Source of the DNA: Guillardia theta CCMP2712
Lineage: Eukaryota > Protista > Cryptophyta
NCBI RefSeq assembly: GCF_000315625.1
Contig: NW_005434525.1
Span: 69,447-133,446, forward strand
Length of the DNA stretch: 64,000 bases
Reading direction: 5' to 3'
Every line of letters begins with the position of its first letter. The stretch's first letter is position 1. Under the pieces are notes generated by a model. That model did no database searches. It was not told the origin of the DNA and saw only the letters and a program-made list of their open reading frames with translations. Shown in pieces: positions 1 to 64,000 of this stretch. The position numbers and the translations under genes were made by a program.

Positions 1-3000
1 GCTTGGCATCATGACGTCGACGAGGCAGAGGTCAGGAAGATAATCGCGATTGCCCAGCTCGGCGAGAGCTTCAGGAACATCCATGCAGACCTGGTGAGAG
101 CGACCAGAGAGGTGAGAAGACTAGGAGACAAACATGCAGAGAAGAGGAGACGAGAGAAGGAGAGGAGAGGAGAGGAGAGGAGAGGAGAGGAGAGGAGAGG
201 CGAGGAGAGGGGAAGGGAGGGAGAGGAGAGGAGAGAGTAGAGGAGAGTAAATACGGAGAGGGGGGAAGAGGAGAGGAGAGGAGAGGAGAGGAGAGGNNNN
301 NNNNNNNNNNNNNNNNNNNNNNNNNNNNNNNNNNNNNNNNNNNNNNNNNNNNNNNNNNNNNNNNNNNNNNNNNNNNNNNNNNNNNNNNNNNNNNNNNNNN
401 NNNNNNNNNNNNNNNNNNNNNNNNNNNNNNNNNNNNNNNNNNNNNNNNNNNNNNNNNNNNNNNNNNNNNNNNNNNNNNNNNNNNNNNNNNNNNNNNNNNN
501 NNNNNNNNNNNNNNNNNNNNNNNNNNNNNNNNNNNNNNNNNNNNNNNNNNNNNNNNNNNNNNNNNNNNNNNNNNNNNNNNNNNNNNNNNNNNNNNNNNNN
601 NNNNNNNNNNNNNNNNNNNNNNNNNNNNNNNNNNNNNNNNNNNNNNNNNNNNNNNNNNNNNNNNNNNNNNNNNNNNNNNNNNNNNNNNNNNNNNNNNNNN
701 NNNNNNNNNNNNNNNNNNNNNNNNNNNNNNNNNNNNNNNNNNNNNNNNNNNNNNNNNNNNNNNNNNNNNNNNNNNNNNNNNNNNNNNNNNNNNNNNNNNN
801 NNNNNNNNNNNNNNNNNNNNNNNNNNNNNNNNNNNNNNNNNNNNNNNNNNNNNNNNNNNNNNNNNNNNNNNNNNNNNNNNNNNNNNNNNNNNNNNNNNNN
901 NNNNNNNNNNNNNNNNNNNNNNNNNNNNNNNNNNNNNNNNNNNNNNNNNNNNNNNNNNNNNNNNNNNNNNNNNNNNNNNNNNNNNNNNNNNNNNNNNNNN
1001 NNNNNNNNNNNNNNNNNNNNNNNNNNNNNNNNNNNNNNNNNNNNNNNNNNNNNNNNNNNNNNNNNNNNNNNNNNNNNNNNNNNNNNNNNNNNNNNNNNNN
1101 NNNNNNNNNNNNNNNNNNNNNNNNNNNNNNNNNNNNNNCAAGAGGAAGAGGAAGAGGAAGAGGAAGAGGAAGAGGAAGAGGAAGAGGTAGAGGAAGAGGT
1201 AGAGGTAGAGGTAGAGGAAGAGGAAGAGGTAGAGGTAGAGGTAGAGGTAGAGAAGAAAGAGATTGTCAGTTATCATCTTCTGCAGACGATGATTGTTTAC
1301 CCTCGAGCCAACAAATCCCGAGTAAGCCTCTCCTGTTGATATTCCAATCCGAAGCTGAGAAAGTAGTGAGAAATTCATTCCTTGCTTCAATCCTCTTGCT
1401 TCTCCTATGCTGCATCCCCTCGCACTCTCACGACTCCCCTCCATCTCCATCTTCCTCGTCCTCGTCCTCGTCCTCCTCTTACTCGAGGTCTGACAGCTTT
1501 CCCTTGAAGGTTGTACGACATCTCGTCCGCCACTTTCAGAAAGTCCATGGCAACTTTGATGAGCCGCCTGCTGCTCGAGATCGACGAGTCCACGTGCTGC
1601 ACCTCAATCAGTTCTCCTGCTCCCTCTCCTCCTCTCTCTTCCCCCCTCCCTCCTTCTCTCCCTTCCCCTCCTCTTCCTTCTCCTTCTCCTCCTCCTCCCC
1701 CTTCTTCTCTCCCTTCCCCTCCCCCCTCCTTCTCTCCCTTCCCCTCCCTCATCCTTCTCTCGCTTTCTTTTCTCTTTCTCGTTCTTCTCACATGGTCAGC
1801 ATTGTCTGCAGGATTTTGTCCAGCAGCAAGAGAAGGACCAAGTCTGCGTATCAATCAAAAGAGGTGAAAGACGATGAAGAGCAAGACGAGCAGGAGGCCA
1901 AGGTGAAGAGCAGTGGAAGGAGCAGGCGGAATACTTGGAAGGAGGAGGAGGAGGAGGAGACCTACCTGGCCTCATGACCTGTCACCACCATGTACGTGTC
2001 TCCAAGGATTGGAAGCACTCCATGCTTGGAAGCGACATCATCCAGAGTCCTGTGCGCGAGTATGAAGGAGAGAGGAGGAGGAGGAGAGAGATGAGAGGTG
2101 TGGTGGTGGTGAGGAGGAGGAGGAGACGGAGAAGGAGGAGGAGGAGGAGGAGGAGGAGGAGACGGGAGAGGAGGATAGAAAGTAGAAAGGAGGATACTAC
2201 AAGAGAAGATTGAGGAGAAGGAAAAAGAAAAGGAAGAGACTGAGAAGGAGAAAGTAGAGGGAAAGCAGAAGAGGAGACAGAAGAGGATTAGGTAGAGGAG
2301 AAGGAGAAGAAAGGAAAACAAGAAGGGAAAACCGAGGATTGCTGACCCATAGAGATGGTTCAAGAAGTGAACAAACGTGTCCATCTCCATCCCTTGAGCA
2401 TATCTACACCATCATCATACGTGTCACGTAGCTTGTAATATCCCCTGCAACCAGATTAAATCAACCCCTTCCTCCTCACCTTCGCATGTTGACAAGCTCG
2501 CAGATGAGAACAGACACGTTCTCGTGATAGTCCATGATCATACTGCTTCCTGTTGGTCACCGTTAGCAAACAAACTCCCTCCTCTGCCTCCTCCTCATCT
2601 ACTCTCACACTTCCTCTCCCTCTCTTGCCCTCTTGCTCTCCTCCTCCCCCGCCAGCATCGTCCATTACCTTTCTTCAGCCTCATCTTGACGTTCTTGGGA
2701 AGTCTGTGCAAAGAAAACATGAATCCTGCTCCTGCTCCTGCTCCTTCCCCACTACTATCTCCTCATCCTTTGGTTGCGGCAATACCTTTCGGATCGAGCT
2801 TGCCAGCCTCCAAGTTTTTGGATTTCATTTCTCCAAAGTTCTCTGATGAGCAGTGTCAGCAACGAAAACACAATTCATGCAACAATCATCTTCAACTCCA
2901 TCTTCATCATCATGACTTGAATTGTCATTATTGTCCTCTCCACTATCCTCATTTCCATCCTCCTCCTGCTCCTGCTCCTGCTCTTCATCACCGTATCTTC

Positions 3001-5746
3001 AGTTGCACATCGATCCTCGCGTTCAGCTCGCCGGCGCTGAAAGGTTTGGTGATGTAATCGTTGCATCCCAGACTCAATCCGCGAACAATGTCTTCGTCTC
3101 CTGATCGCGCGCTCACCTGTCAACGGCAATTAACCGTCCATGTCAAATGCGATGCAAGATCAGGTCAATCCGTTTGTGTTGCTTGTGAATGTGACAAGAA
3201 CAAGAGCAAAAGGTAGAACAAGAGCAAGAATGTCAAGATCGAAGACATGTTTGAGATAATCAAACAATGAGAGGGCGATGTTATATACGTTTCAAAAGGG
3301 TATTGTCGACAGATCACTTTCAGTTGTCACGAACAGCAAACGTCTTCTCGTTTTCAGAAGACACAGTATCTCATCTCATCTCATCTCATCTCATCTCATC
3401 TCATCTCATCTCATCTCATCTCATCTCATGTTTCTTTCAGTCCAAGTCTCAACTCACCATGATGATTGGAAGCGCATTCTGGGGATGTTTGCGACGGAGA
3501 GTCTGACACACCTAACAAAACAAATATCAAGAATCCTCCCCTCCTCCTCCTCCTTCACCTCCTCCTCCTCCTTCACCTCCTACTCCTCCTTCACCTCCTA
3601 CTCCTCATTCTCCTTCTTCAACTCCTTCTCCTTCTTCTCTCATTCTCCTTCTTCTCCTCATTTTCCCATCCTCCTCCTTCCCTTCCTCCTCTTGTTCCTT
3701 CTCCTTCTTCTCCTGCTCCTGCTCCTGCTCCTCTTTCTCACCTCGAACCCGCTCATCACAGGCATCATGCAGTCCAGCAGGATGAGGTCAGGTAGGTAAC
3801 TTCGGCTTTCAAGGAGCTCCAGGGCCTCTGTTGGCAGCCATGAGGAACAAGTCCGTGACGAAAGCAATCATGGTATGTATCAGTACGAGCAGAGACCATG
3901 GTAATATGATCGCAGTGAAAGAAATTAAGATGATGTTTGTGATGTCAGGAAATCAGAACAACACGTCTCAATGAAGGTGATGTTTGTGATGTCAGGAAAT
4001 CAGAACAACACGTCTCAATGAAGGTGATGTTTGTGATGTCAGGAAACCAGAACAACACGTCTCGCATCAACTCACCTACTCCACTCATGCACGTTGTGAT
4101 CTTGAAGCCTCGCGGAGTGAGAATGTTTTCAACAACCATGTGGTTGACCTGTTTGCGAGCAAGAGCGGTAAAGGTGATGAAAACAACAAGAGAGCAAAGA
4201 GAGAAGTTAATACCTCGTTGTCATCCACAGAGAGAATCTGAGAAGAAAGAAGACAAGGGAGCATGAAGCATCAACGACAAATAGACAACAGGCAGAAGGA
4301 GAGGAAGAAGAAGAAGAAGGGAGACGATGACGAAGAATACAAACACAACAACAGTAAGAGAGAAGATTGTACGAGTCAGCAACGCTGTCTGCAACCATCT
4401 TGCCACTCCTCACCTCGATGCAGCCATGAATCTCACTGTGGTATGGAATTTTCGCGTCTCTTGTTTGTTCATCGTCCTGAAGATAAAAGCTAAAGGATAC
4501 CGAAAACAAACATCGAAACAAGAAATGAATCAGCAGGCATTAATGGAAGTGACATTAAGATGGCACATTCAACGATTCAGATGAACCTTAGGGAAACTCG
4601 TATGATGTTTGTGACGTGTGCAACATGATGATATGACAGATGAGTTGGAGCAGAAACGTTTGTTAACAGATCACAAATGAATCTAAGAAAGCTTTCTCTC
4701 TCAACACAACAAGAACACGTCGCATTTGCCTGTGACAGGAGTGTTGTCTTCACCTGAAGCACAGCATCGTTGCTGGTTGAGTTCTTGCTTCCGTGCAACA
4801 CCTGAAGGTGGGGATGAGCGATGAACAAGACCAGACAATCTGATGACTGAGGATGCAGTGGATGTGCTGTTGCTGTTGTTGTTGCTGTTGTTCATGGAGA
4901 AGGAGGAGGGGGGAAAGGAGGAGGACAAGGACGAGGAGGAGAAGGAGAATGTGAAGGAGGACAAGGATCAGGACGAAGAAGAGCAAGAGGAAGAGGAGGA
5001 CAAGGAGGAGAACGAGGAGGAGAACGAGAAGGAAATGGGAGGAGCAGGAAGACCAAAAAAAGGACGACACAGTAGGGCGAATGTAACAGTATAAGAGAAG
5101 ACTGACATGTTCCAGCTCTTCCAATCGTTTCTTCAACCTCTCGTTCTCGTCCGTCACTTCTTTGATGGATTCAGTAGAGGAGCAGCGAGTGAATTTTTCT
5201 TCGGCTGCTCCAACATAAATCAGCTGAACACGGCAAAAGGAAAGAGAAGAAGTTGGGTAGGTAGGAAGTGATAGGTGGAAAGAATTAGATGAGAGTAGGG
5301 GATGGAGAGGAGGGGAGGGGAGAGGAGAGGAGAGGAGAGGAGAAGAGAAGAGAGGAGAGGAGGAGAGGAGAGGAGAGGAGAGGAGAGGAGAGGAGAGGAG
5401 AGGAGAGGAGAGGAGAGGAGAGGAGAGGAGAGGAGAGGAGAGGAGAGAAAAGCTCCATGCTGACCTGAAAGCTTACATCTTTGCTCTAGCTCTACCTCGA
5501 GCAAATGTTGCTAACTGCAACATCAGCAACTTAGTTATTGTTTTCCTGCTTGGAGAGTCTGACTGAAACTTGTGCTCCGGTTCATAAAAGAACTTGAGAT
5601 TGACATGTTTGCTCACGTGAGAACGAGAAGAGCAGAAAGTCAAGGATGAGATAGATACGCACTTACTCCAACCTTCACGCTTCTCTCGAAACAAGTTTCA
5701 TGGAAGGAACATACACCCACGTCCGGTGAACATTACATATTTCCAT
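1..5746 (-). CDS. Multi-exon signalling protein: receiver (REC) - class III adenylyl/guanylyl cyclase - second REC; continues past the left edge; 5' end approximate
   Basis: Minus-strand exon fragments: ILSVDDNE (~4214-4237), VNHMVVENILTPRGFKITTCMSG, EALELLESRSYLPDLILLDCMMPVMSGFE (REC); FVHFLNHLY, TLDDVASKHGVLPILGDTYMVVTG, LRIGISTGEAYSGFVG (cyclase); VCMDVPEALAELGNRDYLPDLCLVDVMMPS at 1-90 (second REC). Introns are microsatellite-rich. Confidence 0.75.
297..1138. other. Assembly gap (N run) between GA-rich microsatellites
   Basis: Run of n. Confidence 0.99.
3925..4063. repeat. About 3 copies of a ~46-bp tandem repeat in an intron
   Basis: gatgtttgtgatgtcaggaaatcagaacaacacgtctcaatgaaggt repeated. 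Confidence 0.85.
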
Positions 5747-5962
5747 CAGGAGCAAGTAGGCCCGGACTAATACTCGACAAGCACAAGGTAGGAGGGCCCG
5801 GAAAGCAGAGGAGGAAGAGAAGGAGACGAGGACGAGAGACGTTGGTGGTGGTTAGAGTGTCCTGCAGGGTTCAAACGCTTCACAGGCAAACACTCTCATC
5901 ATACTCTTCTGAAAGACAAGCTGTGAATAGACGGAACTGAGAACAGACAGCAAGCCTGATGG

Positions 5963-8900
5963 TTGAGAAACTTTGAGGAAGAGAAGGAGGAGGAGGAGGA
6001 GGAGGAGGAGGAGGCAGCCGAGAGCGTGCGCATGCGGCAGCTTGTCCACGGGGATATGGAGGAAGATATGCTCGAATCTCTCCACCCTGAGTCGGACTGG
6101 AGCCTGAAGAACCCTGCCCTCCTCGAAGAAAGCTTTGCCAGTGCCAGCTGCGACTCGATGAGGAGGCGGAGGATGGCAGACAAGGCAGCGCTGGTGTACC
6201 AGCTGGTGGAGAACATGCTGGTGAAGGAGAACGCAGAGATACTTGTTTGCAAGGGGCTGGAAGAGGAGGCGGAAACAAAACATCGCCAAGTGGAAGAGAA
6301 AGTATCGGAAGTGAATCTCTTTCTTGAGCATGTTCAGAGAAGAACTGAAGGGGAAATACGAAAGTTGAGACAGGAAACAGAAACGATCTTATCAAGCATG
6401 CAGTCTGAAATCAAAGATTTGACCCGAATGAATGAAACCTTGCAGAATGAGATCAGAACGCAAAAGCATCAGCTTGGTGTGATGAGAAATGAGATGAGAG
6501 ACAAAGAAAGTCAAATCTGCATCCTGTCAAAGAGCTGCGTCGATTTTAAGTTTGACATGATGGACACTTCTGAGCTGATAGATCAGCTGGAGGTTCAGTT
6601 CGGGTATACCGAGCAAACAGCGTTGAAAGCTAGACAACAAATCTTTTGTACAATAGAGAAGGAGAGAGGAGAGCGAGAGAGGAGAGCGAGAGAGCTTGAG
6701 AGATGCCAGGTACATGCCTGAACTGCCGCAAACTGCTCATGACGTGTTGAACGTTAAGGGACAGAAGGAACAGCTCGAGGCTCTGTTGAGAGAAAGAGAC
6801 GCTATGCAGTCAAATACAAACGAGAGACTGAATGACTTGCAAGAGCTGGCTTCAGCAGAGATTCATGATTTGAGACGGAAACTTTCGCTCGCTGAAAATC
6901 AGAAGATGGATCTAATGGCAGCGTGGTACCCTACACTGCCCCTGCTTTTCGTTGGTAGTGATAAAACTCTCAGGGAAATGGAGAAGATGGAAAATCAAAC
7001 TGCTCTGGGTGAAACATCTACATGGATAGACAATGTTGTTCTCGTTTCTTCTTCTCCTGCCTCTACCTCTACCTCTACCTCTACCTCTACCTCTACCTCT
7101 GCCTCTGCCTCTACCTCTTCCTCTACCTCTGCCTCTGCCTCTACCTCTACCTCTACCTCTACCTCTGCCTCTAGCAGCGCCGTGTAAAACTTGTTGAGAT
7201 CATGGAGGAGGATAGTGTTGACAGTTCCTGACGTTTGTAAGCAGCTGATGGAAGAAGTGAAAAGGATGCACAGAAGTTTATCTGACTTGCAACACTTACA
7301 TCTAGAGGTATTCTTCTACCAAACTTGTCAGGATTTGACCGTCCTTTCAGGCTCAGCACAAACTCGATCAGATTGAGAATTGTCAACACGGTCTTGATTC
7401 GACGATGAGGCAATTGCATGTCAGGTTGAGGTAAAGTGTTGTTCGTGTGCATTGGCGATTTCAAGAGGTTTGATCAGTTTTCTGTCCCACAGTGATTTCC
7501 TTCAGAGTGATTCAGCACATGCAAACGACATGACGGCACTGAAAACAATCTGCGATTCAGAGCGACAACGATCGAAGCAGGCGGAGGAGGAAGCATGTAA
7601 ACTACTACAACAGGTGCCATTGCTGATCTGATCTGAGGCTGCACTCTGACTCTTAGGCTTGCAAGATAACAACTCTGCGGGATGACGCCGCCTACCTGCT
7701 AGGGGCTCTTTCTACAACGCAGATACATGAATGTGTTCAGCTCAATCTCCTGCATGTCATCGAAGGCTCTGTCGATCGACTGTCTTGCACTTGTGAGAGA
7801 ATGTTGGAACGTCAGGTTCTGTTCCTAGCGCAGCTGGAAAGCGAACGAGTGAACAACGACCGGGAGATCAGGGAAGGGTTGTCAAGGATGAAACTTGAGC
7901 TCAAACATTTGAGTGATGGGCTGGCATCTTTCTGCAATGAAGCCTTGCACGATCAAGATCTGAGGGTTGAAAACTGCAAATTCCATCAGTTGTCTTCATC
8001 AATTCTCATCGACATCACTGAACTGCGAGCAGAGAGTCGGGTGTGTTTGCAAGAGAGTGAAGAGATGGTCCAATCTTACAACAAGAGGTGCAAACAAAAA
8101 GCCTTTCTCAGCCACAAGTATCACATCATGATCGAAAGAAACGAAGACCTCCAGGACAAGTACGACGCCCTGCTGGATCAGCTGCAGCAGATCTCTGAGC
8201 AGAGCAGCGTCTTGGCTGCTGTCAGAAGCGTCGGGGAGGAGGCGAGGCTGCACCGGAGAGCAGCCGGGGCCCTTGCGAGTGCTGGCCCTGGACAAGAAGG
8301 AGATGGAGAGGAGGAAAGGAGAGTCCGGGAGTTAACTGACAGGGAGTATCAAGTCAGTCAAGTGCTGGACGCGCTAGAGCGATCGGTCAACCGATTGAGC
8401 ATGTTCAACTTGGACCTTGTAGCCATAACCAACGAGGTTCTGACTGGCAGGGCGACCAGAGCAGCGGCTGGACACGCCACAACAAGACCAGAAGGAGATG
8501 AGAGTTGTGAACATGAAGCTGAGCGACCATGGAGAATGGTTGCGGTTGTCATGATGAAATCAAGAGAGAGGACAAGCAAGATGAAGACTTTCTCCTTTCT
8601 TCAAATCAATCGCTCAATCAACAAGACGTACAAGCATCTGGTCAGGCTCCATCAAGATCGGATCAGCTGGGCCTCTCGCTACTCCGTTCTGCACAACTTG
8701 CAAGAGAACGCGGAGAGCAAGAGGTGGAAGCTTCTCACAGCCGACGTGGATCACCTACATCAAACGATGGAGACCTTGCTTCACGCCCTCTCAACCGTCT
8801 CCTTGCATCATAACTCGTCAAACGTCCCCTCCTCCTCTTCTCTCCCCAAGAAATCATTTGGCTCATCAATCGGTCAAATCTCAGCTGCTGGCTCTGCGTC

Positions 8901-9672
8901 TCGCAAGGTTGCTCATTCCCCGTTTGACAACTTTTTATCCCCATCCCCGTTGGACGTTCCCCGCTACCCTAGCAAGGAGCTCGAGGTCCTGCTGGTGCGC
9001 CAGGAGAGGCTCAAGAACAAGAGTGATGCTGTCGACAGGGTCAAGTGTGCAAGCTGGAAGAGGAGAAAAGGATCCTTGACAACTGTGCTGGAAAAGCTGC
9101 TGAGGAAATTCAGCGACTGGTTGCTGAAAATGACGGTGAAGGCGTGCAGATGAAATCGCGAGACTGACGAGAAGGTGGCAGATCTTCACAGCACGTTGAC
9201 TCTCTTACAACAACATCACAACGCTCTCAGGGAAGATGTAGACATGAGCAGGCTCGAAGCCGCCAAGGCTAAGGTGGGAGAAGAACACCTTCGACAGGAG
9301 CTTGAGGCGGCCCTTGCGCATCATGCAGCGGAGAAGAGAAGCATGGCTGCTCAGATCGTGAGGATGCGCGAGAAGGTTGAGAAGGAAAGCACTGGGGAGG
9401 TGAGGCAGGTCAGAGAAGAACTGAACAAACAGATCGACCACAACAGAGAACTGCTCGATGAGCTCGAGTCAGCCATCGTTAGCAACCACAAGCTGCAGCA
9501 AGCCAACCACACCCTCGACCATATCCTTTCGCGGCTAAGAGACGAGCTCACTTCGCTCAAGTCAGCCATGGTGCATGCTGTGGACGACCATGCTGGCAAG
9601 AATAGTCTTGAAGCCTTGCTTGGCACCATCGATCGATTTCTTGACGAAGCTCAGGCGCTGTTGGTTGAATGA
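5963..9672 (+). CDS. Multi-exon long coiled-coil protein of unknown function (boundaries approximate)
   Basis: Successive E/L/K/Q-rich heptad-like ORF segments (5963-6721, 6696-7187, 7801-9153, 9175-9672) joined by short GT..AG introns. Confidence 0.6.
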
Positions 9673-9741
9673 AGCCTGTTCACTCTCCTTCTTCATGTTA
9701 CGCCTCTTCTTCCCTCATCTGTTCCTTGCTCGACCCATGTA

Positions 9742-9938
<197 letters not shown>

Positions 9939-9943
9939 CCTCC

Positions 9944-10043
9944 NNNNNNNNNNNNNNNNNNNNNNNNNNNNNNNNNNNNNNNNNNNNNNNNNNNNNNNNN
10001 NNNNNNNNNNNNNNNNNNNNNNNNNNNNNNNNNNNNNNNNNNN
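9944..10043. other. Assembly gap after a (CT)n microsatellite (~9750-9943)
   Basis: Run of n. Confidence 0.99.
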
Positions 10044-10207
10044 CCCCATCATCATCCAGACTACCTTAGTCTTCCCAACTTGTTCTTCATCTTTCAGATC
10101 CCTGTACAAGAGGTACCCCGAAGAACATCTTCATCCACCTTCTCAGACGATGGGAGGAACCGGAGATGTCCATGTCGGGGCAGATGAGCCTGTTCGGCGG
10201 TCTCGCT

Positions 10208-10261
<54 letters not shown>

Positions 10262-10988
10262 CTCCTCCTCCTCCCTCCCTCCCTCCCTCCCTCCCTCCCT
10301 CCCTCCCTCCCTCCCTCCCTCCCTCCCTCCCTCCCTCCCTTCCTCTCCCCTCCTTCGTCTCCCCCTCCCTCCCTTCACGCTGGCTAGTCAAATGTGAAAG
10401 CTGGATTGACCTGTTTAGAAAACACCCCACCGTTACTTACCTTAGTGACTACCCTACCCTATCTTTGACCTTGCAATCCATATCGAACGTAGGGGTAACG
10501 ACAAGAAACCTGATTGGAAGAATTCGCCCAAAGAAAGGGTGGGGTGGGAGTGGTCAGTTGGCCATGGCGAACACAAGCAGCAAGCATGGCGAGCAAGAGC
10601 AGGAGAGGGAGAGGGAGAAGCAGGAAGCGAAAGCAGCAGCAGCAGATGTAGCAGGAGAAGGAGAAGCAGCACGACTAGGAGTAGCAGGAGTAGGAGTAGG
10701 ATCAAGGAACGAACATATAACACAAGAACAACAGGCGGCCATGTCGAGAAATTCATTCGTAAACTCACGCGGAAACCAGTCTAGACAGGTTACAGGGACG
10801 GGGATGAGGATGTGAAAAGATGAAACAAGGAAGAAATAACAGAGGAAACAGCACGAAAACTATTCCTCTGTCTCTCCATATGTCATGTAGTGCAGTTTGA
10901 TTTAACCAATGTCCACATCACAGGACATGGAACAATAGCTCCATGAGCGATACAGTCACGAGCGTAAGGAGAGCAAGGGATCTACGGC

Positions 10989-13026
10989 ATGATGAGTTGG
11001 TCTTCGAGAGGATTCGTTTCCCTCCTGTCGTTGCTCCTGGTCGGCCTCATAATGTCAGTAGGTGAGTGATGGGAGATTTGAATCAATGTCAGCTTCTCTT
11101 GATTGCCTTGCAGACGCAGAGCTCAATTACACCACCACCACCACCACCACCACCACAACAACAACAACAACAACAAAATTCACATCGACAACAACAGCAA
11201 CACTCTCTTCCACTCCTTCAACGTCATCTCCATTCATCGAAACCTCAGCTCCTTTCTCTATCCCCACAAGCTCTACACTTCCTCCTGCCTCAACCCCTCT
11301 CCCTGTCGGAAAGTGTGGCGACGGTCGGCTGGATAGCGGCGAGGAGTGCGACGACGGGAACGCGGAGGACGGGGACGGTTGTAGCCGTGAGTGCAAGGTG
11401 GAAGGGTCGATATGGACGTGCACTGGACAGCCGTCATCGTGTCTTCTCAACGTCGTCGCTGCCTTCACCCACCTGGAGCTGAGAGGAGAACACCAGATCC
11501 CCAACGCGAGGAACAGAGTGCGGGTCATCATCGCCTGCAACGTCGAGCTCCAAAACCTCTCGCGCGTCACCTTGACGGGTCTTACCAGCTCGTCAAACCT
11601 CGCTGAGGTTCAGATCTCCGGGCAGAACCTCGTCAGCCCAGCTCCATGGCAGCCAGTCGCTGGCCAGCTGCTGCTGACCCTGTCAAGTGACATCCTCCTG
11701 CCCAACGTGCTGTTGGCATTCGAGATGATGATCGACAACCCGCCGCAAACTCTTGACAACGTGACCGTGAGCTGCTCGGGCTGCTCAAAGATTCCTTCAA
11801 TCTCCAGGTTGCAGCTGGCGGGAAAGGCTGCAGTCCTCTTCGTGACCCCCCCAGTTGCCCCATCGTGCTCGGTTTCTCAGCTCTTCGGCTCTGCATGTCA
11901 ATATAAATGTTACGGTGTCATCTCAGGCTCCCAGTGCCTCTGCCTCGTGGACCATTTCGGATTTGACTGCAGTCAAATCGCCATCAAGGACGCCAGTCTC
12001 TCAGCTGCCCCTGTGCGGGCTACAGCTGGGGTCAAGACAGTCGTGCAGTCACAGCTTGGCACTGGCGTCGAGGTCCCTCCAGGCGCTCTCGATGCTGATG
12101 CCTTCATCTCAATGGACGTGTTTGACGTGCTTGTCAAGGTTGCACAGGGGGAGGAGGCAGTTCCAGTCGGGCCGGTGGCTGTCTTTCAGCCGGAGGGGCT
12201 GACTTTCAAGGCTCCTGTCAAGATGGCTCTCTCGCTCAACTCCTCCCTCGTGCCCACAGGAAAAAAAGTGTCAATCTGCTTCAGCAAGGCTACAGCAAGT
12301 TTGCCGACATGGGAGTGTCTCGATGGAAGCTGGCAAGTGGGAGGTACTGTCTTCGCGTACACCACTCACTTCTCCATGTACTCAGCGATGGCTGTCAAAC
12401 AGCAAGTAGCTCCTTTGCCGCAGGAGAAAGTCGTCCCGTACCTCCCATCGCCACTACTCTCTGTTCCTCCGTCTCAAGTCTCGAAGCCCAACATTGACGT
12501 CACCCTGACGCTCCCGATGTCTCAGTCAACCTTCAACGAGGAGAAGGAGGAGCTGCGTTACGTGCTAGCTGTGACTCTCCGACTGCCCGTCCAGCTCGTT
12601 GGCAACGCGTCATCTGCCGGGTCAGGCTCCGGCAACGCTCAGCTGGACTCTTCCCTGGTGATCAAGCTACAGGTCGAGAGCAACGACACTACGACAACGC
12701 TGAGGAGATGTGACCTAGTCACCATCAACCCCGTCCTCTCCCTCTACTCTCTTCCTAACGCCACATCTCTGCAGTGCAGCCTGACCGGCCTCTCCCTGCT
12801 CGATCAGCCCATGGCTCTTGTCTTGATCGTGCTTGGGGCTGTCCTCGGTGTCGTCCTGCTCTTCTTGCTGTGGGTGTTCAGGCGGAGGGTCTTCTGGAGG
12901 CTCAAGAGGACGCAGAGGGTTTCACCGCAAGCCGACAAGTCCGACGATAAGGATGACATGGAGCAGGGGCCTGCCGGCAGCACGGCGGACGAGGAACAGC
13001 CAGCGCTGCGATCTGTTGTGCCTTAG
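10989..13026 (+). CDS. Single-pass membrane protein: signal peptide, Thr-rich stalk, myxococcal-type Cys-rich repeat, EGF-like motif, ZU5/GPS-like region, C-terminal TM helix
   Basis: Exon 1 (10989-11061, MMSWSSRGFVSLLSLLLVGLIMSV) splices in frame across GTGAG..TTGCAG (11062-11113). Motifs: CGDGRLDSGEECDDGNAEDGDGCSRECKVE; CLCLVDHFGFDC; GVEVPPGAL..GPVAVFQPEGLTFKAPV; AYTTHFSMYS; LVLIVLGAVLGVVLLFLLWVFRRR. Confidence 0.8.
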
Positions 13027-13031
13027 AGGCT

Positions 13032-13225
13032 TACAGTCATAGCGCTAGCCTGTGACTGATGATGAATACAGTCATAGTTCTGGTGACTGATGTTGATGAA
13101 AACAGTCATCGGCAGTGAGTGCTGGTGACTGATGTGAATACAGTCACGGCATAGTGCTAGTGACTGATCGGATACTATGATGAATTGAGTAAAGATATGA
13201 ATACAGTCATAGTGCTAGTGACCGT
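13032..13225. repeat. About 5 degenerate units, each an inverted repeat CAGTCA..TGACTG
   Basis: acagtcatag...gtgactgatg repeated with variable loops directly after the stop codon at 13026. Confidence 0.6.
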
Positions 13226-14862
13226 TGTTTTCTGAGCCTCTGTACCGTACCGTAGTAGTACTACTGAGTCTGTACGGTAGTAGCTGGAAATTGGAAGCAG
13301 AATAGGTGAACGAATGGATGGTTGGCCCGCGCCGCGGCCGATGGCATTGAAAGCCATTCTGCAGTTACGATCCGTTACAATCATCACACAGGGAATTGAC
13401 CGGCAACCGCCTCCTCTAAAACTATTTTATTAATATAAGTATTTTTATTTGTCAGGCGGATCGTGACTCCATCACAGTTTTCCTCCTGACCCTACCCCCA
13501 CATTTCCCTCAAAATCAGGGGTACTTGAACATTTTGAAGAGTGCAAAAATACTTTTGACTACCCCACCCTTTCTCTACCAGTTCAATGAAGTACTCAAGA
13601 TAGTACAACCCCCTTCTGGTGTGGGAGATTCCATGGACTACCCCCTGGTCATAAATAAGGTTGAAGTTCTCCTGGGGAACGGACCCGTCCAATCACTTTA
13701 AGGCTACCTACCCCACCCTCCATCATATCCTGTGATTGATTTCAATTCGGAAACGCATTTGGAACCGGAAGACTTGAATATTTTAGATAACTTTCTCACT
13801 AAGTTTTGAAACTTTCATTGAATATTTGAAATTTTCTATGGAACTTCACCCTCTTTTTCGGAATTCCGGACACACGATCAAGGTCAAGCGACCGGGTGAG
13901 GGTGGTACAAGGGTAGGGTCCCAATTCTTGACGCCGCCCCCACATCAGAAAAGGTAGGGTGAATTTGAGAGAACTATAGGGGTGGTCAGACGGGGAGGGG
14001 GTGGGATCTAGGTGGGTGATGGGGTACCTGGATTTGAGGAGAAACGAAGAATGCAGATGGTCGGAAGAAGCGTGGAGGAGAGCAGTGAGAGGGAAGAGGA
14101 GGAGAGGAGGAGAGGAGGAGGGGAGGAGGGGAGGAGAGGATGAGTGAAATTATGTTGGGAATGTCAACATGAGACCACCAGGAATAGAGATGCCAAGAAA
14201 GATGGAGGGAAGTTGCGAAGGAAAGAGTCAACTCGAACAGTCGCTGAGTTGAGAAAGATGAAGGGACGGACGGCAAACCAACAGGTAGTCAGGCAAGAAG
14301 ACGAAGAATCGGACAGAATCGTTTGGACGAGAGAATCAATGTTGGTTGATAGCAATAGGAGAAGAGAGAATCAATGTTGGTTGATAGCGATAGGAAAAGA
14401 GAGAATCTATGTTGGTTGATCGCGATAGGAGAAGAGAGAATCTATGTTGGTTGATCGCGATAGGAGAAGAATTTTGGTGGAGTCGAGTAGACGAAGTGAA
14501 ACTAGGAGTTTTTCACTCGGACGTGGGTAGTATGGAAGGATGGTTGTGTGAGGAATGAAATGAAGTTGATTGCTTCGACGGAGTAGATGAATATCTGGAT
14601 TGAAATATAAAAATCACGATAGCAAAGATGTTGCGAGAAGATGCATTGATGACCTTTCATTCCTGTTGTTACTGAATGCACGTTGCTGATGTTGAGCTGA
14701 TACAATGTTCATGTTGTAGATTCATTAGTAGTTGGTATTTGCTGACATGACGAGATGTTTCAGGTCTGTGCCATGGAGCACTGGGAGTATACATCGAGGC
14801 TGTCTGGAAGTATTTGACTTCTTCTGAGAAATCGATCGTCGACTGTTGGCTTAGCTGTTGAC

Positions 14863-17517
14863 ATGCCGCTGCATTCTCTCCCGCGCTCCTTATGCCTCGT
14901 TGCCATCTTAGCTGCATCCGCCATGACATTCTTCTACAAGGACATGTACAGAGTGAAGCTGTTCACACAGTTTGTGCAGATGATCGCCGGATGTTTTGGA
15001 GCACTTATCTGTTTCCTCCGGCTGATGAAGGAGCGAGACATGTACTTGGAAGCTAAGCAGACGTTGCGGATCGCAGACGAGAGCCGCAAGCTAGTCCACT
15101 CGCTGATACCAGAGAATGTGATGACGAAGCTGGTGCATCATGGCAATGCTGGAGAATTCCTGGGTGCGAACATCCCCTTCTGCATCGTCATGTTCTGCTC
15201 TCTCGGCCCCCAGCACCTCCTCAAGTCCAAGACCTCTGCTGAGATCTTCGAGATCCTCGACCAGGTCTTCGAGAAGTTCGACGACGCAGTCGACCATCAC
15301 GGCATGTACAAGTATCAGAACGTCGGCGACTGGTACATCATCATGTGCCCTCGGGCAGCGAGGCCCTTCGACCAGAAGCTTCAGGCGGAGCCCTACCCGA
15401 GGAGTCACGTCCGGAGCATGGTCCACCTCGCCGCTGACCTCATCGGCATCGCCAAGAAGCATGATATCCAAGGAACAAAGCTCAACCTCAAGATCGGGAT
15501 GCACTGTGGGCCTGCAGCTGGGGCTGTGGTCGGTTCCCACAGAGCCTTCTACTGTGTCTACGGCGACACGACCAACACGGCAGCGCGCATGTGCAAGTAC
15601 GCGGCAGCGAACCAGATCCTGTGCACGTGCTCGTTCGCCAAGATCGCCGGGGGCTGCAAGGGGCTGCCGTTCGCGTTCGAGGCCAAGGGAATCATCTCAG
15701 TGAAGGGGAAGGGAGCTATGGAGCTGTTCGAAGTGAACGCGCGAGGCAGCGGCAACGTAGGGAAGGAGATGAAGAGGACCTTTACGCGCACGGTGAGCGT
15801 GCCGAACCCCTCGGAGAAGTGCGTCATGTTCAACAAGGAGCAGACGGTCCAGCTGGATGACATCAAGCCTACCTGGTTGGGATCCACCGCTGAGGAGGTG
15901 GCGGAGGAGACTGGGAGCAGCGGAGGACAGGGAGGGATCTCGAGCGACACGATTCCCTTCTGGACAAACTTCTCTGACTCGGATACTGAGGTCAGGTTCC
16001 TCCTTGATCAGGCGCGTGACCACTGGCTGTCCATCTCCGTTGGAGTGATTGTCCACGGATACGCCTTCCTAGCCGCCGTGGAGGACGCCATCTCAGCGCA
16101 GAGCTTGCAGCCCATTCACTACTTCACCCTCTACCTGCAGATTGCTTTGATCCTCGACTACTTCCTCTTCGTCCTCTTCTACATGATGCCGGAGCTTCAG
16201 TTCTGCCACAAGTTCGGTCACACGATCTTCTCGCTGCAGCTCATCGTCGCGGTCTCGAACGTCTTGGTCGGCGTCCAGTTTCGCCTGCTCCTCTGCTTTT
16301 ACTCCATCATCCAGTACTCTATCATTAACGTCGTTCTGACAGAATTCAAGAAGACCGACGCGGTCGCCGCCCTGATGTTTGTGGTGACTGCGCTGCTTCC
16401 CAGCTACAGGAGGGACCACGACTTCATTCTGCTCACCTCGTTGGCCGCGCTCACTTTGTCTCTCATCCTCACAATCTGGAAGTCCAAGTGCCTGGTGTAC
16501 AACGAGAGGGTTCGCTATCAGTACTACGAGTTCATCGAGCTGGAGCTGACCAGGATGAAGGAAGTGATCTACGACCTCGTGCCCTCCAACATCGTTCACC
16601 AGATGATCCGCAACACGCTGAAGCTTCCCTGCACCATGAGGAGAGCCGTTGTCCTCCAGCTCGACATCTGCAACTTCACAAGGATGTCGCAGGGAAGTTC
16701 AGCCATGGAGATCGCGCAGATGGTGCACAAACTGTTCTCCAGCTTCGATCAGGCGGTGATGAAGTACAAACTCTTCAAGATCGACACGGTCGGGGACGCC
16801 TACATCGTTGCTGGATGGCTGCCCTGCGACAGTGACTGGTCCATGAAGGAGGAGACGAGAGCTTCTTGCTCCTCCATTCTCAACCTCGCGCGCCTGATGC
16901 TGAGGGCTCTACGCAAGCATAACAGGGAGAGAGGAGGGAAGGAGGAGCTTAGCTGCCGTGTCGGCATAGCGGTGGGTCTGGTGGCGTCGGGGGTGCTGGG
17001 GAGGAGACACTCGCGGTTCTACGTGGTGGGGCAGGCGATGAGGGAGGTCGACCTGCTGGAGCAGACGGCCCTGATCAACAACGTTCACGTCAGTGACAAG
17101 TTCATGCACGGCCTCGGCTTCCTCCTCTCCTCCTCCTCCTCCCACCATCACGACGACCGCGGGAGGTCGCCGCTGTCGGAGAGAGCCAGAAACCGCTGCA
17201 GGAGCGTGTCTCCCGTGCGAGCTCGGGAGGTGGAGCGGCACAAGGACGTGAAGGTGGAGGTGAAGAGGTCGAGGGGACGGAGGAAGAGCACAGCACAGCT
17301 CGAGTCGTTCAACCAGACAGCATGGACGCTCGAGAAGGAGTACGGGTGGACATGCACGGACTCGCCGTCATCGTCGAGGTTCGAGCAGGCGGTGCGGGAG
17401 CATCGCTTCGAATTCACCAGGGACGTCGTGGAGAAAACGAGGAACCTTGACGCGCCGATGCAGACAAGCTACATGCTCTCTTGCCGCTCCCTCGACGACA
17501 ACCTCCAGGGCTCCTGA
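14863..17517 (+). CDS. Membrane class III adenylyl/guanylyl cyclase with two cyclase domains (TM-C1-TM-C2); true 5' end may lie upstream
   Basis: KYQNVGDWY..LKIGMHCGPAAGAVVG..YCVYGDTTNTAARM..ISVKGKG (C1); hydrophobic TM block; LDICNFT..KIDTVGDAY..CRVGIAVGLVASGVLG..FYVVGQ (C2). Confidence 0.9.
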   Translation: MPLHSLPRSLCLVAILAASAMTFFYKDMYRVKLFTQFVQMIAGCFGALICFLRLMKERDMYLEAKQTLRIADESRKLVHSLIPENVMTKLVHHGNAGEFLGANIPFCIVMFCSLGPQHLLKSKTSAEIFEILDQVFEKFDDAVDHHGMYKYQNVGDWYIIMCPRAARPFDQKLQAEPYPRSHVRSMVHLAADLIGIAKKHDIQGTKLNLKIGMHCGPAAGAVVGSHRAFYCVYGDTTNTAARMCKYAAANQILCTCSFAKIAGGCKGLPFAFEAKGIISVKGKGAMELFEVNARGSGNVGKEMKRTFTRTVSVPNPSEKCVMFNKEQTVQLDDIKPTWLGSTAEEVAEETGSSGGQGGISSDTIPFWTNFSDSDTEVRFLLDQARDHWLSISVGVIVHGYAFLAAVEDAISAQSLQPIHYFTLYLQIALILDYFLFVLFYMMPELQFCHKFGHTIFSLQLIVAVSNVLVGVQFRLLLCFYSIIQYSIINVVLTEFKKTDAVAALMFVVTALLPSYRRDHDFILLTSLAALTLSLILTIWKSKCLVYNERVRYQYYEFIELELTRMKEVIYDLVPSNIVHQMIRNTLKLPCTMRRAVVLQLDICNFTRMSQGSSAMEIAQMVHKLFSSFDQAVMKYKLFKIDTVGDAYIVAGWLPCDSDWSMKEETRASCSSILNLARLMLRALRKHNRERGGKEELSCRVGIAVGLVASGVLGRRHSRFYVVGQAMREVDLLEQTALINNVHVSDKFMHGLGFLLSSSSSHHHDDRGRSPLSERARNRCRSVSPVRAREVERHKDVKVEVKRSRGRRKSTAQLESFNQTAWTLEKEYGWTCTDSPSSSRFEQAVREHRFEFTRDVVEKTRNLDAPMQTSYMLSCRSLDDNLQGS

Positions 17518-17842
17518 AGCTTCCGCGCTTGCCGGCCACTCTCCTCCTCCTCCTCTTCCTCCTCCTTCTCTTCCTCCTCCTCCTCAGCTCCCACCCACCC
17601 ATCCCTTCTCAGGTCTCTGCCATCTCGTTTCTGCTGTATTCTCACAGTTACCTCCTCTGTCCTGGATTGCTGTACAAGTAAAAGGAAGGGGATGAGATTG
17701 TTTGAATTCAAAACATGTTCATAACATGACAAAAACAAAATTAAGTCAAGTTGTCTTAAACTTGCATCTTCACACTTGGTAGTCCTTCATGTCAGTTGTG
17801 TCCTCCTCCTGGTTCCCAGCATCCCTACAGGCTCCTCTGCAT

Positions 17843-19547
17843 CTAACGGATCCACATCCGAGGCTTGCCTGCCTCTGCCTCTCCTCGCTTTCCTTTCTTG
17901 TAGTAGAGCACTGCAAGCTGAGTCATCTTGCTCAGCGTGTTGGGATGGTGATCGCCCAGCAGCTCCCGGCACTTGGCGATGCTCTCCAGCAGGAGAGGTT
18001 CAGCTTCTTCCAGCTTCTCCTGTTCCACATACACACCAGCGAGGCTGTCCATGCACACAAGGAGCAGCGATCCTCCTCCTCCTAGCGCTGCCTCTCGCAG
18101 TCTCTTCATGCTTTCCAACAGCAGAGGCTCTGCCTCCTCCATCCTCCTCTGCCTCACATACAGCTTGGCGAGTGCGATCATGTCCTCTACCGTGTGCGGA
18201 TGGTCCTCCCCCTCCGCCGCCCGCACCCTCCTCAAGCTCTCCAGCAGCAGCGGCTCCGCCTCCTCGTACCTCTCCTGGCTCTGGTAGAGAGCTGCGAGGC
18301 TCCGCATACTCATCAGCATGTCCGGGTGGTCGTCACCGCCAGCGTCTCGAAGCTTCTTCATGCTGTCCTGCACCAGCCCCTCTGCCACCTCGAACCTTCC
18401 TTGCTTTGCGTACAGGGCGGCAAGAGACCTCAGGCTCCTCCTCGTGATCGAGTGCTGCTCACCGAGAGTTGCCCTGCTCGCCTCCACGCATCCCTGGTAG
18501 ACGCTTTCAGCGTCATCTTCTCTTCCTTGGACGACGTGGAGGCTTGCGAGGTTCAGCTGGTGGCTCAGAGCAAGGGCTCCATCCTCCTTCTCCCTCACTT
18601 TCTGCTCCTCCTCGCCCTTGTCAATGCACCTCTTGAGGACCGGCTCTGCTTCCTCGAAGCTTCCTCTGCTGAAGTAGAAGTCTGCAAGCCCGATCAAACT
18701 TTCCAGCGTGAGCTCCTCCCTGCCCACCCCCTCAAGAAAGATCTTGCACGTCTGCAGAAGGGGTTCAGCCTCCTCGTACTTCCCTTCGAGGACCAGCAGG
18801 ATCGCAAGCTTGCGGGCCAACTCCCTGCTCAGCTCGTCTTCTTCCCCAGTCTCCTCCTTCCTCTTCATGTAGCTCTCCTTGTACAGCTGCTCTGCATCCT
18901 CCAGCCTTCCCTGCATCTTGTACAGGTCTGCGAGCTTCATCCTTCGCTCCACCTGGTCTCCATCCTCTACCCGCAGGAGTTTTTCCTCGGCAGTTCGAAC
19001 GAGCCAGTCCCTCATTCGCTCCTGCACCAGCTGATTCATCCCTGCGATGCCGTCGACCTCCTTCCTGACCATGGCGAGGATAAGTTCCTTGTCCTCCTCC
19101 TCCGACGTCTCGCTCCTCTCCACGTCGATCTCTCCGATCATCTTCGTGTACGACTCAAGTGGCAGCTCCTCCCACAGCCTCTTCTCATCCTCTTCGCTCA
19201 TCGCCACCTCGAGCTTGCTTCCTGTCCTTGCTGTGAGGAACAGCTCGAAGAGACACCAGCTGCGCGCGAGGGGAAGGGGATGGTCCCAGGGAGTGAGCAC
19301 GAGCACGGTCCTCTTCGTCTCCGCAAAATTGGAGCTCCAGCCTTGCAGCGGAGACTTGGGAGACTGATGCTGGTTGATGCTGAAGAGATCAAACCAGAGG
19401 AAGGGAGAGGAGGAAGAGGAGCGAAAGTGCTCTTCAAGACTCTGCACCACATGCAGGAAGTTCTCCTTCCATGCGTGCGAGATAATAACTTGCGCTCGTC
19501 CCACTCCGCTGCTCCCTTCTTGCTCAAGCAGCTCACAGAATGAAACC

Positions 19548-19619
<72 letters not shown>

Positions 19620-19744
19620 CCCTTGCCGGTCATCTTCTTCAAATGTCGCTCACACACTTCTGCCGTGCTCAACCCCAGCAACGCGCTCTCTCCTCCGCAG
19701 CGCAAGATGAAGTCATGGAAGGCTTCTAGCCGAAGGCCGAGCAT
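17843..19744 (-). CDS. Kinesin-light-chain-type TPR repeat protein with an N-terminal HET/TIR-like 'SHAW' domain
   Basis: IISHAW..FLWFDLFSINQH..RSWCLFE followed by ~42-aa repeats LA.LY..QGRYEEAEPL....L.......G.DHP. Confidence 0.85.
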
Positions 19745-20613
19745 GGGGTAAGGGAGCGGCGCTGCAAGGAAAGAATCAGACGTTGACAGCCTGAGCGCGA
19801 GGAGGAAAGAGCGAAGGGAGAGCGATGAAGGGAAGGATAAGGATGAGGGGGAGGATAAGGAAGGATACTAGGAGTAGAAGGATGAGGGGGAGGATAAGAA
19901 AGGATACTAGGAGTAGAAGGAGAAGGTAAGGCATGGCATGGCAAGCCAAAGGGAGAGGAGAGGGCCAAGACAGAGGATACATGCCTGCCTTATCGTGCTC
20001 GCTGGTAGCGGGAGGCAGTGAGATAGCGCGAAAATCAGCGACGTTAGCAGCCGAGGAGGAGCAATGTGGAGGGAGCGAGGTGGGCGAGAGAGGACGAGGG
20101 GAAGGAGGGACGGCAGTCCACGTTGATCGTGATGATATACATGCACCCATTTTCTTCTTCCTGTTTCAAAAATTCCTTCTTGTGAATCGCAACCAAGAAA
20201 GGTTTTTGCAATGATATTGCCTTTCTGTTTCGTTCTCCGTTTTGGGTCGAATTGTACTACTATCCTCTTTTCTCTGTTCTTGTTGTCGTGTTGTCTTGTT
20301 GTCTTGTTGTCTTGTTGTCTTGTTGTCTTGTTGTCTTGTTGTCGTCCAATCAAAGTTACGCCATGGAGTAATCCGCCCCTTGGTTTGCACCTACAAAAAA
20401 CAGGCTTGTAACTTACATCGAAACATGTGTAACGGAAAATTATACCGGTTCCTGTGTAAGTAAAGATATCAGTTAATTTCTGGGACAGCAGTCGGTAAGA
20501 TAGGGTTGGTCCTCTCTGTCTTGAAATTCTCTTCTTTTCAAGAGGACAGTAGGGAATCCTTTCTGTCAAGTGAACAGCCTGCTGAACGAGGCCGTCACGA
20601 GCCTCTTCGAGGA

Positions 20614-21750
20614 CATGGACCAGGTGGACAGCGTGATCAAGGGCAGAAGACCTTCGGAGAGATCCAGATCGAGGGGATGCTTGAGAAGGTGCGAGAGAAG
20701 ATGGGCAGGTCAGACGCGTACATGCGACTCTTAGTCACCATCTGCTTCAAGATAGATCTTTGTCTCCTTCAAGATCGAGATCTCCGTTATCAACCTCCTG
20801 CTCGGCAAGGCTCTCCCCACTGGGGTCAGGAGGCTACACAAACTCAGGGAATCAAGCTGAGGGATCCTCTCTACTCTTGGTGACCCTACCGCTCTACTCT
20901 CACATCATTTTCAGCGATCCTGTCTGTTGCAATGGCAACTGTGATACGATGTGCCTCATGGCTGCGAGTGCCGCGGTCATGATGAGATGATAGTGACGGG
21001 TGTTCCTTCGTCTCCAAGTACGGGCTCAACGGAACCATCAAGGTGCAAGACTCCATCACTGGAGCAGAAGAGCTGCTGAACAAGATCAGGCTAATGTCGC
21101 AACGCTCTCGGTGCGATGACCGGCTGGCAGGTCAAATTCTGCAGCACCTTCCCCGATCCCTTTACCTACTCCTTCGAGCCCCTGTACTCCCCCAACAACT
21201 TGAAGCAGATCCAGCTGGCCGGGGAGCCATGCGAGCAGACGAGCGCTCGGAGAGCTGTCAAGCAGAAGGCGGCAGAGCATCAGCAATCTGTGCGGTAAAG
21301 GCTGCGAGGAAAGAGGAAGCATGATGATGATGTTGTTGTTGATGATGATGATGGAGAGCAGAAGTGATCCTGAGGGCATGGAGAAAGTTGACAAGAGCAA
21401 GGAAGATGTGGGTCAGGAGAAGGCTCAAAGATTTGATTCTAAGGGTCAAGACCTTGCGAAGCACAACGAGTTGAGAGATGTCCATTGTTGTCAAACTTAC
21501 ACGTCACTGTCTGGAGCAATCGTGATTCCTGGGGATGTTTACTACTACATCCAGCCGGATAGAGCCGACATTGTCAACCTAAGGCTTCGACTACTTGCAA
21601 CTGTCATATTGCCAGAATAATCGCTACGACTGCTACTATTCTTCAAGCACTTCACTTTGTGGAACCATGCAGGACATTCCTGGGACCTTTACGAAGTGGA
21701 TCGTATCTAAGCACGTCACGGGAAAGGTCGTCGTGTGCAATACTTGATCA
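20614..21750 (+). CDS. Probable multi-exon hypothetical protein
   Basis: Coding-like segments (DSDGCSFVSKYGLNGTIKVQDSITG; QVKFCSTFPDPFTYSFEPLYSPNNLKQIQLAG) separated by short GT..AG spans; no recognisable domain. Confidence 0.35.
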
Positions 21751-22019
21751 GATGGAAAGGTTATGATATGATAGTACTGCTTCTAATTCTTGGTTGTCTT
21801 TCCGTGAATTGAAGACGCCATTTCTTCGTCAATTGATGCGTGAGTTTAATTCGACTCATTCTAATTCCTTACGCGGTCACGTATACTTCAGTCTCATTGA
21901 TCCTGTCGGTTTGATCATAAATCTTTTCTAATTTTCTAAACTTTCAGCGACCGCGGTAGTGTTGAGGTTTCTGTTTGCTTGCTTAACGGAAGATGGCAAG
22001 TTGGTTCAAGTTCACAGAG

Positions 22020-25000
22020 TCAAGGTAGATCATCAGGGTTGTCAATCCCTAACAGTATCTTTGACTGCAGCCGGCTGATACGATCAAGAATGCTGTCGAG
22101 CAGGCGCTTTTGACGATGTAACGACCTGAGAAACGGGTGCTCCACCTGGCCCACGCATGTCAAGGCCATGTCAACCACAAGGAAACAAGCAACCTCGTGA
22201 AATACGACGCCTCCCCGGTAAACCCTCGCTTGCACTGCTGCCACCAGCGCCTCCAGCCCTGACACATGCAAACCACCATGGTCCTTCTCTTTCTGCTGTT
22301 GCTCTTGCTGCTCCCTCTTCGCTTCAATCTTCAAGGGCTTCGAGAATGACGCGAGAAACTCCCAGTCGACCTTGACCTCTTTGGCAGCTTCACTTGTCTC
22401 CTCTAGCTCCGCAATTCTCTTCCACCAGTCTTCACCCTCCTTGTCGCCCTTCCAGCCTGACTCTGACTCCAAGTCCTTTGAGTCTGGACTTGCTTCATAC
22501 AGCACCGGCACCAAGACAGGGATGATGTACTTCCCTGCCTTACACGCCCGAGCAAACTCCCTCCTGCAGTTGCCGCTCTTAACGTACTTGTCGCTCATGA
22601 AGACCACAAACACCTCGCAGCGAGACACTCCCTGCTCCATCTTCTGCATGTGATCTTCCCCGTGGTCGATCCCTCCCTCCACGTCGAACCAGCACTGCAG
22701 GCTCGTCTGCTCTTCGATCCGCCGCTTCACCTCCCTCACCATCTTCTGCGTCGAGTTGTCGTGCCCCCAATTGTAGCTCAAGAACACCTGAGGCGGCGTG
22801 ACGTCCAGCACGTCCATCTCCCTCTGACATTGATTGCAGTAAATCTTAGCCGTTAGATCGCGAGCGAGCATGCTCAAGCACGTGGGTCGGCTGAAGAAGT
22901 GCGGGACTCTCTTGTCCTTCAAGCACGACGGACACGGGGAGCTCGAGTCATTGAAAGCCAGCACCTCCTTCACGGTTGTCGTATGACCCCTTGTGCAAGT
23001 GATTGCTTTGATCATGATCTTTTGTTTGATGACATCTTCTTGCTCCAGCTCTTGCTGCATGTCTGTCATACCATTGGTTTCTTTGTCCAGTGCTTCCTTG
23101 ATCTCCGACGGATCGAACCTGCCCACGGCTCTAACGCCTTGTGAGGCAGGTTGAGACTCAGACCTATCATGCAAGCAAGCTTGGCACAGAAGCTCGTTCT
23201 GACTGGTGACATCGTACAAGTCTTCGAAACTTCCCCGTCCCTGATGAAGCTTCTTGATGATGCCGTCGTACAACGTTCGCATAGATTTTTCATATTCGGA
23301 TACTTTGTCTTTCGATACTTCATCTTTCTTCTTGTACTGATGGAAGATCCTGTATCGCTCCATCCCTTGTATCTCCCGCGGCCACCACTCGTTGAACCTG
23401 TTCCTCGGCTTGATGTGCTTGTCGTAGTAGTCTGTCAATACGACGGGGATGATAATTGCTTTGCTAGCTGTCAATCTGTTCCATGGCTTGCTGAAGCTAC
23501 TTTCTCCTTGCATGGCTCCCTGCTCATCAACACACTCTGTCGATATACACAAGATGTTCACGAGACATTCATCACCAGCATCTCCACGTTCGTCACATGG
23601 ATGAATCTGACAAGTAAGACCTAGAGGGAGGTTCTCCGCCTCGTAAAGCTCCTTCACCTTTCTTTCAATATCCAGCCCACATGCTCTTGACCTCTCTCCT
23701 TGCGTGAAGATCCCAACCTGCACGGCCTCCTTGCCTGAGCTCTCCTCGTTGCTTCTCCTTCGCTTCATCCCCGGGAAGAACGCCTCGAGTCGCCTCAAGT
23801 CCTCTTGCAAGTTCTCGATCTGCTGCCTCGTCGACGCGTCAGCCCTCAGCACGTGCTTGTCATTGTCTTCCCGCCAGCTCACCAGCAGCGTCCGGCCCCA
23901 GCCCTTCATCACCGCCATAGAGCCGCTGCAGTCTACCTCAAAGTGTCGAGCAGCGCACAGCACGACCAGCCTGTCGATGAAGCCCGCGGGGAAGATGTTG
24001 TACTCGCGCTCCACAGATGCGCACAGCGACTGCTTGTCCTTGTCCGTCACTGCCCGCTTGTGCTCATGCGTGAACGACGGGATGATGCCGGGACACAGCA
24101 GCTCTCTGCTCTTGTTGTCTGTATCCTTCAAGTCCTTCATCCCCACGCCCAGGAAGTGCGCCAGATCGCAGCCCCGAAGCAGAGCCACCGCCTCCTGCAC
24201 CTCCACATGGCGCTTGATGAAGCCTACCTCTTCCGATCTTGATGTCTTGTCTGTCTTCGCATTGCGCCAGAAGTCGCTGTCTCGCTGGGGCCACAGGTAC
24301 TCCAACATGTCCTCGTCTATGATACCCAGGTGTAGCAGCTTCTTCGTCTTCTTGGACTTGGTTGGGTCCTGCTGGAAGCAGTCGAGTAGGTGCTCCCAGT
24401 CATGTCGCATCACGCCCTTGAACACGTCGATCATCCACACGGGATCGATAAAGACCGTGTCCTCGACGGAGTACTTGCCTTGGTCTCTCTTGCTTTCATC
24501 CGCACTCAGCTCATGACCGAAGTACTTGAGCACGCCCATGTCGTGCAAGAAGCTCGTTGCCACCTTTTGCTCCTTTTCGTTGACCCCTGACTCTCTCAAC
24601 ATCTCCTTGTACTCCTCTACCTTGACGTACGAGACAGGTTCTGACTTACGCTTCTCCACAGCCTCTCTCAGTCTCAGATAAGGTCCAGGGATTTTTTCCT
24701 GCCACCACAGCAGCTCTTTTGCAGTCTTGCACACAGATTGCCGCAGCTCCTTCACTCCCTGTCCCTCAAGACAGTTCACCCGGAAGCTCTCGCCTCCATT
24801 GATAACGTGCAACGGCAGGATGTTCTCGTCTTCCTCCTCTGCCATCTTCTTCAGCTCCTCTTCCACACATGCCTTCACCTTCTCACACTGATCCGTCACC
24901 TCGCTCTCCCCGGCAAGATCGATGTGCGTTACTACGAGCAACACACTCGCTCCCGGCACTCGCGCTTGCGTAGCTCGCAGCCATGTCGAGATCATCTTCT

Positions 25001-25946
25001 TCAGCTCCTCCATGCCTCCCCCTCCATCCTCTTTGCTCTCTTTGTCTCGCTTCACCCTCACGCTCCAAACCAGCAGGTACAAGGCCCGCCTCACGATGAA
25101 GTACTGGTTCGTCTTGGCGTAGATCTGCTGCCCCCCGAAGTCTATCACGTCAAACGTCAGCCCGTCAGCGTAATCAGGCTTCCACTCGTGCAGGTCTATC
25201 CCGATCGTCCTCCTGTCTACCTCGATCTTGTCCGCCTTGTCCTTGTCTGACCTCAGAGCTCTCAGCACGCTCGTCTTGCCTGCCTCTCCGTTGCCTATGA
25301 GGATGAGGTTGATCCGCTTGTTCGCCTCGCTGTCTCTCTTGACACTCTGCAGGTACGTGAAAGCAGCTGCCCCTCCCTGACTGGCGATCTCAGGGGGAGG
25401 CAGCTGCAGGCTGACGCAGCTCTCACACCTGACCTCCTGCAGGCTAGACTCCATGCTGCAGAGCTCGTCCAAGGGAAGGCGGGAGAGGCTGGGGTTACCG
25501 GACACGTCGATGACTTTAAAAGCGACGCCGAGCTTGGAGATCCAGCGAGGCAGGCTCTTCATCCTCAGGTCTCGTATCACATATCGTTTCATCCTATCTG
25601 TCCGCAAAGACATGTTGAGCGTGCCTTCCTCGCTGTTGTAGCAGCTCCCAAGCTCCCCGCCCGACAGGAGCTGCTTCACGTCTTCGACAGCAGAGGTATC
25701 TATCTCTTGCATCCCGAAGATATAGTGGCACTTGACTAGGTCCAGTCTCTGGGCAAATGGCTTCCCCACGTTGTTGACGTGCTCGCGGACCTTCTCGATC
25801 TTGGCGATGGCGTCCTGCCTACTGGGTCTTGACGATACAAGATCTTGCTCAAGGTTGTGCACGCAGGAACGTCGATCCTTGCAGTGCTGGCACATGCGTT
25901 CTTGCCTTTGATCTTCAGATTCATCGTCGTAGTAGCAAACGCAGCA
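22020..25946 (-). CDS. ROCO protein main exon: Cys/His motif, LRR, Roc GTPase, COR, Cys-rich region, C-terminal TIR_2; gene probably extends upstream to ~27389 via micro-exons
   Basis: LQLPPPEIASQG; P-loop GNGEAGKTS; TIGID; DFGGQ; VVTHID; COR FLHDMGVLKYF..VFIDPVW; TIR VFLSYNWG..WFDV..NCRREF..IIPVLV. Acceptor TTTTTTTCTAG at 25947 opens the frame with CCVCYYDD upstream of the listed Met. Confidence 0.92.
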   Translation of the reverse strand, partial: CCVCYYDDESEDQRQERMCQHCKDRRSCVHNLEQDLVSSRPSRQDAIAKIEKVREHVNNVGKPFAQRLDLVKCHYIFGMQEIDTSAVEDVKQLLSGGELGSCYNSEEGTLNMSLRTDRMKRYVIRDLRMKSLPRWISKLGVAFKVIDVSGNPSLSRLPLDELCSMESSLQEVRCESCVSLQLPPPEIASQGGAAAFTYLQSVKRDSEANKRINLILIGNGEAGKTSVLRALRSDKDKADKIEVDRRTIGIDLHEWKPDYADGLTFDVIDFGGQQIYAKTNQYFIVRRALYLLVWSVRVKRDKESKEDGGGGMEELKKMISTWLRATQARVPGASVLLVVTHIDLAGESEVTDQCEKVKACVEEELKKMAEEEDENILPLHVINGGESFRVNCLEGQGVKELRQSVCKTAKELLWWQEKIPGPYLRLREAVEKRKSEPVSYVKVEEYKEMLRESGVNEKEQKVATSFLHDMGVLKYFGHELSADESKRDQGKYSVEDTVFIDPVWMIDVFKGVMRHDWEHLLDCFQQDPTKSKKTKKLLHLGIIDEDMLEYLWPQRDSDFWRNAKTDKTSRSEEVGFIKRHVEVQEAVALLRGCDLAHFLGVGMKDLKDTDNKSRELLCPGIIPSFTHEHKRAVTDKDKQSLCASVEREYNIFPAGFIDRLVVLCAARHFEVDCSGSMAVMKGWGRTLLVSWREDNDKHVLRADASTRQQIENLQEDLRRLEAFFPGMKRRRSNEESSGKEAVQVGIFTQGERSRACGLDIERKVKELYEAENLPLGLTCQIHPCDERGDAGDECLVNILCISTECVDEQGAMQGESSFSKPWNRLTASKAIIIPVVLTDYYDKHIKPRNRFNEWWPREIQGMERYRIFHQYKKKDEVSKDKVSEYEKSMRTLYDGIIKKLHQGRGSFEDLYDVTSQNELLCQACLHDRSESQPASQGVRAVGRFDPSEIKEALDKETNGMTDMQQELEQEDVIKQKIMIKAITCTRGHTTTVKEVLAFNDSSSPCPSCLKDKRVPHFFSRPTCLSMLARDLTAKIYCNQCQREMDVLDVTPPQVFLSYNWGHDNSTQKMVREVKRRIEEQTSLQCWFDVEGGIDHGEDHMQKMEQGVSRCEVFVVFMSDKYVKSGNCRREFARACKAGKYIIPVLVPVLYEASPDSKDLESESGWKGDKEGEDWWKRIAELEETSEAAKEVKVDWEFLASFSKPLKIEAKREQQEQQQKEKDHGGLHVSGLEALVAAVQARVYRGGVVFHEVACFLVVDMALTCVGQVEHPFLRSLHRQKRLLDSILDRISRLQSKILLGIDNPDDLP

Positions 25947-27369
25947 CTAGAAAAAAAACAGCCGCAATCCAGAGCATGCCAGCAAAGACCCGAACGGCAA
26001 AATACATGTCAGCCAATCATTCTCTGACCGCATTATAGCAGATGCAACTTACGTACTATTAGGCCCAAGTTCCATCCAACCGAGCAAAAGCAAAAGAATT
26101 TGCAAAATGAAATGTCAGCCAATCGTTCCCTGAGCACATCATATGACATGACACTTACGATCTACGAAGGCGAATTTAATCCATGCAAGCAAGGAAAAAC
26201 CAGGAATTTGCAAAATACATGTCAGTCTATCGTCCCCTGAGCGCATCATAGCATATGCTACTTACTCGCTATCAGGCCCAAGTTTCATCCATCCGAGCAG
26301 AAGGCGAAGGAAATTTGCGAAGTACATGTCAGCCAATCGTTCCCTGACCGCATCTTTCATCATCGTCACTTACCCGCTATACCGCCCCATCCACAGTACA
26401 TTCGAGCATATACCGACACATACACAAAATAAATGTCAGTCCACTCGTCCCCTTGACCGCATGATTTCATAATCATCACTTACCGACTGTCCGGACAAAT
26501 CAACAACCCATCCGATGAAAAACCGAGAAACAAACGAAAAATGTCAGCCAATCGATCCCTGACCGCATATTTTGATCAAGATACTTACTCCCTATCCGAT
26601 CCAGCAACCCATCCATCCGACACCAAACACAGACAAGAAGCAAAACCAATGTCAGCGAAACATTCCCTGACCGCATCATAGCAGTTATGCTACTTACTCG
26701 CTATGAAGCCCAAGTTTCATCCATCCAAGCAAAAGGCGAAGGAAATTTGCAAAATACATGTCAGCCAATCGTCCCATGACCGCGTATTTCATTATCATCA
26801 CTTACTAACTGTTGAGACCCATGATCAATCCATTCGAGCAAAAACAAAGGAAATCGCAAAAATAAATGTCAGACAATAATCCCCTGACCGCATCATATGA
26901 TATGATACTTACTCCCTATGAAGACGAATTTAACCCATGCGAGCAAGGAAAAACCAGGAATTTTCAAAAACATGTCAGTCAAATCATCCCCTGACCGCAT
27001 CATATGATATGACACTTACTTCCTATGAAGACGAGTTTAATCCATCCAAGCAAGGAAAAACCAGGAATTTGCAAAACAAACGTCAGTCCAATCATTCCCT
27101 GAGCGAACGGTTCCTTACGTAGCAGTACTTGGAGGATCCATAATGATCTTCTTCAAGCTTCGAGCAGGTCTTGCACTTTCCATCGGCTCCAGCTTGAAAA
27201 GTAGACTGTTGTAGAATATCAATCCAATCGATCCCGCCCATCATAGCATATGCTACTTACTCGCTATCAGGCCCAAGTTTCATCCATCCGAGCAGAAGGC
27301 GAAGGAAATTTGCAAAATGAAATGTCAGCCCAATCGCTCCTTGAGCATATGCTGCACAGACATGCTTAC
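25947..27369 (-). repeat. ~107-bp degenerate tandem array interpreted as homologous introns separated by 3-nt micro-exons
   Basis: Each unit on - strand: GTAAG...CTGAC...YAG|NNN|GTAAG. Micro-exons at 27020-22, 26913-15, 26806-08, 26698-700, 26589-91, 26484-86, 26374-76, 26266-68, 26159-61, 26053-55, plus 27261-63. An 87-nt exon lies at 27119-27205. Confidence 0.8.
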
Positions 27370-28004
27370 CGCCTTCCGAATAACAACATGGCAATTCACG
27401 GCAGAACGTAAAACACTCAAAGTCAGGTGACGCCTACTGGAAGCTATTCAAATTACGCATTTTGTGCTGTCGTTGGTATTAGGATCGACCACGATCTGGA
27501 GACACACAAGTCAGAAGGTCAAAAAAAAGTGTTAGGAGGAAGTGAAGGAGCCGCCAAGAAAGGAGTTGAATGATGGAAGGATCAGATGCGGGGGAGCAAA
27601 GGAAACATCTTCATCATCAAGCATGTCACTCAAGGTAACAGCATCTCATCGCTGCTGCTCCTTGCCTGGCATTTGTCGCAGTTGTACGGCATTGCGGAGG
27701 TTGAGAACAGAGGGTGGGGTAGGTGGAGATTTGGGGATGTAGGCAAATAGCGGGTAGGGGTAGTCGAATGAAGGAGGGAGGCAGGGGACTCGAATCATGC
27801 CGGTGAGAACGATTCGATTTTATAAGTGAGACACTAGTAGCATTCAACGAGGGTGAGAGAGCGAAGGTGTTTGAGGTGGTACAACCAAACGTTGCACAGG
27901 TGCTCGGGTAGGGTGAGCAAGGACAAAGGTTTTTTTGCCAGGGCTCCACCTTTACCTCCACCACCCACCCCCATTTAAATGTTGACATCTCGACTGGCTC
28001 GACA

Positions 28005-28331
28005 AAGGTTTTTTTCGCACGGGTAGGGTGCACAACCTTTCAATTAAGGAAAGTATTGAATATATTTATCAATCTTTCAAAATTCGTGTGTATATTGAAG
28101 AAGATTTTGAAATCAAGGATGAAAGGAACGCAGTTCCGGCATGTTTTCCCAAGCGACCCCACTAAAATTAGTAGTAACCCACCAGCTCCTTGTCCCCCCC
28201 TTCACCTCAACCTCGACGGAAGGTTTTTTTTCGTACGGGTAGGGTGGACAATTTTTCAATCTTAAGGGAGATATTGAATTATATTGATCAATCTTTCAAA
28301 GATTGGTGTGTATATTGAAGAAGATATTGAA
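28005..28331. repeat. Two copies of a ~110-bp AT-rich direct repeat; possible non-autonomous element remnant
   Basis: aaggtttttttcg.acgggtagggtg.acaa...gtgtatattgaagaagat.ttgaa at ~28005 and ~28220. Confidence 0.6.
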
Positions 28332-28710
28332 CCTCACTTTAATTTGAAGTTTATTTTAACTTGCCCCAGCCAACTCGAAGGCTCTGGAAAGCGAAAATGC
28401 TTTTGAATCACGCGATATCAGCGCCTGTTGTGTCTTGTTCCTGCTCCTTGGGTCTCCCAACCTGCTCTTCAACTTCCTCCCATCCCCCCCCTCCTTCCTC
28501 TTGTCCCGGCTGCTTCCCCCCCTCTTGTCCCGGCTGGCCCCCCCCCTCTTGTCCCGGCTGCCCCCCCCCCTCTTGTCCCGGCTGCTCCCCCCCACACCTG
28601 TCCTCCTTCCATCGCCATGCTCCTTCTTCCTCTTGCTCTTGCCCCGGCTCCTCCTTCCATTGCCATGCCTCTCCTTCCTCCTTCCCCGGCTCTTCGTCCT
28701 CTCCTTCCTC

Positions 28711-30075
28711 ATGCCTTGGTCACTTTCTTCCTACACACACATTCCTGCTCCCTGGGATGGTTTGGGTTGCGGTCATACCGTGCCCCTGCGCACCTGCAAG
28801 GATGAAGCGAGTCCATCATGCGGATGTTGCCAGCCGCCTTGCTGTCCATCAGCGGAGACAGCGGAGACATCGGAGATGACGGGGGCAGCGGAGACATCGG
28901 ATTTGACGGGGGCAGCGGAGACATCGGAGATGACGGGGGCAGCGGAGACATCGGAGATGACGGGGGCAGCGGAGACATCGGAGATGACGGGGGCAGCGGA
29001 GACATCGGAGATGACGGGGGCAGCGGAGACATCGGAGATGACGGGGGCAGCGGAGACATCGGAGATGACGGGGGCAGCGGAGACATCGGAGATGACGGGG
29101 GCAGCGGAGAAATCGGAGATGACGGGGGCAGCGGAGACATCGGAGATGACGGGGGCAGCGGAGACATCCATGCTACACTCGCCTGTTGTAGCCAAGCGGC
29201 CTGATGTTTCGGAGCCTCGCCTGCCTTGTCCGGCGGCGGGAGAGGGTGCAGATTCAGTGGCCGATGATGTCATGACATCGGATGTGCACGTTGTTGGCAG
29301 CTCACAGTACGGCGCTGCAGGGGCTTTGCAGTGCCTGGACACAGATCATGAGCCGCGGTGTCGAGATGGAGAAGGTCAGGTTGACGAGTTAATCTTGCGA
29401 GCCTTGATGTCTTCGAATCTGCTTCGCCTTGTGGGGAACGCAAGCTACGTCCAGGGCTTGAAGGAGAAGATGCGGATTGAAGTGTCGCAGAGGAGGCGGG
29501 ACTCGCTAGACTTTGCCGGGAAACTTCCCTTGGCACTGAAGGCCTTGAGCATCGGCATCCCTGCCGATCAGCTTCTGATCGACGTTGCACAGGCAGGTGG
29601 GCTGCATGGCAAGAGCGACGGGTGTATCATAGTTGGGCCCCAGAGACAGGTCAGCGGGTCGAGTCGGGGTGAACCTCTGCCGCTGTGCCGAGAGCCGCTG
29701 GAGGTGAAGTCGTCCTCGTGCAGGAGTGGTGACAGGACCTTCGGCATCAAGTCCATCCGCAGGTCCTTCCGTCATCTGTTCATCGTGGGAAGAAAGGACA
29801 ACCCTGACGACTGGACGTCCCTTGACGCTCTAGACGACAAGTGCTCCCTCGGTTACATCAGCGGGGAGGACTATGACATAGCTCTAGAGCGGCACCTTGT
29901 GCGCCAGGGTAGATGGCCTGCAGCTTCCGACGAGCCACAGGATGTGACGGTGACGATGAACAGCAGGAAGAGGACCGGCTGGCTCTCGCAGCACATCCGG
30001 TGGGTGGGCTTCAAGGACCTGACACTGCAGTGGTGGCAGGCTACTGTAGGGAGCAGTGTGCTGGCAGTTAGGTAG
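28711..30075 (+). CDS. Hypothetical protein with (AAETSEMTG)n repeat and C-terminal PD-(D/E)XK-like nuclease motif; start uncertain
   Basis: Long ORF with GKSDGCII...PLEVKSS...FGIKSIRRSFRHLFIVG. Confidence 0.55.
   Translation: MPWSLSSYTHIPAPWDGLGCGHTVPLRTCKDEASPSCGCCQPPCCPSAETAETSEMTGAAETSDLTGAAETSEMTGAAETSEMTGAAETSEMTGAAETSEMTGAAETSEMTGAAETSEMTGAAETSEMTGAAEKSEMTGAAETSEMTGAAETSMLHSPVVAKRPDVSEPRLPCPAAGEGADSVADDVMTSDVHVVGSSQYGAAGALQCLDTDHEPRCRDGEGQVDELILRALMSSNLLRLVGNASYVQGLKEKMRIEVSQRRRDSLDFAGKLPLALKALSIGIPADQLLIDVAQAGGLHGKSDGCIIVGPQRQVSGSSRGEPLPLCREPLEVKSSSCRSGDRTFGIKSIRRSFRHLFIVGRKDNPDDWTSLDALDDKCSLGYISGEDYDIALERHLVRQGRWPAASDEPQDVTVTMNSRKRTGWLSQHIRWVGFKDLTLQWWQATVGSSVLAVR
28851..29168 (+). 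repeat. 27-bp coding minisatellite, about 11-12 copies
   Basis: gcagcggagacatcggagatgacgggg tandem. Confidence 0.95.
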
Positions 30076-30909
30076 CCTTATTCCATGACGCTGTGGTGGC
30101 AAGCTGAGACAAGCGACGGCAGGGAGTCAGTAGTGTTGTAGTCAGCTAGGTTGACCTGCCTATGCCTATGCTGCAAGGTGATGCACAGTGATTAAGGCTT
30201 GGGGGCCGTGCATCATCTCCCCTTGAAGCAGCAATTTTAGAATCAATACAAGCATGCAGATAACCTATGAGCCGCTTCCCGCCTCTGTCCTCCACAGAAT
30301 CTCCGCTCGCCTCCTACTAGTGACTGGCTCCCATCCAGGCTCCTGTCAGTCTCTCGTCCTCTCCTGCTTGCCAGGCTGGCTCCCGTCAGTCTCCCGTCTA
30401 GGCTTGAATTCCTATGAATTCATATGAACCTGCAGCGCAGCCTCTCACATATCATGGGCAAAGAATCATCCAAAACTCGCATGAGATTCACAAAAAACCA
30501 CGAGCTTCTGCTGGTCTTGCGTCCTGGTGACGTATGAGCCTGCATCGCGAGATCAGAAATTGGGTGCGCATGCGTTCATCAGAAAATCAGCGACTACCTA
30601 GTAAAACAGGGCTAGCGTGCAGAAATGTCACATCTGACCCCGAAATCCCATTTCAAGACATCCGAATGGGGGTCAGAGCATGCAAGAAGCATCCCAAACG
30701 GCCCACGGGAAGCGTTGGAAGCGTTCCCCTCCCCTTGCTGCAGCCTCCCATCGAGCGGTTGCATCGAGTACCCCACCTCTTCAAGATTAAGAGTAGGGGG
30801 TGGGGGGTATTGGTCACTGAGTGGAAATTTATCATACTGGTTCGGCAAAAAAAATCGGCCCGAGGGGAGGGCGGCCGCGAAGGGCCCGGACTCCTGTAAG
30901 AACTCGGAT

Positions 30910-30927
30910 AAGGGTTTAGGGTTTAGG
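30910..30927 (+). repeat. Most proximal telomeric (TTTAGGG)n tract; others at 33150-33166, 37098-37180, 39863-39900, 40270-40315, 41677-41700, 44563-44615, 47231-47255, 49965-50003, 53992-54008
   Basis: TTTAGGG units, with TTAGGG and other variants; G-rich strand on +, so the chromosome end is expected to the right. Confidence 0.92.
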
Positions 30928-33149
30928 AGGCGCCGGTTATTTCAGGCACCATGGCTGCACGCGTGGTGTAGGGGAAGCCGCCAGGGCGCCAAGGAAGCTG
31001 CAAGCGAGAGGTTTGTATAGTTTATCAGCTTTCTAAGTATGGTTCTTCAGTATGATGAAAATGTTCGAAGTTCGCAACCTGCTGTATCGGAGATCATGCC
31101 AATACACGCAGAGCGGACTTGTGGATGCCTCTGTCCTCGAAGCTGATCTCGTCGAGAGGGTGAAGAGCTTCGCGAAGCGTTATCCGAACAGCAGGACAGC
31201 CCAGGCTTGCAAGGCTGTGGAGGGATGCACCCCCGACGCTATCGCAGAAGCCATCCGCTCGACATGTCAGCAGGCACGACGTGAGCTTCTGCAAGAAGCA
31301 ATGACTGGATGGAGTGACGCATCCAACGAGGTGACTTCCTTCATCTCCATGACTCTCCTGGGCATCTCCTCGGTGTATGTCAACCATGAAGAGAAGCTGA
31401 AGAAGAAATTCGAAGAGATCGGACTGATCGTAGACTCAGTGCAAGAGAGTAAAGCAATCATGTGGAAGGCTCCGTATAGACCCGAGATAGCGAGTGCTGA
31501 TGAGATCCCGGTGACTGTTTCCGACTTCCTCCGCAATGCACAAGCGGAGAAGCTCTGGCAGGGAAGAGAGGACTTCGCGATCGATGGTCGCAAGTTCACA
31601 GCTGTACATGTGAGCATCGTGCAGCATGACAACAGCAGAGATTGCTGACGTCTACCGCTATCAGCTGCTGGGCCAGTCCCTTGCAGCGGTCCAACTCCAG
31701 CGGCCGCTGGCAGGCGTCATCTGGAGACAGAGGGAGGTGGAGTGGATCGTCTCCTCGAGCTGCCCAGAGGCGAATGATACAGCCTCGGCATTTCGAGCTT
31801 TCCGAGAGAGCGAAGCGATGGAGGGAGTACACCTGACTCTGTTCAGCCGCGGCGAGGACCCGAAGATCAGAGAGGCGCTCGCAGTCGAGCTGAGCTGACA
31901 GCTGATCGCTTTGTGTCCAGAAACAAGTTGAAGAAGGCATCAAGGATGCAGAAGAAGGCAGGCGGCAAGGACGGCAAGGAGATCAAGATCATCATCAAGT
32001 CTCGCTTCACGAGGAAGGAGATGGAGGGGCTGTGCAACGGCGGCAACACGTCCATCGCAAGAGTCAAGAGAGTCTTGTTGGAGATCGCTAACAGGCTCGA
32101 GATCAAAGTTGAAGGCATCGACATGGAGGAGGATTTGAACACCAAGTCCTGGAACGGGTCCAAGCTATGCATACTCCTCGGCTCCACGGAGGATGCTCGA
32201 CGCATGATGAAGGAGCTGCCCTTCTATCTCGAAGGCGCAGCAACCAAGCTCGAAGCAGTCACGGACCCGGCGGCTTCGACATGGAGCCTGAGGCAGCTGG
32301 TCAGCGGGGCACCAGCGACGCAGCGCAGCGACAGGAGGAGAGCGAGGGAGAGTGGCTGGAGTTTACAGACCTGGAGAGGATCACAATGGAGGCAGCATCT
32401 CCTTCAAGCCAAGAGGACATGCAGCTCGTCAGCGAGCTGTCAGCAGTCATCGAAGATGAGACGGGGACGAGCGAGCCGATCAAGCTGGTCCTGGACAAGG
32501 CTGTTGGCAACCTCCACGACACCTTCTACTCTCCGGGGAGCCTGGAGTTCATGTCGCTGGGAGAGTGGGCGAAGACGCCAGAGGAGCAGGGAGTGGGACG
32601 CAACGTTCTCAAGCCCTGAGAAGCTGGGGGAGTGGCTGCAGAGCAAGCGCTGGACTCGCGTGCAAGGAGAGAGCAAGAAGGCAAGGAGGGGCAGCGCGTT
32701 CTCGCCACGGGCAACGGCAGCTGCTGAGCTTGAGCAGCCTGGAGGCGGAGAGCGACGACATAGAGCGTCGATCTCTTAGCTTCCTGTTCATAGCACTGAG
32801 TAAATTCGCAGAGATGCATGTGCTGGCCTGCTCGCTGAAGGTGGACAACTTGCAAGAAGGACCGGCGACTGCGGGTGGAGATGAGGGAAGATGATGAAGA
32901 AGAGGAAGACATGTCATGGAAGAAGAGCAAGGCGAGGGCGAGGAAGAAGACGGGGCGAGCCCGTACCGAGCTTGAGCTGAGCTCAAGGTAAGGAGAGAAG
33001 GTAGGAGGCGACCGAAGGCCAAGGTGAGGAGAGGCAACTCTCCTGACTGAGGCTGAGGAAGCTGAACAGAGGAGAAGTGTGAGGGCTGATAAGCAGCTTG
33101 AACAACATTCTAGCATTCTAATAAACTCACATAATAATAATAATAATCA
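30928..33149 (+). mobile_element. Family A ORF1-only telomeric retroelement, copy A1 (degenerate: deletions and frameshifts)
   Basis: One 5' 19-mer, fragmented ORF1, 3' TCTAATAAACTCAC(ATA)n, flanked by telomeric repeats. Confidence 0.85.
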
Positions 33150-33166
33150 TAGGGTTTAGGGTATAG

Positions 33167-33823
33167 AGGTTCCTTATTTCCTGGCAGGTTCCTTATTTCC
33201 TGGCAGGTTCCTTATTTCCTGGCAGGTTCCTTATTTCCTGGCAGGTTCCTTATTTCCTGGCAGGTTCCTTATTTCCTGGCAGGTTCCTTATTTCCTGGCA
33301 GGTTCCTTATTTCCTGGCAGGTTCCTTATTTCCTGGCAGGTTCCTTATTTCCTGGCAGGTTCCTTATTTCCTGGCAGGTTCCTTATTTCCTGGCAGGTTC
33401 CTTATTTCCTGGCAGGTTCCTTATTTCCTGGCAGGTTCCTTATTTCCTGGCAGGTTCCTTATTTCCTGGCAGGTTCCTTATTTCCTGGCAGGTTCCTTAT
33501 TTCCTGGCAGGTTCCTTATTTCCTGGCAGGTTCCTTATTTCCTGGCAGGTTCCTTATTTCCTGGCAGGTTCCTTATTTCCTGGCAGGTTCCTTATTTCCT
33601 GGCAGGTTCCTTATTTCCTGGCAGGTTCCTTATTTCCTGGCAGGTTCCTTATTTCCTGGCAGGTTCCTTATTTCCTGGCAGGTTCCTTATTTCCTGGCAG
33701 GTTCCTTATTTCCTGGCAGGTTCCTTATTTCCTGGCAGGTTCCTTATTTCCTGGCAGGTTCCTTATTTCCTGGCAGGTTCCTTATTTCCTGGCAGGTTCC
33801 TTATTTCCTGGCAGGTTCCTTAT
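33167..33823 (+). repeat. Family B 5' 19-bp tandem array (GGTTCCTTATTTCCTGGCA), about 34 copies
   Basis: Near-perfect tandem repeat directly after a telomeric tract. Confidence 0.97.
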
Positions 33824-36800
33824 AGACTTACAAACCTTAGATACCCTCTGGACCAGAGCATTCAAAAGAGCTATGGGATTGAGCAAGAGTACAAGCAACG
33901 CTATCTTTCACCTACCTTGGGACAGAGGAGGCCTCCAACTCCCCCATCCAGCACCCATCTTGGGAAGGGCGGCGATTCGGTATCTAGAGAAAGAAACGAA
34001 TAAGAAATGCAGGGTGGATGATGATATCAAAAGCAGTCTGATACACAAACTAACATCATGGTGCAACCAATGGGGGTGTCAAACAATAAACCAGCTACAC
34101 GTTCTCTTTGAGTCTGCCCGATCTGATTTCTCGTTAGCGGAAAAAATGCAGACCACCATCAGTTGGGAAATGATTGAAAGCAAGATGAAACCGGGGACAA
34201 TAGCCATCTTACACGACCTGGAGGACAAGATGCTCTCAGAAGAAAACTCCCTGCTGTCCGGAGAAAACTCCCTACCTACATCTCCTGCTCGGCAAGGCTG
34301 GGAGAGTTTTGCAAAGGCATGGAGACTACTGCCCCAAGTAGGCTTCCACTCCATGACAAGTGTCTTACCCGTCCCAGACACCGAGGGCATCTCCCTGCAC
34401 CTGCCCATCCGACTCTGGCCATTCCCAAAGCAAAGGGAACAAGCAGAAGAAATCCTTGCACAATATCTGCAAGCGAATGTCATCTGGGCAAAACTCGGAC
34501 TTGAGCAGGCAGGAACAGGGAAGAGAAGAAGGCCAGCCAGGGAGGAGGGGAAGCCCCCAAACAAGACAAGGAAAGGAAAAAGGGAGGCTAGCCCACATTA
34601 ACTTCAGCCACACAAGAAACTAGCCAGACCGGACCAAGGGAGAGAGGAGACGAATACGAAGGCTTGTACCCGGGTAATTTTGAGGCGGTGGCTCCAACAT
34701 GACCCCACCTGTTATGATGAAGGAGGGAATCAGCAAGAAAGATTCAGCCACACTTCAAGCAACATACCTTTCAAAGTTCAAGGGAACATAGCCATCTTTG
34801 AGCGATCTCAAATTGAAGAAAGCAAGACCGTGGATCCACCAATAGAATGGTTGGAAGCGTCGCTGGACTCGGCTCCCTTCGCATCTGCAACAAGGGAAGA
34901 GGACGGTAATAACCGAAGAGACTGCAATCAAAGCATCCATCTGCTGCTGGAAATAGTTAATGCATTGGACGACGGCGAAACAGAAGCTACAGCATGGTGG
35001 CAACAACTCGAGGAGGTAGTATCAGAGGTTCGCCAAGAAACAACACAACCATTGGCATACGAGTTTTTACAACATTTAGCAGAGATTACAGAATGCGACA
35101 TCAGTACATTTTGTAACTGGCCTACCATACACACACATCCCCAGGCTCTGGGCAAAAAGAGAGCAAGGGAACTGCACAGAGTGGTGGTTTGGATGGACAA
35201 ACAAAAGAGATTTCGTGAACAAATCCTGGATACAATACATGTCATTCTGATAGGATGGAAGAATAACATTGATGAGATACCAGAAGGTTTTGAAATTATC
35301 AGCCGGGTCCCGAAAGGCGCTCAAATAGCTTATGCAGCAAACTTCTTGCAAACAGGGAATAGGTGCTTGACGAAAACTGTAGAGGAGTTATGGATACTAG
35401 TTAGGCACACACTCCCAACACACTTACGAGACCAGCTCCAGGACAACATCCTCCCAACGTATGAGGAGCTGTGTAACAGACGAAGGGATCAGATCCAGCC
35501 GCGCAGCAATCATCAAGGCGGAAGGCATTTCACAGCAGCTATTGAAGGAGACATCACGCAGGGCAGAAAAAACAGATCCATGCGAATAGGATATGTTCTC
35601 CAACAAAAAGAGATGACGTCAGGAGGAGGGATGAAAATCAATGGGAAGTGCAGCATCATCCGAGCGAACACAATCGCAATTGGCTTACTTCTGCAACATG
35701 TCCTTGAGGAAGGAATACAGATCAAAAGGGGAAATCAAGTCACAATAATGTACCAGTCCACACGTTTCCACCGCTTTATGACAAATACGTTGCGAATGGA
35801 TACATGCGATACGAAGACGAACTGCTGGAGGACTTACATGATCGGTTACTCACTTGCATGAAGAAACTCGAAGGGAGGGGAATCAGGATCCGACTCCAAC
35901 TAGCAAAAGAATCTCAGAGACACATTCAAGAGGCCAAAGAAATGGCCAAGCAAGGAAAACAAGCATTTGCCTCGGGATGGGAGAAAGCAATCTACGATAG
36001 CCCAATGGAATTCATCATTGCAGGAGAAGAAAATCCTACATCAGGAGCGGGAGACCTCACCTTGACAGAGAAATTCATGCTCGAAATGCATGTGGGAAGA
36101 GATTTACTAGGGAAAGCGTCCAAACAATGCGAAGGGTCAGTTACGCGAACAGCTATCCAAGCGATCACCTTCTCAGCACCGACGAGGAAGAAGCTCTTTC
36201 AATGGGGGAAGACTAACTCACCATGTTGGAAGAAGATCAAGGTAAGACTGCAGCAGAGCTGGAGGAAACAAAGGGTACAGGTCAATTCATGGTGGGACAC
36301 TCCAATACGCATCGTGATGGAAGCGATGGGGACTTCAATGCACCGAGAAGGGCAATGGATACCAGACGGTTGCTGCTACTTTGCAAGCATCAAACGCATT
36401 GTCCTCATCGAATTTGCAAGGACATCGGAATATGACGGAGTCGAACAAACAAGTCTGGAATGCCTGAAGAAGAAATTTCAGGAAAAGGAAGAGAAATATG
36501 CCCCCCTACGAGCAGAAATCACAGCTTTGCTACCTGACCATGAAGTGGAACAAGCAACATTCATAGCAGGAGTGAAAGGATCGATCATGGAGAGGGAATG
36601 GCATGAGAATTTCAGGAGGCTAAGGGTGGATGACACGGAATGGGAAGGCATCAAGACAGCAGCAATCAAGCAACTGCTGGCGGTACAACATACGCTATGG
36701 ACGGCAAGAAGGGTAAGAGAGTCGATGTAGTCCGATGGGGGCAGGCGCGGCTCATGGGCAAGCCACCCATGGCGCATGGTCAGGGAAGAAGAGAAGGGCT

Positions 36801-37097
36801 AGCCAGCAGGAGAAGGTACAGCCTTGCCACAGTGGGCGACTGCATGTTGGGGGGGGAAGGGGCAGGAAGGTACAACGGAACTTAGCGAAAATAAGGAAGG
36901 GGACCGGGATCGGAATTGGAACGGGCCCGGAGGACATCGTTACTGAAAACAACTAATACGGAAGCACCCAGGCCTAAGGGGCCTATAGGAAAATGGGCCA
37001 ACCTCCCAAGGTTGGGAACCCCTTAGACGGATCATTAGGCGAGAGATGAGCGAAGAGCAATAGTTCTTAGCTATGAAACTCTTGACTAAGAGTCTAA
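33167..37097 (+). mobile_element. Family B copy B1, internally deleted (5' array fused to the post-RT half; RNase H-like and RLE regions; 3' UTR)
   Basis: 33824-36730 is homologous to ~60755-63857; frameshifted; CCHC knuckle deleted. Confidence 0.88.
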
Positions 37098-37108
37098 TAG
37101 GGTTAAAG

Positions 37109-37141
<33 letters not shown>

Positions 37142-37180
37142 TAGGGTTTAGGGTTTAGGGTTTTAGGGTTTAGGGTTTAG

Positions 37181-39862
37181 AGCGCCGGTTATTTCAGGCA
37201 GCGCCGGTTATTTCAGGCAGCGCCGGTTATTTCAGGCAGCGCCGGTTATTTCAGGCAGCGCCGGTTATTTCAGGCAGCGCCGGTTATTTCAGGCAGCGCC
37301 GGTTATTTCAGGCACCATGGCTGCACGCGTGGTGTAGGGGAAGCCGCCAGGGCGCCAATGCCAATACACGCAGCGCGGACTTGTGGATGCCTCTGTCCTC
37401 GAAGCTGATCTCGTCGAGAGGGTGAAGAGCTTCGCGAAGCGTTATCCGAACAGCAGGACAGCCCAGGCTTGCAAGGCTGTGGAGGGATGCACCCCCGACG
37501 CTATCGCAGAAGCCATCCGCTCGACATGTCAGCAGGCACGACGTGAGCTTCTGCAAGAAGCAATGACTGGATGGAGTGACGCATCCAGAGAGTGGTTTAT
37601 GAGGCAGATTGAAGAAGCCAAGAAGGAGAAGGTCGAGACATACACAGCCACAGCAGGCAACGAGGTGACTTCCTTCATCTCCACGGTGTATGTCAACCAT
37701 GAAGAGAAGCTGAAGAAGAAATTCGAAGAGATCGGACTGATCGTAGACTCAGTGCAAGAGAGTAAAGCAATCATGTGGAAGGCTCCGTATAGACCCGAGA
37801 TAGCGAGTGCTGATGAGATCCCGGTGACTGTTTCCTTCCTCCGCAATGCACAAGCGGAGAAGCTCTGGCAGGGAAGAGAGGACTTCGCGATCGATGGTCG
37901 CAAGTTCACAGCTGTACATGTGAGCATCGTGCACGATCGATCTTTCAAGATTCGAGCCAAGAGAGGACCCTGGGGCAAAGGGGGCAGCTTGGCAGAGCTG
38001 ACCCACCTGCTAACCTTGGGCGGCATGACAACAGCCGAAATAGCTGCCGTCTATCGCTATCAGCTGCTGCGCCAGTCCCTTGCAGCGGTCCAACTCCAGC
38101 CGCTGGCAGGCATGCTGGTCGCTGGGGCGCCAGGCCAGCAAGTCCACAAAGGCTTAGGTCAGAAAGGCTTCGTCGCTGTAGGGGCCAACGTCATCTGGAG
38201 ACAGAGGGAGGTGGAGTGGATCGTCTCCTCGAGCTGCCCAGAGGCGAATGATACAGCCTCGGCATTTCGAGCTTTCCGAGAGAGCGAAGCGATGGAGGGA
38301 GTACACCTGACTCTGTTCAGCGAGGACCCGAAGATCAGAGAGGCGCTCGCAGTCGAGTTGACAGCTGATCGCTTTGTGTCCAGAAATAAGTTGAAGAAGG
38401 CATCAAGGCTGCAGAAGAAGGCAGGCGGCAAGGACGGCAAGGAGATCAAGATCATCATCAAGTCGACGGCGGCATCTGGTCGCTTCACGAGGAAGGAGAT
38501 GGAGGGGCTGTGCAACGGCGGCAACACGTCCATCGCAAGAGTCAAGAGAGTCTTGTTGGAGATCGCTAACAGGCTCGAGATCAAAGTTGAAGGCATCGAC
38601 ATGGAGGAGGATTTGAACACCAAGTCCTGGAACGGGTCCAAGCTATGCATCCTCCTCGGCTCCACGGAGGATGCTCGATGCATGATGAAGGAGCTGCCCT
38701 TCTATCTCGAAGGCGCAGCAACCAAGCTCGAAGCAGTCGGCTTCGACAAGGAGCCTGAGGCGGCTGGTCAGCGGGGCACTAGCGACGCAGCGCAGCGACA
38801 GGAGGAGAGCGAGGGAGAGTGGCTGGAGTTTACAGACCTGGAGAGGATCACAATGGAGGCAGCATCTCCGTCAAGCCAAGAGGACATGCAGCTCGTCAGC
38901 GAGCTGTCAGCAGTCATCGAAGATGCAACTTCTTTGAACGAGGCGGGGACGAGCGAGCCAATCAAGCTGGTCCTGGACAAGGCCGTTGGCAACCTCCACG
39001 ACACCTTCTACTCTCCGGGGAGCCTGGAGTTCATGTCGCTGGGAGAGTGGGCGAAGACGCCAGAGGAGCAGGGAGTGGGACGCAACGCGCTCAAGGAGAA
39101 GCTGGGGAAGTGGCTGCAGAGCAAGCGCTGGACTCGCGTGCAAGGAGAGAGCAAGAAGGCAAGGAGGGGCAGCGCGTTCTCGCCACGGGCAACGGCAGCT
39201 GCTGAGCTTGAGCAGCCTGGAGGCGGAGAGCGACGACATAGAGCGTCGATCTCTTAGCTTCCTGTTCATAGCACTGAGTAAATTCGCAGAGATGCATGTG
39301 CTGGCCTGCTCGCTGAAGGTGGACAAGAAGGACCGACTGCGGGTGGAGATGAGGGAAGATGACGAAGAAGAGGAAGACATTGAGGAAGAGCAAGGCGAGG
39401 GCGAGGAAGAAGACGGGTCGAGCCCGTACCGAGCTTGAGCTGAGCTCAAGGTAAGGAGAGAAGGTAGGAGGCGACCGAAGGCCAAGGTGAGGAGAGGCAA
39501 CTCTCCTGACTGAGGCTGAGGAAGCTGAATGGAGATAGAGTAGGTGCCAGTGGCGACCCGGAAGGCCAAGGTGAGGAGAGGCAACTCTCCTGACTGAGGC
39601 TGAGGAAGCTGAATGGAGGTAGAGTAGCTGTCGACCGAAGGCCAAGGTGAGGAGAGGCAACTCTCCTGACTGAGGCTGAGGAAGCCAAGAGAAGACAGCA
39701 GAAGTAGAGAGTAGAAAGACGCCTCAGAAGCAGGGTTCGCATTGTAGGCCGTGTATTCCCAGTGCTCGCGCGCCTCATTAGACTAGGATCAAATTGCAAA
39801 GCCCACAACGAGGCCGAGCAACATTCTAGCATTCTAATAAACTCACATAATAATAATAATAA
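37181..39862 (+). mobile_element. Family A copy A2 (7 x 19-mer GCGCCGGTTATTTCAGGCA at 37182-37314; ORF1 with 5' deletion and frameshift)
   Basis: ORF 37383-39257 plus frameshifted tail to 39438; 3' repeats; (TAA)n tail. Confidence 0.9.
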
Positions 39863-39900
39863 TAGGGTTTAGGGTTTAGGGTTTAGGGTTTAGGGTTTAG

Positions 39901-40240
39901 AGGTGGGCGAATGGGGGGGAAGGGGCAGGACAGGCGCAGCTCAAGGTCATGGAGGGAAGAGGTGGGCGACTGAGGAGGGAAGGGGCAGGAGGGGAGGGAG
40001 GCATGGCAACGACACTTTGTGAAAATAGGGAAAGGAACCGGGATCGGACTTGCGACGGGCCCGAAGGACATCAGTACTGAAAATACCTAATACGGAAGCA
40101 CCCAGGCCTAAGGGGCCTATAGGACAACGGGCCAACCTCCCAAGGTTGGAAACCCCTTTAGACATATCATTAGGCGAGAGATGAGCGAAGAGCAATAGTT
40201 CTTAGCTATGAAACTCTTGACTAAGAGTCTAATAAACTCA

Positions 40241-40269
<29 letters not shown>
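39901..40269 (+). mobile_element. Family B copy B2, 5'-truncated (3' UTR only)
   Basis: Matches ~36830-37097 and 63950-64000; ends TCTAATAAACTCA(AAT)n. Confidence 0.88.
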
Positions 40270-40271
<2 letters not shown>

Positions 40272-40315
40272 GGGTTTAGGGTTTAAAGTTTAGGGTTTAG
40301 GGTTTAGGATTTAGG

Positions 40316-41676
40316 AGGAAGGAGATGGAGGGGCTGTGCAACGGCGGCAACACGTCCATCGCAAGAGTCAAGAGAGTCTTGTTGGAGATCGCTAACAGGC
40401 TCGAGATCAAAGTTGAAGGCATCGACATGGAGGAGGATTTGAACACCAAGTCCTGGAACGGGTCCAAGCTATGCATACTCCTCGGCTCCACGGAGGATGC
40501 TCGATGCATGATGAAGGAGCTGCCCTTCTATCTCGAAGGCGCAGCAACCAAGCTCGAAGCAGTCGGCTTCGACAAGGAGCCTGAGGCGGCTGGTCAGCGG
40601 GGCACCAGCGACGCAGCGCAGCGACAGGAGGAGAGCGAGGGAGAGTGGCTGGAGTTTACAGACCTGGAGAGGATCACAATGGAGGCAGCATCTCCGTCAA
40701 GCCAAGAGGACATGCAGCTTGTCAGCGAGCTGTCAGCAGTCATCGAAGATGCAGCTTCTTTGAACGAGGCGGGGACGAGCGAGCCGATCAAGCTGGTCCT
40801 GGACAAGGCCGTTGGCAACCTCCACGACACCTTCTACTCTCCGGGGAGCCTGGAGTACATGTCGCTGGGAGAGTGGGCGAAGACGCCAGAGGAGCAGGGA
40901 GTGGGACGCAACGCGCTCAAGGAGAAGCTGGGGAAGTGGCTGCAGAGCAAGCGCTGGACTCGCGTGCAAGGAGAGAGCAAGAAGGCAAGGAGGGGCAGCG
41001 CGTTCTCGCCACGGGCAACGGCAGCTGCTGAGCTTGAGCAGGAGGCGGAGAGCGACGACATAGAGCGTCGATCTCTTAGCTTCCTGTTCATAGCACTGAG
41101 TAAATTCGCAGAGATGCATGTGCTGGCCTGCTCGCTGAAGGTGGACAAGAAGGACCGACTGCGGGTGGAGATGAGGGAAGATGACGAAGAAGAGGAAGAC
41201 ATGGAGGAAGAGCAAGGCGAGGGCGAGGAAGAAGACGGGGCGAGCCCGTACCGAGCTTGAGCTGAGCTCAAGGTAAGGAGAGAAGGTAGGAGGCGACCGA
41301 AGGCCAAGGTGAGGAGAGGCAACTCTCCTGACTGAGGCTGAGGAAGCTGAATGGAGGAGGAGTAGGTGGCGACCGAAGGCCAAGGTGAGGAGAGGCAACT
41401 CTCCTGACTGAGGCTGAGGAAGCTGAATGGAGGTAGAGTAGGTGGCGACCGAAGGCCAAGGTGAGGAGAGGCAACTCTCCTGACTGAGGCTGAGGAAGCC
41501 AAGAGAAGACAGCAGAAGTAGAGAGTAGAAAGACGCCTCAGAAGCAGGGTTCGCATTGTAGGCCGTGTACTCCCAGTGCTCGCGCGCCTCTTTAGACTAG
41601 GATCAAATTGCAGGCAGCGCCGGTTATTTCAGGCACATTCTAGCATTCTAATAAACTCACATAATAATAAAAATAA
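40316..41676 (+). mobile_element. Family A copy A3, 5'-truncated
   Basis: Starts mid-ORF1 (RKEMEGLC) directly after a telomeric tract; 3' terminus and tail present. Confidence 0.9.
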
Positions 41677-41700
41677 TAGGGTTTAGGGTTTAGGGTTTAG

Positions 41701-44562
41701 TGCGCCGGTTATTTCAGGCAGCGCCGGTTATTTCAGGCAGCGCCGGTTATTTCAGGCAGCGCCGGTTATTTCAGGCAGCGCCGGTTATTTCAGGCAGCGC
41801 CGGTTATTTCAGGCAGCGCCGGTTATTTCAGGCAGCGCCGGTTATTTCAGGCAGCGCCGGTTATTTCAGGCAGCGCCGGTTATTTCAGGCAGCGCCGGTT
41901 ATTTCAGGCAGCGCCGGTTATTTCAGGCAGCGCCGGTTATTTCAGGCACCATGGCTGCACGCGTGGTGTAGGGGAAGCTGCCAGGGCGCCAAGGAAGCTG
42001 CAAGCGAGAGGTTTGTATACTTCAAATAGCTTTCTAAGTATGGTTCTTCAGTATGATGAAAATGTTCGCAACCTGCTGTATCGGAGATCATGCCAATACA
42101 CGCAGAGCGGACTTGTGGATGCCTCTGTCCTCGAAGCTGATCTCGTCGAGAGGGTGAAGAGCTTCGCGAAGCGTTATCCGAACAGTAGGACAGCCCAGGC
42201 TTGCAAGGCTGTGGAGGGATGCACCCCCGACGCTATCGCAGAAGCCATCCGCTCGACATGTCAGCAGGCACGACGTGAGCTTCTACAAGAAGCAATGACT
42301 GGATGGAGTGACGCATCCAGAGAGTGGTTTATGCAGCAGATTGAAGAAGCCAAGAAGGAGAAGGTCGAGACATACACCGCCTCAGCAGGCAACGAGGTGA
42401 CTTCCTTCATCTCCATGACTCTCCTGGGCATCTCCTCGGTGTATGTCAACCATGAAGAGAAGCTGAAGAAGAAATTCGAAGAGATCGGACTGATCGTAGA
42501 CTCAGTGCAAGAGAGTAAAGCAATCATGTGGAAGGCTCCGTATAGACCCGAGATAGCGAGTGCTGATGAGATCCCGGTGACTGTTTCCTTCCTCCGCAAT
42601 GCACAAGCGGAGAAGCTCTGGCAGGGAAGAGAGGACTTCGCGATCGATGGTCGCAAGTTCACAGCTGTACATGTGAGCATCGTGCACGATCGATCTTTCA
42701 AGATTCGAGCCAAGAGAGGACCCTGGGGCAAAGGGGGCAGCTTGGCAGAGCTGACCCACCTGCTAACCTTGGGCGGCATGACAACAGCAGAGATAGCTGC
42801 CGTCTATCGCTATCAGCTGCTGCGCCAGTCCCTTGCAGCGGTCCAACTCCAGCCGCTGGCAGGCATGCTGGTCGCTGGGGCGCCAGGACAGCAAGTCCAC
42901 AAAGGCTTAGGTCAGAAAGGCTTCATCGCTGTAGGGGCCCAAGTCATCTGGAGACAGAGGGAGGTGGAGTGGATCGTCTCCTCGAGCTGCCCAGAGGCGA
43001 ATGATACAGCATTTCGAGCTTTCCGAGAGAGCGAAGCGATGGAGGGAGTACACCTGACTCTGTTCAGCGAGGACCCGAAGATCAGAGAGGCGCTCGCAGT
43101 CGAGTTGACAGCTGATCGCTTTGTGTCCAGAAATAAGTTGAAGAAGGCATCAAGGATGCAGAAGAAGGCAGGCGGCAAGGACGGCAAGGAGATCAAGATC
43201 ATCATCAAGTCGACGGCGGCATCTGGTCGCTTCACGAGGAAGGAGATGGAGGGGCTGTGCAACGGCGGCAACACGTCTATCGCAAGAGTCAAGAGAGTCT
43301 TGTTGGAGATCGCTAACAGGCTCGAGATCAACGTTGAAGGCATCGACATGGAGGAGGATTTGAACACCAAGTCCTGGAACGGGTCCAAGCTATGCATCCT
43401 CCTCGGCTCCACGGAGGATGCTCGACGCATGATGAAGGAGCTGCCCTTCTATCTCGAAGGCGCAGCAACCAAGCTCGAAGCAGTCGGCTTCGACAAGGAG
43501 CCTGACTCTGAGGAGGAGAGCGAGGGAGAGTGGCTGGAGTTTACAGACCTGGAGAGGATCACAATGGAGGCAGCATCTCCGTCAAGCCAAGAGGACATGC
43601 AGCTCGTCAGCGAGCTGTCAGCAGTCATCGAAGATGCAGCTTCTTTGAACGAGGCAGGGACGAGCGAGCCGATCAAGCTGGTCCTGGACAAGGCCGTTGG
43701 CAACCTCCACGACACCTTCTACTCTCCGGGGAGCCTGGAGTTCATGTCGCTGGGAGAGTGGGCGAAGATGCCAGAGGAGCAGGGAGTTGGGCGCAACGCG
43801 CTCAAGGAGAAGCTGGGGAAGTGGCTGCAGAGCAAGCGCTGGACTCGCGTGCAAGGAGAGAGCAAGAAGGCAAGGAGGGGCAGCGCGTTCTCGCCACGGG
43901 CAACGGCAGCTGCTGAGCTTGAGCAGGAGGCGGAGAGCGACGACATAGAGCGTCGATCTCTTAGCCTCCTGTTCATAGCACTGAGTAAATTCGCAGAGAT
44001 GCATGTGCTGGCCTGCTCGCTGAAGGTGGACAAGAAGGACCGACTGCGAGTGGAGATGAGGGAAGATGACGAAGAAGAGGAAGACATGGAGGAAGAGCAA
44101 GGCGAGGGCGAGGAAGAAGACGGGGCGAGCCCGTACCGAGCTTGAGCTGAGCCCAAGGTAAGGAGAGAAGGTAGGAGGCGACCGAAGGCCAAGGTGAGGA
44201 GAGGCAACTCTCCTGACTGAGGCTGAGGAAGCTGAATGGAGGACGAGTAGGTGGCGACCGAAGGCCAAGGTGAGGAGAGGCAACTCTTCTGACTGAGGCT
44301 GAGGAAGCTGAATGGAGGTAGAGTAGGTGGTGACCGAAGGCCAAGGTGAGGAGAGGCAACTCTCCTGACTGAGGCTGAGGAAGCCAAGAGAAGACAGCAG
44401 AAGTAGAGAGTAGAAAGACGCCTCAGAAGCAGGGTTCGCATTGTAGGCCGTGTACTCCCAGTGCTCGCGCGCCTCATTAGACTAGGATCAAATTGCAAAA
44501 GCCCACAACGAGGCCGAGCAACATTCTAGCATTCTAATAAACTCACATAATAATAATAATAA
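41701..44562 (+). mobile_element. Family A copy A4, essentially full length (13 x 19-mer at 41702-41948)
   Basis: 5' array, open ORF1, ~76-bp 3' repeats, (TAA)n tail. Confidence 0.92.
42040..44145 (+). CDS. Family A ORF1 protein (~700 aa, putative Gag-like/RNA-binding)
   Basis: First ATG gives MVLQYDE; homologous along its length to family B ORF1. Confidence 0.8.
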   Translation: MVLQYDENVRNLLYRRSCQYTQSGLVDASVLEADLVERVKSFAKRYPNSRTAQACKAVEGCTPDAIAEAIRSTCQQARRELLQEAMTGWSDASREWFMQQIEEAKKEKVETYTASAGNEVTSFISMTLLGISSVYVNHEEKLKKKFEEIGLIVDSVQESKAIMWKAPYRPEIASADEIPVTVSFLRNAQAEKLWQGREDFAIDGRKFTAVHVSIVHDRSFKIRAKRGPWGKGGSLAELTHLLTLGGMTTAEIAAVYRYQLLRQSLAAVQLQPLAGMLVAGAPGQQVHKGLGQKGFIAVGAQVIWRQREVEWIVSSSCPEANDTAFRAFRESEAMEGVHLTLFSEDPKIREALAVELTADRFVSRNKLKKASRMQKKAGGKDGKEIKIIIKSTAASGRFTRKEMEGLCNGGNTSIARVKRVLLEIANRLEINVEGIDMEEDLNTKSWNGSKLCILLGSTEDARRMMKELPFYLEGAATKLEAVGFDKEPDSEEESEGEWLEFTDLERITMEAASPSSQEDMQLVSELSAVIEDAASLNEAGTSEPIKLVLDKAVGNLHDTFYSPGSLEFMSLGEWAKMPEEQGVGRNALKEKLGKWLQSKRWTRVQGESKKARRGSAFSPRATAAAELEQEAESDDIERRSLSLLFIALSKFAEMHVLACSLKVDKKDRLRVEMREDDEEEEDMEEEQGEGEEEDGASPYRA

Positions 44563-44615
44563 TAGGGTTTAGGGTTTAGGGTTTAGGGTTTAGGGTTTAG
44601 GGTTTAGGGTTTAGG

Positions 44616-47230
44616 AGCGCCGGTTATTTCAGGCAGCGCCGGTTATTTCAGGCAGCGCCGGTTATTTCAGGCAGCGCCGGTTATTTCAGGCAGCGCCGGT
44701 TATTTCAGGCAGCGCCGGTTATTTCAGGCAGCGCCGGTTATTTCAGGCAGCGCCGGTTATTTCAGGCAGCGCCGGTTATTTCAGGCAGCGCCGGTTATTT
44801 CAGGCAGCGCCGGTTATTTCAGGCAGCGCCGGTTATTTCAGGCAGCGCCGGTTATTTCAGGCAGTTCGCAACCTGCTGTATCGGAGATCATGCCAATACA
44901 CGCAGCGCGGACTTGTGGATGCCTCTGTCCTCGAAGCTGATCTTGTCGAGACCCCCGACGCTATCGCAGAAGCCATCCGCTCGACATGTCAGCAGGCACG
45001 ACGTGAGCTTCTACAAGAAGCGATGACTGGATGGAGTGACGCATCCAGAGAGTGGTTCATGAGGCAGATTGAAGAAGCCAAGAAGGAGAAGGTCGAGACA
45101 TACACCGCCTCAGCAGGCAACGAGGTGACTTCCTTCATCTCCATGACTCTCCTGGGCATCTCCTCGGTCCGTATAGACCCGAGATAGCGAGTGCTGATGA
45201 GATCCCGGTGACTGTTTCCTTCCTCCGCAATGCACAAGCGGAGAAGCTCTGGCAGGGAAGAGAGGACTTCGCGATCGATGGTCGCAAGTTCACAGCTGTA
45301 CATGTGAGCATCGTGCACGATCGATCTTTCAAGATTCGAGCCAAGAGAGGACCCTGGGGCAAAGGGGGCAGCTTGGCAGAGCTGACTCACCTGCTAACCT
45401 TGGGCGGCATGACAACGGCTGAGATAGCTGCCGTCTATCGCTATCAGCTGCTGCGCCAGTCCCTTGCAGCGGTCCAACTCCAGCCGCTGGCAGGCATGCT
45501 GGTCGCTGGGGCGCCAGGACAGCAAGTCCACAAAGGCTTAGGTCAGAAAGGCTTCATCGCTGTAGGGGCCAACGTCATCTGGAGACAGAGGGAGGTGGAG
45601 TGGATCGTCTCCTCGAGCTGCCCAGAGGCGAATGATACAGCATTTCGAGCTTTCCGAGAGAGCGAAGCGATGGAGGGAGTACACCTGACTCTGTTCAGCG
45701 AGGACCCGAAGATCAGAGAGGCGCTCGCAGTCGAGTTGACAGCCGATCGCTTTGTGTCCAGAAATAAGTTGAAGAAGGCATCAAGACTGCAGAAGAAGGC
45801 AGGCGGCAAGGACGGCAAGGAGATCAAGATCATCATCAAGTCGACGGCGGCATCTGGTCGCTTCACGAGGAAGGAGATGGAGGGGCTGTGCAACGGCGGC
45901 AACACGTCCATCGCAAGAGTCAAGAGAGTCTTGTTGGAGATCGCTAACAGGCTCGAGATCAACGTTGAAGGCATCGACATGGAGGAGGATTTGAACACCA
46001 AGTCCTGGAACGGGTCCAAGCTATGCATCCTCCTCGGCTCCACGGAGGATGCTCGACGCATGATGAAGGAGCTGCCCTTCTATCTCGACGGCGCAGCAAC
46101 CAAGCTCGAAGCAGTCGGCTTCGACAAGGAGCCTGAGGCGGCTGGTCAGCGGGGCACCAGCGACGCAGCGCAGCGACAGGAGGAGAGCGAGGGAGAGTGG
46201 CTGGAGTTTACAGACCTGGAGAGGATCACAATGGAGGCAGCATCTCCGTCAAGCCAAGAGGACATGCAGCTCGTCAGCGAGCTGTCAGCAGTCATCGAAG
46301 ATGCAGCTTCTTTGAACGAGGCGGGGACGAGCGAGCCGATCAAGCTGGTCCTGGACAAGGCCGTTGGCAACCTCCACGACACGTTCTACTCTCCGGGGAG
46401 CCTGGAGTTCATGTCGCTGGGAGAGTGGGCGAAGACGCCAGAGGAGCAGGGAGTGGGACGCAACGTTCTCAAGGAGAAGCTGGGGAAGTGGCTGCAGAGC
46501 AAGCGCTGGACTCGCGTGCAAGGAGAGAGCAAGAAGGCAAGGAGGGGCAGCGCGTTCTCGCCACGGGCAACGGCAGCTGCTGAGCTTGAGCAGGAGGCGG
46601 AGAGCGACGACATAGAGCGTCGATCTCTTAGCTTCCTGTTCATAGCACTGAGTAAATTCGCAGAGATGCATGTGCTGGCCTGCTCGCTGAAGGTGGACAA
46701 GAAGGACCGACTGCGGGTGGAGATGAGGGAAGATGACGAAGAAGAGGAAGACATGGAGGAAGAGCAAGGCGAGGGCGAGGAAGAAGACGGGGCGAGCCCG
46801 TACCGAGCTTGAGCTGAGCTCAAGGTAAGGAGAGAAGGTAGGAGGCGACCGAAGGCCAAGGTGAGGAGAGGCAACTCTCCTGACTGAGGCTGAGGAAGCT
46901 GAATGGAGGAGGAGTAGGTGGCGACCGAAGGCCAAGGTGAGGAGAGGCAACTCTCCTGACTGAGGCTGAGGAAGCTGAATGGAGGTAGAGTAGGTGGCGA
47001 CCGAAGGCCAAGGTGAGGAGAGGCAACTCTCCTGACTGAGGCTGAGGAAGCCAAGAGAAGACAGCAGAAGTAGAGAGTAGAAAGACGCCTCAGAAGCAGG
47101 GTTCGCATTGTAGGCCGTGTACTCCCAGTGCTCGCGCGCCTCTTTAGACTAGGATCAAATTGCAAAAGCCCACAACGAGGCCGAGCAACATTCTAGCATT
47201 CTAATAAACTCACATAATAATAATAATAAA
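44616..47230 (+). mobile_element. Family A copy A5 (13 x 19-mer at 44617-44863; ORF1 start deleted, frameshifted)
   Basis: Array joins directly to gttcgcaacctg; ORFs 44915-45187 and 45208-46812. Confidence 0.9.
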
Positions 47231-47255
47231 TATGGTTTAGGGTTTAGGGTTTAGG

Positions 47256-49964
47256 AGCCGGCCCTTAATAAGAGCATGCGGCCCTGCGGCGCGTAGGGAG
47301 AGCGCAAGGGGACCGATGGAAGCTGCGAGCAAGAGGTTCATCTAGTTCAAACAGCTTTCTAAGCATGGTACTACAGTATGATGAGAGCGTTCGCAACCTG
47401 CTGTATCGGAGATCATGCCAATACACGCAGGGTGAGCGCTCAGGAGGCCACGTCGAGGAGGCCGCCGACCTCGTCGAGAAGGTGAAGAACTTCACCAAGC
47501 GTTATCCGAATAGTCGGACAGCTTATGCTTGCAGAGCTGAGGGGGGATATCCGCTCGACAGGTCGGCAGGCGAGACGCGACCTGTTTGAAGACTCTCTGA
47601 GCGAATGGAGCTCAGAGTCGAAAGCATGGTTTATTCAACAGATGGAGGAGGCCAAGAAGCAGAATGTCGAGACATACATCGGCACCGAAGGCACCGAGGG
47701 GACCTCCTTCATCTCCATGACTCTCCTAGGGATTTCCTCGATGTTTGTTCGACAAGAAGAAAAGTTGAAAACGAAGCTTATGGACCTAGGTCTCATGGTA
47801 GACTCAGTCGATGGAGTCGACAAGGCCATCATGTGGAAAGCACCTTACAGACCTGAGATAGCACGAGCAGACGACATCTCAGTCACCGTCTCCTTCCTTC
47901 GGAATGAAGCAGCCATGGAGCTATGGGAAGGCAGGAGAGAATACACTATCGAAGGGAGAGTCTTTCGAGCCACAGAGGTGAGCATAGCACACGACCGGTC
48001 CTTCAAGCTTCGAGCCAAGCGAGGACCTTGGGGCAAGGGAGGGAGCCTTGCCGAGCTATCACAGCTCCTAGCTCTCGGAGGAATGTCGACGGCCGAGATC
48101 GCTCAGATTTATCGATTTCAGCTGCTCTCGCAATCTCTTGCAGCCGCAGAGGTACAACCGCTTGCAGGCATGCTCGTGCAGGGTGCTGGGCAGAGAGGTC
48201 GCAAGGGGCCGAGCCCGAAGACGTATGTCGCTGTTGGGGCAAGTACGGGAACTCTCCAGCAAAAAGAGCTGGAGTGGGTGCTCAGCTCGCCTTCGACGGC
48301 AAGTTGCGAGCAGACCTTGGCCTCGTTCAGAGAGAGCGAGGCGATGGAGGGGGTGCATCTCACTCTCATCAGCGACGACGCCAAGCTCAGAGAGACGTTT
48401 GCAGTCGAGCTCACAGCCGACACCTTCGTTCCTAGGGGAAAGATCGCCAAGCAGAGGAGGGCACTTCGCGAGAGAGATCATGCGGGGCGCAGCAGCTTCA
48501 GAGTGCAGATCAAGTCGAGGTCAAGCATGAGCACAGGCCGCTTCTCGAGGAAGGAGATGGAAGCGCTGTGCGGAGGAGGTAACACATCGATCACGAGAGT
48601 CAAGCGAGCCATGTTGGAGTTAGCAAGAAGGATAGGCGTGACGCCGGTCAGCGTCGAGGTCGAGGAGGATCGTGACACGCTCAGCTGGGACGGAAGCTCG
48701 ATAGCTCTCTCCCTGGCGACCAAGGCAGACGCTCGACGCCTGATGGACGACATGCCCTTTTACTTGGAAGGGATCCTGGAAGTCAAGCTCGAAGCGGTGG
48801 GGTTCAAGCTCAACGGGCCTCAGCATGAGGAGGAGAGGAGCCCGAGCAGCGAGGAGCAAGCCCAAGAGCCCCAAGGGCAGCAGCAAGGCGCTCAACAGGT
48901 CTTGGTCGACCTCTCGACGATGCTCTTGGAGACATCAGAGGAGGAGCTGCTAGCTGGCAAGCCGATCTCTCTGGAGCTAGACAAGAGTGTTGGGAAGCTG
49001 CATGACACCTTCTGCTCGCCGGGCAACGTGGAGTTCATGACGCTCGGAGCTTGGGCAGTCACGCCGACGCTGGGATCGAAGCGAAACATGTTGAAAGAAA
49101 AGCTCAGAGCGTACCTCGGCGAGCAGCGCTGGACTCGGGTGCAAGGGAACAAGGCAGCGAGGAGGGGCAGCGCCTTCTCTCCAAGGGCAGCAGCGACTGA
49201 TGCGCTCGAGCAGGAGGCCGAGAGCGATGACATCGAGAGTCGATCTGTAAGCCTCTTGTTTCTTGCGATCAGTAAATTTGCTGAGAACCATGGGTTGTGC
49301 TGCACGGGCAAGGTCGACAAGCAAGACCGACTGCGGCTGATGATGAGGGAGGAAGTCGACATGGAGGCTGAGGAGGGCGAGGGCGAGGAGGAGGAGGCCG
49401 GTGCAGGCCCCTCGCGCGCTTGAGGCTCGAGTCAGCGGAGCGGAGCTGTTGGCCCCATGGGGGGAAGGAGGAAGAAATAAATGAGGTGGACATGGGGCAA
49501 GCAACGAAGGTAAGGGCAGGTAAGCCGGTGGGAGAGGGGGGAGGGGGGCCGGGAGGAGGAGGCCGGGCGGAGGCCGGCCGGGCTCTCGGGCCCGGTCCGG
49601 ACCGAGGCCCCGGGGAAGGGACGTGAGTCCCAGGGACCCATACGCATTCCACCTACCAACCCATCCTTCATCCACTCACTGGCCGAAGGCCGGCCGAGAC
49701 CGTCAAGGGGTGTCGGAGCCGAGGAAGCAACACACTGTCACAAGTTGAAAGCACGGACGACCCCGACCAAGGCCGGCGGAGGAAACTCCACTGGCTGAGG
49801 CCGGGGAAGACCACTGAAGTATAGCAGAGGAGGGAGCAGAGCAGAAGCACGGCTGCCATAAGGGCCAGCCAAGTCGGGCCGAACTGCCAGGTCACTAGAA
49901 TAGTGCAAGGTGATAACAAACCATGCAAACTACCTAGCATTCTAATAAACTCAACTACTACTAC
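47256..49964 (+). mobile_element. Family C ORF1-only telomeric retroelement (diverged relative of A), (CTA)n tail
   Basis: ORF1 47365-49423 with one frameshift near 47550; distinct UTRs; ends CTAGCATTCTAATAAACTCAACTACTACTAC-TAGGG. Confidence 0.88.
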
Positions 49965-50003
49965 TAGGGTTTAGGGTTTAGAGTTTAGGGTTTAGGGTTT
50001 AGG

Positions 50004-51321
50004 AGGTTCCTTATTTCCTGGCAGGTTCCTTATTTCCTGGCAGGTTCCTTATTTCCTGGCAGGTTCCTTATTTCCTGGCAGGTTCCTTATTTCCTGGCAG
50101 GTTCCTTATTTCCTAGCAGGTTCCTTATTTCCTGGCAGGTTCCTTATTTCCTGGCAGGTTCCTTATTTCCTGGCAGGTTCCTTATTTCCTGGCAGGTTCC
50201 TTATTTCCTGGCAGGTTCCTTATTTCCTGGCAGGTTCCTTATTTCCTGGCAGGTTCCTTATTTCCTGGCAGGTTCCTTATTTCCTGGCAGGTTCCTTATT
50301 TCCTGGCAAGGTTCCTTATTTCCTGGCAGGTTCCTTATTTCCTGGCAGGTTCCTTATTTCCTGGCAGGTTCCTTATTTCCTGGCAGGTTCCTTATTTCCT
50401 GGCAGGTTCCTTATTTCCTGGCAAGGTTCCTTATTTCCTGGCAGGTTCCTTATTTCCTGGCAGGTTCCTTATTTCCTGGCAGGTTCCTTATTTCCTGGCA
50501 GGTTCCTTATTTCCTGGCAGGTTCCTTATTTCCTGGCAGGTTCCTTATTTCCTGGCAGGTTCCTTATTTCCTGGCAGGTTCCTTATTTCCTGGCAGGTTC
50601 CTTATTTCCTGGCAGGTTCCTTATTTCCTGGCAGGTTCCTTATTTCCTGGCAGGTTCCTTATTTCCTGGCAGGTTCCTTATTTCCTGGCAGGTTCCTTAT
50701 TTCCTGGCAGGTTCCTTATTTCCTGGCAGGTTCCTTATTTCCTGGCAGGTTCCTTATTTCCTGGCAGGTTCCTTATTTCCTGGCAGGTTCCTTATTTCCT
50801 GGCAGGTTCCTTATTTCCTGGCAGGTTCCTTATTTCCTGGCATGCAGATTTGCGGTACCCCTGCGCTGGTGGAGTAAGAGCCGCCAGGAACGACGGAAGC
50901 TTGGGAAACCATTGAGAATGCTCCGAAGCATGTGGCCAATATCTATTGTGAACCCTGACGAGATCGTGCAGTACCGTACCTCCAGCTACCTCAAGAGGCA
51001 GACGGAAACTGGAACGATGCCGTCACCAGCTGAGCTTGTGCGACGACTGGATGACTTCGCAAGGCAGAATCCCAAAAGCAGGACGAGCAAAGCTCTGAAA
51101 GCCAAAGAGATATCCTTGGAAGCCTTAGCCGAAGCCATCAGTCACACATGCAGCTTTGCTGAACCTTCACCACTGGAGAGTCTGAAAGGTCTCGGGCAGT
51201 GGGGTGATGATGCCAGGCAGTGGTACCTGTCCGAATTTCTAGCAGACAGGCAACGGCAGATGGAGGCCAGGTCTTATGATGACCAGGGCACGAGTGTGCA
51301 GACGATTACCATGAAGGTACT
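50004..51321 (+). mobile_element. Family B copy B3: 5' end only (44 x 19-mer at 50005-50842; ORF1 from ATG 50918), cut off at copy A6
   Basis: Homologous to ~54024-54503; ends at ...ATGAAGGTACT. Confidence 0.9.
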
Positions 51322-53991
51322 AGCGCCGGTTATTTCAGGCACCATGGCTGCACGCGTGGTGTAGGGGAAGCCGCCAGGGCGCCAAGGAAGCTGCAAGCGA
51401 GAGGTTTGTATACGTCAAATAGCTTTCTAAGTATGGTTCTTCAGTATGATGAAAATGTTCGCAACCTGCTGTATCGGAGATCTTGCCAATACACGCAGAG
51501 CGGACTTGTGGATGCCTCTGTCCTCGAAGCTGACCTCGTCGAGAGGGTGAAGAGCTTCGCGAAGCGTTATCCGAACAGTAGGACAGCCCAGGCTTGCAAG
51601 GCTGTGGAGGGATGCACCCCCGACGCTATCGCAGAAGCCATCCGCTCGACATGTCAGCAGGCACGACGGGAGCTTCTACAAGAAGCAATGACTGGATGGA
51701 GTGACGCATCCAGAGAGTGGTTTATGCAGCAGATTGAAGAAGCCAAGAAGGAGAAGGTCGAGACATACACCGCCACAGCAGGCAACGAGGTGACTTCCTT
51801 CATCTCCATGACTCTCCTGGGCATCTCCTCGGTGTATGTCAACCACGAAGAGAAGCTAAAGAAGAAATTCGAAGAGATCGGACTGATCGTAGACTCAGTG
51901 CAAGAGAGTAAAGCAATCATGTGGAAGGCTCCGTATAGACCCGAGATAGCGAGTGCTGGAGAGATCCCGGTGACTGTTTCCTTCCTCCGCAATGCACAAG
52001 CGGAGAAGCTCTGGCAGGGAAGAGAGGACTTCGCGATCGATGGTCGCAAGTTCACAGCTGTACATGTGAGCATCGTGCACGATCGATCTTTCAAGATTCG
52101 AGCCAAGAGAGGACCCTGGGGCAAAGGGGGCAGCTTGGCAGAGCTGACTCACCTGCTAACCTTGGGCGGCATGACAACAGCAGAAATAGCTGATGTCTAC
52201 CGGTATCAGCTGCTGCGCCAGTCCCTTGCAGCGGTCCAACTCCAGCCGCTGGCAGGCATGCTGGTCGCTGGGGCGCCAGGCCAGCAAGTCCACAAAGGCT
52301 TAGGTCAGAAAGGCTTCGTCGCTGTAGGGGCCAACGTCATCTGGAGACAGAGGGAGGTGGAGTGGATCGTCTCCTCGAGCTGCCCAGAGGCGAATGATAC
52401 AGCATTTCGAGCTTTCCGAGAGAGCGAAGCGATGGAGGGAGTACACCTGACTCTGTTCAGCGAGGACCCGAAGATCAGAGAGGCGCTCGCAGTCGAGTTG
52501 ACAGCCGATCGCTTTGTGTCCAGAAATAAGTTGAAGAAGGCATCAAGACTGCAGAAGAAGGCAGGCGGCAAGGACGGCAAGGAGATCAAGATCATCATCA
52601 AGTCGACGGCGGCATCTGGTCGCTTCACGAGGAAGGAGATGGAGGGGCTGTGCAACGGCGGCAACACGTCCATCGCAAGAGTCAAGAGAGTCTTGTTGGA
52701 GATCGCTAACAGGCTCGAGATCAACGTTGAAGGCATCGACATGGAGGAGGATTTGAACACGAAGTCCTGGAACGGGTCCAAGCTATGCATCTTCCTTGGC
52801 TCCACGGAGGATGCTCGACGCATGATGAAGGAGCTGCCCTTCTATCTCGAAGGCGCAGCCACCAAGCTCGAAGCAGTCGGCTTCGACAAGGAGCCTGAGG
52901 CGGCTGGTCAGCGGGGCACCAGCGACGCAGCGCAGCGACAGGAGGAAAGCGAGGGAGAGTGGCTGGAGTTTACAGACCTGGAGAGGATCACAATGGAGGC
53001 AGCATCTCCGTCAAGCCAAGAGGACATGCAGCTCGTCAGCGAGCTGTCAGCAGTCATCGAAGATGCAGCTTCTTTGAACGAGACGGGGACAAGCGAGCCA
53101 ATCAAGCTGGTCCTGGACAAGGCTGTTGGCAACCTCCACGACACCTTCTACTCCCCGGGGAGCCTGGAGTTCATGTCGCTGGGAGAGTGGACGAAGACGC
53201 CAGAGGAGCAGGGAGTGGGACGCAACGTTCTCAAGGAGAAGCTGGGGAAGTGGCTGCAGAGCAAGCGCTGGACTCGCGTGCAAGGAGAGAGCAAGAAGGC
53301 AAGGAGGGGCAGCGCGTTCTCGCCACGGGCAACGGCAGCTGCTGAGCTTGAGCAGGAGGCGGAGAGCGACGACATAGAGCGTCGATCTCTTAGCTTCCTG
53401 TTCATAGCACTGAGTAAATTCGCAGAGATGCATGTGCTGGCCTGCTCGCTGAAGGTGGACAAGAAGGACCGACTGCGGGTGGAGATGAGGGAAGATGACG
53501 AAGAAGAGGAAGACATGGAGGAAGAGCAAGGCGAGGGCGAGGAAGAAGACGGGGCGAGCCCGTACCGAGCTTGAGCTGAGCTCAAGGTAAGGAGAGAAGG
53601 TAGGAGGCGACCGAAGGCCAAGGTGAGGAGAGGCAACTCTCCTGACTGAGGCTGAGGAAGCTGAATGGAGGAGGAGTAGGTGGCGACCGAAGGCCAAGGT
53701 GAGGAGAGGCAACTCTCCTGACTGAGGCTGAGGAAGCTGAATGGAGGTAGAGTAGGTGGCGACCGAAGGCCAAGGTGAGGAGAGGCAACTCTCCTGACTG
53801 AGGCTGAGGAAGCCAAGAGAAGACAGCAGAAGTAGAAAGTAGAAAGACGCCTCAGAAGCAGGGTTCGCATTGTAGGCCGTGTACTCCCAGTGCTCGCGCG
53901 CCTCTTTAGACTAGGATCAAATTGCAAAAGCCCACAAAGAGGCCGAGCAACATTCTAGCATTCTAATAAACTCACATAATAATAATAATAA
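51322..53991 (+). mobile_element. Family A copy A6, full length with a single 5' 19-mer
   Basis: Intact ORF1, 3' repeats, (TAA)n tail. Confidence 0.92.
51433..53574 (+). CDS. Family A ORF1 protein (713 aa from first ATG)
   Basis: Uninterrupted ORF, near-identical to A4. Confidence 0.85.
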   Translation: MVLQYDENVRNLLYRRSCQYTQSGLVDASVLEADLVERVKSFAKRYPNSRTAQACKAVEGCTPDAIAEAIRSTCQQARRELLQEAMTGWSDASREWFMQQIEEAKKEKVETYTATAGNEVTSFISMTLLGISSVYVNHEEKLKKKFEEIGLIVDSVQESKAIMWKAPYRPEIASAGEIPVTVSFLRNAQAEKLWQGREDFAIDGRKFTAVHVSIVHDRSFKIRAKRGPWGKGGSLAELTHLLTLGGMTTAEIADVYRYQLLRQSLAAVQLQPLAGMLVAGAPGQQVHKGLGQKGFVAVGANVIWRQREVEWIVSSSCPEANDTAFRAFRESEAMEGVHLTLFSEDPKIREALAVELTADRFVSRNKLKKASRLQKKAGGKDGKEIKIIIKSTAASGRFTRKEMEGLCNGGNTSIARVKRVLLEIANRLEINVEGIDMEEDLNTKSWNGSKLCIFLGSTEDARRMMKELPFYLEGAATKLEAVGFDKEPEAAGQRGTSDAAQRQEESEGEWLEFTDLERITMEAASPSSQEDMQLVSELSAVIEDAASLNETGTSEPIKLVLDKAVGNLHDTFYSPGSLEFMSLGEWTKTPEEQGVGRNVLKEKLGKWLQSKRWTRVQGESKKARRGSAFSPRATAAAELEQEAESDDIERRSLSFLFIALSKFAEMHVLACSLKVDKKDRLRVEMREDDEEEEDMEEEQGEGEEEDGASPYRA

Positions 53992-54100
53992 TAGGGTTTA
54001 GGGTTTAGATCCCTTTATCTGAGGCATGCAGATCAGCGGGATCCCTGCGTGGTAGAGCAAGAGTCGCCAGGAACGCAGGAAGCTCGGGAAACCATCGAGA

Positions 54101-56341
54101 ATGCTTCGAAACATGTGGCCAATATCTATTGTGAACCCTGACGAGATCGTGCAGTACCGTACCTCCAGCTACCTCAAGAGGCAGACGGAAGCTGCAACGA
54201 TGCCGTCATCAGCCGAACTGATGCGGAGACTGGATGAATTCGCAAGGCAGAACCCCAAAAGCAGGACGAGCAAAGCTCTGAAAGCAAAAGAAATTTCCTT
54301 GGAAGCCTTAGCCGAAGCCATCAGTCAGACATGCAGCTTTGCTGAACCCTCGTCACTGGAGAATCCGAAAGGGCTCAGGCAGTGGGGTGACGATGTCAAG
54401 CAGTGGTACCTGTCAGAGTTCCAAGCTGACAGACAAAGGCAGATGGAGGCCAGATCATATGATGATCAGGGCACCAATGTGCAGACGATTACCATGAAGG
54501 TACTTGGGATCCCTGCATACTTTTCCAGACAGGTGGAAAACTTATGCCTCAAGCTTGAAGAGCAAGGCTTGATCGTCGATCAGACGCAAGATAGCAGGAG
54601 CCTGATCTTCAAGGCTCCCTTGAAGCCTGACCTTGTGCAGGCAGCGGAGATCCCAGCAGTGATCACCTTTGTCCGCAATGAGGCGGCTGAGAAACTCTGG
54701 AAAGGAGAAGGTACCTTCAAGGTGGCAGGCAGGAGGATTCTAGCAGTGAACCCAGCAGCCAACCCACCGATCTCGTTCAAGATGCGGCCAAAGAAGGAGA
54801 ACATGAGCAGAGTTGGAATCCTAGCTGAGGTGGCCCAACTCCTGATGCTCAACGATTCGAGCACAGGTGACATATGTGAGATCTACAGGCAGCTATGCCT
54901 GAAGCAGGGATTAGCGATCATTGATCTGATCCCAAACGCGGGAATGACAGTGAACCTCCCCCCCAAGAGGAACCTGCCGCCAAAGAAGGTGTTCGCTGCG
55001 GTAGGAATAGAAACAGTCAACCAGAACAGAGAGGTCGACTGGATCGCAACGTGCTCGAGCCTTGAAGCAGCGGACATCGTTCTTCAAGCATTCGATCGAC
55101 ATGGAAAGGATCGTGCAGGAGTCACTTTGGGACTGGTCTCAGAGAATGACAAAATACTGAAATGGTTCTCAGTGCAGATGGAAGCAACGGCGCTGCACAA
55201 GAATATGAAGAATGCGGTGCGACAAGAGGGCACGGCAATGGCAACGGGAGCAGAGATGCTGTACTCGGTACAAATCTCCTCTCCTGTGCCGTCAGGGAAG
55301 TTCTCCCGAAATGAGATCGAAAAAATCTGCGCAAGTGACGAAACGGGCAGAGCAAAAGTCATCCGAAACATTCGGAGGGCTGTCGCTTGCTTTGATCCAC
55401 AGGTGGAAAAAGATCTCCAACGGATCCACCTCCAATGCGATCCAGAAACAGGGATCTGGGATGGGTCTGGTATCATTCTCCGGCTACGCAGTGAAAGTAG
55501 TGCAAGAAAGATGATGGCTGAATTCCCCACACAGCTCCTCTGCTGGCAAGGCACAGTTGAAATCCAAACGACAGCGAGCAGTCTGAACCTCCAAGTGTCG
55601 CCTCAGGCAACTCGCGATCAGTCTAACCCTGAGGCCAGGTCACAAGCGACGGGGACCAGAGCAGAAGGAACTGTGTGGAAAGAGATCGAGCTCAGTTCCA
55701 TTATCAATGAAACAAACCTCCCAGATGCGGGAACGGACGTGGTCGTCGAAGAACTTAAGGAAACTATTGCTGACGTAACTAGGAGCGAGCTGCAACAGCA
55801 AGGACAGCTTCAACTCCATCTTGATGACGCGGTGCAAGAGATGGCTCCGGAGAGCCCAGGAAATGCATCCTTCCCCACGCTACAAGAGTGGGCTGATAAG
55901 GGTGCCAACGCGGCAGAGAATGCCGTGAGCAAACGACTGCGTGAACGAGTCAGGGTGATTGCAGGCAAACATACGTGGAAGGTAGCGAAGCGCAAGAACA
56001 GCGCTTTCGCACCAAATGAAGAGAAGCCATTGAAAACTGATCTCCTCTTCATTGCTTTGAATAAATTCCTGGAGGCAACGGCGCTCTCCCTCGTAGGAAT
56101 GCTGGGAGATAGAAACGAATTGAAATTTGTTTTGAGCAGTGAGCTACAGATGAAAGACGCTCGAATGGAAGCGGAAGAGATGTCGCTTGACTCCTTCCCA
56201 GCAGCGGAGGAGGAGGAGGAGAGGGCAGGTGGGACAGTGGGCACCAGGGCGTGGTGGAATCAAGCAGAAAGAGACAAGAAGGTGAGAAAAAGAATGACAA
56301 AGAAAATCCAAAAAACAGAAAAATACAAACATTCGACTTGA
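54101..56341 (+). CDS. Family B ORF1 (746 aa)
   Basis: LIFKAPLKPDLVQAAEIPAVITFVRNEAAEKLWKG aligns with family A IMWKAPYRPEIASADEIPVTVSFLRNAQAEKLWQG; NSAFAP..LLFIALNKF aligns with GSAFSP..FLFIALSKF. Confidence 0.85.
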   Translation: MLRNMWPISIVNPDEIVQYRTSSYLKRQTEAATMPSSAELMRRLDEFARQNPKSRTSKALKAKEISLEALAEAISQTCSFAEPSSLENPKGLRQWGDDVKQWYLSEFQADRQRQMEARSYDDQGTNVQTITMKVLGIPAYFSRQVENLCLKLEEQGLIVDQTQDSRSLIFKAPLKPDLVQAAEIPAVITFVRNEAAEKLWKGEGTFKVAGRRILAVNPAANPPISFKMRPKKENMSRVGILAEVAQLLMLNDSSTGDICEIYRQLCLKQGLAIIDLIPNAGMTVNLPPKRNLPPKKVFAAVGIETVNQNREVDWIATCSSLEAADIVLQAFDRHGKDRAGVTLGLVSENDKILKWFSVQMEATALHKNMKNAVRQEGTAMATGAEMLYSVQISSPVPSGKFSRNEIEKICASDETGRAKVIRNIRRAVACFDPQVEKDLQRIHLQCDPETGIWDGSGIILRLRSESSARKMMAEFPTQLLCWQGTVEIQTTASSLNLQVSPQATRDQSNPEARSQATGTRAEGTVWKEIELSSIINETNLPDAGTDVVVEELKETIADVTRSELQQQGQLQLHLDDAVQEMAPESPGNASFPTLQEWADKGANAAENAVSKRLRERVRVIAGKHTWKVAKRKNSAFAPNEEKPLKTDLLFIALNKFLEATALSLVGMLGDRNELKFVLSSELQMKDARMEAEEMSLDSFPAAEEEEERAGGTVGTRAWWNQAERDKKVRKRMTKKIQKTEKYKHST

Positions 56342-59300
56342 TAGGGGAGATCCCCTGGAGTCTACGGGAAAACAATAAAGAGTACGGAGCAGCGGCGCTG
56401 CTCAACTCAGGAGAAGATGGATTTCTCTCTGAGGACGTTATGGAGGCATTAATCGTTGAGGTAAACCGAAATTTAGAACCAGCGGAAGACAGATTTGAAA
56501 TAGCATGGCTCCAAGGCACGAGGTATGCCAGCGAGCAAACTAGAAACCAATTTGGGCTGCAGAGAGGGACCATTGTTCTCCCGAGAATAGTAGCGGGTTT
56601 GAGAGATCAGGAGGGAAGGGCAAGGAGAGCAAAGCGACTGTTAGCCGGAGCAGATCAACCATTATTATTCCCATGCGTAGAAAACGGCAATCATTGGATC
56701 CTAATCGTGGCAGATGTCAACACAAAAAGAATACACATCGTCGACTCGCTCAACACGGCCGGGGAGAGAGACCTGGGGACAGTCAGAAGTCAAAGGGATG
56801 CACAGTTTCAATTGGGGGGCGCACAGCGAATGGACCTAGCATCACTCGTGGCGACGATCATCACCGAGGCAATTAGCGACCAACAAGAACAAGACGACAA
56901 GGCATGGAGGGCATGTGTGTCAACGGGACTGCAACAAACGGACGGCTACAACTGCGGAATTTTTGTACTACTGCATCTGCTACTGATCGCAAAGACACGA
57001 AAGCAGACGCAACAACACGATATCTTCAACATAGGTAGGCAACAAGGCGTCCCGCCACACCAACAATGGCTCGTGAGAACAAGGCACCTGCTGCTGGATG
57101 GGCTCTGGGGAGGGGGTCTAGAACAAGTGCACATGCGAGAAACGATCCAATGCATCTGCAGAGCGTTACAACACGCGCAAGAAACAGGCTACAAGGAATG
57201 GCAAGCAGCAAAGCTCACCATGGAACGTAGACCTAACCAGATGGAAAGGCGAGAGAATGGCCAAAAACGCGCAGGCGAGCTTCAGATGACCCAGGTAGCC
57301 GAAGATGCATGGCTAGAGGAGAGATGGAAAGACGGAGCGGCCCTGCAAATACCAGACAGGTCAGCACAGGGGGACATCCTGCCATACCCCCCTCCACCAC
57401 CTCCCGCCCCATGCCCCGTCTCTCCACTCCAGCCACCTTCCCCCCCACCAGACATGCACGCAGAGACAAACTCGAAGCACGACAAGGAGACTAGGGGGGA
57501 GGAAGAGCCATCAGCCCCAACGAAGATGCAAGAGAGGCACGCGTCTCACCTTCAATGGGCATCGGAGGCGGAGGAGCAAATCCTAACAGCAAGCAGCAAC
57601 GCACACGAGGCTACCACCGATAGGTCAGTGCACTCAGCATGGGTGGAAACCCACAAGAAGGACAACGCTCCAGGCAACATCATCTCTCAAAATGTCAATG
57701 GATGCAGTCAATTCGTGCTGAAACACATCCTGGCATATTTGATTGAGAAGTATCATCCATCTATTGTCATGTTGCAGGAAGTCAGGGTGGGGCGTGGTAA
57801 GAAAAAGGAAACAGATCTCCGAATGATGATCAAGAAAGAATGGGGTGTTTATGACCAAGGGTACAGGGTTTGGGAGAAAGGGTAAGAGTGATCTACGCCT
57901 TGTGATACTGGCGCATGCTGACCTTCTCCCGCGCCCCCCCTCCTCGCCAAATGGTACAGCATTGGAGGGGGCACACAGACAAAAAATACAAGTTTTACAG
58001 ATCTCACGAAAAAAAGAAAACATACTTTTGTGTAACATTCATATGCCAGTGGCGACGGAGGAGGGGGAACAAGACAGCATGTGGAAGGCGCTAAGCCAGA
58101 TGCTCAAGCCAGACCCAAACATCAAGCTCATCATCATCGGAGGCGACTTCAATGCATCTCGACAACATCCAGAGATCCCCATGAGAATAGGATACGGAAG
58201 CAATTCGAGTGTACACCGTGCAGATGAGAAAATGGAGCAAGTCTTAAATGAGCTTGGGCGAGTCCAGACAGTCACCTGCGAGAAGATGTGCAAAAGCAGC
58301 ACACACTTCACCTTCTCCACATGGTACAAGCAGGGTCACCACCAAGCGAAATTGGATCATATCTTTGCTTTCCATCATCCATCTCGCACAGTAAGCCTGA
58401 TATCGCAGACCGCAGAAGACTGCATCATAGGAGCTGCCGTCGACCACAGAGCACTCGTAGTGAATGTGAGCTCGCTCGATGCTGAGGGGGAGCAAGCCAT
58501 CCCAAAGATTGAAATTCTCCCGCAAAGGAGAGATCGAGAAGCAATTCCTCGACGAAAGAAAAGGGTGGTCGAGATGGACAAGTTATCAGGAAGATTAGGT
58601 GTAGAATGGGCAATAGCACTGGATGAGAAGATAACAGCGGCAAAAGCCCTACACCAAGACTTGGACATTCTCGAACTGATAACAACAGCCCTCCCCACCA
58701 AGGAAATCCCCCTACGAGGCTCAGGCGGTAAACGACATGCATCTAAGATTCAGATGGATCTGAAACGGAAACTCAAGCAACTTCAAAGGGATCTGAGAAG
58801 CGCATCAGAAATTCCAGACTTTATTGATCGGGCACACAAGGAGTCAAGCTTACACGCAGAAATAAGAGAGAATATGACCAAATTCAAAGAGATCTGCGCA
58901 GCACAGGACCAAGAGATATTTCTGAAAACATGCGAAGAACGAAGAAGACGCTTGGGGACGATAGGGAGTAAAGAGTCTCAAAATGCAATGGGCAAGAAGT
59001 CAGACTTTAAGCCCAAAGCCCCAATGCTGAGTCAACTGTCAGAGAAGTGCCACCCAAATACAATCGAACTTACGTCATGGAGGGATCTCCAGCCAGCGCT
59101 GCAACAGCCGGAGACAGCATATCTTCAAGAACTGAACCCGTTAATCGAAACATTCTTACAAAGCAGCTCCAAAGAATCAAGCAAAACCTTTTGGAATGCA
59201 AGACATCAAACCATGCTACACGTCGAGACTCTCGGGGCGAGAAACCAGGCAACACAAAAGCTGTCCATAACTCTGGCGCCTGCACACGCAATCGTACCCA

Positions 59301-62300
59301 TCATCCGAGGACTGATCACCCGGGGGCAGCCAGGAGGGTGGCGCTTAGTAGGATACAAAAACATCGAGCAATTCATCCCCATGAGATTGGCAAGAGACCT
59401 CGAAGATGAAACCCACACGGCAACCTTCTTTGCAGTGAACGGCTGTACATTGAACGGAACATGCGCACGGGCTGAATGTCAAACAAAGGGAAGAATGATT
59501 CCGCTGTACGACAAACGTCAGGAAAACAAAGAACCAAAGATCCTCTTCTTCTGCAAAAGCTGTCAATTATTCACTACCATCAAACCACCGGACTTCGACC
59601 CCCCAGATCAAATCAATCAATATCAGACCAGGGAGATAGAAATAGCATACCCGCTGGAGCCAGGAGAGATTCAGGTCTGGATCCAAAGACTATCCAACCG
59701 CAAGGCAGCAGGCATGGATTTGATCTCAAATGAGATCCTGAAAGCTCTACCTGATAGCGCAAAGGAGGAGATAGGGGAATATGCTGGCAAGGGTCAGGCT
59801 CTTACCAAAAAATGAGCTCTGTCATGTCCTGGAGAACCAACGACCTATATGAGCTCTGTCACGTCCTGGAGAACCAACGACCTATATGCGTCCTCTCCTC
59901 GGTGACGCGGATCTTCCAGGCGGTCTGCTGACGAACAACCAGGAAGGTTTCAGACCAGAGGGAGGGACGATCCGGCAGGGCCATCGTCTACTCAACATCA
60001 TCGAGGAGGCTCAGAGCAATCAACACACCCTCATCCTGTTATACCTTGACTTTGCAAACTTTTTTAACAACGTGGCAGTCGAATCCATCGCAAAAATCAT
60101 GGAAGTATATGGCTTCCATCAGCGTGATGTAGACGTGGTGATAGCACTGCAGATTCAAACAGAGAGGTTCGAAACGGCAGCCATCCCGCTTCTCAGGGGA
60201 TTTCTCAGGGGATTACCTCAAGGCAGTCCTGCAAGTCCTCCCAAAACAAATCTACTGCTCAGCATCCTGTCCAGACAACTCGATCAACAACAAGACGAGA
60301 TTGCAACTCAGCATCCCAACAACCTGTCATTCGCAGATGACCTTGTACTGATAGCCAACTCAGTGAGGGAAATGAAAACACTAGTTCAAGTGGTAGAGCG
60401 ATTCTGTAGATGGAGTGGATTAGAACTGAACACGAAGAAATCTGAAATCACCAGCTTTGATTATCGGCAAAACATCAAGTTCTTCGACAAGGAGTTTGTG
60501 AACCTACCACCGACGAAATGGTTCAAATATCTAGGGATTCGAATCAGCTTGTGGCGATCAGGAGGAAGAGGCAACAGGGTGCACACCTGCCCCTTCACGT
60601 GGGGAGAGAAGGAGCATATCTTCGAAAAGACCAGGGAACTGACAAACCTGATTGAATCATCGGCCTACTCTGCAGCCCAGAAATACTACCTAGTCAAAGT
60701 AGGTATCGTGAATATCTTTCGATACTCAGCGGTACTCGTTAGCTGGACGTGGAAAGATTTACAAACCTTGGATAACCTCTGGACCAGAGCGTTCAAACGA
60801 GCTATGGGATTGAGTAAGAGCACAAGCAATGCGATTTTTCGCCTACCTTGGGACAGTGGAGGCCTCCAACTCCCCCATCCAGCACCCATCTTGGGAAGGG
60901 CGGCGATTCGGTATCTAGAGAAAGAAACGAATAAGAAATGCAGGGTGGATGATGATATCAAAAGCAGTCTGATCCACAAACTAACATCATGGTGCAACCA
61001 ATGGGGGTGCCAAACAATAAGCCAAGTACAACGAGAAATCAGATCGGGCAGACTCAACGAGATCGAAGAGATAAGGGGCCCAGAACGACTCGCAATATGG
61101 GTAGCGGAGAAAATGCAGACAACTATCAGCTGGGAAATGATTGAAAGCAAGATGAGACCGGGGACAATAGCTATGCTACACGACATTGAAGACAAGAGAA
61201 AACTCCCTGCTCCCAGAAGAACAATCCCTGCGTACATCTCCTGCTCGGCTCGGCAAGGCTGGGAGAGCTTTGCTAAGGCATGGAGAAAATTACCCCAAGT
61301 AGGCTATCACTACCTAACAAGTATCTTACCTGTTCCAGATACCGAAGGCATCTCCCTGCACCTACCCATTCGACTCTGGCCATTCCCAAAGCAACGGGAA
61401 CAGGCAGAAGAAATCCTTGCACGATATCTGCAAGTGAACGTCATCTGGGCAAAACTCGGTCAAGAGCAGGCAGGAACAGGGAAGAGAAGAAGGCCAGCCA
61501 GAGAGGAAGGGAAGCCCTCAAACAAGAGAAGGAAAGGAAAAAGGGAGGCTAGCCCACACGAGCTCCTGCCACCCACGAAACTAGCCAGACCGGACCAAGG
61601 GAGAGAGGAAACAAATAGGAGGGCTCATACCCGGGAGATTTTGAGGGAGCTCCTCCAACATGACGCTACTTACTATGGGGATGACAAGAATCAGCGAGAA
61701 AGATTCTGCTACACTTCAGGGCGCATACCTTTCAAAGTTCATGGAGACATCGCTATCTTTGAGCCGCCCCACACAGGAGTAAACACAACCTCGGACCCAC
61801 CAATAGAATGGGTGGAAGCGTCGCTGGACTCGGCTCCCTTCACATCTGCAACAAAGGAAGAAGAAGACGGGAATCACCGAAGAGAATGCAATCAAAGTAT
61901 CCATCTGGTGCTGGAAATAGTCAATATGTTGGACGACGGCGAAACAGAAGCTACAGCATGGTGGCAACAACTCGAAGAGGTAGTATCAGAGGTTCGCCAA
62001 GAAACAACACAACCATTGGCATACGAGTTTTTACAACACCTAGCAGAGATCACAGATTGTGACATCAGTACATTTCGTAACTGGCCGACACTACACACAC
62101 ATCCCCAGGCTCTGAGCAACAAGAGAGCAAAGGAACTGCAACGAGTGGTGGTTTGGATAGATAAACAAAAGAGATTTCGCGAGCACATCCTGCAAAACAC
62201 AATACATGTCATTCTGATAGGATGGAAGAATAACATTGATGAGATACCAGAAGGCTTCGAAATTATCAGCCGGATCCCGAAAGGCGCTCAGATAGCATAC

Positions 62301-63857
62301 GCAGCAAACTTTTGGGGAACAGGGAATCGTTGCCTGATGAAAACGTTAGAGGAGCTATGGATACTCGTCAAGCACACATTCCCAACATACCCCAGAGCTC
62401 AGCTTCATGACAACATCCTCCCAACGTATGAGGAGATGTGTAACCAACGAAGGGGTCAGATCCAGCCGCGCAGCGATCACCAAGGCGGAAGGCATTTCAC
62501 AGCAGCTATTGAAGGAGACGTCACACAGAGCAGAAAAAATAGAACCATGCGAATAGGGTATGTTCTCCAGCAACAAGCGACGGCAGCAGGAGGAGGGATG
62601 AAAATCAATGGGAAATGCAGCATCATTCGAGCGAATACAATTGCAATTGGCTTACTGTTCCAACATATCCTCGAGGAAGGGATACAAATCAAGAGGGGAA
62701 ATCAAGTCACAATCATGTATCAGTCCACCCGCTTTCACCGCTTCATCACGAATACATTACGCATTGATACCATGCGATACGAAGATGAACTGCTGGAGGA
62801 CCTACATGATCGATTACTCACTTGAATGAAGAAACTCGAGGGGAGAGGAATCAAGATCCGACTTCAATTAGCAAAAGAATCTGACCGACACATCCAAGAG
62901 GCAAAGGAGATGGCCAAACAAGCAAAACAAACATTTGCCTCGGGATGGGAGAAAGCGATTTATGACAGCGCAATGGAGTTCACCATCGCAGGAGAAGACA
63001 GTCCTACATCAGGAATGGATAGATTGAAGAAGTGGGACTATATAATTCGACAACAGGCAATGACTGCGAGGATTCGAGCGGGAGACCTCACCTTGACGGA
63101 GAAATTCATGCTTGAAGTACATGTGGGCAGAAACCTACTCGCGAAGGCGTTTAGAGTATGCCAAGGTTCATTCACACGAACAGCAATTCAAGCAATCACC
63201 TTCTCAGTACCGACGAGGAAGAAGCTCTTTCAATGGGGGAAGACTAACTCATCATGCTGCCCCCACTGTCCAGACCGAGAAGAAACCTGGGGGCATATTC
63301 AGCTGGCATGTCGGCAGTTTCAAGCAATGATCCAACAAGCACACAATCAAGTCATGAAGAAGATCAAGGTAAGACTGCAGCAGAGTTGGAGGAAACAAAG
63401 GCTACAGGTCACTACATGGTGGGAAACTCCAATGCGCATCGTGATGGAAGCGATGGGGACTTCAATGCACCAAGAAGGACAATGGATACCAGACGGTTGC
63501 TGCTACTTTACAAACATCAAACGCATCGTCATCATTGAATTCGCAAGGACATCGGAATATGACGGAGTCGAACACACAAGCCTGGAATGCCTGAAGAAGA
63601 AATTTCAGGAAAAAGAAGAGAAATATGCCGATCTACGAGCAGAAATCATAGCTCTGCTCCCTGACCATGAAGTTGAACAAGCAACATTCATAGCAGGAGT
63701 GAAAGGATCGATCATGGAGAGGGAATGGCATGAGAATTTCAGGAGGCTAAGGGTGGATGACACGGAATGGGAAAGCATCAAGACAGCAGCAATCAAGCAA
63801 CTGCTGGAGGTGCAACACATGCTATGGACGGCAAGAAGGGGAAGCGAGTCGACCTAG
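56251..63857 (+). pseudogene. Family B ORF2/pol, disrupted: Ulp1-like cysteine protease, APE endonuclease, RT, degenerate RNase H, CCHC knuckle, restriction-like endonuclease
   Basis: NHWIL..VDSL..QQTDGYNCG; SQNVNG, LQEVR, GGDFNA, LDHIF, VDHRA; KAAGMD, LLPK..NQRPI, QEGFR, LDF, PQGSPASP, FADD, KYLGI; CPHC..HIQLAC, AHN, IPDG, IIEF, KEEKY. Frameshifts near 57860 and 59780-59930 (including a 37-bp duplication); TGA at 62823 where copy B1 has TGC. Confidence 0.92.
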
Positions 63858-64000
63858 TCCGATGGGGGCAGGTGAGGGGGCAGGCGCGGCACAGGGGCAA
63901 GCCACCTATGGAGCACAGGCGGCAGGGAAGGAAAACAAGCCTAGCATCAAGGAGGCAGGCGCAGCTCATGGTCATGGAGGGAAGAGGTGGGCGACTGGGG

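Follow-up and report, generated by a model that had tools for sequence, protein, structure and literature searches.

Ten consecutive exons of three bases each, separated by homologous introns, precede the main exon of a ROCO-TIR gene of the cryptophyte Guillardia theta CCMP2712, and the triplets are confirmed as real exons that are joined in RNA in genomic order. The gene is encoded on the minus strand of contig NW_005434525.1 (assembly GCF_000315625.1), within a stretch of 64,000 nt (positions 69,447-133,446), here called the window, to which all coordinates refer. We consider it probable that this run of one-codon exons is spliced in order, and that recombination of cassettes gives each Roc-COR-TIR paralog its own linkers in a predicted ligand-sensing region. 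Described gene structures come nowhere near ten consecutive 3-nt exons. In this gene, which belongs to a cultured and sequenced alga, RNA displays runs of two, four and three micro-exons that were spliced in order.

Structure of the micro-exon array

A pattern scan of the window for YAG-NNN-GTAAG displays 11 units on the minus strand, from 27263 to 26053. In the notation used here, site A denotes the position between exons 2 and 3, and site B the position between exon 3 and the main exon. One unit triplet lies at site A (27263-61) and ten lie at site B (27022-20, 26915-13, 26808-06, 26700-698, 26591-89, 26486-84, 26376-74, 26268-66, 26161-59 and 26055-53). These are the same places and the same triplets as in the original prediction, which had reported the pattern in ten of ten units plus an eleventh at 27261-63; a twelfth exon, GCG at 27372-27370 with an AAG acceptor, had been overlooked there. 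The micro-exons total 12, ten consecutive ones at site B and two at site A, each of 3 nt and in phase 0. In 2000 dinucleotide shuffles, such units number 0.016 on average and never more than 1, versus the 11 observed, and the looser GTRAG pattern finds 8 further matches in 64 kb, all of them scattered singletons. An isolated CAG-TCG-GTAAG on the plus strand (20492-20494) is probably due to chance. In gene order the site-B triplets read GAA, GGA, TTA, CGA, GGA, TCG, CGG, CGA, ATC and TAC. None of the listed triplets is a stop, as had been claimed before; with 12 triplets, this would occur by chance with a probability of about 0.56 and carries little weight alone.

The 12 homologous introns, one at site A (27369-27264) and 11 at site B (27118-25947), are 96-107 nt long and begin with GTAAG. 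In all 12 of these introns, the branch-point-like motif CTGAC, correctly noted before as lying far from the acceptor, is situated 33-45 nt from the donor and 61-66 nt upstream of the acceptor. Between CTGAC and the acceptor the dinucleotide AG does not occur in a total of 681 nt, where base composition predicts about 23 occurrences, and the reverse dinucleotide GA occurs 31 times in the same 681 nt. Outside the array (window positions 1-32,000, both strands), none of 105 CTRAC motifs, which represent a chance background rather than verified introns, has its first AG at 61-66 nt. The one ordinary intron of the gene (170 nt) is unlike the array introns, with CTGAC 19 nt from its 3′ end. No Rfam family was found for the repeat, the array-core pattern has 0 matches in metagenome contigs, and there is no RNA fold shared among the 12 introns (z from -2.2 to +1.7). 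The introns 4 and 8, which are retained in RNA (see below), belong to the least structured ones, with z values of +0.8 and +1.7, but the spliced intron 9 also has +0.8, and no weight was given to this difference.

Gene model upstream of the main exon

All features of the gene are on the minus strand. Exon 1 (27666..27692, 27 nt) contains the start ATG and encodes MPYNCDKCQ with the first CxxC motif, an N-terminus that is also found in P0051 and P0053; these transcript-derived UniRef proteins match the exon plan exactly, with other linker residues. It is followed by an ordinary 170-nt GC-AG intron (27496..27665), which is part of the model and is removed in a paralog contig of the X1 set (joint 27479/27678). 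Exon 2 (IVVDPNTNDSTKC; 27457..27495, 39 nt, phase 0) is given by the gene model and by transcript-derived proteins. Intron A of the model (27373..27456, 84 nt, GTAATT...AAG) introduces an in-frame stop if kept. It is often retained (X1 record 7, P0043) and is removed in the X2/X5 loose end and in P0051. Micro-exon A1, GCG (Ala; 27370..27372), is based on paralog loose ends of X2 and X5, both of which read from the end of exon 2 into GCG and then GTAAG, and on KC-A in P0051. The possibility that 27495-27370 forms a single 126-nt exon with a premature TGA, as in a pseudogene, is ruled out by this exon-2/GCG join of a paralog and by the open reading frame of P0051.

An array-type intron of 106 nt at site A (27264..27369; model and unit alignment) leads to micro-exon A2, CGA (Arg; 27261..27263), which was identified by pattern scan and repeat comparison as the centre of a 75-nt repeated tract. 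After a truncated array-type intron of 55 nt that comprises the 5′ half only (27206..27260; model and unit alignment), the modelled exon 3 (27119..27205, 87 nt) is symmetric and encodes a C-x2-C-x6-H-x6-C module, which is predicted to bind zinc. The site-B array (25947..27118) consists of 11 homologous introns and 10 three-base exons, derived from the scan and, for exons 2-10, from X1 record 6 (see below). The introns 4 (26701..26805) and 8 (26269..26373) of this array contain in-frame stops and are retained in an RNA contig. The lengths of introns 4, 8 and A are divisible by 3, and yet all three have in-frame stops inside.

From the ATG at 27692 through the main exon, all exons are in phase 0 and the full model contains 0 stops, which bears out the earlier claim that both exons flanking the array are in phase 0. 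The start exon had previously been left open, because the ATG at 27389 gives a phase mismatch; the start is the ATG at 27692 instead, which together with the 170-nt GC-AG intron and the 39-nt exon removes this mismatch.

Splicing of the array in RNA

Four runs were compared with the window: one run of raw reads (X21), with only 18 reads, and three contig sets (X1, X2 and X5). The contig sets were taken as RNA because depth is zero at 27,901-28,400 and highest in the main exon, and because canonical introns are missing. X1 record 6 (351 nt, word depth 228.7) displays 0 differences over 26266-26377 and over 26697-26808 (112 nt each), ranges that include the retained introns 8 and 4. Its joint 26808/26913 corresponds exactly to intron 3. 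The joints 26377/26697 and 25951/26266 enclose the predicted 4 letters and 1 letter, respectively, and a script confirmed that the layout of the predicted product reproduces every position and every between-letter of the record. Hence, X1 record 6 reads exons 2 and 3, the kept intron 4, exons 4, 5, 6 and 7, the kept intron 8, and exons 8, 9 and 10 joined to the main exon. Introns 3, 5, 6, 7, 9, 10 and 11 are removed while the triplets are kept. In this record nine of the ten site-B triplets are joined in genomic order, and 7 of 7 junctions connect neighbours. Past exon 2 the record has 58 more letters, which suggests that intron 2 is retained as well, at least in part. A contig is an assembly path and not one molecule, and each join block is spanned by 31-letter words; the splicing support for this copy comes from one contig of one run, and contigs drop rare forms.

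The original prediction had expected the product KYCY-EGLRGSRRIY-CCVC from full splicing. Triplets 2-10 are indeed joined in this order, and a fully spliced form of this copy is not among the joints listed for the four runs. Three outcomes had been named as refuting it. A direct join of exon 3 to the main exon (27119 to 25946), which was to be the constant form, is not among the joints listed; transcripts begin upstream of the array, and not downstream; and the array is spliced instead of being retained as a whole, with splicing being incomplete. The retained introns 4 and 8 of this copy and the site-A intron 27264-27369, retained in a paralog, belong to one subtype, which precedes CGA. This subtype may represent the slow step of splicing.

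Linkers in paralogs

The linkers of the present copy are AR at site A and EGLRGSRRIY at site B. P0051 and P0053, as well as contigs of X1 and X5, carry ATGTHPSV and GGR instead (8+3 codons); the site-A residues ATGTHPSV are found in an X1 contig as in P0051, and the GGR contigs (depth 877.8 in X1, 50.6 in X5) have 6 differences in 83 nt of exon 3. In P0043, a linker of 14 codons (AGHWFSEHFSYKPG) connects site A directly with the main exon, and exon 3 is absent. Contigs of X2 and X5 read RFGR, then unspliced GTAAG, and an X1 contig has ...SVRN before the main exon. P0056, a G. theta model, has no residues at site A and shares its N-terminus with X2 record 13 and X5 record 18; in these two records site-A residues are likewise absent, and the spliced 5′ part is followed by a site-B array that is still unspliced. 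MANDSFCSFQ of P0055 was not counted as a linker, as it may be intron read-through.

Differing or shorter linkers were assigned to paralogs because of the substitutions in the flanking exons of their contigs. Paralogs share the array introns: the database model P0002 begins with MYFAIR, apparently an in-frame reading of the homologous last intron, and P0056 continues into the counterpart of intron 1. The linker codons of the paralogs are presumably 3-nt exons as well; this is observed in two loose ends, for the final codon that precedes an unspliced GTAAG. Taken together, the transcripts and proteins display flanking exons that are 93-99% alike next to linkers of 0 to 14 codons that are wholly different and have little in common, which points to an array that recombines faster than the rest of the paralogs.

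Main exon and predicted protein

The main exon (22020..25946; ORF and Pfam) comprises 1308 codons without a stop. It encodes a CCxC...CxHC cluster, a short LRR-like stretch, Roc (residues 214-343), COR-A (420-555), a Cys-rich segment and TIR_2 (1054-1159). The Pfam scores are 46.1 bits for Roc (cut-off 27), 41.7 bits for COR-A (cut-off 35.3) and 63 bits for TIR_2. Roc is directly followed by COR, the P-loop GNGEAGKTS is intact and the frame is open, as in members of the ROCO family. The main ORF is predicted to encode a GTPase, based on the P-loop and the Pfam Roc match. The segment NCRREF resembles the WCxxE catalytic motif of TIR domains. From its set of domains, the ROCO-TIR protein is a putative immune-type receptor. 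Pfam lists no LRR match in the protein, and the LRR-like stretch lies within the single main exon. Two to four LRR-like segments before Roc are displayed by distant environmental ROCO relatives (L014 1724-4732, L018 1338-3680, L020 5355-8156), and L014 apparently has a repeated Roc-like region as well.

The closest proteins are from Guillardia theta (88, 80 and 69%) and Hanusia phi (about 60%). There are at least 8 genomic copies of the main exon on different contigs, shorter models included. All 8 retrieved genome-based models of the main exon are without the true N-terminus and start at the internal MCQHC or just before it; models of the Roc-COR-TIR family thus have a blind spot in annotation. 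The micro-exons contribute 12 of about 1370 codons, and the array accounts for less than 1% of a large protein. By eye, the N-terminus MPYNCDKCQ does not contain a hydrophobic signal stretch.

No Pfam family was found for the C-x2-C-x6-H-x6-C module of exon 3. The module is also present in P0056 and in P0058-P0062, environmental proteins among them; its alignment retained 7 of 9 matches, with P0054 and P0057 dropped as unrelated repeat proteins. Homologues of the Cys module elsewhere also have variable linkers. The module occurs twice in the unnamed environmental proteins P0059 and P0062, and P0060 and P0061 appear to represent this symmetric exon, read through into the intron on either side. 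The AlphaFold model of P0051 has a mean pLDDT of 54.8, with values below 50 for residues 1-71, and Foldseek found 0 matches for this model at E 0.001. The N-terminal 95 residues, used as a query for short proteins, retrieved none, and the Atlas gave no usable match. Among 18 distant ROCO loci from metagenomes, none has the array, and none extends to a homologous Cys/His N-terminus. A general three-donor pattern in viral contigs was dismissed as chance (13 loci with 1 match each, 0 with the branch-point layout).

Recombination between array units

Alignment displays the array units as mosaics. The two intron halves that flank a micro-exon are linked with each other (rho 0.33, p 0.019, 10 site-B units; rho 0.27, p 0.032, 11 units including the one at site A), and the linkage of the halves within one intron is weaker (rho 0.16, p 0.17, 9 units). 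These statistics are modest, with n of 9-11 and a split of the units chosen by ourselves. The longest exact repeat, of 75 nt, joins the two sites (27313-27239 = 26318-26244) and spans the CGA at site A and exon 8 at site B; this identical tract is a recent one. Linkage across the exon together with the 75-nt tract points to an exchanged unit that is centred on the codon. Cassettes that are 84-87% alike carry GAA, GGA and ATC. The triplet columns reach 1.87, 1.69 and 1.31 bits, versus a mean of 0.71 bits, and these values are attained by 0, 1 and 17 of 101 intron columns; such variability of the triplets could be due to drift. Exchange breakpoints are likely to fall into the conserved core around the branch point.

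Based on this dataset, we hypothesize that the unit of growth, loss and swap would be a cassette composed of an intron half, the codon and an intron half. The introns would be removed singly, a 3-nt exon being presumably too small to hold acceptor and donor complexes at once. A branch point set 61-66 nt back, together with the AG-free zone, would make space available and lead the scan to the following acceptor. Under such one-by-one removal, RNA in a partly spliced state would accumulate. Unequal crossover or conversion within the GCGGTCAGGG...CTGACAT core would add, delete or replace single codons without a frameshift, and exon 3, which is missing from P0043, would be lost in a crossover between the two sites. 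By analogy, the variable linkers may tune the binding of a cytosolic sensor whose signals would pass through the Roc GTPase and the TIR domain. Such a role would be consistent both with the Roc-COR-TIR layout and with the comparison with brown algae (see below). More tentatively, and with somewhat less than even chances in our estimate, the array may represent a system of diversification of a receptor loop at codon resolution, in which exons consist of one codon, introns serve as recombination arms, residues are edited between loci and perhaps skipped in mRNA, and the distant branch point is part of a dedicated design by which serial 3-nt exons can be spliced. The present copy would then be the first such array with RNA proof. 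Both the handling of serial 3-nt exons by the spliceosome (order, branch-point distance) and intron-mediated recombination as a form of one-residue protein editing become testable in this gene.

Alternative explanations

The array may be the product of neutral, minisatellite-like expansion in a recombination-prone chromosome end, or a splicing brake that lowers output. A unit that stays in frame within a flexible linker would be tolerated, the variable linkers of homologous Cys modules elsewhere fit this picture, and telomere-like repeats are located 10 kb away. Retention is common, as seen for introns 2, 4 and 8 here, for intron A in X1 record 7 and P0043, and for intron 1 in P0056; in X2 record 13 and X5 record 18 the array is unspliced although the 5′ part is spliced, and introns 4, 8 and A, all multiples of 3 in length, have in-frame stops. 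However, the halves of the 12 introns are only about 50-90% alike, and yet all 12 preserve the splice signals and the AG-free zone, which argues for selection for the splicing of each intron. In addition, the triplets vary more than the intron columns, and one transcript of a paralog has its introns fully removed and an open frame across its 8+3 linker codons. We regard this explanation as unlikely.

In the combinatorial splicing that had been considered originally, the ten codons could be skipped in any combination, and a single gene would yield numerous isoforms of the linker. All exons are symmetric and in phase 0, the 1024 possible skipping patterns would give 656 distinct peptides, and the LRR exons of brown-algal ROCO genes are alternatively spliced (PMC11378527). 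This claim is not supported by the RNA, since 7 of 7 junctions of this copy join neighbours and the other linkers belong to paralogs. The GGR form ends with CGC, a triplet that is absent from this array, and its 6 differences in 83 nt show that it is not a skipped form of this copy. The AG-free zone and the uniform GTAAG donors favour the next acceptor, and a survey of 65 eukaryotes, G. theta among them, found retention in excess of skipping in nearly all (PMC6142364). Contigs drop rare forms and could hide skipping, which would be compatible with ordered splicing of recombined cassettes as well. Regular skipping as the source of the different linkers appears unlikely.

As to the origin of the introns, the original prediction had left the choice between tandem duplication and a stack of introner-like elements. 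The introns are tandem-duplicated homologues, and the insertion of mobile introns one codon apart into a pre-existing exon is very improbable in our view. Homologous introns of about 105 nt would be expected in this case, too. However, eleven insertions exactly 3 nt apart would be needed, linker lengths of 0-14 codons in paralogs would not result if a fixed exon had received the insertions, the linked intron halves are those on either side of an exon and not those of one intron, and the core motif has 7 matches in the array versus 1 elsewhere in 64 kb.

Finally, a satellite within one long intron, or a recursive (zero-exon, stwintron-like) intron whose triplets never enter mRNA, would agree with the 107-bp repeat called by Tandem Repeats Finder and with database models that skip the array and start at a downstream Met, but it is already contradicted by the triplets present at RNA joins, in line with the lack of a direct exon-3/main-exon join among those listed, of an Rfam family and of a shared RNA structure, and is hardly credible.

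Relation to known systems

One of the closest systems is found in brown-algal ROCO genes with their shuffled 72-nt LRR exons (Zambounis et al., PMC3341825; Teng et al., PMC11378527). Both systems concern ROCO genes of algae, with symmetric exons at the N-terminus, where the ligand is presumed to bind, and a recombination hot spot in paralogs that are otherwise near-identical; an immune role is proposed and not proven. In brown algae, each unit encodes an LRR of 24 residues in phase 2, and shuffling and alternative splicing affect whole repeats. In the Guillardia array, in contrast, the unit is one codon in phase 0 and it is the intron that is conserved and recombines; the variation affects a linker between Cys/His modules, and a TIR domain forms the end of the protein. 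The variable exons of the Guillardia gene, being of 3 nt and phase 0, hence do not belong to the 72-nt phase-2 LRR type. Neither Guillardia nor cryptophyte occurs as a word in PMC11378527.

Micro-exon genes (MEGs) of Schistosoma have exons of 3 or 6 to 81 bp, mostly 15 bp, with introns of 0.1-5 kb, and encode secreted proteins (10.1101/2023.06.21.545858). They are described there as runs of 10-20 very short, mostly symmetric exons that are overlooked by automatic annotation and thought to be a source of protein variation. The Guillardia gene shares with them the presence of at least ten very short symmetric exons (10 consecutive plus 2). It differs in that its introns are homologous repeats of 96-107 nt instead of long introns, and in that micro-exons make up little of the protein, for which no signal peptide is evident.

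That 3-nt exons can be spliced is known from isolated cases. In Coprinopsis, 26 genes contain 27 exons of 3 nt (bioRxiv 10.1101/2024.05.10.593147), a 3-bp exon is reported in Drosophila hth (PMC7392893), and for vertebrate microexons steric hindrance was proposed to make one flanking intron leave first (PMC10250204). Known exons of 1-3 nt occur about once per gene between unrelated introns, whereas the Guillardia gene has ten consecutive ones with introns that are copies of each other. Recursive splice sites and stwintrons keep no exon bases, in contrast to the Guillardia triplets, which are kept at the joins. The available text of a review of non-canonical splicing (PMC13149111) has no passage on such arrays. 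Full-text literature searches, judged mostly by title and the start of the abstract and covering few subscription journals, gave neither runs of one-codon exons nor cryptophyte ROCO-TIR genes; within this searchable literature, the earlier impression that no equivalent had been described still stands. The array is real and supported by RNA, as an extreme of micro-exon structure and of exon-array diversification.

Genomic neighbourhood

Two further ORFs of the window lie beyond the 3′ end of the ROCO-TIR gene. A TPR-repeat ORF (17843-19867, minus strand; TPR_10/12, NPHP3-type) may be another sensor-type gene, and an ORF on the plus strand (14818-17517) encodes an adenylate/guanylate cyclase. 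On the other side, the region 33,100-64,000 contains blocks of TTTAGGG-type repeats beside 19-bp and 76-bp tandem repeats and recurring ORFs; the blocks end in ORFs for a Ulp1 protease (56191-57885) and a reverse transcriptase (59853-62825). This region looks like an array of telomere-inserting retrotransposons, which, if true, would place the ROCO-TIR gene near a chromosome end.
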